A DNA stretch of 64,000 nt from a virus, in UHGV virus genome UHGV-1342921, one strand, 5' to 3'. A model generated the notes under the pieces. It saw only the letters and a list, made by a program, of their open reading frames with translations, did no database searches and had not been told where the DNA came from. This document shows positions 1 to 64,000 of the stretch, one piece after another. How positions within the stretch are numbered: position 1 is the stretch's first letter; each line of letters starts with the position of its first letter. Made by a program: the position numbers and the translations under genes.

Positions 1-212
1 ATCGGCATTCCACTGGAAAGAGCCTGAAAGACATTGTCATACTCGGACGTGCCGAACTCCTCCTCAAGCTTGTCCTTGGAAAGGCTGTCAATGTAATTGT
101 AGATGTACTCAACAAGGTTGTCGAGCTCTTCATACGTGGCGTCATTGCCCTTGCCGAGGATGTCATCAACGGGGGTGAAAGTGTTAACCTGGACGATGAT
201 GGGGTTGCTCAT
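1..212 (-). CDS. Hypothetical protein, partial; N-terminus lies in the window and the C-terminus runs off the 5' edge
   Basis: Reverse-strand ATG at 212-210 reads MSNPIIVQVNTFTPVDDILGKGNDATYEELDNLVEYIYNYIDSLSKDKLEEEF... in an open frame to position 1; coding-like composition. Not in the ORF track because it is truncated by the window edge. Confidence 0.45.
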   Translation of the reverse strand, partial: MSNPIIVQVNTFTPVDDILGKGNDATYEELDNLVEYIYNYIDSLSKDKLEEEFGTSEYDNVFQALSSGMP

Positions 213-497
213 GTGGAATCTCTTTTCTCTGGTCTTCTCTCTAACTTACAAGTATATTATAGCACGTTTTAGAAGCTGTTGTAAAGCAAAAATTTTTTAT
301 CTTAAAAAGCCTGGCTATGTCACAATCACTAGCGATTTTGTTCGTAAGTGTCTATTTTTCCTCTTTCACGGCATTCAGCCTCAACCTGATTTCCGTGGAC
401 TTCAACATTGATTTCGATGTGGTCGAAACAGGGGTGATATCAATGTTAAAGCGCAAGCGAGCTGTTACATAGCCAAAGACTTTTTAAAAGACAAGTC

Positions 498-578
498 GGA
501 GCGGTGGACGGGACTCGAACCCGCACAAAAAATAACCAGTTTGGAGGACTGGCGCTCTACCAATTGAGCTACCACCGC
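498..578 (-). tRNA. tRNA-like gene with anticodon loop CCUCCAA (anticodon UCC, Gly) and an atypical ~11-nt variable region; possibly a tRNA-like module rather than a canonical tRNA
   Basis: Reverse complement GCGGTGG-TA-GCTC-AATTGGTA-GAGC-G-CCAGT-CCTCCAA-ACTGG-TTATTTTTTGT-GCGGG-TTCGAGT-CCCGT-CCACCGC-T-CC. The acceptor stem is 7 bp, the D and T arms are canonical, but position 33 is C and the variable loop is unusually long. Confidence 0.45.
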
Positions 579-584
579 ATGCCG

Positions 585-890
585 GGGTGATTTTACCCTA
601 CAACCACCAAGGAGGCCTGCCGTTTTTATATCCGGCACCCGCCTGACAGGCCAAAGGCGGAATAGCGTTTTAACATCGGTGCGCTACCACCCTGGCCTTT
701 TGTGTCCAGGCTTGCTCTCCCCTGGAGTGAGTCTTTGGTGCCCACAACCGCATGATTGTTACGTCACCATGCAAGCGCCGTCCGCAGGCCGTATGTGGTG
801 ATCAACCACGGATGTATAAGACGGATTAAGCGTTAGGGCACAAGTACCCTTCAGGAATCATACCTGACCTGCGATTTCTCGCTTCGAACC
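585..890 (-). ncRNA. Candidate structured non-coding RNA (about 300 nt with no ORF, GC-rich with multiple hairpins) lying between a tRNA-like element and the tRNA cluster
   Basis: No ORF of 60 aa or more in any frame between 411 and 895. Several strong local stems, for example GGCCTG...CAGGCC, CTGGCC...CCAGG and GTGGT-TGATC-ACCAC. Same strand and immediate context as the tRNA genes. Confidence 0.25.
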
Positions 891-894
891 TCGC

Positions 895-1161
895 TTAAAG
901 CCCCATCGCCTTGCGCGCATCCTCCCGACTTACATACCCACTGCACTTGTTCTTCTTACCAGAGCCATACAAGGCTTCTGAATATGCCGGGTCAATATCA
1001 TTGTTGCCGTTACGGATGCGATAGACGTACAGTCCTTGCAATGCGTCGGCATGCTTACGAGCCTCGGAGGCCGTCTTGTAACGACCAAGCTCTTGCCACG
1101 TCCTTGAGCCATATAAGCTCGACGGCACATACTCGACGATATACAAAGTCCACACCTCCAT
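895..1161 (-). CDS. Hypothetical small protein (88 aa)
   Basis: ORF in the six-frame track (MEVWTLYIVEYVPSSLYGSRTWQELGRYKTASEARKHADAL...) with balanced composition; lies between the tRNA-associated regions. Confidence 0.35.
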   Translation of the reverse strand: MEVWTLYIVEYVPSSLYGSRTWQELGRYKTASEARKHADALQGLYVYRIRNGNNDIDPAYSEALYGSGKKNKCSGYVSREDARKAMGL

Positions 1162-1269
1162 TCAGGCGTCTTGGTTATGATAAAAGCATGAGGCAGAGCG
1201 GGTTACCTCAAGGTACTTCTTTTAGAGAGAAGCTTGAACTCTTCGCCTTGTCCCGGGCGTGTCTTTGAC

Positions 1270-1361
1270 TGGCCGAGTAGCCCAGATTCGAACTGGGACA
1301 GCACGGATCAACATGCTGGAGGGATTAGCAATCCCCTGCGATACCATTACGCCACTACTCG
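1270..1361 (-). tRNA. tRNA-Ser(GCU), type II with long variable arm, CCA encoded
   Basis: Reverse complement CGAGTAG-TG-GCGT-AATGGTA-TCGC-A-GGGGA-TTGCTAA-TCCCT-(long variable arm)-CCCAG-TTCGAAT-CTGGG-CTACTCG-G-CCA. Anticodon GCT. A 7-bp acceptor stem and the long extra arm fit serine. Confidence 0.85.
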
Positions 1362-1364
1362 ATA

Positions 1365-1456
1365 TGGCGGTGAGCCTGGGATTCGAACCCAGGAGACGCT
1401 CATCACGTCTAGATGCTTTCGAGGCACCCGCAATCGACCAACTCTGCCAACTCACC
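1365..1456 (-). tRNA. tRNA-Ser(CGA), type II with long variable arm, CCA encoded
   Basis: Reverse complement GGTGAGT...GGTGC-CTCGAAA-GCATC-(long variable arm)-CCTGGG-TTCGAAT-CCCAGG-CTCACC-G-CCA. Anticodon CGA. The long variable arm fits serine. Confidence 0.8.
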
Positions 1457-1457
1457 G

Positions 1458-1532
1458 TGGTAGGTGTGGAGAGAATCGAACTCTCATCTGACGATTATAA
1501 GTCGTCGGCCCTGACCTTTGTGCTACACACCT
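1458..1532 (-). tRNA. tRNA with anticodon UAU (would read AUA, Ile), CCA encoded
   Basis: Reverse complement AGGTGTG-TA-GCAC-AAAGGTCA-GGGC-C-GACGA-CTTATAA-TCGTC-AGATG-AGAG-TTCGATT-CTCT-C-CACACCT-A-CCA. Perfect 7-bp acceptor stem, canonical T-loop. The D-stem has one mismatch. Confidence 0.7.
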
Positions 1533-1533
1533 A

Positions 1534-1610
1534 TGGCCTCCAAAGAAGGACTCGAACCTTCAGCCTGTCGTGTAGGAGACGACCGCTCTATCCATTTGAG
1601 CTATTTGGAG
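1534..1610 (-). tRNA. tRNA-Arg(CCU), CCA encoded
   Basis: Reverse complement CTCCAAA-TA-GCTC-AAATGGATA-GAGC-G-GTCGT-CTCCTAC-ACGAC-AGGCTG-AAGG-TTCGAGT-CCTT-CTTTGGAG-G-CCA. All four stems are canonical. Anticodon CCT. Confidence 0.85.
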
Positions 1611-1668
1611 AAGAAGGGGACAGGTCTTGTCTATGGAACGTTGCCATAGACAAAGTGTGTCTCCCTTG

Positions 1669-1741
1669 TCCAGCCAGCAGGACTCGAACCTGCAATCGCA
1701 TGCTCCCAAAGCATGAGGGTTGCCAATTACCCTATGGCTGG
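1669..1741 (-). tRNA. tRNA-Pro(GGG), CCA not encoded
   Basis: Reverse complement CCAGCCA-TA-GGGT-AATTGGCA-ACCC-TC-ATGCT-TTGGGAG-AGCAT-GCGAT-TGCAGG-TTCGAGT-CCTGC-TGGCTGG-A. Anticodon GGG. Confidence 0.75.
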
Positions 1742-1840
1742 ACGAGGGGCACTGACTTAACAGTGCTGACACTTTCTATCTTTCCCTCAATTGACTTATA
1801 TATTATATAATTTTCAGGGACCTCTTGTCAAGTACTTTTT

Positions 1841-2371
1841 TTAAAGTTGCCTAAACTTTTTTTCCAAACCATGGATCGAAGGAATCAGGACGTCACAATA
1901 GAAGCGATCACCAGGCTTGGAGCTTACCATCATATGGATGTACTCCCTTGCCTTTGTGACTGGCATGGTACACTCAAAGATCATGTTGTCAGGAATACCC
2001 TTCGGCGTGACAGTGAACGTGTCGTCCTTAAAGGTGACGGCATAATGCCATCCGTCTACAGGAGACCTTTCCAGCCAGTATTTTACATTGTCTGAAAACT
2101 TCCCATACCTCTTCAAGTTGTCAAAATCAGTCCTTGTACGTATCCCGTCGATATATGCGTCTCGTTCCTTTGCCAGAGGTGCAAGCTCCAACTCGTCAAA
2201 GATCTTGCTTGCACGCGGAAGCAAGTCGGCAAGCATCCAATTGTCAAACTGGGCGAAGTCTTGAATCAGCAGTGGCCCATCGAAAGAGCCTTTTAGTTTA
2301 AGATGGGCCACTGTAACCTGTGCAAGTCTCATAGGGGTGATAAAGAGCATTGCGTCTCCTTTAAGAATCAA
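1841..2371 (-). CDS. Hypothetical protein (176 aa)
   Basis: Long ORF, coding-like, first gene of the minus-strand block after the tRNA cluster. Confidence 0.5.
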   Translation of the reverse strand: MILKGDAMLFITPMRLAQVTVAHLKLKGSFDGPLLIQDFAQFDNWMLADLLPRASKIFDELELAPLAKERDAYIDGIRTRTDFDNLKRYGKFSDNVKYWLERSPVDGWHYAVTFKDDTFTVTPKGIPDNMIFECTMPVTKAREYIHMMVSSKPGDRFYCDVLIPSIHGLEKKFRQL

Positions 2372-2900
2372 ACCAAATTACAGCACGAACGTTGCAAGGA
2401 TTCACGTACCCAATGGTAATCCATACAAAGTTCTCAATGTCATGGACAAACATGTTGAAGCGCTTGCGCATGTTCTTGTCTTCCCTCTTTGTGTCGATGG
2501 CAAGACCCTCGTCATATTCGGCAAGCTCTCTATAGTTGGCAGACTTGAAGTGCTTCTTCCTCTCTCCCCATCCCTCAAGCTCGTCAAGAGTGTACCAAGT
2601 GAGGCTGTGCACACCACCATAAGACTCCTCTTTGTTATAGCGCTCCTTTACTCCATCGGATACGTCTTCAGGCATTCCACGAAGGGAGTCAATCTGGTCG
2701 TAGACATCGCTCCTGACGCCTGCGAGGATTCCAAAGAGACCGTAATCTCGACCACTGTAAGGCTCAAGAATGTCAATGTACTCTGTGCCGTCAGGCTCCT
2801 TATAAGAGCGGAACTGGTTCTTAATCTCAATGTACTTCCACTCGCCGTCGGTTTTGTAGGTGTTTCGAACCTCAATTGCCATGTGAATGTCAGCGCCCAT
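2361..2900 (-). CDS. Hypothetical protein (179 aa)
   Basis: ORF MGADIHMAIEVRNTYKTDGEWKYIEIKNQ...; 11-nt overlap with the downstream gene suggests translational coupling. Confidence 0.5.
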   Translation of the reverse strand: MGADIHMAIEVRNTYKTDGEWKYIEIKNQFRSYKEPDGTEYIDILEPYSGRDYGLFGILAGVRSDVYDQIDSLRGMPEDVSDGVKERYNKEESYGGVHSLTWYTLDELEGWGERKKHFKSANYRELAEYDEGLAIDTKREDKNMRKRFNMFVHDIENFVWITIGYVNPCNVRAVIWFDS

Positions 2901-2989
2901 GTTTATACCCCGTTTCTATCTCTCTTGATTACAAGATTATTATAACATATTTGACAACCTGTTTGCAACAATGTTTTTTCAACCTGCAA

Positions 2990-3226
2990 TCACTTTCCTG
3001 TGTTTAAAGAGACAAGAGAAGTATATAGGTCGTCTATCACAAAAAACCTGGAACGGTAGTTCGTCACAGCCCCAACTACCTGGTTGTTGGTTCGATCAAA
3101 CCATATCTCGTCACGGCCAGTCGCATGCTTGGAGTAGCGCTCTGGGAAATGCGTGAAGTGTGACTTGACAGATTCATATTCCTTGTCTGTAACTTCCATA
3201 AGACCGTTGTCCATCATGGTGTGCAT
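2990..3226 (-). CDS. Hypothetical small protein (78 aa)
   Basis: ORF in the same orientation as its neighbours with coding-like composition. Confidence 0.4.
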   Translation of the reverse strand: MHTMMDNGLMEVTDKEYESVKSHFTHFPERYSKHATGRDEIWFDRTNNQVVGAVTNYRSRFFVIDDLYTSLVSLNTGK

Positions 3227-3230
3227 ATGA

Positions 3231-3608
3231 CTACAGGTCTCCTTCCTTGAGCCTTTCAGTGTCCCTCTCGTTCACTGCAATATGAATGTCGTCAAGATAG
3301 TCATACTCGCCGTACTTGCAGCCGACAAGGTTGCCGTCCTCGTCAAAATCGGCAAGATCGACGGGGCAAGACCTGATCAGAACCTTGCCGAACACCTCAA
3401 ATATTCCAGTTATGAAGACATAATCACATATGTCGTCGATGAACTCGGACTGGTCCGGCCACTTCTTCTCCTGCTCAAGAGGCGTAAACATCCTCTTGTA
3501 CTTCCACATCCTCACAACCTTGCCGGAAACGACTTCCATAAAAGCGCGTGCTCCATCAATCTTATCCATTGTTATCTCCTTGTCATCGACGGACACAGCG
3601 GACTGCAT
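3231..3608 (-). CDS. Hypothetical protein (125 aa)
   Basis: ORF MQSAVSVDDKEITMDKIDGARAF..., tightly packed with its neighbours. Confidence 0.45.
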   Translation of the reverse strand: MQSAVSVDDKEITMDKIDGARAFMEVVSGKVVRMWKYKRMFTPLEQEKKWPDQSEFIDDICDYVFITGIFEVFGKVLIRSCPVDLADFDEDGNLVGCKYGEYDYLDDIHIAVNERDTERLKEGDL

Positions 3609-3909
3609 ACAACAACGCTTCCGCTAAATCGTCTTTTGTGTATCCTTTACCCTTCTTGCCGGACTTCAGCCTGTCTGCGATAGCCTCGACCTCGTCAATG
3701 AGCATACCCAAGTCTTGTGAGTATCCATCTGCGATAAGCTCTTGCTCGTGATATGCGTCTTCAAGAGCGTCGTAGTCCCTTCCGGGCGTACCGCCGAACT
3801 CTTCCATAGCATACCACATCTCATCAGGTGTGATGCCAACCTCATCAAGCCATTTAAGCAAATCATATTGATCATGCAACCAAGTGCCGTCATTAAGACA
3901 AATCCTCAT
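3583..3909 (-). CDS. Hypothetical protein (about 108 aa; start trimmed to the internal Met MRICLNDGTW...)
   Basis: GAGAGGAGC Shine-Dalgarno 7 nt upstream of the internal ATG. The longer ORF-track start has no RBS. Confidence 0.45.
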   Translation of the reverse strand: MRICLNDGTWLHDQYDLLKWLDEVGITPDEMWYAMEEFGGTPGRDYDALEDAYHEQELIADGYSQDLGMLIDEVEAIADRLKSGKKGKGYTKDDLAEALLYAVRCVRR

Positions 3910-4026
3910 AGAAGCGCTCCTCTCAACTTTCTTGTCTATATTATACAACAAACGGATACCTGGGCGCAAGTATGAATTTTTGCACAAAAAAAGAGGACCC
4001 AGCTATAAGCCAGATCCTCTTCTAAA

Positions 4027-4578
4027 TTACTCCACGAACCTCTTGAAGACATCCTTATAGAGCTTGTCCATATAGGGCTCAAGATCGTCGAGCATGACAG
4101 TCTTCGAGTTGGTGCGGAAATTGACGGGAATGTACTGCCCATTACCAGGGCGAACGTTCACTGTAGTCTTGTTGCAGTTGCACACCTTGTCATGCTTCAC
4201 GTTATCATTGTTGCACTTGCAAGCATCAGGTGTATGATCCATCCCCGGCGTCTTCTTGGCGAGAACGTCGTAAGCCTTCTGTAGCTTGTCAAGCCTTGCC
4301 TGAAGCACCTTATTATCAATTGCCATAGAGTCAAGCTTGGCTTGAAGCTCCTCCTCCTTGGAGGCGGGCTTGGTAGCCTTGCTTGCGACGATACTGCCAA
4401 TAACGTCGTCGAACATCTCGGCAAGCGCAGAGTCGATGTCCTCGCCGTCGATCTTCTTGTGGGTTGACACATTCAGCCCGTCTGAATCGCGTACGGAGCA
4501 GGTGACGCCTGCATTCTCCTTGTCCTCGCCATAAGATGCAGAGAAGTCGATGTTGATGGTGTAGTTGTCTTTAGCCAT
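4027..4578 (-). CDS. Hypothetical protein (183 aa)
   Basis: ORF MAKDNYTINIDFSASYGEDKENAGV... with a Cys-rich C-terminal segment (CKCNNDNVKHDKVCNCN). Confidence 0.5.
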   Translation of the reverse strand: MAKDNYTINIDFSASYGEDKENAGVTCSVRDSDGLNVSTHKKIDGEDIDSALAEMFDDVIGSIVASKATKPASKEEELQAKLDSMAIDNKVLQARLDKLQKAYDVLAKKTPGMDHTPDACKCNNDNVKHDKVCNCNKTTVNVRPGNGQYIPVNFRTNSKTVMLDDLEPYMDKLYKDVFKRFVE

Positions 4579-4622
4579 GTTGAGGCCCCTTTCACGTAAT
4601 GTCTTTTGTTAAGAATATTATA

Positions 4623-5480
4623 CTACTGTTTAGAATCTGTTGTCAACCGTTTTGGTGCCGAGATTCTCCAGTTTTTTTCCTTCAAGGAATAAGCCACATC
4701 AAAAGTGTCTGTACATCTCTTGCATGACCCGCCCTTAAAGCATCTCATGCCACAGCGGATTCTCTCTTTCGTGAGACTGTCGATCATTGTGGTGTTTGGA
4801 AACGGGATCTTTATGTCGTAGTTTATCTCCCCAAGGTCACCATACCAGTTCTTTGTGACGAACCAAGTCTTGTATAACGCTGACAGCATCCCGAAATTGT
4901 ATCCGCCTTTAAAGTCATAGCAATCAAACTCGATTGTGTCAATCAACCCGTCTATTAGGTCAAAGTCATTCGGGCGCACGATCATCGCCCTCTTGTCGAA
5001 CCCTCTTGTCGAGCACATGCTTGGGATTCTGTTCGCAACGAATCTGACGTTGACGTTGTTGTTGTGGCATAGCTCACAAACGTCTTTAAGGGAATACCAC
5101 AGGTCATCGGACAAATATATGTCAGACACACCAAGTGAGATAAAGTAGTCAAGAGACACCATGTTGTACGCTGGTGCGTCGTAACTGAAGAAATACTTAC
5201 AGTTCATTTGCTTCAGCGTCTCGATATCCTTTATATGGTTCTCGCGGAGCCTGAAATATATGTTCTCTTTATCAAGTCTGATAATTGACTTGATAAGCTT
5301 CTTGTCATCCATATCGCCGACAATCTCGACGTTCACCCTCTTGCCGGGAAAGGCTTCGATAAAGTCGCCAAGCTTGTCTATTGTGCTTGTTTCTGGGTTG
5401 TATTGGATATTGAACTCATCAGCTGTGTCGTTGAGCTCATAAAACAGTTTAAATGGGATAGCGAGCTTCATTAAGCTCAT
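4623..5480 (-). CDS. Hypothetical protein (285 aa) with a C-terminal Cys cluster
   Basis: Long ORF; C-terminal CGMRCFKGGSCKRC motif; no family recognised by eye. Confidence 0.5.
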   Translation of the reverse strand: MSLMKLAIPFKLFYELNDTADEFNIQYNPETSTIDKLGDFIEAFPGKRVNVEIVGDMDDKKLIKSIIRLDKENIYFRLRENHIKDIETLKQMNCKYFFSYDAPAYNMVSLDYFISLGVSDIYLSDDLWYSLKDVCELCHNNNVNVRFVANRIPSMCSTRGFDKRAMIVRPNDFDLIDGLIDTIEFDCYDFKGGYNFGMLSALYKTWFVTKNWYGDLGEINYDIKIPFPNTTMIDSLTKERIRCGMRCFKGGSCKRCTDTFDVAYSLKEKNWRISAPKRLTTDSKQ

Positions 5481-6714
5481 TCACCTCCTTTGAACACTTT
5501 TCACATACGACCCTTCTTGTACCCCATCGCTCGGAATCTAACGGTTGACCGCAATGAAGGCAAGTTGGCTTACCAGACATCTGAAGGCGCAACGGTTTGG
5601 TGACCTTATATGGCTCCCTGTTTACCTCGAAGAATTTGTCGTCATCATGGAACATGAAGAAGTCGTTGCATGCACCGTAAGACCAAGGCGACACATGCCA
5701 CCCGCCGGATAAACCAGCTTCAAGCATTTTCGCTTCGAAATCCTTAAACTTCTGCGTCTCATTACGCACGTCGAAGTTCTCACATTGTTCAAGCAATAGC
5801 CTGTCCTCTTGAATCCATGGATAGTTTGTGACCTCATAACTCTCACAAGAGGTGAGTGCAGACAGCGCACCTCGTGCAAGCTCGGCAGAGAAGAACGGGT
5901 ACTGCCTTGAGCCAAGTGCCACACCGGAATCAAGGTCATAAAACAGCATCATTCGCCAGCTCTTGTTCGGCACACCAGGCAGGAACGGCACCTTTGACTC
6001 CATGTATGCCACAACAGCAGTTGGGCTGTTCATATATTCTGTCACACCTGAACGATTGTTTCCTTTGCCGACCAGGGACATACAACTTGTCCATCCGCTG
6101 TTGTTGTCGCTCATAGAGAGGAAGTCGATCGGGTGTATCGACAAGACGACATTTGCATTAAGTCTCTGTGTCGTGCGAATAAGGCTCACTCTGTCACGGA
6201 ACTGTGTGAACAAATCCATGAACGGATATCCGACAAACTCCAATGCCTTGCGAATTGCTCGCATTCGCTTGCCACGTATGAGAAGCTTTGTCTCTAAAGC
6301 TCCGTCTGACTTTGGTGAAAATAGCACGATTTCAGTGTCGCTCACTTGCTTGTCTGCCAAAATGTCATCTGCTCTGAACAAACCAATGACATTGTTTACA
6401 GTGCTATGGTCACACAAGCCGGAATATTCAAGGTTGTACATATAGTCTGCCACAGATGGAATGATGTTTAAACTTGCGTTCACGACTGACTTGCGTGCAA
6501 ATTCTGGGTCGTCTTTGAGATCTGCCGTTACATGCGTTGTCATGCGAAGTTTCTTGCCAAAAACTTCGTTGAATAAACGTGTCTTCGCATCATTCCAGGA
6601 TTTGAGTATAGACTTTGTGTCAACAGACGGATAGTCTCCAATTGCACGGTGTATATAGTTGTCGATCACATCTGCGTCATACGCCTTTAGCGCATCATAT
6701 GGCTGTATCGTCAT
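5449..6714 (-). CDS. Hypothetical protein (421 aa) with a C-terminal zinc-ribbon-like CxxC...CxxC
   Basis: Long ORF; C-terminal CLHCGQPLD...CEKCSKE motif. Confidence 0.5.
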   Translation of the reverse strand: MTIQPYDALKAYDADVIDNYIHRAIGDYPSVDTKSILKSWNDAKTRLFNEVFGKKLRMTTHVTADLKDDPEFARKSVVNASLNIIPSVADYMYNLEYSGLCDHSTVNNVIGLFRADDILADKQVSDTEIVLFSPKSDGALETKLLIRGKRMRAIRKALEFVGYPFMDLFTQFRDRVSLIRTTQRLNANVVLSIHPIDFLSMSDNNSGWTSCMSLVGKGNNRSGVTEYMNSPTAVVAYMESKVPFLPGVPNKSWRMMLFYDLDSGVALGSRQYPFFSAELARGALSALTSCESYEVTNYPWIQEDRLLLEQCENFDVRNETQKFKDFEAKMLEAGLSGGWHVSPWSYGACNDFFMFHDDDKFFEVNREPYKVTKPLRLQMSGKPTCLHCGQPLDSERWGTRRVVCEKCSKEVNELNEARYPI

Positions 6715-6717
6715 TCT

Positions 6718-6966
6718 TTACCAATCCTCTTCGACTGCAATATCAATCTCGTCATCAATCTTATTCTTCAAGTATCCAGGAAGGAGCACGTAGTTTATAT
6801 CAAACCTGTCAAGAAGATCTTCAAACTCATCCTTCGGAATACTATATCCGTAATGGAATCCGACATACCCGACAAGGTCGTCAACCTTCTCTTCAAGCTC
6901 CTCCTCGGCACATCCAAGAATCATAGGGTTGCCGACCTCGGTGACATCAATGTTAAGCATTAGCAT
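6718..6966 (-). CDS. Hypothetical small acidic protein (82 aa)
   Basis: ORF abutting the upstream gene. Confidence 0.4.
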   Translation of the reverse strand: MLMLNIDVTEVGNPMILGCAEEELEEKVDDLVGYVGFHYGYSIPKDEFEDLLDRFDINYVLLPGYLKNKIDDEIDIAVEEDW

Positions 6967-7181
6967 ACACCAGCCTTGTATCCGCGCTTTACCTTAAAAA
7001 TCCTGATATAGGAATATTCGTCGATGTACCCAGGATAGTTGTTGCACACATACCTGACCATCACCGCCTGTCCCTCATGCAGTTCAAGCTTGAAGAAAAA
7101 ATCCTTGATGAGATTGTTAGTCTTGGTCTCATACACACTGACGCAATAGTTGGCGTCGCATTCGTTATTGACATACCTCAT
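6960..7181 (-). CDS. Hypothetical small protein (73 aa)
   Basis: ORF overlapping the start of the downstream gene by 7 nt. Confidence 0.4.
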   Translation of the reverse strand: MRYVNNECDANYCVSVYETKTNNLIKDFFFKLELHEGQAVMVRYVCNNYPGYIDEYSYIRIFKVKRGYKAGVC

Positions 7182-7243
7182 GGGACTCTCCTATCGTCTT
7201 GATTACATTATTATTATAACACAATCAAAAACCTTCTGTCAAT

Positions 7244-7275
7244 ACAAAAAAAGCCCCTTAAAGGGGCTTTTTTAT
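7244..7275. terminator. Bidirectional rho-independent terminator (AAAAAAAGCCCCTTTAAGGGGCTTTTTTA) downstream of the Ro60-like gene
   Basis: Perfect GC-rich 9-bp stem flanked by an A-run and a T-run. Confidence 0.8.
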
Positions 7276-7278
7276 TTG

Positions 7279-8709
7279 TTAAGCGAGAAGGGGATTCCAG
7301 TTCCTCATATCGTTGATCTCATTGTACAGCGCGTCTTCGCCTTCCTCGAACTTCCTCACAAGAGCGAAGAGGTTTGTTGTAAGACAGGTCATCAGACACA
7401 CGTTGCTCGGCATATCCTTAAACACGGTCGTCGGATATGCACCGAGGTCAAACGAGTATGAATACTTGCTTATGCTGTTCACAAACTGCACCGGGCTCGA
7501 CATGTCAAAGTTGCGTATTTCCATGTTCTGTTGGTCACTGAATAAAAACATTCTGTCAAACTTCTTATTGCCAATAACTTTGCGGATCTCGCCGATGCAA
7601 GTCGAATAACCACATGTGTGCATCGCAATGTCTTCGATGGCATCAAACGGGTTATAGTTATCAAGAATATTTCTATCAACCAAGCTTGCTGTGGACCCAA
7701 ACTTGACAATAGTGGGATCAGTGCACTTCTGGGAGACGATGTAGGCATAGCATGCGCTTGCCTCTCCAATAGACACCGTCGAACGAAGGGATAATCCTGC
7801 GTCCATCGACCCAGACACGTCTACTGCTACAAGAGTCGATCCTTCAATCACGGGGACGTTCTCCATCGACGCCTTGAACGCCTCTGACAGTTCGTACCAG
7901 TACTTGGGACATGCCTTATATGCAGTGTAGATCTGGAACGGGAACACAAGAGACTCCTTGATCTTATTTGGGTCACATAGAATCGAGAAGATGTACTTTT
8001 CTGCAAACTCCTGGGTGCAGAAATCATACTTGCTGATGTTCCTCAAGTTTCGAAGAAGGGCAAGATATCCAAGTTTGCCTTCTACAAGGAGCCTCTTCCA
8101 CTCTTCCTCTGCGTTGTCGGTGTTGCTGATTGCCGTCTCCCACACATCGGCTACAGGAATCTTGCCGGTCCTCTTGATGGTATCCACAACAGCACTGTTG
8201 GCGTGAGAGATGTTGATAATGTCAAACCAATTGTACCTCTTGCCGGTCAGCTTGTACTTGCCGAACATGTATTCGTTCATGTCGCTGACGTAGTCACAGG
8301 TTGCCTTCACAACGGCATGGCTCCTCTTCTCATAAAGGTAGTCGATTGCACCAAACAGCTCTGCGACGTCGTCAGGCCTATGGAACAGCTTCCTGTACAG
8401 GTCGCGCTTGTCCTGAAAATTATATGCGTTTAGGACTGCTCCGGCAAGGTGAGATGCAGACCTCATACCCATGACGTTCCTTGCATACACAACAGCCTTC
8501 ATGGCAAACTCTGCACCATACTTGTCCGCGATTTGGCGGGTCTTCTCAATGAGTCGTTCAGCCTGCGTCCTGTCGGACTCATAAGCGCCACCGGCAAGGA
8601 ACGAACCAAACAGGATGTTCAGCCACTCGTGCAACAAAGGCTTTTCATATGCCTCTCCACCCTCATATGTCACTGTGGTGATACCTTGCTTGTTGTTAAA
8701 CTTTGACAT
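7279..8709 (-). CDS. rsr: Ro60/Rsr-like ribonucleoprotein (TROVE domain plus a C-terminal vWA domain with a DxSGS MIDAS motif)
   Basis: N-terminal TTVTYEGGEAYEKPLL...LFGSFLAGGAYESD...MKAVVYARNVMGMRSASHLAGAVL matches the TROVE pattern. C-terminal LVAVDVSGSMDAGLS is the vWA MIDAS motif characteristic of Ro60 orthologues. The length of 476 aa is typical of bacterial Rsr. Confidence 0.65.
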   Translation of the reverse strand: MSKFNNKQGITTVTYEGGEAYEKPLLHEWLNILFGSFLAGGAYESDRTQAERLIEKTRQIADKYGAEFAMKAVVYARNVMGMRSASHLAGAVLNAYNFQDKRDLYRKLFHRPDDVAELFGAIDYLYEKRSHAVVKATCDYVSDMNEYMFGKYKLTGKRYNWFDIINISHANSAVVDTIKRTGKIPVADVWETAISNTDNAEEEWKRLLVEGKLGYLALLRNLRNISKYDFCTQEFAEKYIFSILCDPNKIKESLVFPFQIYTAYKACPKYWYELSEAFKASMENVPVIEGSTLVAVDVSGSMDAGLSLRSTVSIGEASACYAYIVSQKCTDPTIVKFGSTASLVDRNILDNYNPFDAIEDIAMHTCGYSTCIGEIRKVIGNKKFDRMFLFSDQQNMEIRNFDMSSPVQFVNSISKYSYSFDLGAYPTTVFKDMPSNVCLMTCLTTNLFALVRKFEEGEDALYNEINDMRNWNPLLA

Positions 8710-8983
8710 TCCATCATCCTTTCATGTAGGAGAAACAAAAACCCCGACAACCAGAGAAATATTTTTGTCCGGAGATGTTATTATAGTCATATTAAAATAT
8801 GGAAGTATCCGAACAAACCATCATCTAGCCATCGGGGCAGTCATAAAGTATAGAGAGGAAATACCCGTGTCAGGAGCGTTATAATTTTTTCATGAAATTG
8901 AAGTATCCCAACACACAATCACTCTCTAATTACTTTGTATGAGTATACTATACCCAATTTATATTCTGTTGTCAAGTATTATT

Positions 8984-9709
8984 TTAAAAATCTTCGTAAT
9001 AATTTGAGTAATCTATGATCTTTAGTTTGCCGTCCTTGTCATATCCCCAATTACCCGAGTGAAGGTCATAGATGTCGTTGTCATCTAGAAACTCTCTTAA
9101 TGCGAACAAGCGCCCTATTTGATATTGCTTTTTGAGCTCCTGGGTGATTGTGTTCGGCACTCCGAATTTAAAAAACATGTTCTCACCATCTGGAATCTCG
9201 CCGTTATACTCAACATCACTGAACGGCACACATCGCTCTGACGCGTACACTGGAATCGTGTCGTACAGCGTGCCTATATATTCGGTTGGCGCAAAGAACG
9301 AGCTTACCCCATCCTCTTCTGCCTTCTTGTAGTTGTCGACCTCCAACTCACAATAGTCGCCACCGTTGCGTCTCATCTCATCCATCTCTTCGAAGCTCAT
9401 CCTGCAGACAAACTCTTTGTTTTCACCACTCTCGTCGTACTCATAGAGATCCACTCCGAAGAATGGCACTTTCACCACTTTATCCTTCACGTCCTTTAGG
9501 AAAAACACAACTTTTGTGATTCCAGCGCGCACATATTGAACGACAGAGTTGTCCCCTCCATCCTTATACTCTTGCATCCAAAGGGAATCAAACGAGTCTC
9601 CCTCTTCCGCTATCTTTTGTGCGTATAGGCCTTCGTCGATGAACAGCTCGTGGTCTGATGTGTCTAGAAAATCTTTCAACTCTTGTAGGATTCGCTGGTT
9701 TGTATCCAT
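8984..9709 (-). CDS. Hypothetical protein (241 aa)
   Basis: ORF between the rsr-like gene and the RNA ligase gene on the same strand. Confidence 0.5.
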   Translation of the reverse strand: MDTNQRILQELKDFLDTSDHELFIDEGLYAQKIAEEGDSFDSLWMQEYKDGGDNSVVQYVRAGITKVVFFLKDVKDKVVKVPFFGVDLYEYDESGENKEFVCRMSFEEMDEMRRNGGDYCELEVDNYKKAEEDGVSSFFAPTEYIGTLYDTIPVYASERCVPFSDVEYNGEIPDGENMFFKFGVPNTITQELKKQYQIGRLFALREFLDDNDIYDLHSGNWGYDKDGKLKIIDYSNYYEDF

Positions 9710-9898
9710 ATCTCTGTTGTCTCAACCCCTTCTTCTCGCAGGTTGGTATCGAACGAACGACTTCGTGAGGATATTATAGCATATTTTTTTCAAAAAGTCA
9801 AGCAAATCTCGGTGTAAAAAGTTCGACCGGCAAGAAAAAACCCGCCCACAACAGCGTGATATACTGCTATGGACGGGTTCCCCTTGGGAGGTCGTTTT

Positions 9899-10843
9899 TT
9901 ACAAGCCGATGGTGGATCGCACCTTGTCGCACGTGAACTTCTTGACAGCCTTTAGGACGATCGGGTACTTGCCGTACTTCTTGGCAATGACGTTGAACTC
10001 CTCCGAGAGAAGGTCGGAGAAAGCCATTTCCATCACCATGCCGACCATCTTGCCGTTGTTCTTGGAAAACTCTTGTCCAAGAACGTCAGACACCTTGTTG
10101 ATGCACTTTTGGATATCAGAAGAAGACACCAGGTCGTCAACAATAGCTTGCTCTATATTAGAACCTTCTGGGATGTCTTTTGTCGACTTTTGACCCTTAT
10201 TCTCCTTAAATTCGTCCCGTACAATCTTGCCTTCCTCATAGTTGCCGAAACGGGAAATGTAGTTGTAGTTCTTCACAACTACACCTTCGCCCACGACGTC
10301 AAGCGGGAGGTTGAAGTGGTTGGACTCTGCAAGCTTTGCAATGTCGTCAATAGTTACGTTCTCGTCGCTATCGTACACGTGCAACGGCGGGATAATATAC
10401 TGATAGCCATACTCCACAAGAGCCTTCGCATAAATGTCATAAGGTAGATAGCCGAAGTGCTTCTCGGTCTCACTGTTGCCGATCGTCGCGAGCTTCATGT
10501 CAAACACATAAAACTCCTTGTTGAGATAAGACTTAATGTGTCCAGCCTTGCCGCCGAGCCACTCACCACAAACCACCATGAACGGATGGCTCACACAGAA
10601 CCGACGAATCGGGTCCATATTCTCGGATTCCGTTACATGCTTGTAAAATCCAGCGTTATCCTTTTCGAGAGACAGCTCGCGGTTGCGGGATCCAGCATGG
10701 ATTACGCCTTTGTCGTCAGCCCAAACGGTTGCGTTTGTGCCGTCCAACTTCGGGAAGACGTACTTACGTCCCCTGGTTGTAAGAATATCAGGGACTTCGT
10801 TGAGTCGAACGACATGGAGGAACTTGATGTTTCCATAATTCAT
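9899..10843 (-). CDS. ATP-dependent RNA ligase, Rnl2 family (T4 Rnl2-like nucleotidyltransferase)
   Basis: Motif I KLDGTN (compare T4 Rnl2 KIHGTN). Motif III VCGEWLG (FGEFAG). Motif IV EFYVFDM (DFYVFDI). Motif V EGVVVKNY (EGYVLK). All are in the correct order and spacing. Confidence 0.8.
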   Translation of the reverse strand: MNYGNIKFLHVVRLNEVPDILTTRGRKYVFPKLDGTNATVWADDKGVIHAGSRNRELSLEKDNAGFYKHVTESENMDPIRRFCVSHPFMVVCGEWLGGKAGHIKSYLNKEFYVFDMKLATIGNSETEKHFGYLPYDIYAKALVEYGYQYIIPPLHVYDSDENVTIDDIAKLAESNHFNLPLDVVGEGVVVKNYNYISRFGNYEEGKIVRDEFKENKGQKSTKDIPEGSNIEQAIVDDLVSSSDIQKCINKVSDVLGQEFSKNNGKMVGMVMEMAFSDLLSEEFNVIAKKYGKYPIVLKAVKKFTCDKVRSTIGL

Positions 10844-10868
10844 TGAGATATCCTTTACTACTGTGCCT

Positions 10869-11213
10869 TTACTTGTCGAGAACTTCCGCTTCTGCTTTCA
10901 TCTTTGCAATCTGGTCGTATGCCATATCCTTGGTGACGGCGAACCAACCTGGCTTGTCGTCCCATCCGTAGTCAAGAGCCACACCGAAGAACTGATAGGC
11001 GAACTTCACGATGCCGGTGATCTCCTTGCGAGTGTACATGTTCATCTCTTGGCCGAGATACTCGCAAAGGGTGTTTGCGATGGACAGCTGGTCGTCTGTA
11101 TACGATTCAGGATAGGCAATCTCAATGTCGATGCCTTCAGTTGGCTGTGGGGCCTCGTCAACGACAGGCTCGTTATCTACCACGACGTCATTGTTATTCT
11201 CAACATCGCTCAT
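10869..11213 (-). CDS. Hypothetical acidic protein (about 114 aa; start trimmed to MSDVENNN...)
   Basis: GGAGA Shine-Dalgarno 4 nt upstream of the internal ATG. Confidence 0.45.
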   Translation of the reverse strand: MSDVENNNDVVVDNEPVVDEAPQPTEGIDIEIAYPESYTDDQLSIANTLCEYLGQEMNMYTRKEITGIVKFAYQFFGVALDYGWDDKPGWFAVTKDMAYDQIAKMKAEAEVLDK

Positions 11214-11311
11214 TATGTCTCCAATCAATCTGTTTTGTTTTGTTACTTATATTATCCCACAATTTAAATCTATTTGCAACAAAAAATTTTTAACCGACAC
11301 CAAAAAGGATG

Positions 11312-11554
11312 TCATTCGTCTTCTTGCTGTATGATAATTCCTTTCTTCAGAAACTTATTGTGCTCATGTATTTTAATGACCGCCTCGTAATACTCACTAA
11401 AAGCAACATACATATTTTTCAACAGGTTGTGCATATTACTTACTTTACCAGCATCAAGATTATCATAGCCGTTTAATGCATTATAAAGTTCAGACAATGC
11501 AAACTCGGTATCGGCATACTTATCACAAATGAACTCGTAAGTTTGCTTGTCCAT
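11312..11554 (-). CDS. Hypothetical small protein (80 aa)
   Basis: ORF MDKQTYEFICDKYADTEF... Confidence 0.4.
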   Translation of the reverse strand: MDKQTYEFICDKYADTEFALSELYNALNGYDNLDAGKVSNMHNLLKNMYVAFSEYYEAVIKIHEHNKFLKKGIIIQQEDE

Positions 11555-11580
11555 GATAATTCCTTTCGTTAAAACTTTAT

Positions 11581-11805
11581 TTAATCCGTGAACGATTCAA
11601 GCGTAGGACAACGCCTCAAATCGCAAGAGTCTGATATGCAACAGTAGGTAATCTCGCCAGAGTCCATGACATAATCATCAGCCGTCAAAATAATAGCTTC
11701 ATTGGCAACAGCCTCAAGGACCTTCTCTTTTGCTTCTTTTTCACTGTTGGCATCGACAATGATGGTTTTACAAAGCAGCTCGGTATAATCAACAGTGTAC
11801 TTCAT
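11581..11805 (-). CDS. Hypothetical small protein (about 74 aa; start at MKYTVDYTELL...)
   Basis: GGAAGGAAG Shine-Dalgarno 5 nt upstream of the internal ATG. Confidence 0.4.
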   Translation of the reverse strand: MKYTVDYTELLCKTIIVDANSEKEAKEKVLEAVANEAIILTADDYVMDSGEITYCCISDSCDLRRCPTLESFTD

Positions 11806-11984
11806 TGTTGCTTCCTTCCGTTTAAGAAGCGTGATTGTGTCAACATGACATTTAATATTATGCAACAATTCATACCAACTTGCAATAATGAATTTTTAAT
11901 CAATAGGATTTGCGAGTTTTACACAAACTGGTGGGTATATAAAGTAAAAGAAAATATATTATAAATATATATATAGTAGTAGTA

Positions 11985-12145
11985 GGTCATGTTGAAAAGT
12001 TGAAAACCAGGTAAAACGCCAGGTGAGAATTAAAAAAATTTTCAACATCAGTTTGTTGAGAAATCAACATTGGTTTTGATACGTTAACATAAACTGGTGG
12101 GTCAAAAGTTTTCAACAGAGTTTTCAACAAAGCTTTGTTGAAAAG
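11985..12145. promoter_or_regulatory. Array of at least seven copies of the 9-mer TTTTCAACA/TGTTGAAAA in direct and inverted arrangement; candidate operator or iteron cluster in the divergent intergenic region
   Basis: Copies at 11989-11997, 11998-12006 (partial), 12038-12046, 12053-12068 (TGTTGAgaaaTCAACA palindrome), 12108-12116, 12120-12128 and 12135-12143. The last two form the perfect 24-bp palindrome TTTTCAACAAAGCTTTGTTGAAAA. Flanked by the 12-bp direct repeat AAACTGGTGGGT at 11924 and 12100. Confidence 0.6.
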
Positions 12146-12151
12146 TTAATA

Positions 12152-12180
12152 CTTGACAATAGGTCGATATATGGGTATAG
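12152..12180 (+). promoter_or_regulatory. Sigma-70-like promoter TTGACA-17 bp-TATAGT that starts the rightward gene block
   Basis: TTGACA at 12152-12157 and TATAGT at 12175-12180 with 17-bp spacing. Sits immediately downstream of the repeat array. Confidence 0.6.
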
Positions 12181-12224
12181 TGTATTCACGCAAAACAAAT
12201 AAAAATGACGGTGATTGGAGAGCG

Positions 12225-12431
12225 ATGGTTTGTCCAAGCAAGACTTTCAAGATCGACGAGTTCGTAATCACCAGGTACTACAATAACAACAAGGACGTCT
12301 TCGGCGGCAAAGACTACGTAGATGTGATCGAAGAACCGTTCTATATGACAGATTTGAGCAAGCTCGACAAGAAAGACCGCAGGGTTGTCGAAGACTTTAT
12401 GGAAAAGCAACCCAAGAAGTACATCGGATAG
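12225..12431 (+). CDS. Hypothetical small protein (start moved to the ATG of MVCPSKTF...; the ORF-track TTG start overlaps the promoter)
   Basis: GGAGAG lies just upstream of the ATG at 12225. The track start at 12153 is the -35 hexamer itself. Confidence 0.4.
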   Translation: MVCPSKTFKIDEFVITRYYNNNKDVFGGKDYVDVIEEPFYMTDLSKLDKKDRRVVEDFMEKQPKKYIG

Positions 12432-12444
12432 GAGACAGTTTAAA

Positions 12445-12762
12445 GTGGAAACATACGAGAACAGCTTCTTTAGGCCCAAGCCGAACGACAAGAAGAAGTG
12501 TTGCCATGAACTCGACGAGCCATGTAAGCTGAATGCGTTTATCTGCACCAAGACTTGGTGGGAGACGAACATAAAGAAGTACATTCAAATGGCAGAAACC
12601 GAGTACAAGAACAAGATCGAGATAGATATCGACGAGTTTGACGACAAGCATACGGTTGACGTCAGGGTGGACGGAAAGTACGTAGCGACAGCCAAGTCGA
12701 AGGAAGAGCTTGCTGTAATACTGAAGTCTATCTACTCAATGCTCACAACTATGGCAGACTAA
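12445..12762 (+). CDS. Hypothetical protein (GTG start, VETYENSFFRPK...)
   Basis: AGGAGA Shine-Dalgarno 8 nt upstream of the GTG at 12445. Confidence 0.45.
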   Translation: METYENSFFRPKPNDKKKCCHELDEPCKLNAFICTKTWWETNIKKYIQMAETEYKNKIEIDIDEFDDKHTVDVRVDGKYVATAKSKEELAVILKSIYSMLTTMAD

Positions 12763-12846
12763 AAAATCATTGTTGACTCAAGCTGTTGTGCCGTGTTATA
12801 ATAGGTTTTGTCAAATTGGCAGAAGCGAAAAAACGAGGTACATCAA

Positions 12847-13296
12847 ATGGGAGACGTTCTGAAGAAGTCTGACATGAAATTCTTCAACGAAGCCAAGAAG
12901 ATGGCTGAAGCATCGACGTTCCCCGCATTCAAAGTCGGCTGTGTTATCGTCTACAAGGGCAAGATAGTCGGCAGTGGCTCCAATTCGAGCAAGACTTGCC
13001 CCGAACAGAAGTTCTACAATAGGCGCTATAGGGACTTCAAGGTTGGAACCAAGCCTCCTGTGGACTCGATCCACGCAGAGGTGTCGGCAATCAGGAGCGT
13101 GCCGTACACGGTCGCCAACGACATGGACTGGTCGCGTGCGAAAGTGTTTGTGTACAGGATATCCCCAGGAAAGGAGTCCGGACACGGCATGGCGAGGTGT
13201 TGCCCTGGATGCATGCACGCGATAAAGGACAAGGGGGTAAAGAAGCTCTACTACACGACTGACGACGGAATGTGTTTTGAGGATCTTGGCCGATAA
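12847..13296 (+). CDS. dCMP/CMP deaminase (zinc-dependent cytidine deaminase fold)
   Basis: HAEVSAI (H-A-E zinc and catalytic motif) and CCPGCMHAI (PCxxC zinc motif) at typical spacing. GAGGT RBS upstream of the ATG at 12847. Confidence 0.8.
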   Translation: MGDVLKKSDMKFFNEAKKMAEASTFPAFKVGCVIVYKGKIVGSGSNSSKTCPEQKFYNRRYRDFKVGTKPPVDSIHAEVSAIRSVPYTVANDMDWSRAKVFVYRISPGKESGHGMARCCPGCMHAIKDKGVKKLYYTTDDGMCFEDLGR

Positions 13297-13324
13297 AAAA
13301 TTCAACAGAAACAGGTTACAGCAA

Positions 13325-13495
13325 ATGGTAAACTTTGGCATTGTCAACAACGGTTTCTTTGAGACCATTTACAACGTCGATGACGGTCATATCGTGCGCA
13401 TGTTGCTCTTGTCTGACGAAAGCGAGGACGCGATATCGTATCTCCAGAAGAACTTTGAGTCATACAAAATCGTTTCGTATGGGTGCTATTGGTAA
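13325..13495 (+). CDS. Hypothetical small protein
   Basis: Short ORF overlapping the end of the deaminase gene; weak RBS. Confidence 0.25.
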   Translation: MVNFGIVNNGFFETIYNVDDGHIVRMLLLSDESEDAISYLQKNFESYKIVSYGCYW

Positions 13496-13527
13496 GCGTT
13501 TTTAATAGAAAAAGCGAAGGGATAGAC

Positions 13528-13728
13528 ATGATTAACGAAGACATGTATGAGCAGTATGAGGACGAGTACTCTTGTGAGTTCCAGAAGTTCACAAAGCGTA
13601 TTCCAAAGACTCAAAAAGCCGACAAGTCTACAAAGCATGACGAGATCAACGCAAAGCGTCGCGAGCGTCAGAACGAGAAGGATGCCATGGTGGCAAACAA
13701 GGACAACGAGTTTATTTTTCTTGGCTAA
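13528..13728 (+). CDS. Hypothetical small basic protein (MINEDMYEQYEDEY...)
   Basis: GAAGGGA RBS upstream of the ATG at 13528. Confidence 0.4.
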   Translation: MINEDMYEQYEDEYSCEFQKFTKRIPKTQKADKSTKHDEINAKRRERQNEKDAMVANKDNEFIFLG

Positions 13729-13745
13729 ATAAAAAGGAGCAAAAG

Positions 13746-14183
13746 GTGAAGGAATATATCGTTTACGCAAACTACGATCCCACTACCGGCATTTCCAAGA
13801 TGATTAAGTCAAACAAGTACGGCACGTTCACAGCAACGGCAGAAGTACACAAGGAGGACGCAGACGTCGCCAACAAGTGGGATGGACTCCGTTTCTGTGA
13901 GTTCAAGATTGACATGCAGGTTGAGCGTGTGCGTGCAAACATTCTCCGTGAGAGGATGAACGGCATCAAGAACGCGCTTGACTCGATCGACCCTCCCGAC
14001 CCCGACGAGGACGACTACACCTGGGACAAGATGATGATTCAGTATAGGGACGTGAAGCGTCGATATGAGACTTCAATCCAGCGATACAAGAAGATGAAGC
14101 GTGAGTATCACAACTATGCCTCTGAATGCCTTGTGATTCGACGGAAGCTCCGTCAGTACGAGAAGAACCGCAGTGGCCTTTAA
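13746..14183 (+). CDS. Hypothetical protein (145 aa, GTG start)
   Basis: AAAGGAG RBS 7 nt upstream of the GTG. Followed by a terminator. Confidence 0.5.
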   Translation: MKEYIVYANYDPTTGISKMIKSNKYGTFTATAEVHKEDADVANKWDGLRFCEFKIDMQVERVRANILRERMNGIKNALDSIDPPDPDEDDYTWDKMMIQYRDVKRRYETSIQRYKKMKREYHNYASECLVIRRKLRQYEKNRSGL

Positions 14184-14195
14184 TTAAACTGTGAA

Positions 14196-14238
14196 GCCTA
14201 TCTGCCACAAAAAGTGGTAGGTAGGCTTTTTTGTTTTG
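14196..14238 (+). terminator. Rho-independent terminator
   Basis: GCCTATCTGCCAC-aaaaa-GTGGTAGGTAGGC stem followed by TTTTTTGTTTTG. Confidence 0.65.
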
Positions 14239-14240
14239 TC

Positions 14241-14269
14241 TTGACAATAGCCAGACTGAACGCTATAAT
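14241..14269 (+). promoter_or_regulatory. Consensus sigma-70 promoter TTGACA-17 bp-TATAAT
   Basis: TTGACA at 14241-14246 and TATAAT at 14264-14269. Confidence 0.7.
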
Positions 14270-14308
14270 TATAGATAAAAGCCATAATACCAAAGGAGGA
14301 TTTAAAAT

Positions 14309-15025
14309 ATGGTGTACGTCATCGCAGACATCCACGGAAGCGCGCTGTCGCTTCAACAGGACATGAAGTATATGCCGGAGCTGACAGAAGACGACTATAT
14401 AATCATAGCTGGAGACGCTGGACTGGAATATGGGCAGTATTCTATGGGGTCGCTAAAGAAGTATATGAAGAAGCTCCCATGTACTTTTGTGGTCATGCGC
14501 GGAAACCATGACAACAGGTATCATTATATGGCACGCAACAATCCTGACAGATGGTCTTTCACAGATGACGAAATGTATGCGTATGAAAACAAATATCCAA
14601 ATATCCTGTACGTCAAAGACAGCGGTGGAGTCTACACAATAGACGGCAAGGACATACTGTTTATCCCTGGAGCGTATTCTGTAGATAAATATTATAGACT
14701 CGCAAACGGGCTTGCATACGAGCCTCATGAGGAATTGAGTTGGTTTGAAGCTGACGGATTGTTTATTGAAATCGACAATAAGCACTTTGATTATGTCATT
14801 TCTCATACTGCACCACTGTCTCTTGTGCCGAGACTAGAGCATTTATTTTTGGCCCAGGTAGACCAGGGATGCGTGTCTCATTGGACAGAGAAGATTTGTG
14901 ACGAAGTTTATACGAACTACAGCTTTAAACATTGGTACTTTGGACACTTTCACAGCGACATGGAATTAAGCGACAACGTAACGATGGTATATGCCAAATT
15001 TGGGGTGATAGGAAGCGATGAGTAA
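14309..15025 (+). CDS. Calcineurin-like metallophosphoesterase (Ser/Thr phosphatase or phosphodiesterase family)
   Basis: Motifs DIHG (ADIHGS), GDxxD (AGDAGLEYG), GNHD (MRGNHDN) and GHFH (FGHFHS) in canonical order. Confidence 0.8.
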   Translation: MVYVIADIHGSALSLQQDMKYMPELTEDDYIIIAGDAGLEYGQYSMGSLKKYMKKLPCTFVVMRGNHDNRYHYMARNNPDRWSFTDDEMYAYENKYPNILYVKDSGGVYTIDGKDILFIPGAYSVDKYYRLANGLAYEPHEELSWFEADGLFIEIDNKHFDYVISHTAPLSLVPRLEHLFLAQVDQGCVSHWTEKICDEVYTNYSFKHWYFGHFHSDMELSDNVTMVYAKFGVIGSDE

Positions 15026-15074
15026 CTCTTATTCAGAAGACTCAATCAAAGCGATGGATGGTCGTGAAGCATAA

Positions 15075-16172
15075 ATGCCAAAAAGAAAAGTATCAAAGCT
15101 TGTAGTAAAAGATAAGATGGATCAGCCAGATTATAAGTTTCCACCACCGCACGAGCCGGTATGGTATAAAGTAAATGGTCATCGCAGGCGATATTTTGAG
15201 CCTGGATGGGTTGTTGGAAATTATGGCTGTAAGTTTTTAAGGGACGCTGAATACGCGCAGAACGACGTCGAAAAAAGTCATCGTCGTGCTGACTTTATCT
15301 GTCCGCTATGCGGCGAAATTTTTAATGCTAGAGTTGACCAAGTTACAGGCGGGGAAATAAAATCTTGTGGCTGTAGAAAAAAAGTTTCAAGTGCTATCAA
15401 TGCCTACAATCTGACAACTAACGGCGGTCATCGTCATGCCGATATCACTGGTAAAAAATTTGGAAATCTAACAGCGTTATATCCAACCGAGGACAGAGGT
15501 CCAAACGGAAATATATACTGGATGTGTAAATGTGATTGTGGTAATATGTTTAAAGCTACAGTGATGGGGCTTAAAAGCGGACATAATAAAAGATGCCCTG
15601 ATTGTAGGTGGAAAGCAGAAGCAGAAAAAGACATCGGAAAACGTTTTGGAAAACTTGTGGTAACAAGACTTATCCCTGATGAAAGAACCAGTAATGGTTG
15701 CGTTATATGCGAAGCGATATGCGATTGTGGAAGAACAATTAAAATTGGACTCGGTTTTTTACACAGAGGGCAAGAATCTTGCGGAAAGTGTAGAGTTTCA
15801 AAAGGAGAAAACAAGGTTCAAGAACTTCTTTCTGCTAATGGAGTATATTTTACGCAACAAGAAAGCTTTAATGGAGACATGAAAATTGAAGGTAGCACGA
15901 TTCCATGTCGAGCAGACTTTTATCTCCCTAATCAAAAAATTGTCATAGAGTATAATGGGCAACAACATTATGAGCCTTGTGATTTCTTTGGTGGAGAAGA
16001 GAGCTTTGAAAAAACGATAAAAAGAGATGGGTGGAAGAGCAAGTATTATAAAGAACATAATCTGAAGCTTATTGAAATTCCATATAGCGATTACGAAATT
16101 CTTGATTGGGAATATCTCCAAAAGAAAGGTGTTACAAGTGAAGAACGGTTCATACAACAGCGAATCAATTAA
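15075..16172 (+). CDS. Putative free-standing homing endonuclease with three tandem zinc-ribbon modules and a C-terminal Vsr/DUF559-like (PD-(D/E)xK-type) nuclease domain
   Basis: Three repeats of C-x-C-x(2)-CG...C-x(2)-C (CPLCGEIF...CGC; CKCDCGNMF...CPDC; CEAICDCGRTIK...CGKC). C-terminal RADFYLPNQKIVIEYNGQQHY pattern. Markedly AT-rich relative to flanking genes. Overlaps the start of the topoisomerase gene. Confidence 0.45.
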   Translation: MPKRKVSKLVVKDKMDQPDYKFPPPHEPVWYKVNGHRRRYFEPGWVVGNYGCKFLRDAEYAQNDVEKSHRRADFICPLCGEIFNARVDQVTGGEIKSCGCRKKVSSAINAYNLTTNGGHRHADITGKKFGNLTALYPTEDRGPNGNIYWMCKCDCGNMFKATVMGLKSGHNKRCPDCRWKAEAEKDIGKRFGKLVVTRLIPDERTSNGCVICEAICDCGRTIKIGLGFLHRGQESCGKCRVSKGENKVQELLSANGVYFTQQESFNGDMKIEGSTIPCRADFYLPNQKIVIEYNGQQHYEPCDFFGGEESFEKTIKRDGWKSKYYKEHNLKLIEIPYSDYEILDWEYLQKKGVTSEERFIQQRIN

Positions 16173-18063
16173 GAGATTGGATCCCCTATCCGCGATCAGA
16201 AATCGAAACGACCTATACACAGGAGGCAATGACGACTCTTCTCAACTTGCAATTGAGATTATCACCAATGCAGTGGACGAACATCTTGCAGGTAACTGTA
16301 CACATATTGATATCACATATATAAAAGACACAAATATGATCACAGTCGAGGACGATGGGCAAGGTATAATCCCAAGTCTTTATCAGGATGATGGTCGCAC
16401 AATTTTAGAGATGGTATATGCCGACTTGAACGTGTCCGGCAAGTTCGACAAGAGCAAGGATGCCGTCTATAGCGTGTCCACCGGTGCGTTTGGAATCGGC
16501 GCGTCTCTTGCCAACTACTTGTCCCACCGGCTTGAGGCTGTGACGTTCAGGGGTGGTAAGTACGAGCTTGTGAGGTTTGAGGAAGGGCTGTTCGTCAGCA
16601 GAGAAGAGGGAACGTCTCATGCGCCGAGCCACGGCGTAACAGTGTCGTTTCAGCCAAGCGAGGAGTTTTTCACAGACGCTAGGCCAAACATGAGCCTTCT
16701 AAAAAAGAAGATTGAAGGAGTGTGTAGTCTCTGCCCCGGGCTGACAGTTACAATCAACATAGTCGACCACGGTAAGACCACGACTTATGACATTTGCAAA
16801 AACGGCATAGTCGATTTGATTTCTGACAACGTTGACAAAATTGACAACGTGTTCACTTTCAAACACGTTGACAAGGAAGACAGCTCAAGGATGCTGAACC
16901 TTGCATACGGTTTGAAGGAAGACGGCAAAGAGTCTGTCGTTGTCGGGTATGCCAACTATGGCCCTATAGAGTCCGGAACTGCGTTCCAGGTAATCAAGAC
17001 ACAGCTCGCAAAAGACCTCACCGAGTGGGGGCATGCCCAGGCTGTGCTGAAGCCGAAAGAGACGCTTAACGTGTCGTCTATCCAGGACGACATGTGTCTT
17101 GCATTCAACCTTACAAGTAACAACATCAGATACGACTCGCAGACAAAAGTGAGGATGTCTAGTACTGCCGACAATCAGTTCATGAGAGACACTGTATCCA
17201 TGTATTTCAAGCAGTGGTTAGACGACAACCCAAACATAGCCAAGAATATTATAGAGAAGGCCATGCTTTCAAAGAGGGCTTCAGAGATGGCAAAGAAGGC
17301 AAGGGATGCCGTCAAGAACAAAAGCGCAAAGAAAGATGCCGTGTTCAAAATGCCGACCACCCTTGTCGATGCGTCGTCGAAGAAGCGTGCCGACTGCGAG
17401 CTTTGGGTTGTAGAGGGAAAGTCGGCACAAGGTGGCATGGTGTCTGCCAGGGACTCCAAGACGCAGGCTATCTACGGTGTGCGTGGCATGATGCTTAACG
17501 TGTTGAAGACCGCCCCTGAAAACATCATGAAGAACCAAGAGATCAACAACCTTGTCGTTGCGCTTGGGCTTGACGTTGACATGAAAACCGGCAAGATGGT
17601 TTATAATCCCAAGAAGCTTCGGTATGGGAAGATCATCGCTTGCGGTGATGGAGACGCCCCAGGAAAAGCCATATGCAATTTAATGTTTAACATCCTATGG
17701 TATATGTGTCCTGAATTGTTTTTTAACGGGCATGTGTACATGGCAATTCCACCCTTGTTTAGAGTGACGACAACAAAGAACGAGTATGTGTATTGCGATG
17801 GGCAAAAAGAACTAGAGCAAGCAAAGAAGAAATATAAAGTGAAGGCCATAAATCGCGCGAAAGGCCTCTCGGAACAGTCAAGCGAAGAGCTTGAATTGAC
17901 TCTTCTAAATCCTGCCACAAGGAAAATTGTAGAAATTAACGTCGATGTTACAAATCGAGCAACATTCGGCAACCTGATGACAGACTTATATGGTAAAACG
18001 GTTGAGCCAAGAGTGGAATATATCATGAAACACTCGGAGGAAACGGAATATGACTGTGAATAA
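16138..18063 (+). CDS. DNA topoisomerase II large subunit, GyrB-like ATPase plus Toprim (equivalent to T4 gp39+gp60 fused), GTG start
   Basis: SIKRLDPLSAIRNRNDLYTGG (GyrB N-terminus); EGKSAQGG; KIIACGDGDAPGKAICNLMFNILWY...GHVYMAIPPLF (Toprim/DxD region). RBS AAAGGTG upstream of the GTG at 16138. The ORF-track start at 16072 lies inside the upstream endonuclease gene. Confidence 0.8.
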   Translation: MKNGSYNSESIKRLDPLSAIRNRNDLYTGGNDDSSQLAIEIITNAVDEHLAGNCTHIDITYIKDTNMITVEDDGQGIIPSLYQDDGRTILEMVYADLNVSGKFDKSKDAVYSVSTGAFGIGASLANYLSHRLEAVTFRGGKYELVRFEEGLFVSREEGTSHAPSHGVTVSFQPSEEFFTDARPNMSLLKKKIEGVCSLCPGLTVTINIVDHGKTTTYDICKNGIVDLISDNVDKIDNVFTFKHVDKEDSSRMLNLAYGLKEDGKESVVVGYANYGPIESGTAFQVIKTQLAKDLTEWGHAQAVLKPKETLNVSSIQDDMCLAFNLTSNNIRYDSQTKVRMSSTADNQFMRDTVSMYFKQWLDDNPNIAKNIIEKAMLSKRASEMAKKARDAVKNKSAKKDAVFKMPTTLVDASSKKRADCELWVVEGKSAQGGMVSARDSKTQAIYGVRGMMLNVLKTAPENIMKNQEINNLVVALGLDVDMKTGKMVYNPKKLRYGKIIACGDGDAPGKAICNLMFNILWYMCPELFFNGHVYMAIPPLFRVTTTKNEYVYCDGQKELEQAKKKYKVKAINRAKGLSEQSSEELELTLLNPATRKIVEINVDVTNRATFGNLMTDLYGKTVEPRVEYIMKHSEETEYDCE

Positions 18064-20071
18064 CATTGACGCTTGTCAAAAGATAGGCGAGAACTTCATG
18101 GAATACGCTCTTGACACGAATAACAATAAGACATTTCCAGATGTACGCGATGGCTTAAAGCCAGGTGCACGCGCGTGCCTCTGGGAGATGTACACAAAAG
18201 GCTACACGCACAATAAGCCACATGTGAAGTCAGCCAAGGTAGACGGAGGAATCATCGGTCTCTGGTGGCCTCACGGGCAATCTGCTGTGTATGAGACCTT
18301 CGTCCGTATGTCGCAGGACTTTACAGAGAACAGCCCAGAAGTTGAATTCCACGGTAACAACGGGAACCAGATCTTGGGCGGTGACTCTTTCGGTTCAGAC
18401 CGTTATACTGAATGCCGTTTAACTCCAATGACTGAAGAGTTTATGTTTGACGGTGTCGATTCAAACGCCGTTGATATGATTTGGAACTTCACAGAAGACG
18501 AGCAATGGCCTTCTGTCTTGCCGTCCGTTTTTCCCCGTCTTCTGGTAAACGGCACACAAGGCATCGGAGTCTCAATCTCAAGCTTCATGTGCGGTCACAA
18601 CCTGTCTGAAACTGTAGACCTTATAGTCGACTACATAAAGACAGACAAATATGATGACTCCAATTACATGCCTGACTTCCCCACTGGTGGCACTCTTGTG
18701 AACCCACAAGACGTTCCAAAGATAAACTCAACTGGAAAGGGGAGAATAATCGTTGAGGCAAAGTATGCCATAGACAAAAAGACCATCAGTTTTACGGAAC
18801 TGCCGTTCCAGGTCTACCTTGAGCCCGTCATTGAAGAGATAAAGAAAGCGTTGGACAACGGCAACCTCCAAGGCATCAAGAGCGTAATCAACGCAAGCGA
18901 CAAGAACGGCATGCGTCTTGAGGTGGAGTGCCGACCAGATGCAGACCCAGAAGAGATGGTATTAAGATTGATGACATCCACCTCGCTTCGGAAGCAATAC
19001 AACGTCATCCAAAGGGCTATTGTCTCGAAGACGCCTGAACTGCTTACCACAAAAAAGGTGGTGGACGTCTATATTGAGCACAACCTTGAATGTATCAGAA
19101 GGGTTGCCGAGTATACCAAGAGCCAATTAACCGAGCGTATAGAGGTGCTGCAAGGCTTCATAAAGGCAGTCGCGTCTATCGACGATGTAGTCTCAACCAT
19201 AAAGAACAGCAAAGATCAAAAGGATGCGAAGATATGGCTTGTCAGCCAGTTTGATTTTACAGACAAGCAGGCAAAAGCCATTCTTGACATGCGGTTGGCA
19301 AAGCTTTCGAGCCTTGAGACAATAGCAGTCGAGGATGAGCTTTCGGAAAAAACGGAAAAACTGGAAAAGATTGAAAAACTTCTGTCATCAGAGAAAGAAC
19401 AGAAGAGAGAGCTTGTGTCAAAGCTGAAGACGCTTAAAAAGAAGTATGGTACAGACAGGAAGACTGTGATACAACAGAAGAACGCCAAGGAGGTTTCTGC
19501 CGTGTCATCGAAAAAATACAATATAGAGTTCGACAAAGGTCTCATGAAAAAGACTGTTCATTTCGATGGAGAGTTCACAGACAAAGACACCCTTGTTCTT
19601 GTCGGTGCGTTCGGCGACGTATACAGGGTTGCCGTCGAGGACGTCCCCGTCACAAAGCCAGGTGTCAGCTATCAAACGAGCCTGCTTATGCTTGACCAGA
19701 AGATAATCGCTATGAACCCTTCAAACATCCTCATCGTCACCCGAGACGGCAAGGTGAAGAAGATCAACGTCATGGAAGAGTTCGCAGGCAACACAAGGAA
19801 CAAGACAGGTCTCAAGTCAATCAAGCTTATAGGCGATGACGAGGTGCTGTTTGTGTTCCCAAATGTGTCTGACACAGACTACCTCAAGCTTGTCACTAAC
19901 CTGGGCATGTCGATCAAGTTCTGCACGTCTGAAGTCAATCCACAAAAGAAGACAGGCAGTGGAGTCAAGGGCATCACACTTGGATACGACGACGTCGTAG
20001 CATTCGCGTCTATTGTGGACAATAACCTAGACAGCCAGGCACGCGGAGGCAAGGGCAGGAAAAACTCATAA
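18050..20071 (+). CDS. DNA topoisomerase II subunit, GyrA-like breakage-reunion domain (T4 gp52-like, extended)
   Basis: FPDVRDGLKPGARACLWEMY (GyrA N-terminal signature), WPHGQSAVYETFVRMSQDF. 13-nt overlap with the upstream subunit gene. Confidence 0.8.
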   Translation: MTVNNIDACQKIGENFMEYALDTNNNKTFPDVRDGLKPGARACLWEMYTKGYTHNKPHVKSAKVDGGIIGLWWPHGQSAVYETFVRMSQDFTENSPEVEFHGNNGNQILGGDSFGSDRYTECRLTPMTEEFMFDGVDSNAVDMIWNFTEDEQWPSVLPSVFPRLLVNGTQGIGVSISSFMCGHNLSETVDLIVDYIKTDKYDDSNYMPDFPTGGTLVNPQDVPKINSTGKGRIIVEAKYAIDKKTISFTELPFQVYLEPVIEEIKKALDNGNLQGIKSVINASDKNGMRLEVECRPDADPEEMVLRLMTSTSLRKQYNVIQRAIVSKTPELLTTKKVVDVYIEHNLECIRRVAEYTKSQLTERIEVLQGFIKAVASIDDVVSTIKNSKDQKDAKIWLVSQFDFTDKQAKAILDMRLAKLSSLETIAVEDELSEKTEKLEKIEKLLSSEKEQKRELVSKLKTLKKKYGTDRKTVIQQKNAKEVSAVSSKKYNIEFDKGLMKKTVHFDGEFTDKDTLVLVGAFGDVYRVAVEDVPVTKPGVSYQTSLLMLDQKIIAMNPSNILIVTRDGKVKKINVMEEFAGNTRNKTGLKSIKLIGDDEVLFVFPNVSDTDYLKLVTNLGMSIKFCTSEVNPQKKTGSGVKGITLGYDDVVAFASIVDNNLDSQARGGKGRKNS

Positions 20072-20072
20072 C

Positions 20073-20128
20073 CGCAAAACTCTGCGGTTTAGTGGAGCTG
20101 CAAAACTTTGCGGTTTTGTCAGAAAAGA
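20073..20128 (+). terminator. Tandem hairpins ending in a T-run after the topoisomerase operon
   Basis: ACCGCAaaactcTGCGGT followed by CTGCAAAactTTTGCGG and then TTTTGTC. Confidence 0.55.
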
Positions 20129-20136
20129 GGGTATAG

Positions 20137-20328
20137 ATGAGTAAAGAACAATGCCGTCAAGAAATTGCATGCAGGTTTAGAAACGCCAGGAACGCTAACT
20201 GGTATCTGCCAATAGACGCAACGCAGAAGGATATATGGGCGAACGAGGCGTATTACATAAGGATGGCGTTACGACTTAACGACGAAGACAATGTGTTCCT
20301 GGCTCTTGCAGACCTGTTGACTGATTAA
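20137..20328 (+). CDS. Hypothetical small protein (63 aa)
   Basis: AAAGAGGG RBS 6 nt upstream of the ATG. Confidence 0.4.
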   Translation: MSKEQCRQEIACRFRNARNANWYLPIDATQKDIWANEAYYIRMALRLNDEDNVFLALADLLTD

Positions 20329-20379
20329 CCCAGTCAGATAATATATGCAGATTAGTTTCTGCCGATTGAAATTTTAGTA

Positions 20380-20408
20380 TTGACTTCCAGTTTATGATGG
20401 TGTAATAT
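20380..20408 (+). promoter_or_regulatory. Sigma-70-like promoter TTGACT-17 bp-TAATAT
   Basis: TTGACT at 20380-20385 and TAATAT at 20403-20408. Confidence 0.55.
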
Positions 20409-20455
20409 ATGTTTTGTCAATTGGGACAGGCACAAAAAAGACAAGGAGCTCAAAA

Positions 20456-20710
20456 ATGGCAAAGAACAAGTTCTCTGACAACGCTCGTGAAGTCCTCCAT
20501 TATCTCCAGAACACCCCGCAGGAAGATATGACTTTCCGCGACATTGCAGACGCAATCGAGAAGCCTTATCGTTCTGTAAGCGCCATCATCACCGCACTCG
20601 CAAAGAAGGGCCTCGTCGAGCGAGTCCTTCAGGAGAACGGTGACAAGTACATCATCCTTACCGAGGACGGTCATATGGTCGACCCTGATGAGACTGTCGA
20701 GGAAAAGTAG
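20456..20710 (+). CDS. Small winged-helix (MarR/Rrf2-like) putative DNA-binding protein
   Basis: Start at MAKNKFSDNAREVLHYLQN with a CAAGGAG RBS. Pattern REVLHYL...MTFRDIADAI...VSAIITALAKKGLVER is typical of a wHTH domain. Confidence 0.45.
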   Translation: MAKNKFSDNAREVLHYLQNTPQEDMTFRDIADAIEKPYRSVSAIITALAKKGLVERVLQENGDKYIILTEDGHMVDPDETVEEK

Positions 20711-20722
20711 AAAGAGGTACAC

Positions 20723-21370
20723 TTGAAGATTACAACAGTGAAGGTAGTTGGTTTTGACTCAACCATTGACGGCATGAGGGCTCCCTATAAGTCCTATGCG
20801 AAGAGTGACACAGACACGTCTCAAGAGCCATGTGAATACGGGGAGTCTGACTATAACCTTGCCGAGAGACTCTGCAAGGCGGGCAGGAACCATCGCAAGT
20901 TCATGCGCATGTGGTATGTTTATGCGGACATTGAAGCACCAAGATTCTGGTTTTCCGAGTTCGATACCCACAGGATTGGCGTGGAAAAGAACTCTGAATC
21001 CACAGTTCACACCCTCTATAAGGAAGACCTTGCTGACGACATGTTCGAGTTCGATTTTGAGAACTCGCCGAAGTGTGCCGTTGATGCGATGAGGGCTACC
21101 CAGAAGGCGCTTGCCGAGCTACAAAAGCAGTTTGTGGCCGAGACTGACCCGAAGAAGAAGAACTACTATCGAAGGCTCATGAAGCAGATTCTTCCCGAGT
21201 CGTTCATTCAGCGCAGGTTCGTGTGCATGAACTACGAGGCTCTTCGCCACATGTACGCAGAACGCAAGGACCACAGGCTTCCAGAATGGAATAAAATTTT
21301 TGTTGACTGGGTAAAGACTTTGCCGTATAATGAGTTCATTACCAATGATTTCGATGATAAGGAGAACTAA
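20723..21370 (+). CDS. Divergent ThyX-family (flavin-dependent thymidylate synthase-like) protein; the canonical RHR-x7-S motif is replaced by THR-x8-S
   Basis: N-terminal MKITTVKVVGFDSTID resembles ThyX [15 protein letters not shown]. Central EAPRFWFSEFDTHRIGVEKNSES aligns with ThyX [22 protein letters not shown]. C-terminal RFVCMNYEALRHMYAERKDHRLPEW aligns with ThyX [25 protein letters not shown]. Length 215 aa, similar to ThyX. Confidence 0.45.
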   Translation: MKITTVKVVGFDSTIDGMRAPYKSYAKSDTDTSQEPCEYGESDYNLAERLCKAGRNHRKFMRMWYVYADIEAPRFWFSEFDTHRIGVEKNSESTVHTLYKEDLADDMFEFDFENSPKCAVDAMRATQKALAELQKQFVAETDPKKKNYYRRLMKQILPESFIQRRFVCMNYEALRHMYAERKDHRLPEWNKIFVDWVKTLPYNEFITNDFDDKEN

Positions 21371-21372
21371 AA

Positions 21373-22377
21373 TTGGCAACCAAGAAGAACACTGAATATC
21401 AGAACGACGTAAACCTCACCGGCTTTGTCTTCTCGGCTAACTTCAGAACCGGCACTTCCAAGGCAACCAGCAAGTGGCATCCCAACGAGGGTTACATCAG
21501 CGGAAACCTCAATGTCGCAACCGATGAGGACGCTATGAACGTGGTTCCCGTCAACTTCTTTGTCTATGAGAACCGTCGCAATAAGGACGACGACATCGTC
21601 CCGAATGAGACGTATCAGACGCTCCTGCAAATCATGAACGGTTCCACCTATGAGACCGCAGGTGACAAGGCCCCCAAGGTGCGCATCTCTGCCACTGTCG
21701 ACACCAACGACTTCTATAGCTCCCGTACCGACGACATCGTCTCTGCCCAGCGAGTTAACGGTCGATTCATCCATCTGATGTCTCCCGGCGTCAGCGTCAC
21801 TCCTGCCAACTTCGACGTAAACGCCGTGGTCACTTCTGCCGTCGAGCGTGAGGCTGAGGGTCGTGACCCCTATCTTGACGTTCGTGGCTATGTGTTCAAC
21901 TACAACGGCACGCGACTGTTCCCTGTTCGCTTCGAGTGCCAGGACAAGTCAGGCCAGAGTTTTTTGCTGGGCCTGGAGCCTTCGAGCACGAATCCTGTCG
22001 TGATGAACCTCTGGGGCAGCATTCAGACAACTGTGATCGAGAAGATTCCTGCGGAGCAGGAGGAGGTTGCAAACGGATTCGGCGTTCGCCCTGTCATCTC
22101 CGGAAACAATGTGTCTACTGTCCGTTCTTGGGTCATCACTGGTGCCGACACTGGATGCGTTCCCGAGTTCGGTGACGTCGCCCCCTTCACGAAGAACGAC
22201 ATGAAGCGACTCATCGACGAGCGAAACGTCCGCCTTGAAGAGGTCAAGCAGAGCGGTATGGCCCGTGCAGGCAAGTCTGCTTTTACTGGGACCACGGTAA
22301 AGAAGGCCCCCGCCCAGATGTTTTCCAGCCACTCAAGCGCAGCTGACATTTACGATTCAGACGATTTGCCATTCTAG
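21373..22377 (+). CDS. Putative single-stranded DNA-binding protein with an acidic C-terminal tip (...DIYDSDDLPF)
   Basis: The C-terminal DSDDLPF resembles the SSB DDDIPF protein-interaction tail. N-terminal NDVNLTGFVFSANFRTG resembles the start of an SSB OB fold. Strong codon bias and position among replication genes. Confidence 0.45.
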   Translation: MATKKNTEYQNDVNLTGFVFSANFRTGTSKATSKWHPNEGYISGNLNVATDEDAMNVVPVNFFVYENRRNKDDDIVPNETYQTLLQIMNGSTYETAGDKAPKVRISATVDTNDFYSSRTDDIVSAQRVNGRFIHLMSPGVSVTPANFDVNAVVTSAVEREAEGRDPYLDVRGYVFNYNGTRLFPVRFECQDKSGQSFLLGLEPSSTNPVVMNLWGSIQTTVIEKIPAEQEEVANGFGVRPVISGNNVSTVRSWVITGADTGCVPEFGDVAPFTKNDMKRLIDERNVRLEEVKQSGMARAGKSAFTGTTVKKAPAQMFSSHSSAADIYDSDDLPF

Positions 22378-22433
22378 AAAATAGTGATATAGACAAAATA
22401 AAAGTAACACACAAGAGAATAGGATTATAACAC

Positions 22434-23429
22434 ATGGCTATTGACCTTCTTTCCATTAAGCCCAACAAGGTTTCCCGCGACTTGAGCGGTTACACCATCT
22501 ACATCTACGGAGCCGGCGGCACTGGTAAGACTACTCTTGCAAGCCAGCTTGACCGTGCGCTTCTGGTCGCTTTTGAGATCGGCTATAAGGCAATCCCCGG
22601 TATCCATGCGCAAGACGTCAAGACGTGGGCCGAGTTCAAGCAGGTCGTGCGAGAGCTAAAGAAGCCCGAGGTGCAGGAGACTTTCAAGAGTATCTGTATC
22701 GACACCATTGACATCGCCACCGACCTGTGCGAGAAGTACATCTGCTCTCGTGAGGGCGTGGAGAAGCTTGCCGACATTCCTTGGGGTGGCGGTTGGAAGA
22801 TGATGAAGAAGGAGTTCGAGGAGACGTTCCGTAGCATCTCCCAGATGAACTACGCACTTTTCTTCATCTCTCACTCAAAAGACAAGGTCTTCAAGCGCGA
22901 GGATGGTAGCGAGTACAACCAGGTCATTCCGTCTCTCTCTAACTCTTACAACGAGATCATTCGAAACATGTCCGACATTCAGGGATATGCGCATCAGACT
23001 CGAATCGAGAACGGCACGCCCGTTGTGATGCTCACTCTTCGTTCCCAGGACGGTTCAATCGAATGCAAGAGCCGATTCAAGATGATCGAGCCGGAGGTCC
23101 TGTTCACCTATAACGACCTTTCCAAGGCGCTGTCCAACGCCATCGAGAAGGAAGCTTCCATGACTGACAATAAATTCGTCACAGACGCTCCTGTAGAAAA
23201 GACAACCGATGTCGTTTACGATTTTAAGGCTATGATGGACGAGTTCAACTCCATCGTCAAGGCTATCCAGCTGAACCATGCCGACGACTTCAAGGCTGTA
23301 TGGGCACCGAAGATTTTCTCCATCACAGAGAAGGTGCTCGGTAAGGGCAAGAAGGTGTCCGAGATGACCGAGTCTCAAGCAGAGCAGTTGGACGTCATTC
23401 TTGGTGAGTTAAGGGACATTGAGAAGTAA
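22434..23429 (+). CDS. AAA_24/Sak4-like RecA-family ATPase (phage recombination or annealing-associated)
   Basis: Walker A YIYGAGGTGKTTLA near the N-terminus, preceded by the SRDLSGYTI pattern typical of AAA_24. Walker B-like ICIDTID. Confidence 0.55.
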   Translation: MAIDLLSIKPNKVSRDLSGYTIYIYGAGGTGKTTLASQLDRALLVAFEIGYKAIPGIHAQDVKTWAEFKQVVRELKKPEVQETFKSICIDTIDIATDLCEKYICSREGVEKLADIPWGGGWKMMKKEFEETFRSISQMNYALFFISHSKDKVFKREDGSEYNQVIPSLSNSYNEIIRNMSDIQGYAHQTRIENGTPVVMLTLRSQDGSIECKSRFKMIEPEVLFTYNDLSKALSNAIEKEASMTDNKFVTDAPVEKTTDVVYDFKAMMDEFNSIVKAIQLNHADDFKAVWAPKIFSITEKVLGKGKKVSEMTESQAEQLDVILGELRDIEK

Positions 23430-23450
23430 TGGAGATCGTTTAGTTCACTA

Positions 23451-23480
23451 TTGACAACAGGGGGTTATAAAGGCTATAAT
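23451..23480 (+). promoter_or_regulatory. Sigma-70-like promoter TTGACA-18 bp-TATAAT
   Basis: TTGACA at 23451-23456 and TATAAT at 23475-23480. Confidence 0.6.
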
Positions 23481-23511
23481 GTCTTTATAATCCCCTTTTT
23501 GCGTATAGGGA

Positions 23512-23922
23512 GTGATACGGTTGAACGCAATGAAAAATCCTGACCAAGAATGGCTAGACAAGATTCATGAGAAAGGCGTGTTGTTGTTTGGGTCCTCCTA
23601 CAACAGGCTTGAGACAGAGAAACGAATACGGATGTGGAAGAAGGACAACCCGGAGATAACAGTCAGAGGGGTGTACTCGACCATCAGATGGTGGTACGAC
23701 ATATGCGGTCACACGACAGAAGGCTCAAACAACGGGTTCGGCATCGTCCCACATGTGTACGAGGATGCCAAGAACTACTTCAAGGAGCAAAGGGACCTGC
23801 ATGTCAAATATTACCAGCCTGACGCTATAAACAAGGTGCTCGCCCCCGAGGTTGACGTAATACAGATAAAGGCACCCGAGACAAAAGTGAAAAACTACTT
23901 AAAAGGATTTGAGCTATCATAG
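23512..23922 (+). CDS. Hypothetical protein (136 aa; start uncertain among GTG 23512, TTG 23521 and ATG 23530)
   Basis: ORF with GGGAG just upstream. Confidence 0.4.
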   Translation: MIRLNAMKNPDQEWLDKIHEKGVLLFGSSYNRLETEKRIRMWKKDNPEITVRGVYSTIRWWYDICGHTTEGSNNGFGIVPHVYEDAKNYFKEQRDLHVKYYQPDAINKVLAPEVDVIQIKAPETKVKNYLKGFELS

Positions 23923-23933
23923 GAGGTTGTGTT

Positions 23934-25154
23934 TTGGCGAGCAAATACGAAGACTCGACATCCGCGATTCAGGTGATAGGTGGAATCATAAACCAGCCCG
24001 AGTTGCTGGAAGACACTGGAAAGTATTTTTTTAGGGCCGAGGACTTCACATCAGAGCTGCATAGGGTTGTGTTCTCGGCAATCGGCACAATCTATGCGAA
24101 CGGCGGAACCAAAGTGACGGCCAAGGCAGTCGACGACGTTCTATCGACGTACCCCGAGGCATATGCGACCTACAAGGCGTCAAGGGGCAACGAGTGGTTT
24201 GCCAAGGTACAGGCTGAATGCGACCTCGACAACTTCGACTTGTATTACAATAGGCTCAAGAAGATGACGTTGCTTCGAGAGTACGACAACGCTGGTATAG
24301 ACGTGTCGTTCATTCTTGATATGGACGAGCTTGATGCAAAGAAACGGCAAAAACAATGGCAAGAGTTCGACAATATGAGCGCGAACGACATTGCGGACGA
24401 TATTGAAAACAAAATGTCAAAGATCAAGTCTACTTTTGTGGACAACCTAGACAAGAACACAAAACTTGTAAGTGATGGTTTGAGCACCTTGTTCAGTAAG
24501 TTGAGGAACGAGCCAGAGTTCGGCGTTCCGTTGTACGGACCTTTCATAAACACGGTGACGATGGGTGCAAGATTGACGAAGTTTTATTTGAGAAGCGCAC
24601 CTACTGGTGTTGGTAAAACTCGCATGATGATAGCCGACGTTTGCAACATCGCGTGCGACGAGATTTACGATTCCAGGATCGGTGCATGGAAAAAGAACGG
24701 TGAAAGCTTGCCGTGTCTGTACATCTCTACAGAGCTTGAAATGTCAGAGATTCAGACAATGTGCCTTGCGTTCTTGAGCAATGTCGAGGAGAACAAGATT
24801 CTCGGTGCGGAGAAGATGACTTTCGATGAGATCGACAGGGTAGAGCATGCGCTTGAGGTTCTTGAGAGAGCACCTTTGTTCATCGACATTATCTGTGACT
24901 TCTCACTCAAGGATATTGAGAACAGCATCAGGAAGAACCATAGGGAAAACAAGGTGATGTATGTCTTCTATGACTATATCATGACAACCATGAAGATTCT
25001 TGAAGAGATCACTGCGAAGTCGAAGGGTGTAAACCTCCGCGAGGACAGCATTCTGTTCATGATTAGCGTGAAGCTCAAGGATTTGGCTAATGAGCTGGGG
25101 ATATTCGTTCTTACCTCAACACAACTCAATGGTAGACTTTCTACTGCCAATTAA
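23934..25154 (+). CDS. dnaB: DnaB-like replicative helicase, exon 1 (N-terminal domain plus Walker A/B RecA-like core up to the helicase QLN motif)
   Basis: RSAPTGVGKTRMMIADV (Walker A), YVFYDYIMTTM (Walker B region), LKDLANELGIFVLTSTQLNGRLSTAN (H3/H4 region). The frame terminates at a TAA immediately after the predicted 5' splice site. Confidence 0.75.
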   Translation: MASKYEDSTSAIQVIGGIINQPELLEDTGKYFFRAEDFTSELHRVVFSAIGTIYANGGTKVTAKAVDDVLSTYPEAYATYKASRGNEWFAKVQAECDLDNFDLYYNRLKKMTLLREYDNAGIDVSFILDMDELDAKKRQKQWQEFDNMSANDIADDIENKMSKIKSTFVDNLDKNTKLVSDGLSTLFSKLRNEPEFGVPLYGPFINTVTMGARLTKFYLRSAPTGVGKTRMMIADVCNIACDEIYDSRIGAWKKNGESLPCLYISTELEMSEIQTMCLAFLSNVEENKILGAEKMTFDEIDRVEHALEVLERAPLFIDIICDFSLKDIENSIRKNHRENKVMYVFYDYIMTTMKILEEITAKSKGVNLREDSILFMISVKLKDLANELGIFVLTSTQLNGRLSTAN

Positions 25155-26228
25155 ATTCCTTATCCTTTTACCAGAGGGGTAAACGCTTCGTATAAAGTGT
25201 TTGCTAACGGGGAAGACTAAACGATAGTTATAAAAACTTCTTTTGAGAAGAACTATCGCATGTTAATCCCGTGTGATACCGCTTCTTCTCTCTTCAAGAG
25301 AGGAGATTGATTATTTTGCCTGGCAACTCTAAAATTTGTGGAATCTACAGAATCAAGAATGAATTAAACGGAAAGGTTTATATTGGGCAAAGTAAGAGAA
25401 TCTTTGGCCGATGGAACGAACATCTCCGTTCTTCTTTTCCTGAAAAATGGGCTGTAGAGACAAAGCGTGACCAAGATTTACCGCTTCATCGTTCAATAAG
25501 GAAATATGGAATAGAGAATTTTTCTTTTACTATCCTGGAAATATGTTCTCCAGAAGAGCTTAATGACAAGGAAAAAGAGTATATCAAGAAATATGAGTCA
25601 GACTTGCGTGACAAAGGATACAACCTTGCTAGTGGCGGACAAGACTCTTTTGCGTTAGCTGGTGAGCGCCATAGCCAAGCAAAACTCACACAACATCAAG
25701 TTGATGAAATAATTGATATGCTGTCTCAAGGTATTCCATTGGAAGAAATTAGCCAGAAATTTAAAGTCTCAAAGCCAGCAGTTTGCAATATAAACACAGG
25801 AAAGAATTGGCATTCTGATGATCGTCAGTATCCAATTCATAAATATGAGCCTCTTAAAGGAGAGCGAGCAGGTCAAGCTAGGCTGACAGACGAACAAGTA
25901 ATGGCTATTCGGAACGATTTTGCAGACGGAGATTTAACTCTTCAGCAAATAGCAGATAAACATGGAATCCAGTACGGAAATACAGTTTCTATCTGCTACG
26001 GATATTCTTGGACTCACCTGCCGGTGTTTAAAAAAGGGCAAAATAAAAAGCGGGGCCATGTATCGACTATCTCCGAGGCTGAAATGCGGGAGAGTAGGGC
26101 TACTAGTGGTAAGTAGCGAGGTTTTAGGAAACGAATCCTCTGAAAACCGAAATAGGATTCTATAGTATTTTACTATAGTAAGATATAGTCAGTGCTCTAG
26201 GGAAACCTAGAGACCCACGAGCTGGAAG
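25155..26228 (+). mobile_element. Group I intron (about 1.07 kb) interrupting the dnaB-like helicase gene; encodes a GIY-YIG homing endonuclease
   Basis: Exon 1 ends in U with an in-frame stop at the intron start. Conserved group I S element AAGATATAGTCAGTGC at 26180-26195, followed by a P9-type GAAA hairpin (CTCTAGGgaaaCCTAGAG). Omega-G at 26228. The joined exons restore the DnaB H4 motif (QLNGRLSTAN-TDPIPDQNLLRGSKSI versus DnaB QLNRSLEQRADKRPVNSDLRESGSI). Confidence 0.7.
25307..26116 (+). CDS. GIY-YIG homing endonuclease (I-TevI-like) encoded within the dnaB intron, with C-terminal NUMOD/HTH-like DNA-binding repeats
   Basis: ICGIYRIKNELNGKVYIGQS (GIY...YIG), R-x(3)-H, KYGIENF, N at the catalytic position. 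Repeated AKLTQHQVDEI and ARLTDEQVMAI helix-turn-helix-like modules. The start is ambiguous (TTG at 25307 or 25316). Confidence 0.75.
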   Translation: MIILPGNSKICGIYRIKNELNGKVYIGQSKRIFGRWNEHLRSSFPEKWAVETKRDQDLPLHRSIRKYGIENFSFTILEICSPEELNDKEKEYIKKYESDLRDKGYNLASGGQDSFALAGERHSQAKLTQHQVDEIIDMLSQGIPLEEISQKFKVSKPAVCNINTGKNWHSDDRQYPIHKYEPLKGERAGQARLTDEQVMAIRNDFADGDLTLQQIADKHGIQYGNTVSICYGYSWTHLPVFKKGQNKKRGHVSTISEAEMRESRATSGK

Positions 26229-26597
26229 ACAGACCCAATACCTGACCAAAACTTACTTCGAGGGAGTAAGAGTATTTGTGACAAGGTCGACTACGCCAGT
26301 ATTGCCCTCGACGTCACAGAAGACGACTTGGAGAGGATCCGCCCTATCTTGAGTAGCATTCCCGTTGTGCCGAACGTAAAGATGAGCGTATACAAGAACA
26401 GGCGCGGTGCATACAACAGGATCTTCCTTTGGATGTATGCGAACAAGGGAACCTGCCGCTACGAGACGATGTTCGCCACTGATTTCAACTACCACCCCAT
26501 AGACCTTAAAGAGACCGAACTGATTGTAAAGAGGGACGACACAGAGGAAGAGAAAGAGCCTGTTATCCTAGACGGTGGTGATGACCTTGAGTTTTGA
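26229..26597 (+). CDS. dnaB: DnaB-like helicase, exon 2 (C-terminal H4 motif through the end)
   Basis: TDPIPDQNLLRGSKSICDKVDYASIALDV aligns with DnaB ...DLRESGSIEQDADVV. KNRRGAYNRIFLWMYANKGTCRYETMF aligns with the DnaB C-terminus KQRNGPTGTVKLAF...TRF. Confidence 0.65.
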   Translation, partial: TDPIPDQNLLRGSKSICDKVDYASIALDVTEDDLERIRPILSSIPVVPNVKMSVYKNRRGAYNRIFLWMYANKGTCRYETMFATDFNYHPIDLKETELIVKRDDTEEEKEPVILDGGDDLEF

Positions 26598-27630
26598 TAT
26601 TCAGAAGGTCAAGGAGCAGATAACCCCATATGAGATATGCGAGATTCTTGAGTACCTCGGAGCCGAGCCCGAGATGCGCGGTGACTCTATCGTGTCAAAG
26701 ACAGTGTCACATGGCGGAGACTCAAAGAAGCTGTTCTACTATTCCAACACCCAGCTGTTCATCGACTACACGAACGGAGGCGACAGGTTCGACGTGTTCG
26801 AGCTTGTCTCCCGAGTTCTTGGCATGAAGCTGGTCGACGCAATCTGGTTTGTCGTAAGCTTCCTCAACCTCCAAGGCGACTTCTCTGACTCGATAACAAG
26901 TGACTGGGGGACGTTCGACAGGTACGACTCGATCGGCACACAGAACTCCGTGGACAACATGGTGCTACCGACGTTGTTGCCGGAGATACTTGACAACTAC
27001 CCCAAAGTAGTGGTAAAATCATGGCAAGAGAGTTTCATAACGCCAGAGGTTCAAGACATGTTCGACATAAGGTTCAACCCACTCGACTCATCTATCCTGA
27101 TTCCGCACAAGAACATCTATGGTGACATTATAGGCGTCAGGAAGAGGGCTCTTGTGGACGACGACATAGCGCTTGGCAAATACCGCCCAGCCGTCATAGG
27201 CGGGGAGCTTCGGAACCATCCGCTCGCATTCAACCTGTACGGCATAGACATGGCGAAAGATGCCATACAAGAGTCGGGATTGGCGATAGTGGCGGAATCA
27301 GAGAAGTCCGTGTTGCAATCCCACAGCTACGGCATACCGCAGACTGTGGCCTGTTGCGGGAGCTCTATCTCAATCTACCAGGTGAACATGCTTGTAAAGG
27401 CAGGGGCGAAGGAGCTTGTGATAGCTTTCGACCACGACTTCACAGACTTGGAGAGCGAGGAGGCACAGCAAGTCGCAACAAGGCTCAACAAGCTTAACGA
27501 CAAGATATCGCCTTATCTCAAAGTGTCGTTCTTATGGGACAAGGAGAACCTGCTAGGCTACAAAGACTCTCCGTTCGACAGAGGTAAAGACGTCCTAATG
27601 AAACTATGGAAGAACAGGGTGGTGCTATAA
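26575..27630 (+). CDS. DNA primase (DnaG-type TOPRIM primase)
   Basis: TOPRIM motifs LAIVAESEKSVLQ (conserved Glu) and VIAFDHDFTD (DxD). Overlaps the helicase stop by 23 nt, suggesting coupled expression. Confidence 0.7.
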   Translation: MVMTLSFDIQKVKEQITPYEICEILEYLGAEPEMRGDSIVSKTVSHGGDSKKLFYYSNTQLFIDYTNGGDRFDVFELVSRVLGMKLVDAIWFVVSFLNLQGDFSDSITSDWGTFDRYDSIGTQNSVDNMVLPTLLPEILDNYPKVVVKSWQESFITPEVQDMFDIRFNPLDSSILIPHKNIYGDIIGVRKRALVDDDIALGKYRPAVIGGELRNHPLAFNLYGIDMAKDAIQESGLAIVAESEKSVLQSHSYGIPQTVACCGSSISIYQVNMLVKAGAKELVIAFDHDFTDLESEEAQQVATRLNKLNDKISPYLKVSFLWDKENLLGYKDSPFDRGKDVLMKLWKNRVVL

Positions 27631-29346
27631 GTGAAGTACAACGTCAGAGAGAAAGTAAGTGACGACATAGAGACGCAGATTCTAGCTTCAAGAGGTGTGA
27701 AGGACCCATCTGCTTGGAGATATAGCGACCGTATGAACGACTGGCGTTTGCTCGGGGACATCTACAACGCTGTTGACCAGTTGGCGTTGGCGGTCAAGTA
27801 CAAGCGGAAAATCTGCCTGGCTGTTGATTGTGATTGTGACGGCTTCTCGTCTTCAGCGATAATGTTCAACTTCCTTTGTACCGACCTGCACGTGCCGATC
27901 AGCCACCTTACGTACAGGGTTCACGATGGTAAGCAACACGGCCTTGCCGACCTCATGGACGTCATCCCGTCTGACACCCAGTTTCTCATTGTGCCGGACG
28001 CAGGCACGTCCGACTATGAATTCCATGACCAACTGACGGCACGTGGATGTGAGGTCCTCATCCTTGACCATCACCAGGCAGAGTTTAAAAACCCAAATCC
28101 CCATGTCGTCACAGTCAACCCACAACTTGACAACTACCCGAACAAGTCGCTCACAGGAGCAGGTGTCGTGTGGCAGTTCGTCCGCGCGTATTCAGAGTTG
28201 CTTCTCGACTGCGGTGACTTTGACAAGTACATGGACCTGTGCGCGTTCGGCAACATCTCGGACATGGCGGACAGCCGTGAGATGGAGATCCGCGCAATCG
28301 TCCGCAACGGGCTGTCTAACATCAAGAACCCGTTCCTGTCTCAACTTGCCAAGCAGAACGAGTACACCATCAACAAGTACGGCGGTCTCTGCTATAAGGG
28401 ATGCGCTTTCGGTTTGACTCCTTTCGTGAACGCGATCTGCCGATCCGGCACAATAGACGAGAAGCGTCTTGTTTTCGATGCGATGCTTGACACCTATGGA
28501 TATGCTCTTGTGCCGTCCGGGAAGAGGGGCGCTCATGGCGAAAAGGTGTCGGTCGCGGAAGAAGCCGTGCGTGTGGCGCTCAACGTCAAGGCTCGGCAGA
28601 CCAAAGAGCAGAAGGCTATGGTCGACTACATCCTTGCAACTGACGACATGAACCACGACGTTAACGTTGTAGTGTGTGACAGCCCCAACGCTCGCCCCGA
28701 GATTGTTGGACTTTGTGCGAACGCCATGCAAGACAAGTTCAAGCGCCCGGCAATCGTGCTCATCGACTACCCGCTTGAGAAAGTGTACCGTGGTTCAGCC
28801 CGCAACTGCGAGAAGAGTCCCATTAAGGACTTCCGCAAGTTTTGCCAGGACAGCGGATATGTCAACTACGCTATGGGCCACCCAAGCGCGTTCGGCGTGG
28901 AGGTCTCATATGCCGAGCTTGGTGACTTTATGAGCTACTGCGTCAACAACGACTATAACTTCCACGACGAGGCAGAGGTCGACGTAGATTTTGAATACGA
29001 CGGTCTCCGCATCCCACGCGCCCTCTTTGATACGGTTCACGACATGAAGGACTGTTTCGGCCAGCAGATGCCGGAGGTAAAGATAGCAGTGAAGGACATC
29101 CCGCTTTCGAGCCTTGAAGTCGACCTGCTTTCCCCCGACAAGTACCCGACACTCAAGTTTACCGGCAAGGGATATCAGTTTGTCAAGTTTCATTCAAGCC
29201 AGGAGGAGTACGACAAAATGAAGGCTCTTGGGCCTGACTACACCATGACTCTTGTGGGAGTCCCTGGTCTGAACATATGGAACGACGTGAGTTATCCACA
29301 GGTTGTCATAGACGAGTATTCCATCGAAGAGAAGTGGGTGTTTTAA
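27631..29346 (+). CDS. RecJ-like DHH-family single-strand DNA exonuclease
   Basis: DHH-family motifs LAVDCDCDG, IVPDAG and EVLILDHHQ. About 570 aa with a DHHA1-like C-terminal half. Confidence 0.65.
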   Translation: MKYNVREKVSDDIETQILASRGVKDPSAWRYSDRMNDWRLLGDIYNAVDQLALAVKYKRKICLAVDCDCDGFSSSAIMFNFLCTDLHVPISHLTYRVHDGKQHGLADLMDVIPSDTQFLIVPDAGTSDYEFHDQLTARGCEVLILDHHQAEFKNPNPHVVTVNPQLDNYPNKSLTGAGVVWQFVRAYSELLLDCGDFDKYMDLCAFGNISDMADSREMEIRAIVRNGLSNIKNPFLSQLAKQNEYTINKYGGLCYKGCAFGLTPFVNAICRSGTIDEKRLVFDAMLDTYGYALVPSGKRGAHGEKVSVAEEAVRVALNVKARQTKEQKAMVDYILATDDMNHDVNVVVCDSPNARPEIVGLCANAMQDKFKRPAIVLIDYPLEKVYRGSARNCEKSPIKDFRKFCQDSGYVNYAMGHPSAFGVEVSYAELGDFMSYCVNNDYNFHDEAEVDVDFEYDGLRIPRALFDTVHDMKDCFGQQMPEVKIAVKDIPLSSLEVDLLSPDKYPTLKFTGKGYQFVKFHSSQEEYDKMKALGPDYTMTLVGVPGLNIWNDVSYPQVVIDEYSIEEKWVF

Positions 29347-30059
29347 TGGTCTACATGGGAAGCAAGAGGCGCATCAAGAAGAGGCTCGTGCCGATTCTGC
29401 AAGACTACATCGACAGCAACAATGTCACGACATACATTGAGCCGATGGTGGGGGGGGGCAACATCATAGACTCCATCAAGTGCGAGAGTCGTTTTGGGTA
29501 TGATGTGCACCCCTATCTCATCGAGCTGCTAAAGCATGTAAATGAAAACGACGGTGTAGACATTCCGCTTGACATTTCAAGAGAAGAGTATTACAATGTG
29601 AAAGACCACATTGACGACTACCCGATGTGGTACGCAGGCCTTGTGGGCTTCTGCGCGTCATACTCCGGCAAGTGGATGGCAGGCTATGCAAGCTGTTATA
29701 GGAAGACCGGCAAGAGCAGGGCAAGCGAGATGCTCAACAACATTCGCAAGCAAGCTCCTTTACTCAAGGGGATACAGTTCGATTGCAAGCACTATAAAGA
29801 CGTCCCCCTTGTACCTGGAAGCCTTGTCTACGTCGATCCGCCATATCGCAATACAACCTCTTACAAGGGCGCTCAAAGTCTTGACTATGACGAGCTTTAC
29901 GATTGGTTGAGAGAGGCGTCAAAGACTTGCAAGGTATTCGTGTCCGAGTATCAGATGCCTGACGACTTCAAGCTTGTTGCGGAGTTTCCCCAGCTCACGC
30001 AGTTGTGTGACGACAAGAGCAAGCAGTTTGTCTCGATTGAAAAGGTGTTTACTTTATGA
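29346..30059 (+). CDS. dam: DNA N6-adenine methyltransferase (Dam-like)
   Basis: YIEPMVGGGNIIDSI (FxGxG SAM-binding motif) and VYVDPPYRNT (DPPY catalytic motif). ATG overlaps the RecJ stop (TAATG). Confidence 0.8.
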   Translation: MVYMGSKRRIKKRLVPILQDYIDSNNVTTYIEPMVGGGNIIDSIKCESRFGYDVHPYLIELLKHVNENDGVDIPLDISREEYYNVKDHIDDYPMWYAGLVGFCASYSGKWMAGYASCYRKTGKSRASEMLNNIRKQAPLLKGIQFDCKHYKDVPLVPGSLVYVDPPYRNTTSYKGAQSLDYDELYDWLREASKTCKVFVSEYQMPDDFKLVAEFPQLTQLCDDKSKQFVSIEKVFTL

Positions 30060-30265
30060 GTGATGACGATGTATGGATTGTTACCGTGCCGGACTACAAA
30101 GTCAAAATTATGGAGCGAGACTATTCCAAGAGAAGCTCCTCTCTACCAGAAAGCACGACTGTTTCTGTAGAGAAAAAGTTTTATTTCGACACGCGCAAGC
30201 AGGCTAAAAAGTTTTGTCTTGAAAACAACTACCCGCTTGACTACATTTCAGTAAACGAAGATTAG
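30056..30265 (+). CDS. Small protein, paralogue A (ends ...NNYPLDYISVNED)
   Basis: 69 aa. Shares MS-DDVW-VT-P...KK-FYFDTR-QAKKFCL-NNYPLDYISVNED with the next gene. Confidence 0.5.
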   Translation: MSDDDVWIVTVPDYKVKIMERDYSKRSSSLPESTTVSVEKKFYFDTRKQAKKFCLENNYPLDYISVNED

Positions 30266-30278
30266 GTTGGAACATTTT

Positions 30279-30500
30279 ATGAGCACAGAAGACGTATGGG
30301 TTGTAACAATTCCTGCAAGAGTCAAAACAGAAGAATGCGTTAAAGAATTTGCAAAAACTGACAAAGATGCGGAAAGAATAAAAAATCATTCTTGGCTTCA
30401 ACAAGACGATATCATTTGTTTTGATTCAAGGCGAGAAGCAAAGAAATATTGTTTAACTCACCATTACCCACTTGATTACATTTCAGTAAACGAAGATTAA
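30279..30500 (+). CDS. Small protein, paralogue B (tandem duplicate of the preceding gene)
   Basis: MSTEDVWVVTIP...ICFDSRREAKKYCLTHHYPLDYISVNED. Same architecture and identical C-terminal 11 residues apart from one position. Confidence 0.5.
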   Translation: MSTEDVWVVTIPARVKTEECVKEFAKTDKDAERIKNHSWLQQDDIICFDSRREAKKYCLTHHYPLDYISVNED

Positions 30501-30516
30501 CAGGAGGCATGACGGC

Positions 30517-30774
30517 ATGAAGAGGTGTCCATTCTGTGGCGGTTCACCGACTATTATGGAAGGAACAAAATTTTCTAAAATTGAATGTAGCAAGTGCGGT
30601 AGTAGGACAACGTATTGTACAAGCGTTCAAGAAGCAGTTGAAATCTGGGATCATAGATTCAAGGTTGAGGAACCTGAAGACGATTGGTATATGTATTACC
30701 ATGTCAAAGCAGACGGCCCATATCCTGATGTCGAGATAAACAAGAAAGATATAAGCATCATTAAAGAAGATTAA
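30517..30774 (+). CDS. Lar-family (restriction alleviation-like) zinc-ribbon protein, copy 1
   Basis: MKRCPFCGG...KIECSKCGSRTTYCTS...AVEIWDHR matches the Lar-family CPFCGG...C-x(2)-CG...W pattern. Confidence 0.5.
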   Translation: MKRCPFCGGSPTIMEGTKFSKIECSKCGSRTTYCTSVQEAVEIWDHRFKVEEPEDDWYMYYHVKADGPYPDVEINKKDISIIKED

Positions 30775-30789
30775 AAAACACATACCGCA

Positions 30790-30839
30790 AGAAGAGGTAA
30801 AAGTCTTTGTTGACTTTTGCCTCTTTTTTGGTATATAAT
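30790..30839 (+). promoter_or_regulatory. Terminator hairpin overlapping a sigma-70-like promoter (TTGACT-18 bp-TATAAT)
   Basis: GAAGAGGtAAAAGTC-tttgtt-GACTTTTgCCTCTT followed by TTTTTTGG. TTGACT at 30810-30815 lies inside the 3' arm and TATAAT at 30834-30839. Confidence 0.6.
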
Positions 30840-30876
30840 AGTATCATTAAAAGCGAGAGCGAACGGGAGGAAGAGT

Positions 30877-31200
30877 ATGAACAAGTGCCCCTTTTGCGGA
30901 GGAAACGGTGTGGTAAAGAGCGGGACGCTCTTCTTCAAGGTCGAGTGCGACAATTGCGGTGCCTCCACGAAATATTGTTCAAGTAGGGAGGACGCAATCA
31001 GTATGTGGGAGATGCGCGACGATGATGGTGATGAAACGGAAGACAGCTGGGACAAGCTTGAAGACGAGGCCACGATGAGCCCTGGCGCATACGTAACAAA
31101 AGTGCTTCGCGTTGACACATCATACTACGGCTGTGACACAGAGATGATGGCAAAAGACCTTGTGAGACGTGCGAAGAGATTGGCAAACGAAGAACAATAA
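30877..31200 (+). CDS. Lar-family zinc-ribbon protein, copy 2 (paralogue with an acidic C-terminal extension)
   Basis: MNKCPFCGGNGVVKSGTLFFKVECDNCGASTKYCSSREDAISMWEMR. GGGAGGAAG RBS upstream of the ATG at 30877. Confidence 0.5.
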   Translation: MNKCPFCGGNGVVKSGTLFFKVECDNCGASTKYCSSREDAISMWEMRDDDGDETEDSWDKLEDEATMSPGAYVTKVLRVDTSYYGCDTEMMAKDLVRRAKRLANEEQ

Positions 31201-31317
31201 AAACTAAAGCCGAGGTGGTGAATATTAAATCCATGCTAGGGTATATATAAAATCAAGGAATGTTTTTAGTAAAGATACTTTTGATTTTGTATATACAAGA
31301 AAGAGGCTTAATTTTTT

Positions 31318-32262
31318 ATGGCAACTTTTAAAGAATTAGAGAAAATTTATTTTGACATGTACGGTAAACAGCTTGCTCGCCCTGCTTTACATCGGTGGGT
31401 AAAAAAAGGAGAAGTAAAAGCTGTTAAAATAAAACCTGACGAAATAAATTACGATAAACAGAGTTTTATAAACAAAATTACTAGCCAGTCGTACAAAAAC
31501 AAGGCTTTTAGACAAAACCCAGAAGACTACATTGGGAAGACTTGCGGATATTTGTTAATCCAGGGAGTAGTACCGCCAGAAGAAAGAAGAGACAAGGATT
31601 ACCATGGAACGATTATGAGATGCAAGTGTCTTGCTTGCGGAAAAGAAGATGTTCAAACTCGTTTTAGTTACGTGACAGGGCAAGGAAACTATTGCCAGAA
31701 AAGTTGTGGATGCGAACAGAAAATCCAACATTTTCTTACAACAACCAAAAGGATACCAGAACCTAAAAAGCCAAAAAACAAAAAAACACCAAAGAAAAAC
31801 GATTTTGTTGATAGATACAGATTTGATTTTGACAGATTTTTGTTTGTTCATAAAATGCTTATCAATAATGATGTTAAGCGTTATTTTCAAAAATGCGACC
31901 AAGGAGAATACGAAAACGCTGTAGATCATTTTTTTTACGACGAACAATTTCTTGCAGTGTATGATTTTTGGAAAGAAAAAACAAACAACGGAGAAAAAAC
32001 AAATACTTTTTATGATTGGTCAAAGCCTAGTTTAGATCATATTCTCCCTAAATCGAGAGGCGGAAGTTGTGACATTTCAAATTTACAAGTCCTAACGGTC
32101 TTTGAAAATCTCGCTAAAAGAGATATGACATGGGAAGAATGGCAAGACTTTAAACAAACAACTCATACACAATCTGATTATTTTATAGAAAACATCTTAA
32201 AAAGATATAGAGAAAAACAAAACAATGGCGAGAAAGAGGGAGGGAAGGATGACGACAACTAA
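31318..32262 (+). CDS. Free-standing HNH homing endonuclease with N-terminal zinc-ribbon repeats, in an AT-rich insert directly upstream of dnaE
   Basis: SLDHILPKSRGGSCDISNLQVLTVFENLAKRD is a classic HNH motif (DH...GG...N...N). KTCGYLLIQG...CKCLACGKEDVQTRFSYVTGQGNYCQKSCGC resembles the zinc-ribbon modules of the 15075 ORF. Very low GC compared with flanking genes. Its 3' end overlaps the dnaE start. Confidence 0.7.
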   Translation: MATFKELEKIYFDMYGKQLARPALHRWVKKGEVKAVKIKPDEINYDKQSFINKITSQSYKNKAFRQNPEDYIGKTCGYLLIQGVVPPEERRDKDYHGTIMRCKCLACGKEDVQTRFSYVTGQGNYCQKSCGCEQKIQHFLTTTKRIPEPKKPKNKKTPKKNDFVDRYRFDFDRFLFVHKMLINNDVKRYFQKCDQGEYENAVDHFFYDEQFLAVYDFWKEKTNNGEKTNTFYDWSKPSLDHILPKSRGGSCDISNLQVLTVFENLAKRDMTWEEWQDFKQTTHTQSDYFIENILKRYREKQNNGEKEGGKDDDN

Positions 32263-34749
32263 CCTTCGATTAGACTATCATTGTCATAGTTCATTGTCGA
32301 ATATCCGCTTACTTTGACTCGATCAATACTCTCGAAGATCTAACCAAACGAGCTGTCGAATTAGGTCTCCCTGGCATTGCGATTACTGAACACGAATGCC
32401 TTGGTAACTCTATTGATATAGAAATCCTTCAAGAAAAAATTCGACAAGAGCATCCTAGTTTTAAGATTGTTCATGGCAACGAAATCTACCTTACAGACGA
32501 TCGGTCTATGGGGCAAAAATACTATCATTTTATTTTGTTAGCTCTTGACGAGGTTGGTTTCCACATGATGTCCGAGCTGTCGTCTACCGCCTGGCTGAAC
32601 GGGTATTTCGACCGAGGACTCATGCGCGTGCCGACTTTGAAGTCAGACGTCGAGGACGTAATCAAGCGTTACGGGCAAGGCCACATCTACGCAAGCCAGG
32701 CTTGTCTTGGGTCGGAGTTAAGCACTTATGTCCTGAAAATGCACGACTGCCAGGAGAAGGGTGACAAAGAAGGTCGCAAGCACTGGCACGACGAGATCGT
32801 CAAGTTTGTGAGCTGGTGCACGAACACGTTCGGCAAGGACAACTTCTGCTTTGAGATTCAGCCGTCAAGGTCGCACGACCAGTTGATTCTCAATAACATC
32901 ATGCCGTCCATCGCAAAGGCGTTCAAACTGCCGATGTGCATTACGTGCGACGCCCATTACTTGACAAAGGAAGACGCCCCGATTCATAAGGCGTTCCTGA
33001 ACTCCAAGCAAGGCGATCGAGAGGTTGACGAGTTCTATTCTGCGACGTGGTTGCAGTCGGAGGATGAGATTCTTGAGCACCTTGAAGGCACTCCCGTCGA
33101 TTATGAGCAATGTTGCAAAGACAGCATGGCAATCTTTGATAGGGTGCAGGACTTCACCTTGAGGAAGCCACAAGAGGTGCCTGAAGCTCCCGTGCCGTTC
33201 AAGCCCAAGCGACATGTGGAATGTTCTAAATATCCCATCTTGTCGAAGCTGTATGAGTCTGACAGCGAGCAGGAAAGGTTCTGGGTAAACGAGTGCATCG
33301 GCCAACTGAAGAAACGAGGGCTGTATAACGACCAATACGTTTCAAGACTTGAAGAAGAAGCCGACGTTATGGATTATATCGGGCAGAAGCTCAACACCTG
33401 CATCTTCGCCTACTCACTGTTCATGCGCCACTATATCGACCTGATTTGGAACTGTGGCTCAACGGTTGGTGTCGGTCGTGGATCAGCTGGTGGCGGTTTA
33501 TCTCACTGGTTGCTTGGCATCACCGGCACAGACCCTATTATTAGTGGTAGCCATTTTTGGAGGTTTCTTAATAAAGAACGTGTCGAACTGCCTGATATTG
33601 ATATTGACGTGTGCCCATCCAAGCGAGAAGCTGTCTTCGAAGAGACACGCAAGGAGACTGGAGAGCTTGGTTGCGTGCACGTGTGCACCTATGGAACATT
33701 AACAACAAAGGCAACTATCAAGCTGGCTGGGCGAGGATACCGTTCCAAAGAGTACCCAAACGGCATCCCTCTTGAAGAGACTGAATACATCTCCTCTCTT
33801 GTGCCCTCCGAACGAGGATTTTTATGGACACTTAAGGACGTCATAAACGGCAATCCTGACAAGGGACGAAAGGCATCTGTGCAATTCAATGCAGAGATTG
33901 AGAAGTACCCTGGTCTCAAAGAGATTCTGTTCAAGATTGAAGGTCTTGTAGTTCAAGCAGGCATCCACGCAAGCGGTGTGATCTACCCGCCCAAGGAGGA
34001 CTATTACCGTTATGGACCTTTCATGAAGGCCAAGAACGGCACCATCATCACGCAGTATTCCCTGCACATGGCAGAAGCGGCAGGTGCCACCAAGATTGAC
34101 TGGCTCGTCACAGAAGTCCAAGAGGTCATCACCCAGTGCATCGAGGAGCTTCAGCAGGCTGGGTACATCGAGAAAGGCTTAACCCTGCGCGAGGCTTATG
34201 ACAAGTACGTCAGCCCTGATGCGATTCCTCTTGACGACCCTGACACTTGGGACGCTGTAGACCGAGCAGATGTCCTCAAGCTATTCCAGCTCGACTCTAT
34301 GATCGGTCGTCAAGGTGCAAGGCTCATCAAGCCTCGTTCAATCGAGGAGCTGACGGCTGTCAACGCATTGATTCGACTGATGGCAGACGACGGTGAGGAG
34401 CGCCCAATGGACAGGTACGTCCGTCACAAGGCGCATCCGGAAGAGTGGGAGAAGGAACTTGACGAGTACGGCCTGTCAGACGAGGAGAAGACTGTCCTAC
34501 ACAAGCATTTCGACTCAAGCTACGGCGTCTGCTACGCACAAGAGCAGATGATGATGGCATTGATGGACCCAGGCATTTGTGGGTTTGACTTCAAAGCCAG
34601 TAACCAGGCAAGAAAAATCGTGGCGAAGAAAAAGTTCGATCAGATTGAAAGCTTGCATAAGCAGATTGTTGAGAGTGCCGTTTCACCTGCTATGGCAAAG
34701 TATGTGTGGGACGTTGTCGTTAAACCTTCGTTAGGATACAGCTTCAACT
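32249..34749 (+). CDS. dnaE: DNA polymerase III alpha subunit (DnaE-type), exon 1. Translation needs a +1 frameshift at CTT TGA C (32312-32318); the PHP domain and polymerase core follow
   Basis: ATG at 32249 with a GAGGGAGGGAAGG RBS gives MTTTNLRLDYHCHSSLSNIRLL then TGA. The +1 frame continues DSINTLEDLTKRAVELGLPGIAITEHE...KIVHGNEIYL (PHP motifs), then ...GIHASGVIY..., KIDWLVTEV, ...SLGYSF. The ORF-track start at 32508 is an internal Met. Confidence 0.7.
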
Positions 34750-35036
34750 AGAGGAGCCTTTTACCGGTGACGGTAATAGCAAAGCTACTTAACTGCGGGA
34801 ACTTCTTTAGAGCCTATAACTACCAACCGTGCGTGGCGACATACATGGGGCAGAGGGTAACGCCCGAGATATGGTAACAAGGTTATAGGATTAGAAAATC
34901 CGCAACGCCACCTCTGGCTGTTAGACAGAGGAACGCCCAGAGACTACCACGTAGCCTTCTCTACAAGAGAAGATGGTATAGTCCAGACCGCAACACATAA
35001 GTGGCTGGGGAGACCCAGTGCGGTATTGCTCAAACG
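34750..35036 (+). mobile_element. ORF-less group I intron (about 290 nt) in dnaE; the boundaries are approximate
   Basis: The Pol III alpha alignment breaks between ...GYSFN and (F)HGYSYSIIGYQCAWLATHYP (canonical [27 protein letters not shown]). In-frame stops lie on both sides. The intervening sequence has a P-like AACTGCGGGAAC, a Q-like AAATCCGCAACG and an S-like AGATGGTATAGTCC element. Omega-G at 35036. Confidence 0.55.
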
Positions 35037-36346
35037 TTCACGGATATAGCTACTCAATCATCGGCTACCAGTGCGCATGGCTTGCAACACACTACCCGAA
35101 GGTGTTTTGGAACACTGCATGCCTTCGAGTGGACTCGGGCGTTGAAGACGATGCAACGACAAGTTATGACAAGATTTCAAAGGCGGTCGGCAACATTCTC
35201 AACGCAGGCATCAAAGTGTTGCCGATTGACATCAACAAGTCGGGGTACATGTTTGAGCCAGACGAGAAGACACAGTCGATTCTTTGCGGTCTTAAAGCGT
35301 TGATCGGCATCAATGGCGACACTGTTCAGCAAATCATCGAAAACAGGCCTTACAGTTCGTTCGATGACTTCCGAGAGAAGGTGCCGCTGAACAAGACGGC
35401 GATGATTTCACTCATCAAGGCTCACGCATTTGACTGCTTTGACGTCAGATACAACGTCATGGTTCAGTACATCACCGAGCAGAGCGAGCCCAAGTCCAAG
35501 CTGACGATGGCTAACCTGCAAGGTCTTATTGACAGGAGCATGATTCCGGCAGACTATCAGTTGCAGATCAGGACGTTCGTTTTCAACAAGTCCTTGCGTG
35601 CCAACTGCAAATTCAAGGAATGGTACACCCTTGAGGGCAGATACTATCGTTTCTATGAGAAGTTCTTCGACATAGACGAGCTTGAGAGCGTCGGCGGCAA
35701 GTTCTGCATCTCACAAAAGAAGTGGCAGAAGATGTATACAAAGATGATGGAGCCTGTGAAGAAGTACATCACCGACAACCAAAAGGCCCTGCTTGAACAG
35801 TTCAACCTCACGTTGTTCAACGAGCAATGGAACAAGTACGCATCGGGCACTCGCGGTTCGTGGGACATGAGTTCCCTGGGCTTCTATTCCGCCAAGCACG
35901 AGCTGGACGGCATAGAGTACGACAAGTACGGCCTGTCGAAGTTCTCAAGCCTGCCCGAGGAGCCTGTAGAAGCCGAGTCGCGTGGCAAGTTCAAGATTTA
36001 CAATCTCACGAGGATCTGCGGCACGGTTGTGGCGAAAGACGACACTCGTTCGACCTTCACTCTCCTCACCCCGGATTCAGGCTCCGTCGACGTCAAGCTT
36101 CCCAGGGAGATTTACGCCCACTACAACAGGAAGATCGTGCTGGAGAACTCTGGCTCGAAGATTTCCGAGGACGGGTGGTTCACAAGGGGCACGCTTCTCA
36201 TGGCATGCGGTTATCGGCAGGGAAACATGTTCAGGCTAAAGAGGTACAAGAACACGTCAAGCTTGCTGTTGTATAACATGGCGATAACCAAGAGTGGTAG
36301 GATAATCTGCACCGGAAGCCGCCTCGGTGACGAAGACGAGGTATAA
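35037..36346 (+). CDS. dnaE: DNA polymerase III alpha subunit, exon 2 (C-terminal HhH/OB region)
   Basis: HGYSYSIIGYQCAWLATHYPKVFW...AGIKVLPIDINKSGYMFEP...LCGLKALIGINGDTVQQIIENRPYSSFDDFREKV...LIKAHAFDCF matches the DnaE C-terminal region. Confidence 0.7.
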
Positions 36347-36356
36347 GTTACATTGT

Positions 36357-36409
36357 TTGACTACAGCTCCGCTTTTGTGTTATAATAATATTTCACAAGA
36401 GCGGAGCTG
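36357..36409 (+). promoter_or_regulatory. Promoter TTGACT-18 bp-TATAAT whose -10 element sits in the loop of a 17-bp inverted repeat (terminator/attenuator-like) between dnaE and the guanylate kinase gene
   Basis: ACAGCTCCGCTTTTGTG ... CACAAGAGCGGAGCTGT (16 of 17 complementary) encloses TTATAATAATATTT. TTGACT at 36357-36362. Confidence 0.5.
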
Positions 36410-36428
36410 TTTGTATGTAAGGAGAAAA

Positions 36429-37022
36429 ATGAGACAGAAGATTCTGGCAATCGTCGGTCCTTCATGTGCCGGTAAAGACACAATCAAAGACAGGCTTGCG
36501 CTTATCGACAGCCATACGTTCCACGTTCCACAGCGCGTGACTAGCAGGCCTCGCAGGCCAGGGGAGAGGGACTCGGCGTATAGGTTCGTCACAAAGCGAA
36601 CGTTCAAGACCGAGATAAAGTATGGCTGCCTTGCCGAGTACGGGTGGTTCCGTGGATGGGGGTACGGCACCAGGATTGACGACCTCACCAACGATGACGA
36701 AAAGATCAACGTGCTCACGATGGACTTGAACTCCCTAAAGATGCTCAAGAGGAACCTCGGTGTGGCAGACATCCGCTGTGTCTATCTTGACGCGCCCTTG
36801 TCTGTCCGTCTTAAAAGGTACAAGGACAGGGACGGTGGAATGTCATCGTTTGAGATGTACAGGCGTGCCGTCTCCGACAGCCTTATGTACCGCAACGCCA
36901 TCGACGAGATTCTAAAGCTCGGCATTCCGCACGCCTACATCCCCAACGACAAAGGGTTGTACGGCAGGACAGACGAGGTGCTGTCTTTTTGCAAAGATTG
37001 GTTGAACGGTCAAAGGTTTTAA
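36429..37022 (+). CDS. Guanylate kinase-like (d)NMP kinase
   Basis: P-loop GPSCAGKDT. GMP-binding signature TSRPRRPGE (compare TTRxPRxGE). TAAGGAG RBS upstream of the ATG at 36429. Confidence 0.7.
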   Translation: MRQKILAIVGPSCAGKDTIKDRLALIDSHTFHVPQRVTSRPRRPGERDSAYRFVTKRTFKTEIKYGCLAEYGWFRGWGYGTRIDDLTNDDEKINVLTMDLNSLKMLKRNLGVADIRCVYLDAPLSVRLKRYKDRDGGMSSFEMYRRAVSDSLMYRNAIDEILKLGIPHAYIPNDKGLYGRTDEVLSFCKDWLNGQRF

Positions 37023-37087
37023 CTTGACATTATGACTCCATCTAGTATATAATACAAAAACCAGACACAAGATATTGGAGGTAGCCT

Positions 37088-38389
37088 ATGAAAGTTAAAA
37101 AAAGGAACGGCAATCTCGAAAAGTACGACTTAAAGAAGATCAGACACGCGATTGAGCGTGCGTTTGAGGACATCTACGGTCAAGAGACGTACACAAATGA
37201 CATGCAGGTCAACATCAGCGGATTAGCTTCAGCGACAGAAGTCCAAATTTGCAAGGTTGGGGTCGCAGATGTAGAGGATATCCAAGATGTGGAGGATATC
37301 CAAGACGCTGTTGAAGACGTGTTGATGCTCAATGGATATTATGAGGTGGCGAAGGAGTATATTCGATACAGGTATCTCCACGAGCTACGTCGAAATGAGC
37401 GAGAGCAAGAGAAGTTTTATGACAGCATCGGTGAAAAGCTCAAAGCTACCAACGTTCAGAACCAGAATGCGAATGTCGATGAGAAGTCCTTCGGTGGTAG
37501 AATGGGTGAGGCCTGTTCTGAACTAACCCGTGATTACGCTTTAAAAAACTGTTTATCCGAAATGGCAAGGAACAACCATCTTAATAACGAGATTTACGAA
37601 CACGACCTTGATCATTACCCCACAGGAGACCACAACTGCCTGTCTATTCCATTTGACAAGCTTTTGGCTAATGGCTTCAACACAAGACAAACCGATGTAA
37701 GACCTGCAAATTCCGTCAATACGGCGTTTCAATTGGTTGCCGTCATTTTTCAGCTACAGAGTCTTATGCAGTTTGGTGGGGTAAGTGCGACGCATCTAGA
37801 TTGGACAATGGTTCCATATGTACGAAAGTCCTTCTTAAAGCATTTTAAAGACGGAATGCTTTGGTGGTGTAAGAGCTGTGACAACAGCGATAAATATGCT
37901 AAATTCCTCCGTGAAGTAGAAGACGGCTTGTGGCCCGACACACTCTTTATTGAAGACGAGAGATACAAAGTCCATGATATGGCTTATCAATACGCGGTCG
38001 AAATGACCAAGAAAGAGACTTATCAAGCGGTAGAAGGCATGTACCACAACCTAAATACACTACAAAGTCGAAGCGGGAACCAGCTTCCCTTTACATCAAC
38101 CAATTTCGGCACATGCACGCTTCCTGAAGGTCGTCTTGTCATAAAAGCAATGCTAGAAACTTCGATTCGCGGTCTTGGCAAGCTTCATAAAACCAGTATT
38201 TTTCCCTGCACTATTTTCCAGTGTATGAAGGGTGTCAATCGAGCTCCTGGAGATCCAAATTACGACCTGTTCCAGCTTGCTTTAAAATCAACCTCTCAAA
38301 GGCTTTACCCCAACTATGCTAACGTAGATTGGTCTGGCAACGCTGGCTACGATAGAAACGATCCAAAGACCTACTTCAGCACCATGGGT
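37088..38389 (+). CDS. nrdD: Anaerobic ribonucleoside-triphosphate reductase NrdD, exon 1 (ATP-cone plus catalytic barrel up to the ...YFSTMG active-site loop)
   Basis: N-terminal ATP-cone VKKRNGNLEKYDLKKIRHAIERA. Exon 1 ends ...TMG and exon 2 begins CRTANG..., which reconstitutes the conserved NrdD MGCR motif (E. coli SPMGCRSFLG). Confidence 0.8.
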
Positions 38390-39483
38390 AAGCGTAAACT
38401 ATAGCTCATGTAAAACCTCCTTAACCTCGCCAGAGGGTGTGGGTTCTTAAACTCGCTAACGGTTAGGGCTCTTATGAGTTGAGACCGTGCTAAACACTCT
38501 AAAAATGTTGTTCTTTTCTGACTCTCTTGAACAAAAAAGGGGTACATACAAGAGAAAGCAGTTAGAAAGGACCAACATGTATATCTACAAAGTAACAAAC
38601 AGTTTGAACGGTAAATTTTATATTGGGCAAACGGTTCGAACTCCAGAATCCAGATGGGAACGTCATAAAAATGATGCCCTAGGAGATCGTCACCTTGATA
38701 CACATTTTGCGAGAGCTATTAGAAAATATGGCCCTGAAAATTTTACCATTGAAACAATTGACACTGCATCCTCTCAAGAAGAACTGACGAAGAAAGAACA
38801 TGATTGGATAGTTAAGACTCGGGCGGTAGAGAAAGGTTATAACGAAACTTCTGCTATCGAAAAATGTGGTGGTAACACCTACGAGTCAAAAACCAAAGAA
38901 GAACTTGCTTGTATTGGTGAGAAAATTAGAAAAACTAAACTTGGTGGCAACAATCCTCACTCAACAAAGGTAAAATGTAAAGACACTACCACGGGCGAAG
39001 AATTTCATTTTAATTCTCAAGTAGAAATGCAAAAGTTCTTTGGCGCTCCTAATCACCTGTTTATTTCACGACGTTGTCTTGGACAAGTAAAAAGTTTATA
39101 CAAAAAACGCTGGCTAATCTCTTACGAAGAAGGAGAGATTATTGCGAAGAACCATATTGGAAAAGGTTCAGAAAGAGCAACCGGCGTTTACGTAAAAGAT
39201 TTACAAACAGGGGAAAGTAAGTCTTTTCCCAGCTATTCCGATGCAGAGCGATATTTTGGACAGAAGGAAAGAGCTTTTAGTAGCAAAGCCTACAAAAGAG
39301 GCAATTCTTTTGTTTATAAAAGTAGATATGAAATTACAAAAATTTTAGAGTGAAAGTGTATCGACTATCCCTGATGAATGTAAGGGAGTAGGGCTAGAGA
39401 TAGGCACTAGCTCGAAACGGGAGGCTACCGTCTTATGAAGGTAGAAGATATAGTCAGTGCAGATGGTGACATCTGATAACACG
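38390..39483 (+). mobile_element. Group I intron (about 1.09 kb) in nrdD encoding a GIY-YIG homing endonuclease
   Basis: Exon 1 ends in U (ggU at 38389). S element AAGATATAGTCAGTGC at 39448-39463, about 20 nt before the omega-G at 39483. Exon frames are continuous across the junction. Core sequence shared with the dnaB intron. Confidence 0.8.
38577..39353 (+). CDS. GIY-YIG homing endonuclease (I-TevI/I-TevII-like) within the nrdD intron
   Basis: MYIYKVTNSLNGKFYIGQT (GIY...YIG), R-x(3)-H, IRKYGPENF, conserved E/N. GAAAGGA RBS upstream of the ATG at 38577. Confidence 0.8.
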   Translation: MYIYKVTNSLNGKFYIGQTVRTPESRWERHKNDALGDRHLDTHFARAIRKYGPENFTIETIDTASSQEELTKKEHDWIVKTRAVEKGYNETSAIEKCGGNTYESKTKEELACIGEKIRKTKLGGNNPHSTKVKCKDTTTGEEFHFNSQVEMQKFFGAPNHLFISRRCLGQVKSLYKKRWLISYEEGEIIAKNHIGKGSERATGVYVKDLQTGESKSFPSYSDAERYFGQKERAFSSKAYKRGNSFVYKSRYEITKILE

Positions 39484-40422
39484 TGTAGGACCGCCAATGG
39501 ATACGACATCAATGGCATGGCCCAGACAAAAGACGGACGAGGGAACATCTGTCCTGTCACTATAATTATGCCGACTCTTGCTATGGAAGCCGACCGAGAT
39601 GTAGAGAAGTTCATGGAACTTCTTGACAAAAAGATTCACGAAGCCAAAGACATGCTTTTGGAACGTTTTGAGTACATCTGCTCACAGTCTCCTGAATCGG
39701 GCAAGTTCATGTACGAGAACGGCACTATGGAGGGATATATTCCGGAAGAGGGTATCCGTAGCGCTCTCAAGCATGGTACGTTGGCGCTTGGCCAGTTAGG
39801 ACTAGCGGAAACGCTTCAACTGCTTATCGGAACAGACCAGACAACAGACAAAGGAATGGAATTGGCCAAGCGTATCGAGTCTTTGTTCCGCAAGCGCTGT
39901 GATGAGTTTAAGCACAAGTACAAGCTTAATTTTGGAGTTTATTACACACCAGCAGAGAATCTATGCTTTAAAGCTCTTAAAAAGTTTAGAGCTAAATATG
40001 GCGTTATTCCTAACGTGTCAGACAAAGATTTCTTTACTAACTCTATTCATTGTCCTGTATGGAGCGATTTAACAGTTATGGAAAAGATTGACATTGAGTC
40101 TCAACTCACAGGATATTCCAACGCGGGCTGCATCGTTTACGCCGAATTGCCATCAACCACTAAGAACAACCTTGAAGCACTTGAGACTATTGTAAATTAT
40201 GCAATGGATAAAGATATCCCTTATTTTGCCATCAACGTGCCGAACGACACTTGCCTTGACTGCGGATATTGCGACGAGTTCAACGACCATTGCCCAATGT
40301 GCGGAAGCACTCATATTCAACAGCTTCGTAGAGTGACAGGCTACTTAACTGGGAACTATACCACCGCGTTCAATCTCGGCAAGCAAGACGAGGTTCACCA
40401 TAGAGCCAAGAATGCAAGATAA
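39484..40422 (+). CDS. nrdD: NrdD exon 2 (C-terminal half with the zinc ribbon and glycyl-radical motif)
   Basis: ...YYTPAENLCFKA, SDKDFFTNSIHCPV, CLDCGYC...CPMCGS (zinc ribbon), and RRVTGYLTGN...FNLGKQDEVHHR (glycyl radical RVxGY plus C-terminal tail), colinear with E. coli NrdD. Confidence 0.8.
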   Translation, partial: CRTANGYDINGMAQTKDGRGNICPVTIIMPTLAMEADRDVEKFMELLDKKIHEAKDMLLERFEYICSQSPESGKFMYENGTMEGYIPEEGIRSALKHGTLALGQLGLAETLQLLIGTDQTTDKGMELAKRIESLFRKRCDEFKHKYKLNFGVYYTPAENLCFKALKKFRAKYGVIPNVSDKDFFTNSIHCPVWSDLTVMEKIDIESQLTGYSNAGCIVYAELPSTTKNNLEALETIVNYAMDKDIPYFAINVPNDTCLDCGYCDEFNDHCPMCGSTHIQQLRRVTGYLTGNYTTAFNLGKQDEVHHRAKNAR

Positions 40423-40459
40423 TAAACCTTGATTCTGCTTATAGAATTAAATTTTACCA

Positions 40460-40489
40460 TTGACGGCAGGTCCATATATGTGCTATAAT
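40460..40489 (+). promoter_or_regulatory. Sigma-70-like promoter TTGACG-18 bp-TATAAT
   Basis: TTGACG at 40460-40465 and TATAAT at 40484-40489. Confidence 0.55.
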
Positions 40490-40517
40490 ATACTTATCAG
40501 TTGAAAGGAGCACATAC

Positions 40518-40871
40518 ATGGACTCTGTCTTTCTTGTTTGGTATGACAACGGCGAAGATTACGAAGACAATTACACTTCCGTGGAGAAGGTGTTCCACAC
40601 CAGAAAGAACGCAGAGAGGTTCCTTGAGGAAGACCTAGACCTTGAGCGAGTTGACAGCAAGTTCGGTACAACTTGGATCCCCAAGAAAGCCCCCTGTCCC
40701 TTCGGTCTCACCGACGGAGAGAACTGCGCCCGTCAGTTCTGCCCGATGTTCTCCCCTTCCGAGAACGACGACGTTCTGACTGGCGTCCGAGAGTGCAAGC
40801 ACGAGGATATCTTCTGGGAGAACGAGTATCTTCGCCATTTCTACACAATAGAGCAGAGGGAAGTATATTAA
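40518..40871 (+). CDS. Hypothetical protein (117 aa)
   Basis: AAAGGAG RBS upstream. Sits between nrdD and nrdG. Confidence 0.45.
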   Translation: MDSVFLVWYDNGEDYEDNYTSVEKVFHTRKNAERFLEEDLDLERVDSKFGTTWIPKKAPCPFGLTDGENCARQFCPMFSPSENDDVLTGVRECKHEDIFWENEYLRHFYTIEQREVY

Positions 40872-40884
40872 GGAGGTAAGAAGC

Positions 40885-41409
40885 TTGAGGTATGCCGACA
40901 TCCACAAAATGAACATCAGCGACGGTCCTGGCATAGGCGTGTCGTTGTACGTTCAGGGGTGCGCGTTGCATTGCCCAGGTTGCTTTAACGAGGGAACCTG
41001 GGACTTCGACGGTGGGAAAGAGTACACGAACGACACGATGGACACAATCCTCGATCTGCTCAAGCCCGAGTGGATGACAAGGCTGTCCATCCTTGGCGGG
41101 GAACCACTATGTCCAGCGAACTACAGGGAGCTTATCAAGCTCACGTATCTGGCGCATGAGGAGAACAAAGACAAGCCAGACTTTAAGGTGTGGATGTGGA
41201 CCGGCAGGACTTACGAGAACCTTATGGCCGAGATAAACTCCGAGTCAGACTGCAAGCACCAGCACCCTTTGGAGCTCGTCCTGAAGGGCGTCGACTACCT
41301 GGTGGACGGCCCGTTCATCCAGGACAAGAAAGACCTGACGCTCAAGTGGCGCGGAAGCTCGAACCAAAGGATCATCGCCTTGAACGGCAACGAAGAGATT
41401 GGACAATAG
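40885..41409 (+). CDS. nrdG: Anaerobic RNR activating protein NrdG (radical SAM), TTG start
   Basis: CALHCPGC is the CxxxCxxC radical-SAM cluster motif near the N-terminus. Size is about 174 aa. AGGAGGT RBS 7 nt upstream of the TTG. Adjacent to nrdD. Confidence 0.8.
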   Translation: MRYADIHKMNISDGPGIGVSLYVQGCALHCPGCFNEGTWDFDGGKEYTNDTMDTILDLLKPEWMTRLSILGGEPLCPANYRELIKLTYLAHEENKDKPDFKVWMWTGRTYENLMAEINSESDCKHQHPLELVLKGVDYLVDGPFIQDKKDLTLKWRGSSNQRIIALNGNEEIGQ

Positions 41410-41815
41410 CAAGATGGAAATGAACACAGGCCTTACACAGTATGAATTTGCAAAGCGGCGATTTGAGAGCGGTGCCGTCGATGAGTTCACCGAGACCAAG
41501 ACGATTGCCGAGTTGACGAACATCAGCGCGTGGTTCTCTACGGAGAAGTACTTCCAATATTTCATGCTGTTGTGCCGAGAAGCCTACGACTTCACCGTCA
41601 TCAACATCAAGGGCACCAACTACCACAAGGCAATGACCGAGGTTCAGGAAGTGCTTGAGTCCCGTGGCAAGATCGTGTTCATTGAATATTGTCATGACAG
41701 CGGGGACTACGAGATTTGGATCAAGACCAACGAGCAGATGAAAATGGTTACCGGGTCCGACTATGTTATGTTTAAGTTGTTCCCATGCAACGACTTCGTG
41801 ATAGAGGTGGATTAA
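41399..41815 (+). CDS. Hypothetical protein (the start may be the internal Met at 41414)
   Basis: ORF overlapping the nrdG stop. Confidence 0.4.
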   Translation: MDNSKMEMNTGLTQYEFAKRRFESGAVDEFTETKTIAELTNISAWFSTEKYFQYFMLLCREAYDFTVINIKGTNYHKAMTEVQEVLESRGKIVFIEYCHDSGDYEIWIKTNEQMKMVTGSDYVMFKLFPCNDFVIEVD

Positions 41816-41816
41816 A

Positions 41817-42074
41817 GTGAAGTTATATGTCAACATCAACGGACTGACAAAGATCACGGCTTTTGACGACAACAACAACATCGTCTTTGAGAAGAACTGC
41901 ACCTACCCTGAAATTCTCAACATCCTAGACGCCGTGTCTCAAAAGTACCAGGCAGAGTCTTTCGACAAGATCTACATCACCGGGGCAAGTAAGCTCACCG
42001 AGCGACTCATGAACTCAATGACCCCAGTGTTTACCAAGGCAATGTACTGCATTGAAGGAGGAAGGAAGCGCTAA
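41817..42074 (+). CDS. Hypothetical small protein (GTG start)
   Basis: GGTGGA RBS. Tightly packed gene string. Confidence 0.4.
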   Translation: MKLYVNINGLTKITAFDDNNNIVFEKNCTYPEILNILDAVSQKYQAESFDKIYITGASKLTERLMNSMTPVFTKAMYCIEGGRKR

Positions 42075-42355
42075 TGATTCAGTATCTTCTTAAAACCACC
42101 GAGGAAATCATGGTCGACACCGAGGTCGACGTCGATTCCCTTCAGGACTTTCTGAAGCGCGACGCAGAGGAGCAGAACTACGTCATCAAGACGTTCTCTT
42201 ATGAGAAGAAGGTTCGCAAGATGAAGGGCGAGGAAGACGAGGAGTATTACAAGTGCAAGGTGGTCAAGCTGTTCAACAGTGAGAAGTACCCCGACCTACC
42301 TCTTCGCAAGGTTGTTTACACGGGCTTCAACGACGGCAGGAGCGATGAGATTTGA
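42074..42355 (+). CDS. Hypothetical small acidic protein
   Basis: Start overlaps the preceding stop (ATGA). Confidence 0.4.
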   Translation: MIQYLLKTTEEIMVDTEVDVDSLQDFLKRDAEEQNYVIKTFSYEKKVRKMKGEEDEEYYKCKVVKLFNSEKYPDLPLRKVVYTGFNDGRSDEI

Positions 42356-42621
42356 TAGACATCACCAAAGAGAAGATGACTCAAGAGGAAATAAGCTCCA
42401 ACCTTCGACTTGACGGATTCTCTTGGTGCTACTTTTCAACGGCGAAGGGTCGGTTCGGCTTGTATCTTGTGCCGACCCTTCGCCAGGACGGCTTTCCCGT
42501 CAATGTGACAGTCATGGACAATGACGGTAGGGTCGTCATTTACGAGCATCATTTTGACGTGCCGAAAAAGGAATGGAGCAATTTCTTCAACAATATCATT
42601 GACCAGTTGAACGACATTTAG
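42352..42621 (+). CDS. Hypothetical small protein
   Basis: Start overlaps the preceding stop. Confidence 0.4.
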   Translation: MIDITKEKMTQEEISSNLRLDGFSWCYFSTAKGRFGLYLVPTLRQDGFPVNVTVMDNDGRVVIYEHHFDVPKKEWSNFFNNIIDQLNDI

Positions 42622-42628
42622 GAGGAAC

Positions 42629-43084
42629 ATGGAAAAGGACATGCTATCGCACAGTGAGTTTGAGACCATTCAGATCAAGTACTTCCCCGGTGCGCCCCAT
42701 CTAGAGAAGATTGACAAGGGCGATTGGATCGACCTATACACCAACGAGGATGCAGTGCTGTTTGAGGGCGAGTCAAAGATTGTCCCTCTAGGTGTAGCCA
42801 TGAAGCTTCCCGATGGCTATGAAGCCATTGTAGCCCCTCGTAGCAGTACTTTCAAGAGGTGGGGCGTTATTATGACGAACAGCCTTGGGATTATCGACAA
42901 CAAGTATTGCGGAAACGATGACCAGTGGGGCATGCCGGTCTACGCGACTCGCAACGTAACCATCCCCAAGGGAACCCGGCTTTGCCAGTTCCGCATCCAG
43001 AAGAACCAGCCTGACATTCTGTTCAAGGAAGTTGACAGCCTTAATGATTCAAACCGTGGTGGATGGGGCAGTTCGGGCGAGTAG
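42629..43084 (+). CDS. dut: dUTP pyrophosphatase (dUTPase)
   Basis: Motifs AIVAPRSS (motif 3), GIIDNKYCG (motif 4 GxIDxDYxG) and C-terminal RGGWGSSG (motif 5 RGxxGFGSTG). Confidence 0.85.
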   Translation: MEKDMLSHSEFETIQIKYFPGAPHLEKIDKGDWIDLYTNEDAVLFEGESKIVPLGVAMKLPDGYEAIVAPRSSTFKRWGVIMTNSLGIIDNKYCGNDDQWGMPVYATRNVTIPKGTRLCQFRIQKNQPDILFKEVDSLNDSNRGGWGSSGE

Positions 43085-43096
43085 GAGAGGTTCCCA

Positions 43097-43375
43097 ATGT
43101 CAGTATTCGTTCTTGAATTTAAATTCCGCGAGTGGAACGAGGATGAAGGAAAATGGTTGGTCAGGAATCCGGACGAGTACCTGTTCTATGCTGATGCGGA
43201 AGCAGCTTTAAAAACGGCCTCTGAAGTTGCGAGCTCCAAATATTCATACCAAAAGCGTGGTTGTCCGTCAAGCATCTCCTTGTACTCTTTCCAAGATTGC
43301 GACGTCGTTACTGCCAACGACATTCGCTTGCCCGTTGCACAATGGACGGACCTTGATCATTCACGAAAATATTAG
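43097..43375 (+). CDS. Hypothetical small protein
   Basis: GGAGAGG RBS upstream. Confidence 0.4.
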   Translation: MSVFVLEFKFREWNEDEGKWLVRNPDEYLFYADAEAALKTASEVASSKYSYQKRGCPSSISLYSFQDCDVVTANDIRLPVAQWTDLDHSRKY

Positions 43376-43399
43376 TGGAAGGAGCGGTGAAAACAGCCA

Positions 43400-44275
43400 A
43401 TGCCAAGAACCATAGATCCTCAACCAGCCATCGAAGCTCTTGAGGAAATCGTAATCAAACCAGCTTCGAAAGTTGTCACACCGACTCTTGGATGTATCAT
43501 CGAAGACAAGAGCGAGTCAAACAAGTCTGACTGGATCTATCTAAAACAGCTTATCAAATGTGCCAACAAGTACGGAGCAGAGATTGAGACGCTTTCTTGT
43601 TTTGGTTTACAAGACGCCTATAAGAATATTTCGACACTGAAAAACGACTCTAGGATTGACGGCATAATCATCTTGTCTTCCTTTAAGAAGGGTGACGACC
43701 AGTTCCTCAAGAACTACATCCCGATGCCTCTTGACATTGACTGCGCGTCTGCCGTCTCCCTTGGACACATGCTTTACGACCGAAGCGAGACGTTCTATAG
43801 GGGTGCACCTTGTACAGCTGGAGCTATATACAAGCTCTTGACCTACAATGACGTTGACGTAGCGGGCAAGCGAGTCGGTGTCGTAGGCAGGTCCCCAAGG
43901 GTCGGTAGGCCTGTCGCACAGCTTATGTCAATAGCAAACGCGACAGTTACGCTCTATCACTCAAAGTCAGACCTGTCTTCTCTTGCACAAGAGGACGTTG
44001 TGATTTCTGCAATCGGCAAGCCAAAGTTTTTAAAGGCAAACCTGTTCAGAGAAGGGCAGGTTGTCGTGGATGCGGGGATCAACGTCGATGAGAACGGCAA
44101 GCTCTGCGGTGACGTCGACTACGACGAGGTCTGCAAGGTTCTCGGTGACTCCGGTGCAATCACACCTGTGCCGAACGGGGTTGGTCCTTTGACGAACGTC
44201 GTCTTGTTCTCCAAGCTGTTCGCAAACAAGTACACGCTCCGAGGCTACACGTTCTCTCGCGGGGTCAACTCGTGA
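43400..44275 (+). CDS. folD: Bifunctional methylenetetrahydrofolate dehydrogenase/cyclohydrolase (FolD)
   Basis: GKRVGVVGRSPRVGRPVAQLM...NATVTLYHSKS (FolD Rossmann signature GRSxIVGxPxaxLL...atVTxcHsxT) and C-terminal PVPNGVGPLTNVVL (GGVGPMT). Confidence 0.8.
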   Translation: MPRTIDPQPAIEALEEIVIKPASKVVTPTLGCIIEDKSESNKSDWIYLKQLIKCANKYGAEIETLSCFGLQDAYKNISTLKNDSRIDGIIILSSFKKGDDQFLKNYIPMPLDIDCASAVSLGHMLYDRSETFYRGAPCTAGAIYKLLTYNDVDVAGKRVGVVGRSPRVGRPVAQLMSIANATVTLYHSKSDLSSLAQEDVVISAIGKPKFLKANLFREGQVVVDAGINVDENGKLCGDVDYDEVCKVLGDSGAITPVPNGVGPLTNVVLFSKLFANKYTLRGYTFSRGVNS

Positions 44276-44766
44276 TGGATGGCGTAGAAATAGTCTTGTC
44301 GCTAGACCAGGCTTTAAGAACCACCGGATATGCCGTCTTCCAAGGAGACGACCTTGTGGCGAACGGCACATTCTCTATCCCCTCTGACAAGCCTATGGAC
44401 GAAAGACTTCACCTGTTCATGAAAGAGGTACAAAAGCTCAAACGGCAATATGAGCCGGATGTGATTTGTTTTGAGGATATACAAGACCAGAACAACACGA
44501 AGACGTTTAAAATTCTGGCGTATGTTCAAGCGTCGATGCTTATATTCTGCGCTTTGACAGACTCCAAATACTGCATTTTAGCGCCATCACATTGGAGGAA
44601 AGTCCTAGGAGGCGGGTTCGGCAGAACAAGAGCTGAACAAAAAGAACATTCCATTGCTATCGTAAAAGAACGTTTCGGTATCGACGTTGATTCAGACACG
44701 GCGGACGCGATTTGTATTGGATTGGCTTATCTTGAAGAGAGTAAATTATGCTCGCGGTCACAATAG
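44272..44766 (+). CDS. RuvC-like Holliday junction resolvase
   Basis: IVLSLDQALRTTGYAVF (RuvC motif I with catalytic Asp). ...CFEDIQ...; SDTADAICIG (C-terminal DxxDA motif). Confidence 0.7.
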   Translation: MMDGVEIVLSLDQALRTTGYAVFQGDDLVANGTFSIPSDKPMDERLHLFMKEVQKLKRQYEPDVICFEDIQDQNNTKTFKILAYVQASMLIFCALTDSKYCILAPSHWRKVLGGGFGRTRAEQKEHSIAIVKERFGIDVDSDTADAICIGLAYLEESKLCSRSQ

Positions 44767-44836
44767 GCGGAATAATTACCTTTGTTGCCGTCGCTGCCAT
44801 AGGAATAACATTCATTTTACTTAAAGGATGACGTAT

Positions 44837-45013
44837 CTTGAAGAAATCAGACTATGATGTAATAGATATTATTTGCGCTGCTGTACTAACACTATTTGGC
44901 ATTTACCTCGTTTTTGTTCTTGTCGTTGCCGTAGTTAGTGAAATACAAGCAGCCAATGGAGAGACTCCAATAACCACCAAGACCTGTTGCTGTTGTGAAG
45001 TGAAGAATAAGTA
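44837..45013 (+). CDS. Small single-pass membrane protein (58 aa, TTG start) ending in a Cys-rich tail; below the ORF-track size cut-off
   Basis: Translates as MKKSDYDVIDIICAAVLTLFGIYLVFVLVVAVVSEIQAANGETPITTKTCCCCEVKNK with a hydrophobic 22-residue core. AAAGGA upstream. A terminator follows immediately. Confidence 0.35.
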
Positions 45014-45015
45014 AA

Positions 45016-45060
45016 TAAAAAAAGCCCCCCTATACCAAGTTGTATAGGGGGGCTTTTTTA
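45016..45060. terminator. Bidirectional rho-independent terminator (AAAAAAAGCCCCCCTATAC...GTATAGGGGGGCTTTTTTA) between the convergent RuvC-side and endolysin-side transcripts
   Basis: Long GC-rich stem flanked by an A-run and a T-run. Confidence 0.8.
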
Positions 45061-45100
45061 GTGTGTGTGTTTGTCTTGCTTTATAGGAAAAAATTAAAAA

Positions 45101-46723
45101 TTAAATAGTGCCTGCGTTGAGACGACGCTGAAGCTCTTGCACGCAAGTGGAACCTTCGTCAAGAGTGCCGTCAACGTATGTGCCCATCCTTGTCTGAAGG
45201 GCCATGATAGTGTCTGTGCCGATTATGCCGTCAGCCGTGACGCCGAGGACGTTCTGGAGAGCCCTGATGACAGGCGAGCCCTTGGCTGTGCCGTCGCACA
45301 TCCAACCAGAGGTGAGAGCACCATTGCGGTTGATGTTCGGTGCCCACTGGTGCCAGACCTCACCGTCGGCATATGTGCCGAAGTAGTTCTGGAGCGCCAT
45401 TGTGGTGTTGCGTCCCCAATAGCCATCGACGTCAATTTGAGTCATGGTATCAGGCGTGGAGGGGGTCACAGTAGGCGTCTTGTCAGAAGAGCCGTCGCGC
45501 TTGGGTCCGATGTAAACCAACTTTCCGTCCCAACCTCCGTTTCCATAATTCGCGTAAGCCTTGATATTTGACTCCCAGCCTGTCTGGTCTCCCTGCTGTC
45601 CAGAGATTCCATAGGTCTCGGAGATGCTGAACTGCATCATGATGTCCGGCTCGGCAGACCAGCACATGGCTGTATGATGAACCTCGTTGAGGTAGATGTC
45701 ACCAGTCTGGGCGATATAGCCGTCACCCATTGGGTGCCACTCGAAGAGGCCTGTGGAGAGGAAGCACTCCCTCATATTGCCAGTGTAGGTAGCGTTGCCA
45801 GTGCAACCAGGAAGGGCAAGCTCCCAAGCCTCGATGACGGCGGACGAGCAGTCGAAGTCGCCGTTGGGGATAGAGACCTGTGTGCCGTCGGACAGGGTGA
45901 CAACCTCGCGGGTGCCGTCCCCCCAGCGCTGGTACTGGCTGTAGCCATGACCGCCGTTGCCGTCGTGGGTGACCATGTGGTGCATGATCTCGGCAGCGAC
46001 CTGCTGATAGGTCAGCTTGCCAGTCTCCTCGGGGACGTCCTGTTTTGGAAGGTCTTCAGAAGGCACGTCAGGCGTGTCGTCCTTCGGAGGATTGGCAGGG
46101 ATGGGCTGTCCGCAGTAAGGACACTTCTTGGGCTCCGAGGGGTCTGTCTTTGTTTGTGGGAGCATACTCTCGTTGAGGACCTCATTGACATCGGCAGGAC
46201 CAGCACCAGGCACATAGGCCTCGGAGTCATACTGCCAGAGGTCGCACTCAACGTTAGGCTTGTAACTGCTCCACTTGGCGACCCAGCGGTTCACGCCCGA
46301 GACGTCGGTGAGGTAGTTCTGCCACCAAGACTCGCTGGAATAGATGCCAGGCTTGTAGCCTGCATTACGGATGACGTCACAGAAGACAAGAGCGTTGTTC
46401 TGTGCGACACCCTCTGTGCCAGGCTCCTCTGCGTCAAAGTACACAGGGTAGCTTGGGTGATAACCCTTGATGGCTTCCACGCACTGTGTGCCCTCAATCT
46501 CGGCTGATGCCGTGCTGGTAGCGTATGAGTACCAGTAGAAGCCATAGGGGATGCCGAGCCGCTCGCATTCAGAAACGTTCGTGCCAAGGTTGTAGTCTAG
46601 ACGTCCGCCCGAGTCAAAACGACCAAAGCCGACGCGAATGATTGCATGATAACCAGCGTCCTTGATCTTTTGCCAATCAAGGGTGCCGTCATGCTCGGAT
46701 ACGTCTATTATTCTTTGAGACAT
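45101..46723 (-). CDS. Endolysin: N-terminal GH25 muramidase, central CHAP-like Cys/His peptidase region, and two C-terminal PG_binding_1 repeats
   Basis: IIDVSEHDGTLDWQKIKDAGYHAIIRVGFG...GFYWYSY (GH25). DFDCSSAVIEAWE...H (CHAP-like). DVDGYWGRNTTMALQNYFGT and TADGIIGTDTIMALQTRMGT (peptidoglycan-binding domain repeats). Confidence 0.75.
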   Translation of the reverse strand: MSQRIIDVSEHDGTLDWQKIKDAGYHAIIRVGFGRFDSGGRLDYNLGTNVSECERLGIPYGFYWYSYATSTASAEIEGTQCVEAIKGYHPSYPVYFDAEEPGTEGVAQNNALVFCDVIRNAGYKPGIYSSESWWQNYLTDVSGVNRWVAKWSSYKPNVECDLWQYDSEAYVPGAGPADVNEVLNESMLPQTKTDPSEPKKCPYCGQPIPANPPKDDTPDVPSEDLPKQDVPEETGKLTYQQVAAEIMHHMVTHDGNGGHGYSQYQRWGDGTREVVTLSDGTQVSIPNGDFDCSSAVIEAWELALPGCTGNATYTGNMRECFLSTGLFEWHPMGDGYIAQTGDIYLNEVHHTAMCWSAEPDIMMQFSISETYGISGQQGDQTGWESNIKAYANYGNGGWDGKLVYIGPKRDGSSDKTPTVTPSTPDTMTQIDVDGYWGRNTTMALQNYFGTYADGEVWHQWAPNINRNGALTSGWMCDGTAKGSPVIRALQNVLGVTADGIIGTDTIMALQTRMGTYVDGTLDEGSTCVQELQRRLNAGTI

Positions 46724-46758
46724 TTATTCTTACCCACTTTCTATTGTCGTGGTTTTTA

Positions 46759-47739
46759 TTAGTAAATTTTAACAGGTACACCGGAGCTGTTATAGCGATA
46801 TACAGCTTTGGCTTTTTGCGGTACGCCCGAACTGTTATAAACATATATGTTTTGAGCAGGAAGTGGCGTCCCTGCTGAATTATATACCCAGATTTTAGAA
46901 CTTACCTTATAAGGGGCAGAAGAGAAAGAAGGCCAAGAGGTGCAATCTGCTTTTGTTCCACCACAGAAGAAGAATCCTGCGCCTAGATAAGAGTTGTAGT
47001 TAGCACCTCTGTTTTTCCATCCACCGATAAAAGTGGTTGAAGCATCTCCGTGCCAGTTTGAAAATACTACTGGGCACAATACCTTCGCTCCCCAACCGCT
47101 GTTGTAAGACATTGGGAATAGGTTGGATGCGATATCATCTCTACCGCTAATAGCAGAGATGTTCCTACTGGGACAGGTTGCCCTATAAGTGCTTTTTGCG
47201 GTAGAGTTTGGATTCCAGCTAGTGAAATAGCTTACAGAAGTGCTTTGGTTTGTGCCGTTGAATCTCTTGGTAAATTCCATGCCACCGACAGCGATAAACG
47301 GGATTATTCCCGTTGGGACAGTAGGCCAAGTAAAGGACGTTTCAAAAGTAGCATTCCAATAAGTCTCTGTTCCCGACCCTTCAGGAGTCGCTGTATAGAC
47401 CTGCTTTTGGCCTATTACTGACAAGGTTCCTGACTGGTTGATACTGGCAAAACCAAAGTCGATTGGAAAACCTGCAATGTAGCCAGGTGCCCTAAACGCG
47501 AACGACGCATGTGCATATCCCTTTCCGTTACTAGCCTTATAGCAGTCGTGGAATCGGATTGCAGGCCGGCCACAGATAAAACTGCCAGAAGAAGGCATGT
47601 AACACACGAAGTTGTTTCCTACATCGTTCCAGTTGTCCCAATAGACAATAGTCGAAGTAGCATTCCCAAGCTGATATTTGTTATGATTTTTAAGCTCTGT
47701 TAAATTCTCATTGCATAAGCCGAGCCAATTTTGTGCCAT
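46759..47739 (-). CDS. Tail-fibre/receptor-binding-like protein with C-terminal V/Y-rich YxYNSxGxP repeats
   Basis: Start at MAQNWLGL with an AAAGGAG RBS. C-terminal IWVYNSAGTPLP, IYVYNSSGVPQKA, VYRYNSSGVPVKIY repeats, similar to the C-terminal repeats of the 49102 gene. Confidence 0.45.
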   Translation of the reverse strand: MAQNWLGLCNENLTELKNHNKYQLGNATSTIVYWDNWNDVGNNFVCYMPSSGSFICGRPAIRFHDCYKASNGKGYAHASFAFRAPGYIAGFPIDFGFASINQSGTLSVIGQKQVYTATPEGSGTETYWNATFETSFTWPTVPTGIIPFIAVGGMEFTKRFNGTNQSTSVSYFTSWNPNSTAKSTYRATCPSRNISAISGRDDIASNLFPMSYNSGWGAKVLCPVVFSNWHGDASTTFIGGWKNRGANYNSYLGAGFFFCGGTKADCTSWPSFSSAPYKVSSKIWVYNSAGTPLPAQNIYVYNSSGVPQKAKAVYRYNSSGVPVKIY

Positions 47740-47865
47740 AGGTTTTACTCCTTTTTTCTCTAAAAAAAATACGAGAATACCGTAATCCCGCATAGCTGAC
47801 GAGACTATGGGTTCGATGCGGTATCCTCGTATTTGATTTTATTATATCCATCAAAAAGAAGTTTA

Positions 47866-48024
47866 TTCCTCTGTGGCAAACTTTTTTCGAAGTTGCTCGG
47901 CTTGTTCAGCAGAGAGCTTTGAATAAGAGGCGATTATATCCTCAAGAGCCTCTCCTTTGTTAAGTCGGATAGCAACGGCACGCTCTATAACGCGATACCC
48001 AACTGCACTGACAGCCATCTTATT
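47866..48024 (-). CDS. Small protein (52 aa), below the ORF-track cut-off; ATG overlaps the upstream stop
   Basis: GGAGAATAAGATG junction. Translates as MAVSAVGYRVIERAVAIRLNKGEALEDIIASYSKLSAEQAEQLRKKFATEE. Confidence 0.35.
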
Positions 48025-48586
48025 CTCCAATCAGGTCGGCAAGGACCAAGTTGATATCGTTGATTTGATTTTCGAGGTCTGATGTGGCACCCTCTTTTTC
48101 AGCAAGCGCAAGAATGATGTCATCTACAGAAGACAGAAGATTCTGGTATTCTGTGTTTTTCTGTTCTCTCTCTTGAGCGTCGGCACGTTGCTGGTCTTCC
48201 CTAGCCTTGATTAAAGCAAGCTCGTCTTCTGCGTAGAGCTTGTAGCGAAGAATTTGCTCATACTCAAACCACTCGTGCTCGCCTTCTGTCGGAGGCTGGT
48301 CTTCCACCTTACGAGAATCCACAAAAGTGGCCTTCATGCCGTTGAGGGATTTGTTGGTGAACATATAGGCACCCGTCTTTAGATCGACGGAGTATTCGTC
48401 GTTCGGCACCCATATACCGTCTTCATCATCATCAAACTTGAATAACGTTTCGAGATGGGTCACAGCGGGAGCAACGTTTACCTCTGGATGATGAGCGATA
48501 AGAAAATAGTCTTCTACAAGGTGGCCTTTTGTGTCGTCAACATCGGATCGCTGAATCTCTTTGTCTTGCTCGTTAAGAATTCGCAC
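48020..48586 (-). CDS. Hypothetical tail-associated protein with a C-terminal coiled coil
   Basis: ORF with an acidic, coiled-coil-like C-terminus (...REDQQRADAQEREQKNTEYQNLLSS...). Confidence 0.45.
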   Translation of the reverse strand: MRILNEQDKEIQRSDVDDTKGHLVEDYFLIAHHPEVNVAPAVTHLETLFKFDDDEDGIWVPNDEYSVDLKTGAYMFTNKSLNGMKATFVDSRKVEDQPPTEGEHEWFEYEQILRYKLYAEDELALIKAREDQQRADAQEREQKNTEYQNLLSSVDDIILALAEKEGATSDLENQINDINLVLADLIGE

Positions 48587-48601
48587 AAAAGCTCCTTTCG
48601 C

Positions 48602-49090
48602 TTAATATTGGATATAGATGTCGCCATTGCCTCTAGCGGTATTTGTTCCAGGAGTGGCAGTACCACTGAAGATACCAATTGCGGTACGGACATTCGGCTT
48701 TGAAGAGAACCAATATGTTGTTCCGTCTGTGTCAGATTGTATGTTGTACTGCCGATATACAGCAAACCCTCCGTTTAATGCGGTCCCGTTTGACATTTTG
48801 TTTGAAGCATAAAAAGCCATAGAAGAAGGAGCGTTGTTTCCTGTTCTAAAACTATGGGTAATTTCTCCGCACTGCGTTCCGTTTTTATCATACATAAGAA
48901 TTGAAGGACCGTATATATTCTTGGTTTGGGTTGTCCCTACAGAAGCGGAGCTGTTTGTTGTTTGTACTCCTAGTTGAGTCTGATTAGTGCTCTTAATTGT
49001 TTGTGTTGACGAGCCTCCATTTAATCTTACATAATGGCTGTCACACTGGCTTTTAAAAGTGCTTAATCCAGTTTCGTCTAGAAAAGCCAC
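48602..49090 (-). CDS. Tail-fibre/receptor-binding protein (short); shares the N-terminal MAFLDxxGL attachment motif; GTG start
   Basis: MAFLDETGLSTFKSQCDSHY...; S/T/N/G-rich composition typical of fibre proteins. AAAGGAGG RBS. Confidence 0.55.
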   Translation of the reverse strand: MAFLDETGLSTFKSQCDSHYVRLNGGSSTQTIKSTNQTQLGVQTTNSSASVGTTQTKNIYGPSILMYDKNGTQCGEITHSFRTGNNAPSSMAFYASNKMSNGTALNGGFAVYRQYNIQSDTDGTTYWFSSKPNVRTAIGIFSGTATPGTNTARGNGDIYIQY

Positions 49091-49101
49091 TTTTACCTCC
49101 T

Positions 49102-50190
49102 TTATTTATAAAAATAAGAATTCGGGTATCCGTAAACAAGAGTCGGCTCAATCTTTGTACCGTTCTTCTTATAACAATATACCTGAACATTCTGTGTCGG
49201 CTCAACTTTTGTGCCGTTTTTCTTGTAATAAGAAATGCTTCCCGGTTGTATAAGGACGGGGGTCGTTGCATTCTTATAATAATAGATAGAGCTTCTTGGG
49301 GTCGGCATTATGATTCTAGTCCAAGCGACGCCAGAGTCATAATAACAGCTTTCTCCATATTGATTAGAGAACGTCTCGCTCCCTTTTTCTGATTTTTTGG
49401 TGAGGTTATCAGGACTTTGAGGGGGAGACTCTACAGAAGAACTACTGTTCGCTTCTGCGTCCCAGTCCCAGTCTTTAATCACAGAAGCGAGAGTAAGAGG
49501 CCTTGCATAACCTGTATTATCAACCCAACTACCAAACTTTAATTTAAAATATAGCTCTCTTGAAGGGATGGTTGTTAAATCAAGCGTTATCGTCGAGGTG
49601 ACAAAACTGTTATCTTGTTTAGCGAGGGTATCTGTATCTATTGCGCTATGCTTATCATATGTATCCGCATTCACGGTATTGGAGACATTATATTGCGTTG
49701 GAAGTGAGTCTGCGCAGTAAGAAAGTGCAAGTCCATAATAATTAAGTATTCTTTCGTTTTTTCCATTAACTTTTTTAGGAATCCATACAAGATTTGATCC
49801 GTTTGAGAGAAGTCTGTCAACGTTTGTGATTGCATTAGTAATTTTCATACCATATAAATCACCAGCAAAAGATATATAATAATATTTTATATTTTTCCAC
49901 AAGGGTTCTGCATAGAATTTTAAGGTTGCTTTGTTTTTTTCTATCTTTGTACAACGGACGTTCCACACAAAAGCCATCCTGGGATTAGATCCAACTATAG
50001 AAGGATAGTCTTGATAAATATCGCTATGAGGAGCAAAGATTGCTTTATAGAATTTTTTGTCGGTGTATGGTTCTGGCTCCAAACAGAACTTTGTAGGAAT
50101 TTTATTAACTATATATTCTGGCGACTTTGCATTTGGATCTGTGGCATTGGGTAGTGCCGAAAGATTAAATCGCCATAAAGTCCCTGCCAT
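49102..50190 (-). CDS. Receptor-binding/tail-fibre protein with C-terminal YYKKNGTK-type repeats
   Basis: AAAGGAGGTG RBS. C-terminal ISYYKKNGTKVEPTQNVQVYCYKKNGTKIEPTLVYGYP repeats. Confidence 0.5.
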   Translation of the reverse strand: MAGTLWRFNLSALPNATDPNAKSPEYIVNKIPTKFCLEPEPYTDKKFYKAIFAPHSDIYQDYPSIVGSNPRMAFVWNVRCTKIEKNKATLKFYAEPLWKNIKYYYISFAGDLYGMKITNAITNVDRLLSNGSNLVWIPKKVNGKNERILNYYGLALSYCADSLPTQYNVSNTVNADTYDKHSAIDTDTLAKQDNSFVTSTITLDLTTIPSRELYFKLKFGSWVDNTGYARPLTLASVIKDWDWDAEANSSSSVESPPQSPDNLTKKSEKGSETFSNQYGESCYYDSGVAWTRIIMPTPRSSIYYYKNATTPVLIQPGSISYYKKNGTKVEPTQNVQVYCYKKNGTKIEPTLVYGYPNSYFYK

Positions 50191-50210
50191 TCAACAGCAC
50201 CTCCTTTATA

Positions 50211-50846
50211 TTATTCATATTTGATATAGATATCCCCAACAGTCATTCCAGTAATTTTACCAACAGCTTCAGTTCCAGCCTTTATTGTCTTCCCTTTAAC
50301 AGGGATTCCATCTTTGTTAAAGTAGACCCATGACTCTGAACTTCCTACTGTCCTTGGTGTAAAAGTTGAAGTGCTGGCGTTGTAAGAAGCAAGAGACGTG
50401 CTAGAGGCTTCGATTCCTTTTTGTTTTATGTTCATACGAATCTGCCTTACATTGGAGGCAGTGACATTGTCTTTAGGATTATAGACAAAGCTCATAACAC
50501 AACCGGCTTCGCTGTCTTTATCTCCGGCAACAGCTCCAACGCTTAATGTGCCTCCATTAACACTTTCCATTCCTATAACCGGGAAATAGTGTTGTGAATC
50601 TGGAGATGGATTGGCTCTATATAGACAACATCTCTCTTTTGAGTTATAGTAGCTATAAGAGTCTGTCTTGACGTAGGCCTTTTGGTTAATCTGCCCCGTC
50701 ATTGTTCCGCCAGATAGAGGAAGATATGGAAGATGCTCGGCATCTCCCTTTGATAAATAAATATTGCTTGCGTCTGCCTTTGATAAATATAAGGCATCAC
50801 AGCACTCTCTCAAAGCATGGAGTCCATTCTCGTTTAAAAAGGCCAT
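50211..50846 (-). CDS. Tail-fibre-associated protein sharing the N-terminal MAFLNENGL motif
   Basis: Start at MAFLNENGLHALRECCDALY with a GGAGGA RBS. Preceded on its strand by a terminator hairpin. Confidence 0.5.
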   Translation of the reverse strand: MAFLNENGLHALRECCDALYLSKADASNIYLSKGDAEHLPYLPLSGGTMTGQINQKAYVKTDSYSYYNSKERCCLYRANPSPDSQHYFPVIGMESVNGGTLSVGAVAGDKDSEAGCVMSFVYNPKDNVTASNVRQIRMNIKQKGIEASSTSLASYNASTSTFTPRTVGSSESWVYFNKDGIPVKGKTIKAGTEAVGKITGMTVGDIYIKYE

Positions 50847-50861
50847 TTTATCCTCCGTTTT

Positions 50862-50905
50862 ACAAATAAAAAAGGAGTGGAGGAAACAACGTCGCTCCAC
50901 TCCTT
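50862..50905 (-). terminator. Rho-independent terminator (minus strand) after the 751-aa fibre gene
   Basis: Minus strand reads GGAGTGGAGCGACGTTGTTTCCTCCACTCC followed by TTTTTTATTTG. Confidence 0.65.
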
Positions 50906-50957
50906 CTTTAGATTTCATTTCTATATTATAACAACTTTACGGCACTTTTATTCAAAG

Positions 50958-53213
50958 TTAAGAGAATAAACCATTGATTGTTGCCTCGGGTATGGCGCTA
51001 TAAGTTGTGTTAGTATCTGTGTTTACAGAGGTGTATGTCCTATTTACAATAGAAGTGACCCTTCCGTATGAGTCAACCGTTATCTGTGGAACAGAAATAG
51101 TCGTGCCGTTCGTGCCGTTCACGTTCGCAGAAGGCCCGTAGGAGCCACTGGTGACGCCAGAAGAGCTTAAGCTGAAGGTTGTACCGCTTAAAGTCAGACC
51201 GGTTCCAGCATGATATTGGGTGTCTGTGTTCGTGTTCGGAGGCGTTGCCCATGTGCCGTCGCACCTTAAATAACGGTCGTTCGCACCTGCTGAAGGAGCA
51301 GGAGCATAACCAGCTATACCTGAATAAGAAGCGGTGCTACCAGTCAACTGCCTCCAAGTGTCTGTAAACACGGCATTTGCAGGGACCGTCTTGTTAAGAG
51401 AATATGAGCAGGCTGTGGGTTTGCCATCGCTAAAATAGACAGGAACAGTTCCACTACCAGCTGAAGTTGAAAGTTTAGTCGCTGTAGTCGCGCTACCAGC
51501 AGTGGTTGCGCTGCTTGCGCTACCGGCTGAAGTGGCATACCTTACGCTCTTCGTAGAGTCAGCGGTGTTGTCAACATTTCCAAGACCGACGTCTGTTTTT
51601 GTAGGCTTATCATCGCTTGTATATATCTTATACCAATCGCCCCAAGCAGCGGCACTTAAATCTGCGCTTCTTAAAGCAAGGCGAGGATGAGCGTCTGTGT
51701 TGTATCCGAAAGCAAGCTGATATCCGTTTCCTCCAGAGGTCTCGCTCCAAGGAGCTACAGACATAAGTCCACAGTATGTCCCGCCAAAACCAGTTGGAGA
51801 TCCAATTGTTGAAACGCCTTTAAATTCAGCTGTGATACTACTCTTTGTGAAAGACTCATCTTTAGGTTTTGAATTAACGTCTCGTGTATCTTTGAACTTT
51901 AATTCGCTTGATTCATTGGCAATAGAAGTATAACCAGCACTATTCGCGTAATTGACAGAAGCATTTGAATAAGGAGTACATGCGACAGGAACTCCGTTGC
52001 TGAAATATACCGGGGTTGTAATTCCACCAGCATTTGTATTTAATTTATTTGCAGAGGTCGCAGCGCCTCCCGGGGTTGAAGACCCAGCATAGTTATGCTC
52101 GTGACCTACCGCACTTGCACCAACGTCGCTTGCTGTCAACACAATATTAGAAATAAGGGCTTTGTTGTTGACAGTTCTCGAAGTCGGCACGTAGTTTGCA
52201 AACTTCTCGTTGAGGATCCTACCTTGGTTGGCAGAAAGAGATTGGTCTTTCGCTGTTGAGGTAAGATTATCAACACATGGCCTCCAGGTGTCTGTCGTCT
52301 TGGAGTCGGTTGAAGTGATTGTGATGACACCGTTGGCGTCCGCCGAGACTGTTGTGGCTCCAGCGCCTTTGATCTGATGAGAGTTCCTGACTCCACCGTT
52401 CTCAACCAGGTTCAAGAAGGTTGTGCCGTTTGCGGTTGCAGAATTGGCAACGGCAGAGCTAGAGGTTCCCACAATAAGATTTGAAGTGTAGTGGGTATCC
52501 GCGCCAGGAATACCAAGAGCAGTGATATCTGACTTCGTAACGGCAGTGGCTCCTGTAACGTGGCCTGCGTCGTTTGTGGTTATCTTGTATAGACCACTGG
52601 CATATGCTGAACCGTGCTTGTCAGCGTGGGCCTTTGCCGCCGATGCCCAAGAGTGAGCCTCGGCACCTAGATTACCCTGATATGCAGTGGAAGAAGTTGT
52701 GCCGAGAGCGAGGGAGTCCGAGATGACAACATATTTTGAGCCACCCCAGCGATAGATTTTATTAGTAGAGGTGTCAGTGTAAATCTTCCCTGTCTCGCCT
52801 GCCGTTGGGAAGTTGTCAACACTGTCATACTCAAGAACGTCGTCAACATAGCTAGGAAGAAGGCCGGAAGGAATCTCTCCTGTCAGTTGAGTACCAGCAT
52901 TGACTTGTCCGCCAATCTCACTGAAATTGTAGCTTGGCTTGCTAGAAGCCTTGGCCCAAGAGTAGACGTCCGAAGCGGGCATGCTTGAAGGGAAGTCACT
53001 TATCTTACTCTTGGTAATAGATGGGATATCGTTCGCAACAAGCTTGCGGAAAGTGGCAGGTCCAGCAGCGCCGTTAGGGCCAGCAAGGACTGTGTTGGCA
53101 GTCCTGCTTTCGTTCATATTTAAATATTGAGTGTGAGAGTGAGATTTAGGAGCATACCTATTGTCACACCCAGATAGAAAAGTCTTTAGTCCATCCAAGT
53201 CAAGGAAAGCCAT
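50958..53213 (-). CDS. Long tail-fibre protein with T4 gp37-like HxH repeats; N-terminal MAFLDLDGL motif
   Basis: HxH motifs KSHSHTQ and GHEHNYAGSS. S/T/A/G-rich repeats. A segment [53 protein letters not shown] is shared with the 53370 gene. LRCDGTWATP motif. Confidence 0.65.
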   Translation of the reverse strand: MAFLDLDGLKTFLSGCDNRYAPKSHSHTQYLNMNESRTANTVLAGPNGAAGPATFRKLVANDIPSITKSKISDFPSSMPASDVYSWAKASSKPSYNFSEIGGQVNAGTQLTGEIPSGLLPSYVDDVLEYDSVDNFPTAGETGKIYTDTSTNKIYRWGGSKYVVISDSLALGTTSSTAYQGNLGAEAHSWASAAKAHADKHGSAYASGLYKITTNDAGHVTGATAVTKSDITALGIPGADTHYTSNLIVGTSSSAVANSATANGTTFLNLVENGGVRNSHQIKGAGATTVSADANGVITITSTDSKTTDTWRPCVDNLTSTAKDQSLSANQGRILNEKFANYVPTSRTVNNKALISNIVLTASDVGASAVGHEHNYAGSSTPGGAATSANKLNTNAGGITTPVYFSNGVPVACTPYSNASVNYANSAGYTSIANESSELKFKDTRDVNSKPKDESFTKSSITAEFKGVSTIGSPTGFGGTYCGLMSVAPWSETSGGNGYQLAFGYNTDAHPRLALRSADLSAAAWGDWYKIYTSDDKPTKTDVGLGNVDNTADSTKSVRYATSAGSASSATTAGSATTATKLSTSAGSGTVPVYFSDGKPTACSYSLNKTVPANAVFTDTWRQLTGSTASYSGIAGYAPAPSAGANDRYLRCDGTWATPPNTNTDTQYHAGTGLTLSGTTFSLSSSGVTSGSYGPSANVNGTNGTTISVPQITVDSYGRVTSIVNRTYTSVNTDTNTTYSAIPEATINGLFS

Positions 53214-53369
53214 AGATTCTTATCCTCCTTTATTCCCCACCTCTTTTAGAGGTAGAGTAAATCTAAAAATCAAATTTATCGCATCCTCCGATAGAGCGGG
53301 GATAACGGAGCCATATAACTTATGGTTATAGAGAGAAGAGGCTTAATTCGCCCCTTCTCTCTATTTTTT

Positions 53370-56300
53370 TTATTTGAACAATGCGTTGATATCTGTATCA
53401 GAAATTTTACTATACGTAGTGTTTGTGTCTGTGTCTGTCAACGCAATAGTCGCATTGCCGGACTGGTTTAAAGTGAACGAGCCTTTTGAGACACCGTTCT
53501 GGGTTATCGTGATAGTGCCGTTCCCCACGTTTGGGATCGTAGGCTTGTTGCTTAAGTCGTTATAGCTACCAGACGTGGCGACAGTCGAGAACGAAGGCTT
53601 GCCGGACACGTTGCCCCAAGCAACCGAATTTGCCGTCGACGCAGTGCCCGCACTGGTGGCACAAGAGGCCAAGCTACTTGTATAAACAGGCGTCACAGAA
53701 GCTACGAATGTTCCAAGACCAAACTGGAAGTACTTTGTTCCAGCAACATCAATCAGTGTTACAGAAGGAGACTCGTAATCTCTAACCGGCTTATAGTAAA
53801 GTTCATAAGCATTGGAAGAGTTCTTGACAGCAACGACATTGCTTGCATAATCTAAACTGTTGAGCGACACCCAAGTAAGGATTCCGGAACCAAGAGTCCC
53901 TGCGGTGCCACCATTTCTAAACTCAAACTTTAATAAACCTAAAACAGAAGCACCTTCTGTCATACCGAATGACAGAGTGCCCGAGCAATAATCCCAAGCA
54001 GGGGCAGACGACAAATCAATAGTAGCAAACTTCAAGTACTTACCCTTGTCTGTATTACTGTTTGAGCGTAGGATTATCTGCTTGTTTATATAAGTTGTTT
54101 TAGAAGTTCCGTCACCTTTAACAAGAGAAAGCGATTGTCCGTCCGAACCTATATCTTTAAGGTACGTCTTATGAATCGGGTTTCCGCCTGCGTCGTTCGT
54201 CGCTTTTGTGGCGTAGTTGACGGAGGCACTTGAGTAAGGCGTGCAAGCAACTGGGATGCCATTGCTAAAGTACACAGGGGTTGTTGTACCGCCTGCGTCA
54301 GTATTCAGCTTGTTTGCCGAAGTTGCAGGTCCACCAGCCGAAGATGAGCCTGCGTAGCTATGGCTGTGACTTGCAGGAGCGTAAACAGACTTGTCGGTAT
54401 AAGCAGCGCTTCCAAGTCCCTTGACTGCAATATCTGTAGTCGTTCCACCTGCATTGACGCTTATTGTGCCGTTTGTGGTTCCCGAGTCAATAGCCCTAAC
54501 ACCTGCGTTGCTGATCTGTGTACCTGAAATTGAAATTCCAGTACCAGCTGTATAGGTTGTATTGGTAGGCGTAGCCCATGTGCCGTCTCCGCGAAGGAAC
54601 GACACTCTCTCTCCAGATGTTGGAGCGGGAACCAATCCATGTACGCCATTAGCACTTGAGGTGGCACCCTTCATGTCGGAGTAGGTCGTGTTATCGTCTG
54701 TTCTCCAAGCAGGCACTCCGTTGGCGTCTGTCTTCCAAACCTTGTTGGCTTGTCCGGCACCGGAGGCGACATAACCTTCACTACTTGCAGAGTTGGCTTT
54801 CCAGGTGTTAGTGTCTGTCAGTTTTGATCCAGCAGGCACGTCCATTCCAAGAGAGTAGGAGCAAGCTGTAGGCGTTCCACCATTGAGATATATACCCTTT
54901 GTTGAGCTTCCTACAGTAGCAGAACCAAGTTTTGTCGCGGTTGTTGCCGAAGTTGCAGTCTTGGCAGAGTTGACATTTGCATTTGCGATATCGGTTATCT
55001 CTGCTATTGTGTGAGTGTGAGCAGACGGAGTGAATGTCCCAGGCTTGCCTGTAACACCACTCCACGGCACACTAGAAGCAGAGCCAGCCGTGTACTCCAT
55101 GTAACCCTTCGAGTTGGAGAGGTTGGCCGTGTCAACGACGATATACATTGTGCCGGTGTCAAGACGCTTGACTGTGTCGCCAAGCTGGACAGTAGCGGTC
55201 GTCAAAGCATACATGGCAGTCTGGTCTTTGACTGTCACAAGCCTCTCAAGAGCTCCAGCTGGAAGCCTGTCGATTGAGATTGTGCCGCTTGTGATCTTGC
55301 TTGCATCAAGGCCAGGTATACGCTCTGTGGAAAGCACACCGGAGCTTACCTTGCTGGCATCGACAGAGGTAATCGTCGAGTTGCCGTGGGTGTGAGAGTC
55401 GTTGTTGACGCTGACGTTACCGCTTGAGTCAACAGTGATATCCGTGCCACTCTTGACAAGACCGGCGGTAGAGGAAGTTGCGATTCCATATGTATGGTCG
55501 TTCTCGGCTCCCCATGTCGCTGTGCCGTCTGCACTCCAACGTAGAATCTGCCCTGAACTGCCCCCCGAGGGGATATGCTTGTTCCCGCTTGATGTCGGGT
55601 GAACGTAGTTGTTTGCATTGGTTGCTATGCCGTCTAGCTTACTCTTGTCAGAGGACGACATAAAGCCATTGGCTGATGTGGTCGCAGCAGAGTGAGTGTG
55701 GTTGCCAGAAGCAACTGTATTAGCAGAAGTTCCGACAGGAAGACGTCCGTAGGCGACGGTGCCTTGAGAGATGTTGTTGGCGTTAAGGTTCGTCAAGGAA
55801 CCTGCTTCGCCAGAGAAACTAGAAGCCGTCACCTTCTTGGGGAAGATTGCATTCTGGTCTGCGTCCCAAGAGTAAAGATGGCCGTTGGAGAACATGTAGT
55901 TTGGATCACTCCAGTTGGTGTTGCCATAAATACGGATGTCACCTATTGTAGCGTTAGACGACGCCCATTCAGAGTTTACTTTTGTATAGTAGAAAGTAAT
56001 TCTATAGGCGTAGGTGTTGGACGTTTGACTAGATCCACCACCAAAAGTATATCCAGGCAAACCTATGCAGTTTGGTCCACTCCAACCAGCTACAGGAACG
56101 TTTGTCCTATAAGTCTTAAATGTGGTTTTCGCACCAATAGTAGAATATTCTATGTCAACAGCGACACTATGTCCACTTGTAGACACCCAAAGATATAACA
56201 TTAAAGCATTGGAATAGCGGTCTATTGGGTTTACCGTAATGCGAATCTTATTGGAAAGAGATGGCGTGCCTGGACTCACGGCAGAAGAGTTCCTGCCTAG

Positions 56301-56924
56301 GAACAATCCTCTTTTTGTTTGATTGTCTGTTCCTGCATCTACCCAAGTCTTACCGCCGTCTGTTGTCTTCTCAATAACAATCGCGTCCGCTGGCATGAAA
56401 ATAGTCTTGTTTTCAAGAGAGCCTGAAATTGCACCAGAGTAGATAGGAGGGACGCTTCCTTGAGTGTTCCTACCAGAACCATAACTGTTAACTGCAAATG
56501 CGTCATGATCATGGTTTACCTTCGCATACACATAGTCCGCTTGAGACCTCATGTATGACCATAAAGCAGAGATAGGACGACGAACGAACTCTGCTGTTCC
56601 ATTTACGTCTTGAGCGATATAGTAGTTAGACCCAGATGGAGTCACAGTCGCCGTATCAAGCAGGTTTAACGCTGTGTAAACTCCTATCCTTGTATTATCA
56701 ACTTTATTACCAAGGGCCGTGTTAATTACCTTGTTTTGTACTGGATTTGTAGAGGAGCTCGATAGAGCCGAGTCAACCGTGGTAGCCTTCGTCAAGTCAA
56801 GCCTTTTCCCGTTGGCATCGACATAAAGAGTCGAAGTGTCGGTAGCCACCAGGACGGCACCATCAGTAATTGCCTTCTTATCAACATCGGCCTTCGTGCC
56901 TCTAAAGACTTTTAGTTTTGCCAT
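53370..56924 (-). CDS. Very large tail-fibre/tail-spike protein (1184 aa) with multiple HxH motifs and mosaic segments shared with the neighbouring fibre gene
   Basis: HxH motifs [88 protein letters not shown] is nearly identical to a segment of the 50958 gene. [10 protein letters not shown] motif. Confidence 0.65.
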
Positions 56925-57076
56925 TTGAGAGGTGTCCTTTCACTTTTGTATAACCCCTAGCAACAGGGATATTCAGACAAAAGATTCTTGTTCCCAGGAG
57001 TTATAAAAAAAGCGGAGGGCGGTTTCCCGCCCTCCGCCATTAAGAGAGAAAAAATGAAAAGCGGAAGGCTCTTTCT

Positions 57077-58348
57077 CTACTCGCCTAGATCCTCCCACGA
57101 AATAAGATCATCGGCATATTTCTTGGCATTGGCCTCGGCTGTGTCAGCCTTGGACTTTGCGTCAGAAGCAGCAGCGGTGATGGCAGCTTGCTTGGCCGCA
57201 TCTGCCTTTGTGGTAGCGTCAGTCGCAGCGGCAGCTTGAGCCTTGGCAGCTTCGCCAGCAGCATCGAAAGCAGTTGTGTTGACATAAGCGGCGCTACCTA
57301 GACCATGAACCTTGACGTCCTTGCCGTTGACTGCGATTGTGCCGTTAGCGGTGCCCTCGGCGACAGACTTAACGGGAAGCTCAACCCTTGTGACAGTGAT
57401 GACACCGTCTGTCTGGGAAACGGCGGACACATAGTTGTCAGCAACGGCAGCGTCAGCCTTGTCGAGAGCCTGAATCTTGGCAAGAGAGTCGGCCTTGGCA
57501 GCGGTTAGAGCGTCGTTGGCCTTGCCCTCGGCGAAAGCCTTTGTGGCGTAGTCGGTGAGGTCAACCTTGGAGTCGCCGACAAGCTCGAACTTGCCGTTGA
57601 CAAGCATGTACTCCTTGTAGTTAGAAGCCTCGGAGCCTTCACCGGTGCCGACCATGTAGATGGTGTCCTCGTTGGCCTCGCTGACATCAGGAAGCGCGGT
57701 GACAATCTGACGCTTCAGGTGGTGGGCACCAGCAACGGCAGTCTGGATGGCGGTATCAGTCTGTGTCTTTGTGTAGGCGTCAGCGATGCCATAACCGGCA
57801 AGAGTGGTGGCCTTTGTGGCCTTCTTGGCAATCTCACCCTCAAGAGTGGTCTTGGCTGTGTCGGTGTAAGCCTTGGCATCAGAGAGAGCCTTGCTGATAG
57901 AGCCAACGCCAGTGCCGTTGATGACACCGATGGCGGCTTCGTTGGCACTAGCCTTGGCCTCGACGGCGGCTAGACGGTCATTGAGCTTGCCAGCGTCGAG
58001 CTTGCTGATTTCAGTGGCGACATAGTCGACGACAGCCTTTGTGGTGGCCTGCTCGTCAGCGGAGCCCTTGCCTGTAATGGAAGCGGGGGCAGGCTTGACG
58101 ATGGTGACAAATGCTGTGCCGTTCCAGTACTTGGCAGAACCATCCTTGGTGTTGACATAGATGGTGTTGACCTCACCTGTGACAGGATAAGTCGTGCAAG
58201 TCTCATATAGACCGCCAGTGAAGGGAACGTCGCCCTTGTAGATCCTACGAGAGTCTGTAATGAAATAGAGGGTTGAAGCGGAATGCTCTGCTAAACCGTT
58301 GTACTTGGATAGAGAGCAAGAAACAAATTTAACTGCACTGGTAGCCAA
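57077..58348 (-). CDS. Fibrous Ala-rich coiled-coil structural protein (TTG start at 58348)
   Basis: AAGGAG RBS 6 nt upstream of the TTG. Extended Ala/Lys/Thr-rich heptad-like segments (AKAYTDTAKTTLEGEIAKKATKATTLAGYG...AAKAQAAAATDATTKADAAKQAAITAAASDAKSKADTAEANAKKYA). Confidence 0.5.
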   Translation of the reverse strand: MATSAVKFVSCSLSKYNGLAEHSASTLYFITDSRRIYKGDVPFTGGLYETCTTYPVTGEVNTIYVNTKDGSAKYWNGTAFVTIVKPAPASITGKGSADEQATTKAVVDYVATEISKLDAGKLNDRLAAVEAKASANEAAIGVINGTGVGSISKALSDAKAYTDTAKTTLEGEIAKKATKATTLAGYGIADAYTKTQTDTAIQTAVAGAHHLKRQIVTALPDVSEANEDTIYMVGTGEGSEASNYKEYMLVNGKFELVGDSKVDLTDYATKAFAEGKANDALTAAKADSLAKIQALDKADAAVADNYVSAVSQTDGVITVTRVELPVKSVAEGTANGTIAVNGKDVKVHGLGSAAYVNTTAFDAAGEAAKAQAAAATDATTKADAAKQAAITAAASDAKSKADTAEANAKKYADDLISWEDLGE

Positions 58349-58365
58349 TTTAATCTCCTTTAACT

Positions 58366-58803
58366 TTACGCAGGGATGTCTTCCCATTGAGTCATGTTTG
58401 CGACTGCTAGGTATTTGGATAAAACGCTATCCCATTTATATATAACGTCTTCGTCGACGTATAGAGTGTTATCTGACCCGACTTTAGGAAAATCTTCCAA
58501 AGAACCACAAAAGATAGGGTTAAGGTTCTCTGGGGTCAGTTGCCACCATCCATCCTTACCGTAAGACCAAAGGATGTGTGTCTCTTGCACATAGTAAGTC
58601 CCTTGAACAGGAGCAAGCATTGCCGTCCTATCAGCTTCGGTGTCAAGGATGGTGAGGTTTGAATATGAAACCCTCAAGCCATGAGAGTCCATATATATGG
58701 TGTGGGAATCTCTTACAAAAATCATCTGTCCTGTGACGACGGGGATGGTAGAGAGCTTCCCCTCTGTTGTCTCGTACAGTTTTACAATAGAGTTGTTTGG
58801 CAT
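58366..58803 (-). CDS. Hypothetical structural protein (145 aa)
   Basis: ORF in the fibre/baseplate gene string. Confidence 0.45.
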   Translation of the reverse strand: MPNNSIVKLYETTEGKLSTIPVVTGQMIFVRDSHTIYMDSHGLRVSYSNLTILDTEADRTAMLAPVQGTYYVQETHILWSYGKDGWWQLTPENLNPIFCGSLEDFPKVGSDNTLYVDEDVIYKWDSVLSKYLAVANMTQWEDIPA

Positions 58804-58815
58804 CTCCCCTCCTCC

Positions 58816-59712
58816 TTATTCGACATAGGTTATTGTAAGAGCTTCTGTTATTTTATTTGTGACATAATCTGTCACTTTTATCTGCTTGCCGTTCTCGTCC
58901 TTACCGGTGTCGCCGATAATGGTATCTATAATGGAGCCAGCAGTAGAGCTGAAGAAGCCGTCAACATAAGCCTTGGCTTCACCCAATGCGTCGTCCGCCT
59001 TGATCTTGGCGTACTTCTTTGCCTCGACAAGAGAAGCGTCGACTTCATCTTTTGTGGCAAAGTTGGAAGTGTCGATCTCATTGTCGCCAAGCTTCTCGAA
59101 CTTGCCTTCGACAAGGACGTACTCGTCGTAAGACTGATGCCCGGCCTCGTCTGGGTTGGCTTTCGGCACCATGTAAATGACGGTCTCGCTTGCCTCTTCA
59201 ACTGGCGGTAGCTCTTCGACTATCTTCCTTGTGATATGGCCGACGCTCGCTACAAGAGCCTTGGCTTCATCATAGGAGATCTTTGTGGACAACTTGCCGT
59301 CTATGTCCTGTTTGAGTTCGTCAATCGCAGGCCCGATTTCAACGTCGTCAAAGATCATCTTGAAGTCTGTGCCGTTGAAGATATAACCCTTGCCGTCAGA
59401 GGTGTTCAGATAGACAACGCCTTGCTCGGCGTTCTCTTTCTCGGGAAGCACTTCGACGGGTTGAACGTAGTTCTTCACAAGAGCAGTGTTGACGTTCAGC
59501 TTGTCAAGTGTAAGATGGCCTTCTGTGCCGTTTATGACATATGAATCAAAACTGCCGTCCGCGTTGCGAACTTTTATTGTCTGACCTGGATACGCTTTCC
59601 CGCTTGAAAGGTAGGTATTCGCACCATCAATAGACTCATGGACTTCCGAAGCGTCTAAAGGTATTGGGTTCAAACGTTCGTAAGACCTAAACGTCGATAC
59701 TGTAGCGCTCAT
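58816..59712 (-). CDS. Hypothetical tail/baseplate-associated protein (298 aa)
   Basis: ORF with a coiled-coil-like C-terminus. Confidence 0.45.
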   Translation of the reverse strand: MSATVSTFRSYERLNPIPLDASEVHESIDGANTYLSSGKAYPGQTIKVRNADGSFDSYVINGTEGHLTLDKLNVNTALVKNYVQPVEVLPEKENAEQGVVYLNTSDGKGYIFNGTDFKMIFDDVEIGPAIDELKQDIDGKLSTKISYDEAKALVASVGHITRKIVEELPPVEEASETVIYMVPKANPDEAGHQSYDEYVLVEGKFEKLGDNEIDTSNFATKDEVDASLVEAKKYAKIKADDALGEAKAYVDGFFSSTAGSIIDTIIGDTGKDENGKQIKVTDYVTNKITEALTITYVE

Positions 59713-59715
59713 TAA

Positions 59716-60720
59716 CTACCTCCCCTCAAGAGTGAACTCGAATGTCATTCCGGTCGTTGGAGAACAAGCGACCTGAAGACAATAAACGTCATATTCTGAT
59801 GCAGTATACCCATCTACACCCTCAACCATTGCGGTTGTTTTGTCAAAACAGTCAAGAATTTCAGATTCTCCTGCTTCAAGATAAACGGCGTTTGTGACGA
59901 CAACGGAACTCGGCACACACAACATAACCCACTTTTGTCCAGGCTCCATCTTGACCTGCACGGCACTCTTGTCTTCAATGTCAGGGCCAGACGGCAAACC
60001 TCTCACAAAAGCAGATGTGATTTCTTCAGGGGGATCGTCGATTCCGCCTCCGTGGAACATCGCTTTTATAGGAATGTAAACGAGCGGTTTTGAAGCTATT
60101 TGACCAGCTTCTATCTTGTTTGTGCCGTCTTCCTCGCCGAGGTTGTTGAGCTTGAGGTCGCTTGCCTCATAGGATGCTTGCACATCGAACGACGTCTTCT
60201 CCTCAAGCCTGAACTCCGGGATGTGCTGTTCGATTGTGTCCTTGAACGCGCCGTATATCTTGTCGCCGTTTTCAAGGACGTCTATCGAGACAAGCCTGCC
60301 AGCCTCGTTGCGAGTGAACGCAGCTTCTATCGTCGGCGAAAGGACTGTGCCGATTTCGTATCTGCCTGGCTTGTCGTCAGACGTCACTTCTGCAACCAGT
60401 TCAGGCTTCTTATACTCGGGGTGGACGGCTCTTTTGACGAGCTTCTCAAGGAACTGCTCGAACGACAAGCCTGTCTTCAGCGTGTCGCCATCCTCTATCC
60501 CGCCGATAAAACCGTTGCTTCCCAAGTTGACTTCTATCTCGTTCTTTGTCCTATCGTCGTAGCCAAGGGGTATGGCGTTCTTGTCTGCGTCGATGTAATA
60601 AAGAACGTTCTCGTCAGAAGAGACTACGAAGTCGTTCTCGTTGACCTTGCCTTTCTCGATGTTGGCCTGAATCTTCTCGGTCGGCCCGTGGAAGAAGGAG
60701 ATTTTTTTATCTACAGCCAT
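59716..60720 (-). CDS. Hypothetical tail/baseplate-associated protein (334 aa)
   Basis: ORF abutting the upstream gene. Confidence 0.45.
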   Translation of the reverse strand: MAVDKKISFFHGPTEKIQANIEKGKVNENDFVVSSDENVLYYIDADKNAIPLGYDDRTKNEIEVNLGSNGFIGGIEDGDTLKTGLSFEQFLEKLVKRAVHPEYKKPELVAEVTSDDKPGRYEIGTVLSPTIEAAFTRNEAGRLVSIDVLENGDKIYGAFKDTIEQHIPEFRLEEKTSFDVQASYEASDLKLNNLGEEDGTNKIEAGQIASKPLVYIPIKAMFHGGGIDDPPEEITSAFVRGLPSGPDIEDKSAVQVKMEPGQKWVMLCVPSSVVVTNAVYLEAGESEILDCFDKTTAMVEGVDGYTASEYDVYCLQVACSPTTGMTFEFTLEGR

Positions 60721-60738
60721 TATGAAAACCTCCCCTCT

Positions 60739-61356
60739 TTAATCATCGAGTTCGTTCATATATAAAGCAAACTCTCCAGCGATAAGGTTGTTGACTTTGT
60801 CTAAAGCCTCTTGTGCCTTATCCTCTGCTCTGGAAACGGTGTCCTTGATGTCAGAGACATCTAGTTGGAAGTCTTCAAACAGCTTCTTCTGATAGTTGAA
60901 CTCATCAAGCATGTCGTCCTTGAGCGTGGTCAGGTCAAGGATCGCCTGTTGGAAATCAGAGTAGTCGTCCGTCACCACAAAAGACGAGCCGTCGTTTGGG
61001 TTCTGTAGCACGTGGACGGTGAAGTTGTTGCTTGGGGCGATGCTTACGTCGTCGACTATCTCTAGACGGCACAGCACGGTCCCCTCGAACAACATGTCTT
61101 TAGGCCAGTGAATCTCCCAAGTGGACGGCGTGTCGCTCACCTTTGTGAGAACGTTGTATCCCTTGACTTTCCTGTCTTGATGAATCCAGTTTAAATACAC
61201 TTTTGAGTTTGGACAGAGTTGGCATCCTGCCTTTTGTGTGAACACCACCCTTAAGGTACAGCCGTTCACATCACCAGCGCCAGCTATGACAGGAGAGCCT
61301 ATTTCTTGGTCCAAAGACTTCAACTCAATCGTGAAGGTCTTCAATTCTTGGCTCAT
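60739..61356 (-). CDS. Hypothetical structural protein (205 aa)
   Basis: ORF with coding-like composition. Confidence 0.45.
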   Translation of the reverse strand: MSQELKTFTIELKSLDQEIGSPVIAGAGDVNGCTLRVVFTQKAGCQLCPNSKVYLNWIHQDRKVKGYNVLTKVSDTPSTWEIHWPKDMLFEGTVLCRLEIVDDVSIAPSNNFTVHVLQNPNDGSSFVVTDDYSDFQQAILDLTTLKDDMLDEFNYQKKLFEDFQLDVSDIKDTVSRAEDKAQEALDKVNNLIAGEFALYMNELDD

Positions 61357-61957
61357 TTAATCTCTTCCTCTCCGTGTCATAGAGAACAGGCTCACCGCTT
61401 GTCTTCACGAGGGGGAGCGCCCTTAATCTGTCCATCAAGCCGTCGATGAAACTGTTCCCTCCATGACTTTTATATGTGGCGTATCTATTTTCAAGACTGT
61501 CCATCGTTATCTCGTCTATCTGATGTACGACATAACAGTGGTAATGATACTTGTCTATAATGAACACCCTTGCGCTGTATAGAAACTGCTCTTGAATGTC
61601 CACTTGCGAAGACTCCATGTCAAGTATTTTTTTTTGAAGAGAGTCTTGTTTTTCCGACAAAGAATGAATCTCGTCCTGAATTGACTGAACCGACTCGCAT
61701 AAAGCGTTCACGTTGTCGGAAAGTGTGTTTATCTTCTGCTCTATCGTCTCATGCTCGTCAATAATTTGCTCGGTCTCTGAATCTTTTCGGAACTTGCCTT
61801 TTATAGCCTTATATGCCCAAGACAGAGCTTCCCCGAGAGACTTTGCGCACATCAGCACGAGGATTATTATAATAACTACATCTCCGAAATTATATTGACC
61901 AAGCAGTTGGTTAAAAGGCTCCACTTTTACCCTCCTGAAACTTGTCAAATTCGGCAA
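61325..61957 (-). CDS. Membrane-anchored coiled-coil protein (N-terminal transmembrane segment)
   Basis: N-terminal FGDVVIIIILVLMCAKSLG hydrophobic segment followed by a long coiled-coil-like region. Sits upstream of the holin. Confidence 0.45.
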   Translation of the reverse strand: MPNLTSFRRVKVEPFNQLLGQYNFGDVVIIIILVLMCAKSLGEALSWAYKAIKGKFRKDSETEQIIDEHETIEQKINTLSDNVNALCESVQSIQDEIHSLSEKQDSLQKKILDMESSQVDIQEQFLYSARVFIIDKYHYHCYVVHQIDEITMDSLENRYATYKSHGGNSFIDGLMDRLRALPLVKTSGEPVLYDTERKRLNEPRIEDLHD

Positions 61958-62044
61958 ATCTACTTATTAGAAAAAAAGAGGGAAATAACAGTGTGTATTG
62001 CCCAGAACAATAAAAAACCTCCCCGACAAGCAGGGAGGTTTCTT

Positions 62045-62308
62045 TTAATCCTTCTTGGGGCAAGTGTACGTCAAAGCCTGTTCGGAGTCTTTGATACCGC
62101 TTGTTGTCGGGTCAACAACGACGCCCAACATAGAGAGCACCATAAACACGGTTGTGATGACTGTGGTGGCTGTAGACTCAACTCCTGCCAAGTCTAAATC
62201 CACACCGAACAAAGAGGCCATAGACACAGCGAAAGAGCCTATGACACCTACAAGGCCGATCCAGAACGACTTGTTCTTTAGACGGACTGTCCAGTTAATG
62301 TTAGCCAT
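62045..62308 (-). CDS. Holin, SPP1/Bhl (phage_holin_1) family
   Basis: MANINWTVRLKNKSFWIGLVGVIGSF...VFMVLSMLGVVVDPTTSGIKDSEQALTY matches the INWxVRLKNKxFW...DPTTxGxxDSxxAL signature of this family. Two hydrophobic segments. Confidence 0.8.
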   Translation of the reverse strand: MANINWTVRLKNKSFWIGLVGVIGSFAVSMASLFGVDLDLAGVESTATTVITTVFMVLSMLGVVVDPTTSGIKDSEQALTYTCPKKD

Positions 62309-62342
62309 GGCAAATCACCTCCTCTCCTTTTAATATTTTAAA

Positions 62343-63179
62343 TTAAGAGCGAGGGGTAAACAAGCTTGAAACTTGTCCTTCAGGTATTGCATTTATAGAA
62401 GCAGTTATTGTTGTCGTGGATCCCAAAGTGAGCGTCTTTACATCCGACGTCACATCCCCGTCTGAAAATTGAATATACATGTTTCTCGGAATAGCGTTAA
62501 CCTTTGCATCTATACTGCTGTCTATATTGCTCTTTGCCTCGGAACTTAACTTGTTGTATGATAAGGTTCCGTCTGCTACCTTATCTCCGGTGATACTGCC
62601 GTCTGTTATCTTGTTCCCACTTATATTACTAGGAAGCTTGTCTTCCGTCAAAGTCGGGATCATATCTAGAGGGAAGACTCTAATGGGAACGGTTACAGTG
62701 TCAACGTCCAGGTCTCCCGTTCCTATAATATAGCTATTGTCTGAAGAAGGAAGATTTGCATTCGCAATTCTGACGGAAAAAGCAGTAATGCCTGGCTTGT
62801 CAGAAGACCCGCCGTTTATTGGTTTTGCAAAAGTAACATTTCCTTTAAAGACTATGTCGTCTGAAGATGTTTTAACACCGCTTTCATTTTTCGTCGTCCA
62901 AAGGGTGTTGTCTTTGACACCTTGAGGTGTTATAGCTGTCATTCCTCTTTTAGCGCCAAGAACGCTGTTGGTTTTTTTATCAACTAAATCATCAGTGAGC
63001 CATACAACACCTTGGGTTTTATCTGTTGCATCAAACGGAATGTATAAAGGCCACACTTCATTTTTGCCATTTACTTTTACCTGTGTGTTGGCAAAAAAAG
63101 GAGGGAGTTTTTCATTCGGGACTCTTTCCTTTTTTGAAGACCAGTGCCTTGATGTATAATCATAATGAATCTCTGCCAT
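62343..63179 (-). CDS. Hypothetical tail-associated protein (start at MAEIHYDY)
   Basis: GGAGGA RBS 8 nt upstream of the internal ATG. Confidence 0.45.
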   Translation of the reverse strand: MAEIHYDYTSRHWSSKKERVPNEKLPPFFANTQVKVNGKNEVWPLYIPFDATDKTQGVVWLTDDLVDKKTNSVLGAKRGMTAITPQGVKDNTLWTTKNESGVKTSSDDIVFKGNVTFAKPINGGSSDKPGITAFSVRIANANLPSSDNSYIIGTGDLDVDTVTVPIRVFPLDMIPTLTEDKLPSNISGNKITDGSITGDKVADGTLSYNKLSSEAKSNIDSSIDAKVNAIPRNMYIQFSDGDVTSDVKTLTLGSTTTITASINAIPEGQVSSLFTPRS

Positions 63180-63180
63180 A

Positions 63181-63516
63181 TTACTCATCCTCCAAAGTCG
63201 TATAAACAATATCTATAACAGTCTCGGGAGGAAGGTCGCAAAGAGCTTCTATTGTAAACGTCTCTTCTTCCACTCCGTCAAACTCAAGAACATTATGCTC
63301 ATTCAAAAGGTATTTATGCTCATCGGTTCCAGGTTTAGAAGAAGAGCCAAGCACTTGTAACCAAGGAGAACTGTGTTCTTTTTTGAGGTCTTTCACCGGC
63401 CATTGTTTCGGGACATGAAGACCGATGTGAACAAAAGTACAGTTGTTATCACCGGGAGGAGAGATTGTTGTAACAGTCCCTTCTTTTATGGGACCTACGA
63501 TTTGTGTCATTTTCAT
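63181..63516 (-). CDS. Hypothetical protein (111 aa)
   Basis: ORF packed tightly with its neighbours. Confidence 0.4.
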   Translation of the reverse strand: MKMTQIVGPIKEGTVTTISPPGDNNCTFVHIGLHVPKQWPVKDLKKEHSSPWLQVLGSSSKPGTDEHKYLLNEHNVLEFDGVEEETFTIEALCDLPPETVIDIVYTTLEDE

Positions 63517-63522
63517 GACATC

Positions 63523-63969
63523 TCACTCCCACCAATTTGTCTTTTTTGGAATATAGGTTACATTTTTGGCTTTCTTGAAATACCACCCATTGGGGACGTT
63601 ATTCACACCGTCTGACACAGAGAACTTTGTTCCTCCACCATTAAAAGTGCCGACATAGTACCATCCATTAGCATCCTTGTTATAATCCCAAGCAAACACC
63701 CAGGTCTCTCCCTTTTGGTTCCGATAGGTGCATACTTTGCCATCTACCTTACCAGAAGCAATCGTGTAGTTGGTATTTAACGTGGTAACAATTTCGCTAG
63801 GATCAGAAGCATTTGAGCTGAACCCCTCATCTTTATTATTGAGGTCTCTTCCAACCAAAAGTCCGCTTTGATCTTTTATCGCTCCCAGGTCTTTCCAGTT
63901 TAATGTTTTCGTGTTAATATCAGGGAAAGCTTTTGATTGAAAGCCCTGTTTATATCCTTCAGCGCCCAA
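63523..63969 (-). CDS. Hypothetical Gly/Trp-rich protein (148 aa, TTG start)
   Basis: AAAGGAG RBS upstream of the TTG at 63969. NGWYY/NGWYF motifs. Confidence 0.45.
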   Translation of the reverse strand: MGAEGYKQGFQSKAFPDINTKTLNWKDLGAIKDQSGLLVGRDLNNKDEGFSSNASDPSEIVTTLNTNYTIASGKVDGKVCTYRNQKGETWVFAWDYNKDANGWYYVGTFNGGGTKFSVSDGVNNVPNGWYFKKAKNVTYIPKKTNWWE

Positions 63970-64000
63970 AGCGTCTCCTTTACGAGCTTTAGAGCTACTA

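Follow-up and report, generated by a model that had tools for sequence, protein, structure and literature searches.

A phage locus with a Ro60-family gene, two tandem Y-RNA-like genes, a kinase-like gene and an Rnl2-like RNA ligase gene

We analyzed a 64-kb window (the whole stretch of DNA under study, from the virus genome UHGV-1342921) in which positions 7247-10843 hold, in minus-strand order, an RNA ligase gene, a kinase-like gene, two Y-RNA-like (Yrl) genes and a Ro gene. On balance, this stretch is probably an island of RNA-maintenance genes from a ~140-kb phage infecting gut Firmicutes, with two separable units side by side. The ligase and Ro genes are separated by one ORF (8984-9709) and a 274-nt spacer, and the ligase, the kinase-like gene and the Yrl-Ro unit each have a separate predicted sigma-70 promoter. 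Both ORFs described in the initial annotation were present on the minus strand at the coordinates given there, and its reading of the locus as a Ro-centred set for RNA quality control and repair agrees with the published Salmonella rsr-yrlBA-rtcBA genes and with jumbo phages, where TROVE proteins and RNA ligases have been grouped together as RNA repair.

The Ro60-family protein

Profile searches and conserved residues place the 476-aa product of 7279-8709 (minus strand) in the Ro60 family, with a TROVE/HEAT region and a vWA domain carrying a complete MIDAS motif (DxSxS...T...D), as had been proposed from the DVSGSM sequence. We observed a match to Pfam TROVE (E 3.6e-15, 56.5 bits for a cut-off of 23) and to phrog_850, 'RNA-binding protein' (9e-30), and a vWA_Ro60 score of 20.8 bits, under the cut-off of 27.7. 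DVSGSM corresponds to residues 297-302, and the MIDAS residues D297, S299, S301, T370 and D392 are unchanged across 34 relatives. A profile of these relatives matched phiRo60 (9KOP/9L5Y) over its full length (1e-44), as well as Xenopus Ro60 (2.7e-15), human RO60 (7.8e-15) and D. radiodurans Rsr (1.9e-7).

A GC-rich hairpin between A and T runs lies 6 nt past the Ro stop codon (7247-7273). The terminator scan gave it a 12-pair stem of the bidirectional intrinsic-terminator type, and several Rfam terminator-type sRNA models align there, all below threshold. This hairpin is predicted to close the Yrl-Ro transcription unit.

Two Y-RNA-like genes upstream of Ro

The spacer upstream of Ro contains two tandem Y-RNA-like genes of ~90 nt after a near-consensus promoter; Y RNAs had been mentioned previously only as partners of bacterial rsr, and their presence here had been missed. 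The sigma-70-type promoter (TTGACA, 17 nt, TATAGT; 8947-8975, minus strand) matches the consensus at 11 of 12 positions, is kept in two related loci (L001 and L002) and is predicted to drive Yrl-1, Yrl-2 and, by read-through, Ro. Yrl-1 (8845-8936, minus strand) starts ~4 nt past the predicted transcription start and consists of a closing stem, an internal loop (UGAUUG // GGUAUUUC), a 10-bp helix, UACUUC and an apical loop. Its fold has an energy of -24.1 kcal/mol (z -3.1), and two compensatory A-U to C-G changes were found in L001. Yrl-2 (8742-8837, minus strand) has a 15-bp closing stem (CCCCGAUGGCUAGA.../...UCUGGUUGUCGGGG) and, inward of it, an internal loop (UGAUGG // AAUAUUUC), a 10-bp helix, UACUUC and an apical mini-hairpin. 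It folds at -36.4 kcal/mol (z -5.4) and is kept in L001 and L002 with compatible changes. In the terminator scan, its closing stem together with UUUUUG also forms a terminator-like element, 32 nt ahead of the Ro ATG.

A covariance model, R1, was built from 62 Yrl-like modules. After loop trimming, these modules were 88% paired, compared with 51% when shuffled and 42-49% with the register slid. In the closing stem, which had been left out of module selection, the inner pairs were more than 90% paired, with many double changes. When 54 unmodified sequences were aligned to the model, pairing reached 94.6% versus 44-53% in slid registers, with 341 double-sided changes. The RNA structure is supported by this covariation. 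In the 64-kb window, R1 matched only at Yrl-1 (8850-8930, 38.5 bits, E 1.2e-7) and Yrl-2 (8748-8832, 32.8 bits, E 4.6e-6); the spacer matched no Rfam family. A search of 863 kb of related loci gave 64 matches at E<=0.01; without exception they share the strand of Ro, and nearly all are less than 2 kb upstream of it. Outside the seed phages, R1 matched upstream of Ro in two unrelated phages, crAss-like cr111_1 and Bacillus phage G, and in the 635-kb LR745206. Published phage Y-RNA-like RNAs include those of CcrColossus, phage G and mycobacteriophages. In CcrColossus and Gordonia phage Neville, the region upstream of Ro has the same signature as the modules (GNGNNGA ... UACUUC ... UUCC) on either side of tRNA-like T and D arms; R1 gives no score in these two phages or in phiLo, and the link to the published Y RNAs there was made by reading the sequence.

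The RNA ligase and its candidate partners

The 314-aa protein encoded at 9899-10843 (minus strand) is an Rnl2-like ATP-dependent RNA ligase by profile, motif and structure matches, with a nucleotidyltransferase domain (motifs I, Ia, III, IIIa, IV and V) and an all-helical C-terminal domain. It matched Pfam RNA_ligase PF09414 (6.7e-14) and phrog_548 (5.6e-31) and, among PDB profiles, NgrRnl (1.8e-11) and T4 Rnl2 (8.6e-9 over residues 26-300). Every motif quoted earlier in favor of an Rnl2-family ligase is present, namely KLDGTN (K32), GEWLG (E94), FYVFDM (F114, D115) and EGVVVK (E186, K191), and the key residues are unchanged in 32 relatives. In an AF2 model (pLDDT 87), the best Foldseek matches were full-length T4 Rnl2. 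Membership of Rnl2 in the strict sense did not hold: the TIGR02307 alignment, which covers the C-terminal domain, scored 35.7 bits, far under the curated cut-off of 197, and we therefore use the term Rnl2-like. Past the ligase gene, we read from the sequence a weak terminator-like element with a long loop (CCCGUCC ... GGGCGGG, then UUUUUU; 9831-9877, minus strand), which is missing from the terminator scan output because its loop exceeds 8 nt.

The gene between the ligase and the spacer, ORF241 (8984-9709, minus strand), had been overlooked. From its predicted fold and the conserved catalytic-type residues K80, E123, D215, N220 and D233, its product is identified as a minimal protein-kinase-fold protein; it had no sequence match in Pfam or PDB. 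The promoter assigned to it (TTGACT, 17 nt, TATAAT, with TG; 9773-9801, minus strand) also matches at 11 of 12 positions. In phages without Ro, this family adjoins RNA ligases, PNK-like kinases, HD proteins and metallophosphoesterases: eight such loci (73 ORFs) gave AAA_33 five times, PhoH and Metallophos three times each, PF09414 ligase and HD twice each, and RtcB and an Rnl1-type ligase once each. Judged by this gene company, the ORF241 protein is the better-supported partner of the ligase.

End-healing had previously been attributed to a metallophosphoesterase and a P-loop kinase elsewhere in the window. The first is a 238-aa calcineurin-type protein (14309-15025, plus strand; PF00149 1e-15, phrog_1649), encoded 3.5 kb from the ligase, beyond a divergent junction. 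Its homologues adjoin the ligase or an ORF241-family gene at four loci of other phages (L038, L042, L121 and L124), which gives the proposal some support, and we tentatively regard it as a possible 3'-end-healing partner. The second (36327-37022, plus strand) is surrounded by nucleotide-metabolism genes and is a guanylate-kinase homologue (PF00625, TIGR03263), so a polynucleotide-kinase role was rejected. As a scan of 58 window ORFs found no polynucleotide 5'-kinase of known type, any complete heal-and-seal pathway here would be putative. The expected tRNA cluster was found (Gly-UCC, Ser-GCU, Ser-CGA, Ile-UAU, Arg-CCU and Pro-UGG; 498-1741, minus strand); it shares the strand of Ro and lies 5.5 kb further downstream. 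We take these six genes as context for the Ro and ligase genes, and not as a linked part.

A model for the two units

The first unit would consist of a Ro60 ring protein and its own noncoding partner RNAs. From the near-consensus sigma-70 promoter, one transcript carrying both Yrl RNAs would be made, and the basal stem and U-run of Yrl-2 would act as a leaky terminator before the Ro start codon; this would yield an excess of the Yrl RNAs, with Ro made from the transcripts that read through. As in D. radiodurans Rsr/Y RNA/PNPase and Thermus phage phiRo60/Yrl, Ro may bind the Yrl RNAs, and the particle would by analogy be expected to bind RNAs that are misfolded or broken and to engage a host 3'-5' exoribonuclease, putatively PNPase. 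In the second unit, the ligase would seal 3'-OH/5'-phosphate nicks in structured RNA, for example in cut tRNA anticodon loops. The ORF241 protein may serve in the same unit, as its family stands repeatedly beside RNA ligases, PNK-like kinases and phosphoesterases, and the nearby metallophosphoesterase is a possible healer of the 3' end. The two units may also cooperate.

Linkage of Ro and ligase, and alternative readings

In the Ro clade of ~40% identity, 38 of 50 loci have the ligase, and 44 an ORF241 homologue, upstream of Ro and encoded in its direction; these syntenic loci come from related phages, and the kept order may be inheritance and not selection. This type of ligase was found within 5-6 kb of Ro neither in the 28 loci of the sister clade (~30%), where the Ro neighbors are DNA-metabolism genes, nor in six reference phages. 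In contig 149955 the two genes are ~19 kb apart (L040 versus L096), and Bacillus phage G holds both families ~300 kb apart. Adjacency is restricted to one phage lineage and separable in at least one relative. With separate promoters in addition, the earlier view that the ligase takes the operon place of RtcB was overstated, while the protein identities were correct. These observations, together with the terminator-like element past the ligase, are also what would be expected if Ro-Yrl and the ligase/kinase-like pair were independent accessory modules in a shared early-gene region, their adjacency reflecting lineage gene order and not cooperation. We regard this reading as doubtful, though a serious possibility. 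Against it, adjacency outlasts divergence (Ro ~40%, ligase ~30% identity) and turnover of the intervening genes, Ro is linked genetically to the RNA ligase RtcB in Salmonella, jumbo phages have both types of protein assigned to RNA repair, and an RNA ligase lies ~5 kb upstream of Ro in Gordonia phage Neville, with tRNAs alongside.

The spacer could also be read as acting only in cis on the Ro mRNA, as a leader or attenuator (possibly for Ro autoregulation), and not as a source of stable trans-acting RNAs. The terminator-like stem and U-run close to the Ro ATG and the lack of space for a separate Ro promoter agree with this, but the module occurs in related loci in 1-5 tandem copies at distances from Ro that vary up to ~2 kb upstream, with a single downstream case (L017), and many copies bear tRNA-like T and D arms as in published YrlA RNAs. 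Published phage and bacterial Y RNAs also lie beside Ro on the same strand, those of Salmonella being co-transcribed with it. A leader role and a trans-acting role are not mutually exclusive; the leader-only reading is very unlikely. Slightly less likely still is that the ligase serves DNA metabolism (DNA nicks or RNA-primed Okazaki junctions) instead of RNA repair. In favor of this, the replication genes in the window were found to include no DNA ligase, and homologues are annotated as 'DNA ligase' (Cellulophaga phage phi19:3) or 'ATP-dependent DNA ligase'. However, the window covers 64 kb of a ~140-kb genome and host LigA is available. In sequence and in fold the protein is closest to RNA ligases (T4 Rnl2, NgrRnl and Rnl3-type), with DNA ligases far down the list, an Rnl2-type helical C-terminal domain replaces the OB domain, and the gene lies outside the replication block, near Ro, Yrl and the kinase-like gene. 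An RNA-maintenance island of two units remains our preferred reading.

Comparison with known systems

The Thermus phage phiLo (NAR 2025, PMC12135203; PDB 9KOP, 9L5Y) has a published arrangement likewise with two Y-RNA-like genes directly preceding Ro, in its orientation. Each RNA has a 5'-3' closing stem and an internal loop, and the two Ro60 homologues (~480-500 aa) align over their full length. Their identity is only about 23-25%, the hosts differ (Thermus versus a gut Firmicute), and phiLo has no annotated RNA ligase or ORF241-type gene near its Ro. Its Yrl region is unscored by R1, and the window RNAs have an internal-loop motif (GAUUG/GAUGG) unlike the CGAA motif that defines YrlA and phiLo Yrl.

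In Salmonella rsr-yrlBA-rtcBA (Chen 2014, PMC4201824; Hughes 2020, PMC7790460), Ro, Y-like RNAs and an RNA ligase likewise form a one-strand cluster. Bacterial YrlA/YrlB also lie within a few kb of Ro, and the module signature of the window RNAs recurs in tRNA-like-bearing RNAs of related phage loci. Yrl-1 and Yrl-2 themselves are of the short type that has no tRNA-like domain. Salmonella RtcB is GTP-dependent and joins 3'-P or cyclic-P to 5'-OH; the ATP-dependent window ligase would need 3'-OH/5'-P. The window also differs in gene order, in its separate promoters and in having neither RtcA nor RtcR.

The top structural match of the ligase, T4 Rnl2 (PDB 2HVQ/2HVR, 1S68), has the same N-terminal nucleotidyltransferase and helical C-terminal domains, motif I lysine nucleophile and motifs III, IIIa and IV. 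Identity is about 15-16%, the window nucleotidyltransferase domain matches Naegleria NgrRnl slightly better, and the window ligase belongs to a distinct subfamily, phrog_548.

The predicted fold and size of ORF241 resemble those of the minimal protein kinases among bacterial effectors OspG, NleH and HopBF1, and the Lys / Glu / Asp-x4-Asn / Asp catalytic constellation is conserved. ORF241 differs in being phage-encoded, in an RNA-repair gene context, and has no detectable sequence similarity to them.

Heal-and-seal systems include T4 Pnkp and Rnl1, which act against PrrC, and bacterial Pnkp/Hen1, with kinase, metallophosphoesterase and ligase domains. By its genes alone, the window is similar in having a ligase alongside a phosphoesterase and a kinase-type protein, and the likely purpose would be to undo tRNA cleavage by host nucleases. 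In contrast, its kinase candidate has a protein-kinase fold and not a P-loop, three separate proteins, encoded on two strands, would supply the predicted activities, and the Hen1 methyltransferase is absent. Phage Ro60, phage Y RNAs and Ro-linked RNA repair have all been published already; overall, the gene set is a variant of the known RNA quality-control and repair set and not a new kind of system.

Ro belongs to a distant phage branch of the Ro60 family

The run of minus-strand genes in the ORF listing of the window includes a 476-aa ORF at 7279-8709 (-), here called Ro. The initial annotation had described this protein as a TROVE-like region joined to a vWA domain carrying DVSGSM, and profile searches bore out this architecture. 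Ro matched Pfam TROVE (PF05731) at 56.5 bits (cut-off 23), with a direct match over residues 181-278, and phrog_850 'RNA-binding protein' (9e-30). The vWA_Ro60 profile (PF25045) gave 20.8 bits, below its cut-off of 27.7, and a precomputed match to this profile was present in several Ro relatives. The MIDAS (DxSxS ... T ... D) has DVSGSM at residues 297-302, and D297, S299, S301, T370 and D392 were invariant in an alignment of about 34 relatives. A profile of the Ro relatives matched phiRo60, the Ro60 homologue of Thermus phage phiLo, over the whole length (E 1e-44, Ro residues 11-472), Xenopus Ro60 (2.7e-15, Ro residues 204-422), human RO60 (7.8e-15) and D. radiodurans Rsr (1.9e-7). The alignment with phiRo60 and Xenopus Ro60 suggests a HEAT-repeat ring fold for Ro. 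On the bacterial Rsr equivalog model NF041674, Ro scored 19.9 bits, under the curated cut-off of 900. Because of these profile matches and this low score, Ro is classified at the sequence level as a true Ro60-family protein in a distant phage branch, and orthology with Rsr is excluded. On the same strand, directly upstream of Ro, two modules of a putative Y-type noncoding RNA occupy 8742-8936.

Two structured modules lie upstream of Ro

The spacer between Ro and ORF241, the gene at 8984-9709 (-), is 274 nt long and folded better than 200 of 200 shuffles (z -3.5). It opens with a near-consensus promoter at 8975-8947 (-) (TTGACA, 17 nt, TATAGT) and closes with a stem and U-run at about 8742-8756 (-). 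We observed in this spacer two similar modules, both missed in the initial annotation, which we named Yrl-1 (8845-8936 (-)) and Yrl-2 (8742-8837 (-)). In each of them, the 5' and 3' ends of the RNA pair in a closing stem. The 5' half consists of the 5' strand of this stem, a 6-nt loop strand (UGAUUG or UGAUGG) and the 5' strand of a 10-bp helix; the middle bears UACUUC and then an apical loop with a mini-hairpin; and in the 3' half the second strand of the helix is followed by 8 nt of loop, of which the last six are UAUUUC, and by the second strand of the closing stem. The internal loop of Yrl-1 is UGAUUG / GGUAUUUC. Folded alone, Yrl-1 reached -24.1 kcal/mol (z -3.1), and Yrl-2 reached -36.4 kcal/mol (z -5.4). 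The folded segments, of 93 and 98 nt, showed a long end-to-end stem and a large internal loop, within the 80-130 nt range of Y RNAs and YrlA. Two IMG/VR contigs of ~140 kb encode a Ro 92-95% identical to that of the window, in the same gene order; their spacers are ~90% identical, and one shows two A-U to C-G compensatory changes.

The published Ro-binding motif is GNCGAAN0-1G in YrlA and CGAA in the phiLo Yrl. At the equivalent place, on the 5' side of the internal loop, many related loci have GUGACGA, GUAGCGA or GUGGCGA, and the two window modules have GUGAUUG and AUGAUGG. Neither window module carried the T-arm or D-arm motifs of a tRNA-like domain, and T-arm motifs in the window, which covers 64 kb of a ~140-kb genome, were confined to the true tRNAs at 498-1741. 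No Rfam 15 family matched the spacer at E<=10 over 6500-12500, where the sub-threshold matches were to terminator-type sRNA models; at gathering score, the whole window returned tRNAs only.

Covariation supports a Y-RNA-like family beside phage Ro genes

We inspected the regions upstream of Ro in 80 viral loci retrieved with the Ro alignment. The same module was found in most of them, in 1-5 tandem copies. Its apical part often bears an inserted tRNA-like T arm (GGUUCGAAUCC) and D arm (UAGCUCA..GGUAGAGC), as in the related loci L053, L063, L017 and L072. Tandem arrays of three to five modules, with short and tRNA-like forms mixed, were located upstream of Ro in L040, L041, L051, L063, L072 and L073, and L017 has in addition one module downstream of Ro. 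In the L011-L014 sub-clade and its close relatives, only ~80 nt separate the kinase-like gene from Ro, and no Yrl was detectable within 5 kb.

Plain MAFFT alignment of whole modules misregistered the 3' halves; the covariance model, R1, was built from loop-trimmed constructs of 63 nt, in which the outermost pair of 10-bp helices was dropped. Over the 63 columns, the 62 distinct trimmed modules were 88% paired, compared to 51% when shuffled and 42-49% in slid register. The inner pairs of the closing stem, which had played no part in module selection, were more than 90% paired and included all four Watson-Crick types. Since the h2 helix had served to select the seed modules, its pairing percentage is partly circular; a test of h2 based on the motif only found perfect complements in 43 of 173 cases, compared to 4.7% for shuffled helices. 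The analysis was re-checked on unmodified sequences aligned by R1, and these 54 hits were 94.6% paired (44-53% in slid register) with 341 double-sided changes. Both helices of the Y-like module are supported by covariation across 54-62 sequences.

When applied to the 64-kb window, R1 hit exactly two sites, 8850-8930 (38.5 bits) and 8748-8832 (32.8 bits), the next hit having an E-value of 0.77. In 863 kb of related loci, 64 hits reached E<=0.01; every one lay on the Ro strand, and nearly all were within 2 kb upstream of Ro. R1 also hit upstream of Ro in phages outside the seed: crAss-like cr111_1 (1.6e-6), Bacillus phage G (6.4e-6) and the 635-kb LR745206 (1e-4). It gave no score in the high-GC phages phiLo, Neville and CcrColossus. 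By eye, the signature GAUGCGAAG or GGUGGCGUAG ... (G)UUACUUC ... GUUCCC was recognized around T/D arms upstream of Ro in Neville and CcrColossus. Rfam at gathering score produced no Yrl match in 13 related loci either. Upstream of Ro in Gordonia phage Neville (L084), the region 4910-5723 is annotated with five tiny 'hypothetical protein' CDSs of 105-200 nt each, gp86-gp90; because this region bears Yrl and tRNA-like signatures, they are probably mis-annotated noncoding RNA genes.

In mycobacteriophages, CcrColossus and phage G, Y-RNA-like RNAs beside Ro have already been described (Chen 2014, PMC4201824), and phiLo has two Yrl genes upstream of Ro whose RNAs bind phiRo60 and the host PNPase (NAR 2025, PMC12135203). 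Given the covariation, the R1 matches and these published RNAs, we interpret the two modules of the window as short Y-RNA-like genes lacking a tRNA-like domain. The consensus for such short RNAs, for which no Rfam family was matched here, runs in its 5' half from the closing stem through a UGAYGR loop, a 9-10 bp helix and UACUUC to a variable apical part, and in its 3' half through the return strand of the helix, an NNUUUYCY loop and the return strand of the closing stem. With R1, tandem arrays beside Ro can be retrieved from many uncultured phages, including crAss-like and huge phages.

Ro may be expressed by read-through of Yrl-2

The U-run of Yrl-2 is separated from the Ro ATG by 32 nt with no promoter-like site. 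Translation of Ro would therefore depend on transcripts extending past the Yrl-2 stem, and such read-through would leave Yrl RNA in excess over Ro mRNA. The Yrl-Ro unit ends at a strong hairpin at 7247-7273. Upstream, a weak terminator-like element follows the ligase gene, and ORF241 has a promoter of its own at 9801-9773 (-). A sigma-70 promoter that agrees with the consensus at 12 of 12 positions (TTGACA, 18 nt, TGnTATAAT) follows the Ro terminator immediately, at 7213-7242 (-), and drives small ORFs downstream; strong host-type promoters occur throughout this early region.

The neighboring RNA ligase is Rnl2-like

The ligase is a 314-aa protein encoded at 9899-10843 (-). Every Rnl2 motif that the initial annotation had quoted for it was found. 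The protein matched Pfam RNA_ligase (PF09414) at 52.8 bits (cut-off 27), as well as phrog_548, and its relatives in Bacillus, Clostridium and Cellulophaga phages carry the annotation 'RNA ligase'. Among 32 relatives, K32, R53, R55, E94, F114, D115, E186, G187, K191 and K206 were invariant. The lysine nucleophile of motif I (KxDGxx), K32, is kept, and the nucleotidyltransferase motifs III, IIIa and IV are all present. In motif V, where Rnl2-type ligases have two lysines (KxK), the invariant K206 lies within (G/A)KIVRDE and the second basic position is seemingly R209, the register against T4 K225/K227 being ambiguous.

The ligase profile matched, among PDB sequences, Naegleria NgrRnl (1.8e-11, nucleotidyltransferase domain only) and T4 Rnl2 (8.6e-9, residues 26-300). 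The alignment with TIGR02307 (Rnl2) extended over ligase residues 89 to 303 and reached model position 312 of 326. The AlphaFold model (pLDDT 87) placed a nucleotidyltransferase domain at the N-terminus and, over residues 230-312, a C-terminal domain predicted to be all-helical instead of an OB domain. The best Foldseek matches were T4 Rnl2 structures over the full length, with DNA ligases far down the list. The protein had been labelled a member of the Rnl2 family: its motifs, predicted fold and C-terminal domain are Rnl2-like, but its score of 35.7 bits is well under the TIGR02307 equivalog cut-off of 197 bits. On this sequence and model evidence we assign it an Rnl2-like architecture in a separate subfamily, and file it as Rnl2-like, not as an Rnl2 orthologue.

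ORF241 is predicted to adopt a kinase fold

ORF241 had no Pfam, NCBIfam or PDB sequence match, none of 32 diverse members of its family had a Pfam match, and tblastn of ORF241 against phage records found nothing. The family is nevertheless large, with 2,523 clusters at 50% identity (E<=1e-3) of ~210-265-aa proteins. ORF241 contains a DLHSGN...IIDYS pattern, and with its AlphaFold model (pLDDT 75) Foldseek retrieved OspG and NleH, two minimal kinases, at the top (7.9e-4), all further matches being kinases as well. The model thus predicts a bilobal kinase fold. K80, E123, D215, N220 and D233 were invariant among the 32 members; by pattern and model, they would correspond to the beta3 Lys (K80), the alphaC Glu (E123), the catalytic-loop D-x4-N (D215/N220) and the metal-binding Asp (D233).

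Ro-Yrl and the ligase form separate units joined in one lineage

The links between these genes were measured by HMM scans of all loci, grouped by the identity of their Ro to that of the window. In the ~40% clade, an ORF241 homologue was present upstream of Ro on the same strand in 44 of 50 loci and the ligase in 38 of 50. In the ~30% clade, neither the ligase nor an ORF241 homologue was detected in any of 28 loci, nor was either found in the 6 reference phages. DNA-metabolism genes surround Ro in 16 loci without ligase or ORF241 (15 of the ~30% clade and LR745206). On contig 149955, the ligase and an ORF241 homologue are located together, about 19 kb from Yrl-Ro (L096 and L040, respectively). 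Because of this clade distribution and this separation, we consider Ro-Yrl as a universal unit and the ligase with the kinase-like protein as a second one, the two being juxtaposed in one lineage.

This distinction bears on the proposal in the initial annotation that Ro and the ligase form an RNA quality-control and repair module, with the ligase in the place that RtcB holds beside rsr. Both proteins were confirmed, an Rnl2-like ligase does lie near Ro, and the proposal is supported in part. However, the adjacency belongs to one lineage, and the two units are parted in contig 149955. Inherited gene order, rather than cooperation, is a serious explanation for it, and cooperation of the Ro-Yrl unit with the ligase unit is retained here as a candidate.

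The ORF241 family was also observed in phages without Ro, with RNA ligases, PNK-type AAA_33 kinases, HD proteins and metallophosphoesterases overrepresented among its neighbors; family loci include L092, L096, L104, L106, L117, L120, L121, L124 and L125. The 73 neighboring ORFs examined in eight loci with an ORF241-family gene and no Ro included AAA_33 (PNK-type kinase, five), PhoH (three), Metallophos (three), PF09414 ligase with an OB domain (two), HD (two), RtcB (one) and an Rnl1-type ligase (one). Such genes directly adjoin the ORF241-family gene in L092, L106, L121 and L124. On the other side of the island, many loci of the ~40% clade keep orf421 (5449-6714 (-)) and orf285 (4623-5480 (-)) downstream of Ro. 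These two ORFs gave no match in NCBIfam or among PDB sequences, nor a significant one in Pfam. A phrog_18912 match was obtained for orf421, whose C-terminus bears a zinc-ribbon-like CxxC pair; the C-terminus of orf285 is Cys-rich.

Candidates for end-healing

An Rnl2-like ligase in place of RtcB changes the required end chemistry, so that a phosphoesterase and a 5'-kinase would be necessary. The suggestion that the metallophosphoesterase (14309-15025) belongs to the repair set gained support, as its homologues lie beside the ligase in L038 and L042 and beside the kinase-like gene in L121. The P-loop kinase proposed for the same purpose did not hold up: the ORF at 36327-37022 matches guanylate kinase profiles and is situated among nucleotide-metabolism genes, between those of Pol III and NrdD. 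No PNK-type kinase was found among the 58 window ORFs scanned.

Since a P-loop polynucleotide kinase went undetected in the window, and ORF241 is flanked by the Rnl2-like ligase and by Yrl-Ro and lies near a metallophosphoesterase, it is a candidate, as yet unproven, for the missing 5'-OH RNA kinase of the ligase-based set. A simple replacement of the P-loop kinase by ORF241 is disfavored, because P-loop kinases co-occur with its relatives elsewhere. That the ORF241 family comprises undescribed kinase-fold RNA-repair factors of phages, acting as 5'-OH RNA kinase or as regulator of the Ro ribonucleoprotein, the ligase or host RNases, seems to us rather unlikely. If the former role is true, ORF241 would be a non-P-loop polynucleotide kinase in a three-protein heal-and-seal pathway. 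In any case, its family is a candidate for a new, repair-associated group of kinase-fold proteins and is open to experimental test.

The phage and its probable host

A set of 50,697 phage records gave no megablast match to the locus and thus contains no close sequenced relative of the phage. The closest Pol III alpha sequences were those of ~140-kb Enterococcus phages, the gut 'Phage Phass-1' and SPbeta (37% identity). A profile search of genome contigs returned three MAG contigs that carry close relatives of Ro, their bins being assigned to Bacilli, Bacillales and Clostridium, and no cellular Rsr locus. Based on the Pol III alpha relatives and the MAG bins, the host is probably an anaerobic gut Firmicute.

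The tRNA cluster noted in the initial annotation was recovered as six tRNAs at 498-1741 (-), including a tRNA-Ile with anticodon UAU and two long-arm tRNA-Ser, on the strand of the Ro island and 5.5 kb downstream of it. The window further carries genes for gyrase/topo IV-type subunits, ThyX, DnaB, primase, a DHH protein, a Dam-type methylase, RuvC, a split Pol III alpha, a split anaerobic NrdD with its activase, dUTPase, FolD and an endolysin, as well as tail genes. Pol III alpha occupies two ORFs, 32508-34751 and 35018-36346 (+), with a 267-nt gap; the first carries PHP, core and fingers and the second HHH_6. In the Enterococcus phage relatives this gene is split by an HNH endonuclease, and a remnant intron or a split polymerase may account for the gap in the window. 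Similarly, the N- and C-terminal ORFs of NrdD are parted by a GIY-YIG/NUMOD1 homing-endonuclease-like ORF (37088-38404, 38487-39353 and 39457-40422 (+)). An intron or a split gene may explain this interruption; at Rfam gathering score, no group I intron was detected. Further homing-endonuclease-like ORFs are located at 25307-26116 (+), with GIY-YIG and HTH motifs, between DnaB and primase, and at 31318-32262 (+), where HNH_5 matched weakly. Mobile endonucleases appear to have invaded the replication block heavily.

A putative RNA-maintenance island and its known counterparts

The locus is most likely a phage RNA-maintenance island. In such an island, a Ro-Yrl ribonucleoprotein would handle misfolded or damaged RNA and engage a host exoribonuclease, an engagement by the Ro-Y RNA particle that has been shown for D. 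radiodurans and phiLo. By analogy with studied Ro60 proteins, Ro would bind Y RNA on its outer surface and the 3' ends of misfolded RNA in its central cavity. Beside it, a ligase-based set would reseal cleaved structured RNAs, the ligase presumably catalyzing the ATP-dependent sealing of 3'-OH/5'-PO4 nicks in duplex RNA, as Rnl2-type ligases do.

Ro60 and Y RNAs are poorly understood beyond a few model organisms, and the role of the phage copies has been studied only recently (phiLo, 2025). Earlier publications already describe Ro60 and Y-like RNAs of phages and propose RNA repair linked to Ro. What this locus adds are two unannotated Yrl genes, an RNA-family consensus with its model, and an RNA-repair-associated kinase-fold family. 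Together with the ligase variant, the Yrl consensus and the ORF241 family bear on how phages counter tRNA-cleaving host defenses.

The closest described arrangement is rsr-yrlBA-rtcBA of Salmonella, the likeness to Salmonella YrlA and YrlB being judged by published descriptions. Where Salmonella has RtcB, the window has an ATP-dependent Rnl2-like ligase, which would make it a variant of Ro-linked repair that acts on RNA ends of another chemistry and requires enzymes to heal them.

Follow-up and report, generated by a model that had tools for sequence, protein, structure and literature searches.

A predicted host-type DnaA-box and DnaA-trio unwinding module between divergent early promoters as a candidate replication origin of a large phage

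The DNA analyzed here is a 64-kb stretch (hereafter, the window) of a large phage genome of ~140 kb, in which two gene blocks diverge from an intergenic region delimited by the ATG codons of the first leftward (11805) and first rightward (12225) genes and therefore spanning positions 11806-12224. The leftward block encodes six tRNAs, a TROVE/Ro-like protein and an RNA ligase. Genes of the rightward block specify a dCMP deaminase, a phosphoesterase, a GyrB/GyrA-like topoisomerase II, a MarR-type winged-helix (wHTH) protein, ThyX and a Sak4-like ATPase, together with a DnaB-like helicase, a primase, a RecJ-like nuclease, a Dam methylase, Pol III alpha and a split NrdD; several homing endonuclease genes are interspersed. 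A second leftward block contains an endolysin and large, presumably structural proteins almost devoid of PHROG annotation. No similar phage was detected in GenBank, either in a near search with positions 9000-16000 or in a distant search with positions 11890-12190. A hidden Markov model built from eight host DnaA proteins returned no match at E ≤ 10 in the window or in the compared phage loci; the window contains no DnaN, no Rep family was identified in the neighboring genes, and the adjacent genes gave no HTH match. The cumulative GC skew reaches its minimum at ~11-12 kb and coding-strand GC3 skews in the four gene blocks (-0.05, -0.08, -0.28 and -0.11) show no replication-driven pattern; since gene orientation changes at the very place where the skew switches (~12 kb), GC skew was set aside as uninformative with regard to an origin.

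Two candidate early promoters, P_L and P_R, face away from each other across a promoter-free gap of 267 bp (Table 1). Comparison of five genomes places all four variable sites of P_L (11868, 11871, 11873 and 11877) and all those of P_R (12160, 12161 and 12170) in the promoter spacers, and the fact that every variable site falls between the hexamers supports the assignment of both as real promoters. In three related genomes (L002, L180 and L181) the first leftward gene has been swapped for unrelated sequence, and homology resumes at ~11850. Because it does so despite the gene replacement, the module described below and the two promoters behave as a unit.

The gap between these promoters is occupied by an array of the 9-mer TTTTCAACA. 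Counting both strands, exact copies of this sequence occur seven times in the window, against 1.17 expected from shuffled sequences, and five of these seven fall within the 155 bp between 11990 and 12144. Two one-mismatch copies on the minus strand, at 11998-12006 and 12054-12062, bring the total to seven in 155 bp, in agreement with the original prediction, which had proposed at least seven copies in ~155 bp and had correctly recognized the array, albeit with coordinates that were mostly 1 bp too low. That prediction had also named an equal frequency of the 9-mer across the genome as grounds for discarding it; within the 64-kb window the motif is instead strongly clustered, and boxes of the relaxed family never exceed one per 300-bp interval elsewhere. 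A repeat finder resolves the array into two 24-bp inverted pairs with a 9-N6-9 structure, 82 bp apart, to which a tandem pair (11990-12006) and a single box (12109-12117) are added. One of the inverted pairs is the perfect 24-bp palindrome at 12121-12144 that had been noted before, and the array ends, as had likewise been reported, 8 bp upstream of a TTGACA-17-TATAGT promoter. The sequence TGTTGAgaaaTCAACA, previously described as an imperfect palindrome, is better understood as part of a second 9-N6-9 pair, TTTTCAACAtcagttTGTTGAgAA, of which it forms the right arm. The sole Rfam match in positions 11400-12600 was a sub-threshold miRNA on the perfect palindrome, dismissed as a chance match at 21.6 bits against a gathering score of 80 bits.

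Table 1. Location of the elements of the intergenic region, its promoters and selected genes (positions refer to the 64-kb window).
Feature	Position	Strand	Basis and remarks
First leftward gene, 74 aa, DpnD/PcfM-like	11581-11805	-	Pfam PF14207, E=1.5e-7
Candidate leftward early promoter P_L, TTGCAA-17-CATAAT	11857-11885	-	Consensus scan 9/12; hexamers invariant in 5 genomes
34-nt direct repeat, copy a; conserved core ACAcAAACTGGTGGGT at 11916-11936	11903-11936	+	Core invariant in 5 genomes
AT-rich duplex unwinding element (DUE; predicted)	11937-11973	.	95% A+T, 37 bp
Four consensus DnaA-trios, 5'-TAG-3' x4 (= 3'-GAT-5' x4)	11974-11985	+	Direct reading; invariant in 5 genomes
4-bp spacer GTCA (relatives GTCG), trios to proximal box	11986-11989	.	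Length comparison
BUS proximal DnaA box TTTTCAACA	11990-11998	-	Exact match; invariant
BUS distal DnaA box TTTTCAACt	11998-12006	-	One mismatch; invariant; tandem, co-oriented with proximal box, 8-bp register
Inverted DnaA-box pair, 6-bp gap, imperfect, TTTTCAACAtcagttTGTTGAgAA	12039-12062	.	Boxes invariant, gap varies
34-nt direct repeat, copy b; core ACAtAAACTGGTGGGT at 12084-12102	12069-12102	+	Repeat finder
Single DnaA box TTTTCAACA	12109-12117	+	Exact match; one change in 1/5 genomes (L181)
Perfect 24-bp palindrome TTTTCAACAaagcttTGTTGAAAA = second inverted DnaA-box pair, 6-bp gap	12121-12144	.	Repeat finder
Exact TTTTCAACA copies	11990-11998(-), 12039-12047(+), 12109-12117(+), 12121-12129(+), 12136-12144(-)		Exact match
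Rightward early promoter P_R, TTGACA-17-TATAGT	12153-12181	+	Scan 11/12; hexamers invariant
First rightward gene, 68 aa, no family match	12225-12431	+	GGAG 4 nt 5' of ATG
MarR-type winged-helix protein	20414-20710		Weak PHROG match to 'replication initiation protein' family, E=3e-4
DnaB-like helicase	23934-25154		
Primase	26575-27630		
Pol III alpha	32508-34751		

The original prediction had passed over a (TAG)4 run at 11974-11985 and a 95%-AT block at 11937-11973 that abut the first two boxes of the array, and which constitute its most informative part. Read 5' to 3' on the plus strand, positions 11937-12007 consist of the AT-rich block, TAGTAGTAGTAG, GTCA, TGTTGAAA and AGTTGAAAA. The basal unwinding system (BUS) of a bacterial chromosomal origin, B. 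subtilis incC, was reportedly the subject of work by Richardson in 2016. In its published definition (Pelliciari 2021, PMC8287927), a BUS comprises a DnaA box with up to two mismatches and an optional second tandem box, a spacer of up to 16 bp (the former 'GC-rich region', averaging 4 bp), at least three DnaA-trios of the form NAN with consensus 3'-GAT-5', and an AT-rich region beyond them; the system, with tandem boxes #6/#7, DnaA-trios and AT-rich region in B. subtilis incC, is also covered in PMC6669920. Table S1 of PMC8287927 gives the trio strand 3' to 5', so that the B. subtilis entry runs AATAGGTGT, TTAGGTGT, CCGG and GATGAT... Written 5' to 3' on the trio strand, the BUS of B. subtilis is ...TAGTAG-GGCC-TGTGGATT-TGTGGATAA and that of S. 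aureus is TAGTAGTAG-GTGC-TGTGGATT-GGTGGATAA; the 'gap region' is 4 bp long in both species (CCGG and CGTG, respectively, in Table S1), and their boxes #6/#7 lie in an 8-bp register (PMC8287927).

The phage sequence follows this definition element by element. Its proximal box, 4 bp away from the trios, has no mismatches to the Oscillospirales oriC box documented below and two to TTATCCACA, and the overlapping TTTTCAACt provides a second co-oriented tandem box within the four mismatches allowed. The boxes are on the minus strand and the (TAG)4 run on the plus strand, that is, on the strand complementary to that of TTATCCACA and at the distal side, an arrangement found in every entry of Table S1, and the AT-rich element lies beyond the trios. 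The phage module thus shares with the bacterial BUS its order, strand, orientation and 4-bp spacer, its consensus trios (in four copies), the tandem co-oriented boxes, whose 8-bp register is that of B. subtilis and S. aureus, and an AT-rich DUE beyond the trios. It differs in that it is a small module of seven boxes, in the use of TTTTCAACA rather than TTATCCACA as box, in a downstream replisome that is presumably the phage's own, and in its location: chromosomal oriCs reside on a bacterial chromosome, typically beside dnaA/dnaN, whereas this module is flanked by phage genes and sits between phage early promoters. Table S1 of PMC8287927 lists AAAAGTTGT (= TTTTCAACA) as predicted BUS box for P. 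gingivalis and, for one genome of Chlamydophila, as species-specific box motif.

This sequence grammar is observed directly, as is its uniqueness in the window. A scan for a box with at most one mismatch within 16 nt of at least three CTA triplets returned a single match in 64 kb, at the proximal box, compared to one match in 200 shuffled windows. By nearest-neighbor energy calculations, no duplex in the window is less stable than 11936-11975 at lengths of 30, 40 or 50 bp, with -33.5 kcal/mol at 40 bp versus -39.0 kcal/mol for the runner-up. The start of the imperfect inverted box pair lies 77 nt away from the first trio, and the perfect palindrome starts 159 nt from the trios.

We scanned a GTDB collection, with one genome per species, for three co-oriented copies of TTTTCAACA with gaps within 30 nt. 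The scan yielded at least 120 loci, against ~0.06 expected by chance according to our own estimate, many of them in Oscillospiraceae, Ruminococcus, Acutalibacteraceae, Eubacteriales and other Clostridia. In 10 loci, all from Oscillospiraceae, Ruminococcus or Eubacteriales metagenome-assembled genomes (MAGs), a DnaA Walker-A signature was found within ~2 kb of the cluster, and in 9 of these 10 it lies ~0.9 kb upstream. Pfam searches recovered DnaA (PF00308 and PF08299, E down to 1e-69) in all six loci tested. Where a downstream ORF was scanned (four loci), it proved in each case to be DnaN, recognized by all three beta-clamp domains. These clusters can hence be identified as chromosomal oriCs because DnaA and DnaN flank them. 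Clusters of TTTTCAACA are also present in other phyla, as in the BUS of Mesoaciditoga (L050).

The match between the phage module and these host origins is likewise a direct observation. In locus L029 the oriC reads TTTTCAACAgTTTCAACA-cccc-(CTA)5-aacatatata, and a BUS of this type also ends the oriCs of L031, L036, L043, L054, L074 and L098. Host oriCs present (CTA)4-5 where the phage carries (TAG)4, and the spacers between trios and box are 4 bp long (CCCC, GCCC or TACC). A convergent 9-N6-9 pair precedes the trios at -76 in L031 and -75 in L074, both Ruminococcus MAGs, and at -86 in L036; in L029 the convergent pair is also found at -86, with a 7-bp gap. Across L029, L031, L036, L041, L043, L054 and L074, host oriCs thus have in common with the phage module the box variants TTTTCAACA and gTTTCAACA, the trio run, the 4-bp spacer, the AT-rich block and a box pair 75-86 nt from the trios (77 in the phage). 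They differ from it in harboring 7-20 boxes (median 11.5) versus seven in the phage, in their C-rich spacer (CCCC/GCCC) versus GTCA, and in a BUS mostly in 9-bp register, versus the 8-bp register of the phage, where the boxes overlap by 1 bp. In the host oriCs, as in an unrelated phage described below (L020), TTTTCAACA alternates with TTTTCCACA, which fits the universal consensus TTWTNCACA. We also considered the Spo0A 0A-box, given the resemblance of TGTCGAA to TGTTGAA, and rejected it since the motif alternates in host oriCs with TGTGGAAAA, a DnaA-box form, and not with TGTCGAA. A blastn comparison of the phage module with all host loci detected motif-length matches only. Recent capture from a host oriC was rejected on these grounds, and the lack of nucleotide homology beyond the motifs points to functional mimicry or an old capture, rather than to a recent transfer or a chimera. 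The origin motif provides an indirect indication of the host, which we tentatively assign to Oscillospiraceae/Ruminococcus.

Close relatives of this phage are represented by four metagenomic contigs in IMG/VR and ENA, 138-140 kb long, with RNA ligases 80-90% identical. Across five independently assembled genomes, the module displays a mean column identity of 96%, compared to 84-88% for the flanking coding DNA, and the DUE differs only by a 2-bp AT indel. Conservation is observed to be selective within the module: in three genomes, 1 of the 75 box and trio positions varies, as opposed to 15 of the 64 spacer positions (Fisher P = 5.6e-5). Contig L179, which diverges and ends short of the module, lies outside this footprint comparison. 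In two more distant relatives, L003 and L182 (34% and 55% ligase identity, respectively), the module is absent near the ligase gene.

These observations make it very likely that the array is a host-type DnaA-box/BUS module. We further regard the segment 11937-12144 as a likely phage counterpart, copied or mimicked, of the unwinding side of a chromosomal origin of the Firmicutes type, and propose that it probably functions as a DnaA-dependent, oriC-mimicking replication origin located between divergent early promoters. As the array resembles the origin of a bacterial chromosome, the phage probably starts replication with the host initiator DnaA; we infer DnaA binding, unwinding and replication start at this site from the sequence. 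In the corresponding model, host DnaA would occupy about seven 9-bp boxes of the Oscillospiraceae/Ruminococcus oriC variant TTTTCAACA, and DnaA-ATP would oligomerize from the tandem boxes (11990-12006) over the 4-bp spacer onto the trios (11974-11985). The oligomer would then melt the 37-bp, 95%-AT element (11937-11973), whereupon the phage DnaB-like helicase, primase and Pol III alpha would take over, with replisome recruitment possibly relying on uncharacterized ORFs near the helicase gene or on host loaders. Transcription leaving the module in both directions, from P_L and P_R, would add negative supercoiling and favor melting. The window covers 64 kb of the ~140-kb genome, and a phage-encoded DnaA, another initiator or a second origin could be located elsewhere in it.

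The same host-type boxes could also form a DnaA-binding cluster devoid of origin function. By titration, such a cluster would withdraw host DnaA from oriC and so shut off or delay host replication; otherwise it would tie P_R/P_L to the DnaA-ATP level, in either case with the phage replicating from another site or by recombination-dependent initiation. DnaA is an established transcription factor (PMC8203912), a near-consensus promoter has its -35 located 8 bp beyond the end of the perfect palindrome, and the Sak4-like annealing protein and RecJ-like nuclease encoded by the phage would fit recombination-driven replication. Neither titration nor regulation, however, has any need for four consensus trios at the canonical 4-bp distance and orientation or for the least stable duplex in 64 kb, and the trios and DUE are as conserved as the boxes, which in turn overlap neither promoter's hexamers. 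We therefore consider this explanation unlikely as a substitute for a DnaA-dependent origin, with which a titration or regulatory role is nevertheless mutually compatible; DnaA may exert a secondary effect on the adjacent promoter. DnaA boxes clustered outside the chromosomal origin are also found in E. coli datA and in the B. subtilis DnaA-box clusters, and we know of no trio and DUE unwinding module in either.

The distribution of the module among phages bears on whether its cognate factor is encoded by the phage or by the host. A scan of viral contigs for the palindrome pattern led to L020, an unrelated 142-kb phage contig containing 12 exact 9-mers in ~270 bp, mixed with TTTTCCACA, in an array that has an AT-rich block in front of it, followed by TAGTAGTAGTAG and two tandem boxes. 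The module is also present in L172, and neither L020 nor L172 shares any detected proteins with this phage near the module. It was additionally identified in ~34 genomes of 4.5-6.2 kb assigned to the Microviridae (F capsid, Chlamydia-phage scaffold protein and Rep). Its presence in phages without detected common proteins near the module fits a host factor, most simply host DnaA, rather than a phage-specific binder.

These results weigh on the two proposals of the original prediction, which had envisaged either a bank of operators for a phage repressor or activator or a replication origin of the iteron type. Both would have the array bound by a phage protein, such as the MarR-type wHTH or the small flanking proteins, acting as early-operon regulator or as phage Rep, and the likeness to DnaA boxes would reflect coincidence or competition. 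In keeping with this idea, palindromic 9-N6-9 pairs adjoin divergent promoters, the MarR-like wHTH resides in the replication block and has a weak PHROG match to a 'replication initiation protein' family (E=3e-4), and a lineage-specific repeat, ACTGGTGGGT, could be the site of a phage factor. Yet dnaA-dnaN origins contain the identical 9-mer, TTTTCCACA, the tandem pair and the trios as well as an N6 inverted pair equally far from them, and these features recur in phages lacking detected common proteins near the module. An operator bank would be expected to combine dyad-symmetric sites that overlap promoter hexamers with a neighboring gene for the cognate regulator. Here, no site overlaps P_L or P_R, and there is no adjacent rep, repressor or other regulator gene; with the same 9-mer and grammar present in host oriCs, L020, L172 and Microviridae, that proposal finds no support. 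Iteron origins rely on a Rep initiator, adjacent or encoded in cis, and on several helically phased direct repeats of ~17-22 bp that share one orientation, whereas the array consists of 9-mers in both orientations at irregular spacings of 8, 12, 15, 41, 55 and 70 bp. The earlier suggestion of an origin pointed in the right direction, but the repeats correspond to host-type DnaA boxes and not to iterons for a phage Rep. Overall, we deem a bank of sites for a phage protein very improbable. A chance or compositional repeat, prompted by the AT-richness of the intergenic region and the ease with which short A/T-rich words recur, or an assembly chimera with a piece of host oriC, has a negligible probability given the copy-number and BUS-scan statistics (seven exact copies versus 1.17 expected, five of them in 155 bp, and one BUS match in 200 shuffles), the occurrence of the module, flanked on either side by phage genes, in five genomes assembled independently from different datasets, and the absence of both host oriC homology beyond motifs and nearby dnaA/dnaN.

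The proposed DnaA-dependent origin can be set beside other replication and control systems of mobile elements. DnaA boxes are known as accessory sites in plasmid and prophage-plasmid origins: in P1 oriR, F, pSC101 and RK2, the element's own Rep acts on 17-22-bp iterons and DnaA serves as a helper. Like these origins, the phage locus combines host DnaA boxes with an adjacent AT-rich region on a mobile element, but its array has no evident iterons or Rep and contains a complete DnaA-only unwinding module, trios included. The phage lambda origin, with its O-protein iterons, and the lambda operators (OR/OL) also present repeats and an AT-rich segment near early promoters, where nearby transcription may help activation. 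The lambda origin, though, is embedded in the gene of its initiator and is bound by a phage protein, and the lambda operators overlap promoters; neither is the case here. DnaA-box/DnaA-trio modules have been described for bacterial chromosomes, and full-text searches retrieved no description of a phage-borne BUS, which is to this extent new with respect to the literature searched.

The module is unexpected in a large phage with its own replisome, and it appears to be recurrent across unrelated phages of the same host clade. If functional, it would provide an uncultured group of ~140-kb phages, in which no initiator gene is recognizable, with a specific origin that lends itself readily to testing, and would exemplify a virus borrowing wholesale the most conserved initiation mechanism of its host, down to the distance of the box pair. 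Phage replication would then be coupled to the DnaA-ATP status of the host, in possible competition with oriC, and matching of origin grammar would offer a new kind of signal for host prediction. It would also document the DnaA-box variant TTTTCAACA and the oriC grammar of the poorly studied Oscillospiraceae/Ruminococcus. We put forward, as a tentative generalization that may well prove too broad, that Oscillospirales phages of the gut and rumen (this one, L020, L172 and a Microviridae clade) carry complete mimics of host-oriC unwinding regions, with boxes, trios and DUE in a host-specific geometry, acting as DnaA-fired origins that compete with the chromosome for DnaA-ATP and amounting to a recurrent, convergently acquired takeover strategy and a host-predicting signature. 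The occurrence of the module in Microviridae poses the separate question of what role a dsDNA-type origin plays in an ssDNA rolling-circle phage.

In addition to the DnaA boxes, the intergenic region contains two copies of a 34-nt direct repeat, with 76% identity and a spacing of 166. The 12-mer AAACTGGTGGGT constitutes the 3' end of this repeat and is located at 11925-11936 and 12091-12102. The original prediction had placed the two copies of this 12-mer 176 bp apart and bracketing the array; the distance is in fact 166 bp, and the second copy sits inside the array. Within the window, AAACTGGTGGGT does not behave as a recurrent phage promoter or motif, with only two exact copies and matches of up to two mismatches at chance level, and neither it nor the 34-nt repeat is found in the host oriCs compared. 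The repeat, with its ACTGGTGGGT core, has no role in the DnaA-origin model and is a conserved, lineage-specific element: in copy b the 3' core is almost invariant, with one change, in L181, and the 5' half is variable.

An oriC-like module of about 250 bp is present in about 34 Microviridae genomes of complete size (4.5-6.2 kb), a count that corresponds to 34 of the 37 loci L142-L178, with L172 and L175 set apart as larger phage contigs and one further locus left out of the count. Besides a Rep, these module-bearing genomes encode an F capsid protein and a Chlamydia-phage scaffold protein. The first part of the module consists of three to four tandem DnaA boxes (TTTTCAACAcTTTCAACAcTTTCAACAggTTTTCCACA) followed by a TTATCCACA box, and the second of tATTCAACA|TTTCAACA-ctcc-(CTA)5 followed by AT-rich DNA. 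This putative dsDNA-type DnaA origin is unexpected in an ssDNA rolling-circle phage, and our literature search found no description of a DnaA-type origin in the Microviridae.

Larger versions of the window module were identified in two other phage contigs, L020 and L172, yet neither has detected proteins in common with the window near the site. The L020 module, which the end of the contig follows at a distance of about 0.7 kb or precedes by as much, comprises 18 boxes (at most one mismatch), a basal unwinding system (BUS) and an AT-rich block, and that of L172 presents nine co-oriented boxes plus a BUS. Dense TTTTCAACA clusters of 10-12 copies were also found in Thermotogota MAGs (Mesoaciditoga and Athalassotoga; L050, L089, L124 and L082), and the cluster in L050 ends in a BUS-like arrangement. 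The box variant is therefore not confined to the Oscillospirales.

Within the window, one copy of a 34-nt direct repeat adjoins the AT-rich DUE of the module and the other lies between box groups. Its 3' core, ACA[C/T]AAACTGGTGGGT, is near-invariant across five phage genomes, with a single change in L181, a relative of the window phage. The repeat was not found in the dnaA-dnaN origins of Oscillospiraceae, Ruminococcus and Eubacteriales MAGs that carry the same box variant. It could constitute a site for a second factor, perhaps phage-encoded.

Features located in the window and in other phage genomes
Feature	Coordinates	Strand or source
34-nt direct repeat, first copy	11903-11936	window
34-nt direct repeat, second copy	12069-12102	window
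tRNA cluster, six genes (Gly, Ser x2, Ile-TAT, Arg, Pro)	498-1741	window, -
TROVE/Ro-like RNA-binding protein	7279-8709	window, leftward block, as tRNA cluster
Rnl-type RNA ligase	9899-10843	window, leftward block, as tRNA cluster
GIY-YIG homing-endonuclease ORF inside NrdD	38487-39353	window
L020 module	10940-11370	IMGVR_UViG_3300029692_000002, 141,950 bp
L172 module	9140-9380	43-kb contig
Microviridae module, example	90-330	L156

Comparison of the window with its relatives L002, L180 and L181 revealed a mosaic junction at about 11850, directly downstream of the candidate leftward early promoter P_L; these relatives carry unrelated sequence in place of the DpnD/PcfM-like first leftward gene (11581-11850 compared). 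Further along the leftward block, the six tRNAs, the TROVE/Ro-like protein and the Rnl-type ligase may together form an RNA-repair or anti-tRNA-cleavage module.

A GIY-YIG homing-endonuclease ORF divides the anaerobic ribonucleotide reductase NrdD (37088-40422) into two ORFs, and Pol III alpha is likewise in two pieces (32508-34751 and an HHH_6 part at 35018-36346). Additional HNH and GIY-YIG endonucleases are free-standing in the replication block (15075-16172; 25307-26116). At about 45 kb, AT skew switches sign together with gene orientation. Between 45000 and 58000, GC skew on the + strand is still slightly positive despite the location of the genes on the - strand, and coding-strand GC3 skew is -0.28, versus -0.05 to -0.11 elsewhere in the window.

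Follow-up and report, generated by a model that had tools for sequence, protein, structure and literature searches.

An IA2-like group I intron, probably mobile, with a GIY-YIG endonuclease reading frame in the DnaB-like helicase gene of a metagenomic phage

The split helicase gene and its splice junctions

The window analyzed here is a 64,000-nt stretch of UHGV-1342921, a phage of ~140 kb that is known only from metagenomes and is without a close cultured relative; megablast of the locus against isolate phages gave no match. On its plus strand lies a helicase gene interrupted by a 1086-nt insert that carries a reading frame for a GIY-YIG homing endonuclease (Table 1). By its domain content, the host gene encodes a predicted DnaB-family replicative helicase, with an N-terminal domain and a RecA-like DnaB_C domain containing Walker A, Walker B, the QLN motif and an arginine-finger segment. 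Read as an open reading frame (23934-25154), the helicase ends in ...QLNGRLSTAN followed by TAA, and its reading frame resumes from 26211 (RPTSWKTDPIPDQNLLRGSKSICDK...). Both observations of the first-pass annotation are correct, although RLSTAN is read-through translation of the intron; the residues SWK belong to exon 2.

Table 1. Coordinates of the helicase exons, the intron, its helices and the endonuclease reading frame in the window
Feature	Position	Strand	Sequence or partner	Support or remark
Helicase exon 1	23934..25133	+	Ends ...TSTQLNG, last base U of GGU	ORF; Pfam DnaB N-terminal and DnaB_C domains
Group I intron, IA2-like with P7.1 and P7.2, 1086 nt	25134..26219	+		RF00028 below threshold; covariation; MFE; identical-length copy in L005
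P1	25130..25149	+	Exon UGGU and intron AG (25130-25135) with CUGCCA (25144-25149)	MFE; compensatory change in L013
UAA closing the exon 1 read-through	25152..25154	+		Intronic, shortly downstream of the guide sequence
P3, 5' strand	25159..25163	+	CUUAU; partner AUAGG 26152-26156	Helix 1, 5 of 8 pairs compensatory
P3.1 (our label), hairpin between P3 and P4	25164..25177	+	CCUUU-UACC-AGAGG	Helix 2, 4 of 5 pairs compensatory
P3.2 (our label), second P3-P4 hairpin	25181..25202	+	AAACGCUU / AAGUGUUU	MFE
P4, enclosing P5, P5a and P5b	25207..25272	+	ACGGGG 25207-25212 / UCCCGU 25267-25272	Helix 3, P4 invariant; MFE
P5	25215-25217, 25262-25264	+	GAC / GUU	Helix 3, 3 of 3 P5 pairs compensatory
P6 and P6a, 5' strands	25273..25284	+	P6 GUG 25273-25275, partner CAU 26057-26059; P6a CCGCUU 25279-25284, partner AAGCGG 26048-26053	Helix 4, 3 of 3 pairs compensatory, 100% paired; MFE; ORF in loop
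10-bp hairpin burying Shine-Dalgarno GAGGAG (25300-25305)	25284..25306	+		Predicted; z-score not significant
GIY-YIG homing endonuclease ORF	25316..26116	+		Pfam; I-TevI structures; PHROG; relatives at site 1
P7, 5' strand	26065..26070	+	GACUAU; partner AUAGUC 26185-26190	Helix 5, invariant, 100% paired
P7.1 hairpin	26071..26092	+	CUCC / GGAG	Helix 6, 4 of 5 pairs compensatory
P7.2 hairpin	26099..26117	+	GCUACU / AGUAGC	Helix 7, 3 of 6 pairs compensatory; MFE
P7.2a (our label), extra hairpin	26118..26140	+	GAGGUUU / AAUCCUC	Helix 8, 4 of 7 pairs compensatory, 97.7% paired
P8 hairpin	26160..26178	+	CUAUAGUA-UUU-UACUAUAG	Rfam alignment; MFE
J8/7 and P7 3' strand (S element)	26179..26190	+	UAAGAU AUAGUC	Rfam alignment; 11-mer count
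P9 hairpin	26195..26212	+	GAAA tetraloop	Rfam alignment; MFE
Terminal intron G (omega-G)	26219	+	3' tail ACCCACG	Fits family pattern ...A(C/U)G|
Helicase exon 2	26220..26597	+	Begins SWKTDPIPDQNLLRGSKS...	Runs to stop

Joining the exons (...TSTQLNG|SWKTDPIPDQNLLRGSKS...; the bar marks the splice site) gives an in-frame CDS of 1578 nt encoding 525 aa, the same length as the helicases of the related phages L005 and L006 (the latter 95% identical and uninterrupted here) and as an intact helicase with 44% identity. In Pfam, the spliced protein scores 24.1 bits for DnaB (cut-off 23) and 66.7 bits for DnaB_C, and its DnaB_C match covers profile positions 9-244 of 255 in one stretch, compared with 9-180 for exon 1 alone. 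The fused protein aligns across the junction in one piece with intact phage helicases, and the invariant columns of the helicase alignment (A1) include G-GK- of GVGKT, DYI, Q-N and LRG. This helicase clade contains SPbeta YorI and the Enterococcus and Geobacillus phage helicases (35-37% identity). Because the fused protein matches intact helicases and the first start codon of exon 2 is the TTG at 26328, the split gene is without another route to expression.

The first-pass annotation had placed the intron at 25155-26228. An intron is indeed present, but those ends would make A the last exon base and leave 14 residues between QLNG and LLRG, compared with 11 in uninterrupted relatives. The comparison supports 25134-26219 instead, moving the 5' end upstream by 21 nt and the 3' end by 9 nt, and places the insertion downstream of the QLN motif and ahead of the LRGSK/arginine-finger segment. 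The L006 helicase lacks an intron at the QLNG site and reads QTNAGFKTDPIPDQALLRG there (DNA ACTAACGCAGGATTCAAAACAGAT); that of L007 (44% identical) reads QLNGGYQDATVYDQNLLRG. Three joins keep the 11-residue spacing, and 25133/26219 was chosen because it is the only one that also yields a U.G pair in P1 and the family tail ...ACG|. The 5' splice site thus follows the U of the last QLNG codon (GGU|), the internal guide sequence is GCCA (25146-25149), and the predicted ligated exons read CAAUGGU|AGCUGG (...CUCAAUGGU|AGCUGGAAG...); a synthetic intronless target would read CAACTCAATGGTAGCTGGAAGACAGAC. P1 changes together with the exon in orthologous introns at the same codon (UGCU/GGCA in L013, UGGU/GCCA in L064), and at other insertion sites it reads UGUU/GACA, UAUU/GAUA or GAGGU/GCCUU.

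A group I intron with other junctions is improbable. The joins 25139|25140 with 26225|26226 (QLNGRL-KTDP) and 25142|25143 with 26228|26229 (QLNGRLS-TDP) also keep the frame and the spacing, follow a U and end in G, and the K that precedes TDPIP in L006 favors them. However, neither ...GACUU nor ...UUUCU has a partner guide sequence that would provide the U.G pair. Sister introns start with AGAC, AAAC or AAGA directly after GGU or GCU and end in ...A(C/U)G| about 7-8 nt past P9, which speaks against both joins. Relatives carry a small plus an aromatic residue at the join (GF, GY, DW), where 25133/26219 gives SW. A third variant, 25154/26228, ends exon 1 in A and adds three residues too many. 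A first 5' splice-site candidate after AAU at 25151 was dropped once relatives had fixed the protein length, as was a candidate pairing of AGACUUUCU with GGGGAAGACU when GGGGAA was shown to be part of P4.

The ribozyme fold and the endonuclease

Covariation supports a group I intron with a P3-P8 core and a P3/P7 pseudoknot. In an alignment of 25 related phage-metagenome introns, built from anchor-trimmed sequences with variable hairpin tips and ORFs removed and scored against a structure partly derived from the same sequences, 91.7% of cells were paired (42-50% with slid partners), 26 pairs showed compensatory changes, and the covariation score was 0.365 (0.07-0.09 with slid partners). None of 500 shuffles reached the observed paired fraction, compensatory or covariation values. 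The helices backed in this way are P3, P4-P6, P7, P7.1, P7.2 and the extra hairpins, the formal count leaving out P8, P9 and P3.2, which MAFFT places 1-2 columns out of register. The MFE of an ORF-less construct has a z of -5.0, and its fold recovers P1, P3, P4-P6, P8 and P9; at P3, a long-range UCCU/AGGA pairing appears in the MFE fold. A P3 register of AAU(U)CCU/AGGAUU with bulges was replaced by an ungapped one that fits the whole family. The weak spots in the window are P3, with only five contiguous pairs, and a U.U mismatch in P7.2a.

The structural alignment that the first-pass annotation had put forward as a check fell short: RF00028 scores the window intron at 25.3 bits against a gathering score of 50 (local E 5e-4, partial match), and at the gathering threshold Rfam reports no intron on the window or on L005-L007. 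The ORF-less sister intron in L005 scores 29.5 bits, with P1, P4-P6, P7 and P9 aligned. In both introns the model aligns J8/7, P7' and P9 and does not cover P7.1, P7.2 or the ORF. The S element and the GAAA-capped hairpin resembling P9 that had been noted earlier are present (AAGATATAGTCAGTGC at 26180-26195 and the hairpin in Table 1), and the window has two copies of the 11-mer AAGATATAGTC against 0.02 expected, both of them within introns. Two extra helices, P7.1 and P7.2, lie between P7 and the P3 3' strand and make the intron IA2-like in the Michel-Westhof classes. Relatives also have hairpins in the places of P3.2 and P8, with different sequences; the P7.2a loop is near-invariant (UAGGAAACG). 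P3.1 is listed among the optional pairings of group I introns (PMC3873408).

The reading frame in the P6a loop had been described as an I-TevI-like GIY-YIG ORF, and domain searches bear this out. It matches Pfam PF01541 (E 5.8e-10; 39.8 bits, cut-off 22.6), the I-TevI catalytic domain structures 1mk0/1ln0 (E 1e-6) and PHROG 7168, a homing endonuclease family, over residues 9-216 (E 1.3e-35). GIY, YIG, R, H, E and N align at I-TevI positions 6, 17, 27, 31, 75 and 90, and the conserved Tyr, Tyr, Arg, His, Glu and Asn of the catalytic domain are all intact. In contrast to I-TevI, the C-terminal region gives sub-threshold helix-turn-helix matches (Sigma70_r4, HTH_23 and HTH_7; E 7e-4 to 3e-3), and Pfam detected no zinc finger there. 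Its nearest relatives are encoded in the other two introns at the same site (43% and 38% identity; E 1e-49 and 9e-48).

The likely start of the endonuclease is a TTG at 25316, 9 nt after GGAG, the mechanical ORF start being 25307. The frame extends from the P6a loop into the ribozyme core: its last ~22 codons overlap P6', P7 (5' strand), P7.1 and P7.2, and its TAG stop (26114-26116) falls within P7.2. Given this overlap, translation of the endonuclease and folding of the intron could interfere with each other. The hairpin modeled over the ribosome-binding site would be compatible with translational control of the endonuclease. In T4, a hairpin can likewise cover the endonuclease ribosome-binding site.

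Alleles, homing and competing readings

The window and L005 carry the QLNG intron, and L006 lacks it. The exons of the window and L006 have an identity of ~0.86 overall, falling to 0.59-0.70 in the ~100 nt around the site; the flanking exon DNA tracks whichever intron is present. That near-identical phages differ in having the intron, and that its flanks diverge, indicates homing as judged from sequence comparison. Between the introns of the window and L005 there are 14 nucleotide differences, every one within the ORF part and none in the ribozyme parts, with nine synonymous and four nonsynonymous codon changes.

Related introns occupy four sites in the helicase gene: Walker A, before DYIHT, QLNG| (site 1) and LLRG| (site 2). 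The latter two are 39 nt apart; the window has site 1 filled only, L006 site 2 only, and L005 both. Endonuclease lineage follows insertion site. Across phage metagenomes, at least 119 stretches match one core pattern of this family. Among isolate phages, blastn of the ORF-less intron matched only short stretches of the core, in Enterococcus phages EF1/EF5 and in Lak megaphages, none of them in an annotated helicase intron; the EF5 match falls in a DNA-polymerase region where intron endonucleases are annotated.

Two further intron candidates were observed in the window, in the genes for nrdD (anaerobic ribonucleotide reductase) and DNA polymerase III alpha. The nrdD candidate belongs to the same intron family and has a GIY-YIG ORF; T4 nrdD (sunY) likewise carries an intron, and this second element of the window is separate from the one in the helicase.

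In the mechanism we propose, the helicase gene would be transcribed through the intron and the RNA would fold into the P1-P9 core. An external guanosine would attack after the U of the P1 U.G pair (25133|25134), the freed exon 1 would attack after the terminal G (26219|26220), and ligation would join ...QLNG to exon 2, giving the full-length helicase. By analogy with I-TevI, the endonuclease would cut intron-lacking helicase alleles near the site, and repair from the intron-bearing copy in a mixed infection would transfer the intron with some flanking exon DNA (homing).

A very improbable alternative is that a free-standing or decayed endonuclease gene has inserted and that the helicase is made as two pieces or killed, with no splicing. 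The sub-threshold Rfam score and the extension of the ORF into the ribozyme core would fit this, and free-standing GIY-YIG genes do adjoin helicase genes in some phages; the "endonuclease | DNA helicase" match in Bacillus phage YungSlug turned out to be such a free-standing endonuclease downstream of an intact helicase, with no intron. Against it, exon 2 has neither a start nor a ribosome-binding site before 26328, so that the LRGSK segment would be lost, while the helicase is otherwise strongly conserved (99% and 95% amino-acid identity to relatives). The core helices are all intact and compensated, and the identity of the ribozyme parts in the window and L005, set beside the 14 changes in the ORF part, also speaks against it. 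An intein or group II intron has a negligible probability: inteins are common in DnaB helicases, but the insert is out of frame (the stops lie at 25152 and 26208), a Pfam search detects no Hint, LAGLIDADG or reverse-transcriptase domain, and the core of the RNA is that of a group I intron, the stop codons and domain content refuting this reading. A Hint domain is mentioned for the Twort helicase (PMC5526547).

Positions 25134-26219 are very probably a mobile phage IA2-like group I intron inside a DnaB-like replicative helicase gene. The first-pass call of a group I intron with a GIY-YIG endonuclease in this gene holds up on covariation, P1, the restored DnaB_C domain, the L006 allele and the likeness to I-TevI.

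Known systems and significance

A close parallel is T4 td with I-TevI. There too, a self-splicing group I intron interrupts a gene of phage DNA metabolism, a peripheral loop holds the GIY-YIG ORF, and the exon frame terminates a short way into the intron. In the td intron, the endonuclease lies in P6a. The host gene differs (thymidylate synthase in T4), as does the architecture: td has P2 before P3, whereas the window intron has two P3-P4 hairpins and the extra P7.2a, and its ORF tail overlaps P7 to P7.2. Twort-like introns (orf142, nrdE) also come from Firmicutes phages whose replication and nucleotide-metabolism genes contain many group I introns, and the Twort ribozyme probably shares the layout CGACUAU...GUAGGG...CGAAAU-P3'-P8-AUAUAGUC. 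Introns in replicative helicase genes had been called uncommon, but they are less unusual than this implied; in the Staphylococcus myophages Romulus, Remus, K and G1, the helicase is among the intron-bearing genes (PMC5526547). In contrast to those, the gene studied here belongs to the SPbeta YorI-type clade; of 114 isolate-phage records in that clade, 113 show no interruption across the intron region. Several neighboring sites in one conserved gene are likewise occupied by the SPO1/Bastille-type DNA polymerase introns and MCM inteins (PMC10643990), whereas the window itself has the QLNG| intron only.

The locus is a well-supported, probably mobile element of a well-known type. For annotation, its consequence is that without an intron call the helicase is read as a truncated gene plus an orphan fragment, and the same applies to the nrdD and DNA polymerase III alpha genes of the window. 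It is also a clear case of ORF-bearing IA2-like phage introns escaping the single group I model of Rfam. The locus adds a probable new homing site in a replicative helicase, and its endonuclease is a candidate for a new site-specific GIY-YIG nuclease.

Alleles without an intron at a given site also lack the splice-site U and are strongly diverged around that site. On this basis, and with rather less than even confidence, the H3-H4 segment can be pictured as continually contested between rival homing endonucleases and resistant target alleles, and not as the place of a single chance insertion. At the same level of confidence, we tentatively suggest that the intron is part of an undescribed, very abundant phage group I subfamily that has colonized at least four helicase sites, each with its own GIY-YIG lineage. 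The two P3-P4 hairpins and the P7.2a with its near-invariant UUUUAGGAAACGAAG loop may be marks of this subfamily. The window, L006 and L005 provide a natural allele set for studying how neighboring homing endonucleases interact.

Helicase gene continuity and splice junctions

The first-pass annotation described a group I intron with a GIY-YIG open reading frame (ORF) in a DnaB-like helicase gene, and its sequence features were all found: the ORF ends, the reopened frame, the GIY-YIG ORF, AAGATATAGTCAGTGC and a GAAA-capped hairpin. The first ORF encodes the N-terminal 406 helicase residues (Pfam DnaB_C, E 4.7e-16; DnaB N-terminal domain, E 2.6e-5) and terminates at TAA after ...QLNGRLSTAN; the reopened frame (RPTSWKTDPIPDQNLLRGSKS...) has no start codon upstream of TTG 26328. 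When the exons were fused, a single tblastn piece spanned the junction in intact isolate-phage helicases (SPbeta YorI, Geobacillus GR1, Enterococcus VRE9, H1 and 9183; 33-37% identity). With a 150-aa query that had the junction at its centre, 113/114 isolate-phage records gave coverage in one piece, so that this helicase clade is uninterrupted here in all but one of the records. In the spliced protein the DnaB_C match runs unbroken (66.7 bits; profile positions 9-244 of 255), and with exon 1 by itself it covers 9-180.

A scan of IMG/VR yielded four contigs, three of them informative for the splice junction. The L005 helicase is 99% identical and carries the same 1086-nt insert. L006, whose spliced helicase protein is 95% identical, lacks the insert at site 1 (QLNG|, the window's insertion point) and reads ...STQTNAGFKTDPIPDQALLRG, and the uninterrupted L007 helicase (44% identical) reads QLNGGYQDATVYDQNLLRG. 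Both uninterrupted sequences have 11 residues from QLNG/QTNA to LLRG. The boundaries first proposed, 25155-26228, give 14 and were rejected. Three joins yield 11 (25133/26219, 25139/26225 and 25142/26228); the latter two were rejected, since group I rules and the features of the intron family agree with 25133/26219 alone. In P1, exon UGGU and intron AG pair with CUGCCA, with a U.G wobble at the splice site, and this helix emerges unprompted in the minimum-free-energy fold. Family introns end in ...A(C/U)G| approximately 7-8 nt past P9, and the window intron in ACCCACG|. Orthologous introns interrupt the same codon in contigs L064 (QLNG|DWKTED; P1 UGGU/GCCA) and L013 (QTNA|SAKTDP; P1 UGCU/GGCA, a compensatory change); family introns at other helicase sites pair as UGUU/GACA, UAUU/GAUA and GAGGU/GCCUU, and in the sister intron AGAC directly follows GGU. 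The predicted intron is 25134-26219, because of the 11-residue spacing, P1 with its wobble, the family 3' tail and the orthologous junctions. RLSTAN* is read-through into the intron, and the spliced product (...TSTQLNG|SWKTDPIPDQNLLRGSKS...) has 525 aa, equal in length to those of L005 and L006.

Coordinates of helicase intron features, further introns and RNA genes (window, unless a contig or record is named)
Feature	Position	Remarks
First helicase ORF	23934-25154
Exon 1	23934-25133
Helicase intron	25134-26219	site 1, QLNG|
P1, CUGCCA	25144-25149
Endonuclease ORF	25307-26116	stop TAG 26114-26116
Probable endonuclease start, TTG	25316	9 nt past GGAG
Extra hairpin past P7.2	26118-26140	alignment columns 206-228
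AAGATATAGTCAGTGC	26180-26195
GAAA-capped hairpin	26195-26212
Reopened helicase frame	from 26211
Exon 2	26220-26597
Site-2 intron (LLRG|), L005	6332-6631	300 nt, ORF-less; 39-nt exon between the two L005 introns
Site-2 intron (LLRG|), L006	5246-6310	1065 nt; different 234-aa GIY-YIG ORF
Walker A site (APTGVG|KT), L013	~6060-6240
Site just before Walker B-like DYIHT		L012, L025, L046, L071, L088
nrdD-like ORFs	37088-38404; 39457-40422	ORF stops; frame resumes in the second
nrdD intron	~38405-39479	Rfam 23.3 bits, below threshold; tail ...AACACG|
nrdD intron GIY-YIG ORF	38487/38577-39353	Pfam E 2.2e-8
nrdD intron core, CGACTAT	39362
nrdD intron core, AAGATATAGTC	39445-39455
DNA polymerase III alpha-like ORFs	32508-34751; 35018-36346	ends ...SLGYSFN*; frame resumes in the second
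Third intron candidate	~34735-35010	ORF-less; RF00028 27.3 bits, below threshold
Related core, Enterococcus phage EF5	MF001361.1 125518-130614
Six-tRNA cluster	500-1741	- strand; Rfam 45-64 bits
RAGATH-36 match	748-870	sub-threshold (34.9 vs 70 bits)

Ribozyme core and peripheral structure

Relatives were gathered from IMG/VR by core patterns, one of which at least 119 stretches fit, and 25 distinct introns were aligned after removal of ORFs and variable hairpin tips. Pairs were counted for the structure written on the window sequence, leaving out P8, P9 and hairpin P3.2 because the alignment shifts there. In these anchor-trimmed sequences, from which the structure was itself partly derived, 91.7% of cells form standard pairs, as against 42-50% with partners slid by 1-3 columns and 79.4% in shuffles; 26/49 pairs have compensatory changes, and the covariation score is 0.365 (slid partners, 0.07-0.09). 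The observed values were attained by 0/500 shuffles, and by 2/500 for further pair types. P3, P5, P6, P7.1, P7.2 and two extra hairpins covary, while P4 and P7 are invariant and uninformative either way on pairing. The ORF-less construct (fold z = -5.0) reproduced P1, long-range P3, P4-P5-P6, P7.1, P7.2, P8 and P9. Rfam RF00028 fell short of its gathering score (50 bits): the window intron was not reported at gathering level but aligned locally over P8, J8/7, P7' and P9 (25.3 bits, E 5e-4), and the ORF-less L005 sister intron scored 29.5 bits (P1, P4-P6, P7 and P9 aligned). Two copies of the 11-mer AAGATATAGTC are present in the window (0.02 expected), both within introns.

The P3 5' strand directly follows P1. 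Between P3 and J3/4 come two hairpins, here named P3.1 and P3.2, the former being among the optional group I pairings given in PMC3873408. P4-P5-P6 is canonical, with the endonuclease ORF in the P6a loop, and P7 is followed by P7.1 and P7.2, the subgroup IA signature. Then come an extra hairpin with a near-invariant loop, the P3 3' strand, P8, J8/7 with P7', and P9 with its GAAA loop. The ORF's final ~22 codons overlap P6', P7, P7.1 and half of P7.2. Across the 25 introns the stem of the extra hairpin covaries freely and its 15-nt apical sequence, UUUUAGGAAACGAAG, hardly changes, suggesting that the apex makes a conserved tertiary contact or binds a protein. The hairpin is missing from shorter family members, e.g. 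L046 (at 7744), L104 and L018 (at 1502).

Endonuclease and mobility

The ORF has a Pfam GIY-YIG domain (39.8 bits). Its likeness to I-TevI held: the sole phmmer match among solved structures was the I-TevI catalytic domain (1mk0, 1ln0; E about 1e-6), with the conserved Tyr, Tyr, Arg, His, Glu and Asn aligned, and PHROG 7168 'homing endonuclease' matched with E 1.3e-35. Helix-turn-helix matches in the C-terminal half were all sub-threshold. The Shine-Dalgarno GGAG lies inside a predicted 10-bp hairpin, for which we infer only a possible regulatory meaning. The nearest of 41 family intron ORFs are those of site-1 introns, L013 (43%, E 1e-49) and L064 (38%, E 9e-48), the remainder reaching at most 33% over comparable lengths. 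The endonuclease lineage thus tracks the target site, which is what a site-specific homing enzyme should show.

Of 1086 intron positions, 14 differ between the window and L005, every one within the ORF part and outside the ~350-nt ribozyme; among the changed codons nine are synonymous and four nonsynonymous, a pattern that points to selection. Family introns occupy at least four positions in this helicase gene. Site 2, after LLRG and 39 nt (13 codons) downstream of site 1, is empty in the window. Ahead of site 1, L005 matches the window (0.98); from site 2 onward it diverges, its immediate flanks there resembling those of L006, the other site-2 carrier. After splicing, the helicase DNA of L006 shares 86% identity with that of the window over its whole length, dropping to 0.70 (60 nt before site 1), 0.59 (between sites) and 0.68 (60 nt after site 2). 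Such mosaic flanks are the pattern that co-conversion during homing would produce. The intron-free alleles lack the splice-site U (L006, GCA|GGA at site 1; window, GGG|AGU, from CGAGGG|AGT, at site 2) and resemble targets that have diverged and may be resistant, not alleles from which an intron was precisely deleted.

Related introns

The window's nrdD-like anaerobic ribonucleotide reductase gene is interrupted by another group I intron of this family. A third group I intron candidate, whose core (CAGAGACTACC...GGTATAGTCC) is unlike the helicase family, breaks the GYSFN...H motif of a DNA polymerase III alpha-like gene. Same-family introns lie at DGxHI of an apparent type II topoisomerase/gyrase B-like gene in L018, L028, L036 and L110 (exon 2 ...DGAHIKNL), three of them within about 3.7 kb in L018. 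In Enterococcus phage EF5, a GIY-YIG ORF that carries the label 'hypothetical protein' precedes a related core; the DNA polymerase III alpha region around them is split and also contains an HNH 'phage intron' endonuclease, and the introns are apparently unannotated in that record.

Covariation, P1/exon pairing, the continuous DnaB_C match and an allele without the insert bear out a group I intron with a GIY-YIG endonuclease in the helicase gene; the intron is real, and the group I interpretation is supported with corrected boundaries. Several introns per phage and close insertion sites within one gene are already known. Helicase introns are on record in Staphylococcus myophages (PMC5526547). 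The window intron belongs in kind with the classical mobile group I introns of phages, such as T4 td with I-TevI, and what is new is limited to its insertion site, the peripheral architecture and metagenome abundance of its family, and the family's occupation of at least four positions in one helicase gene.
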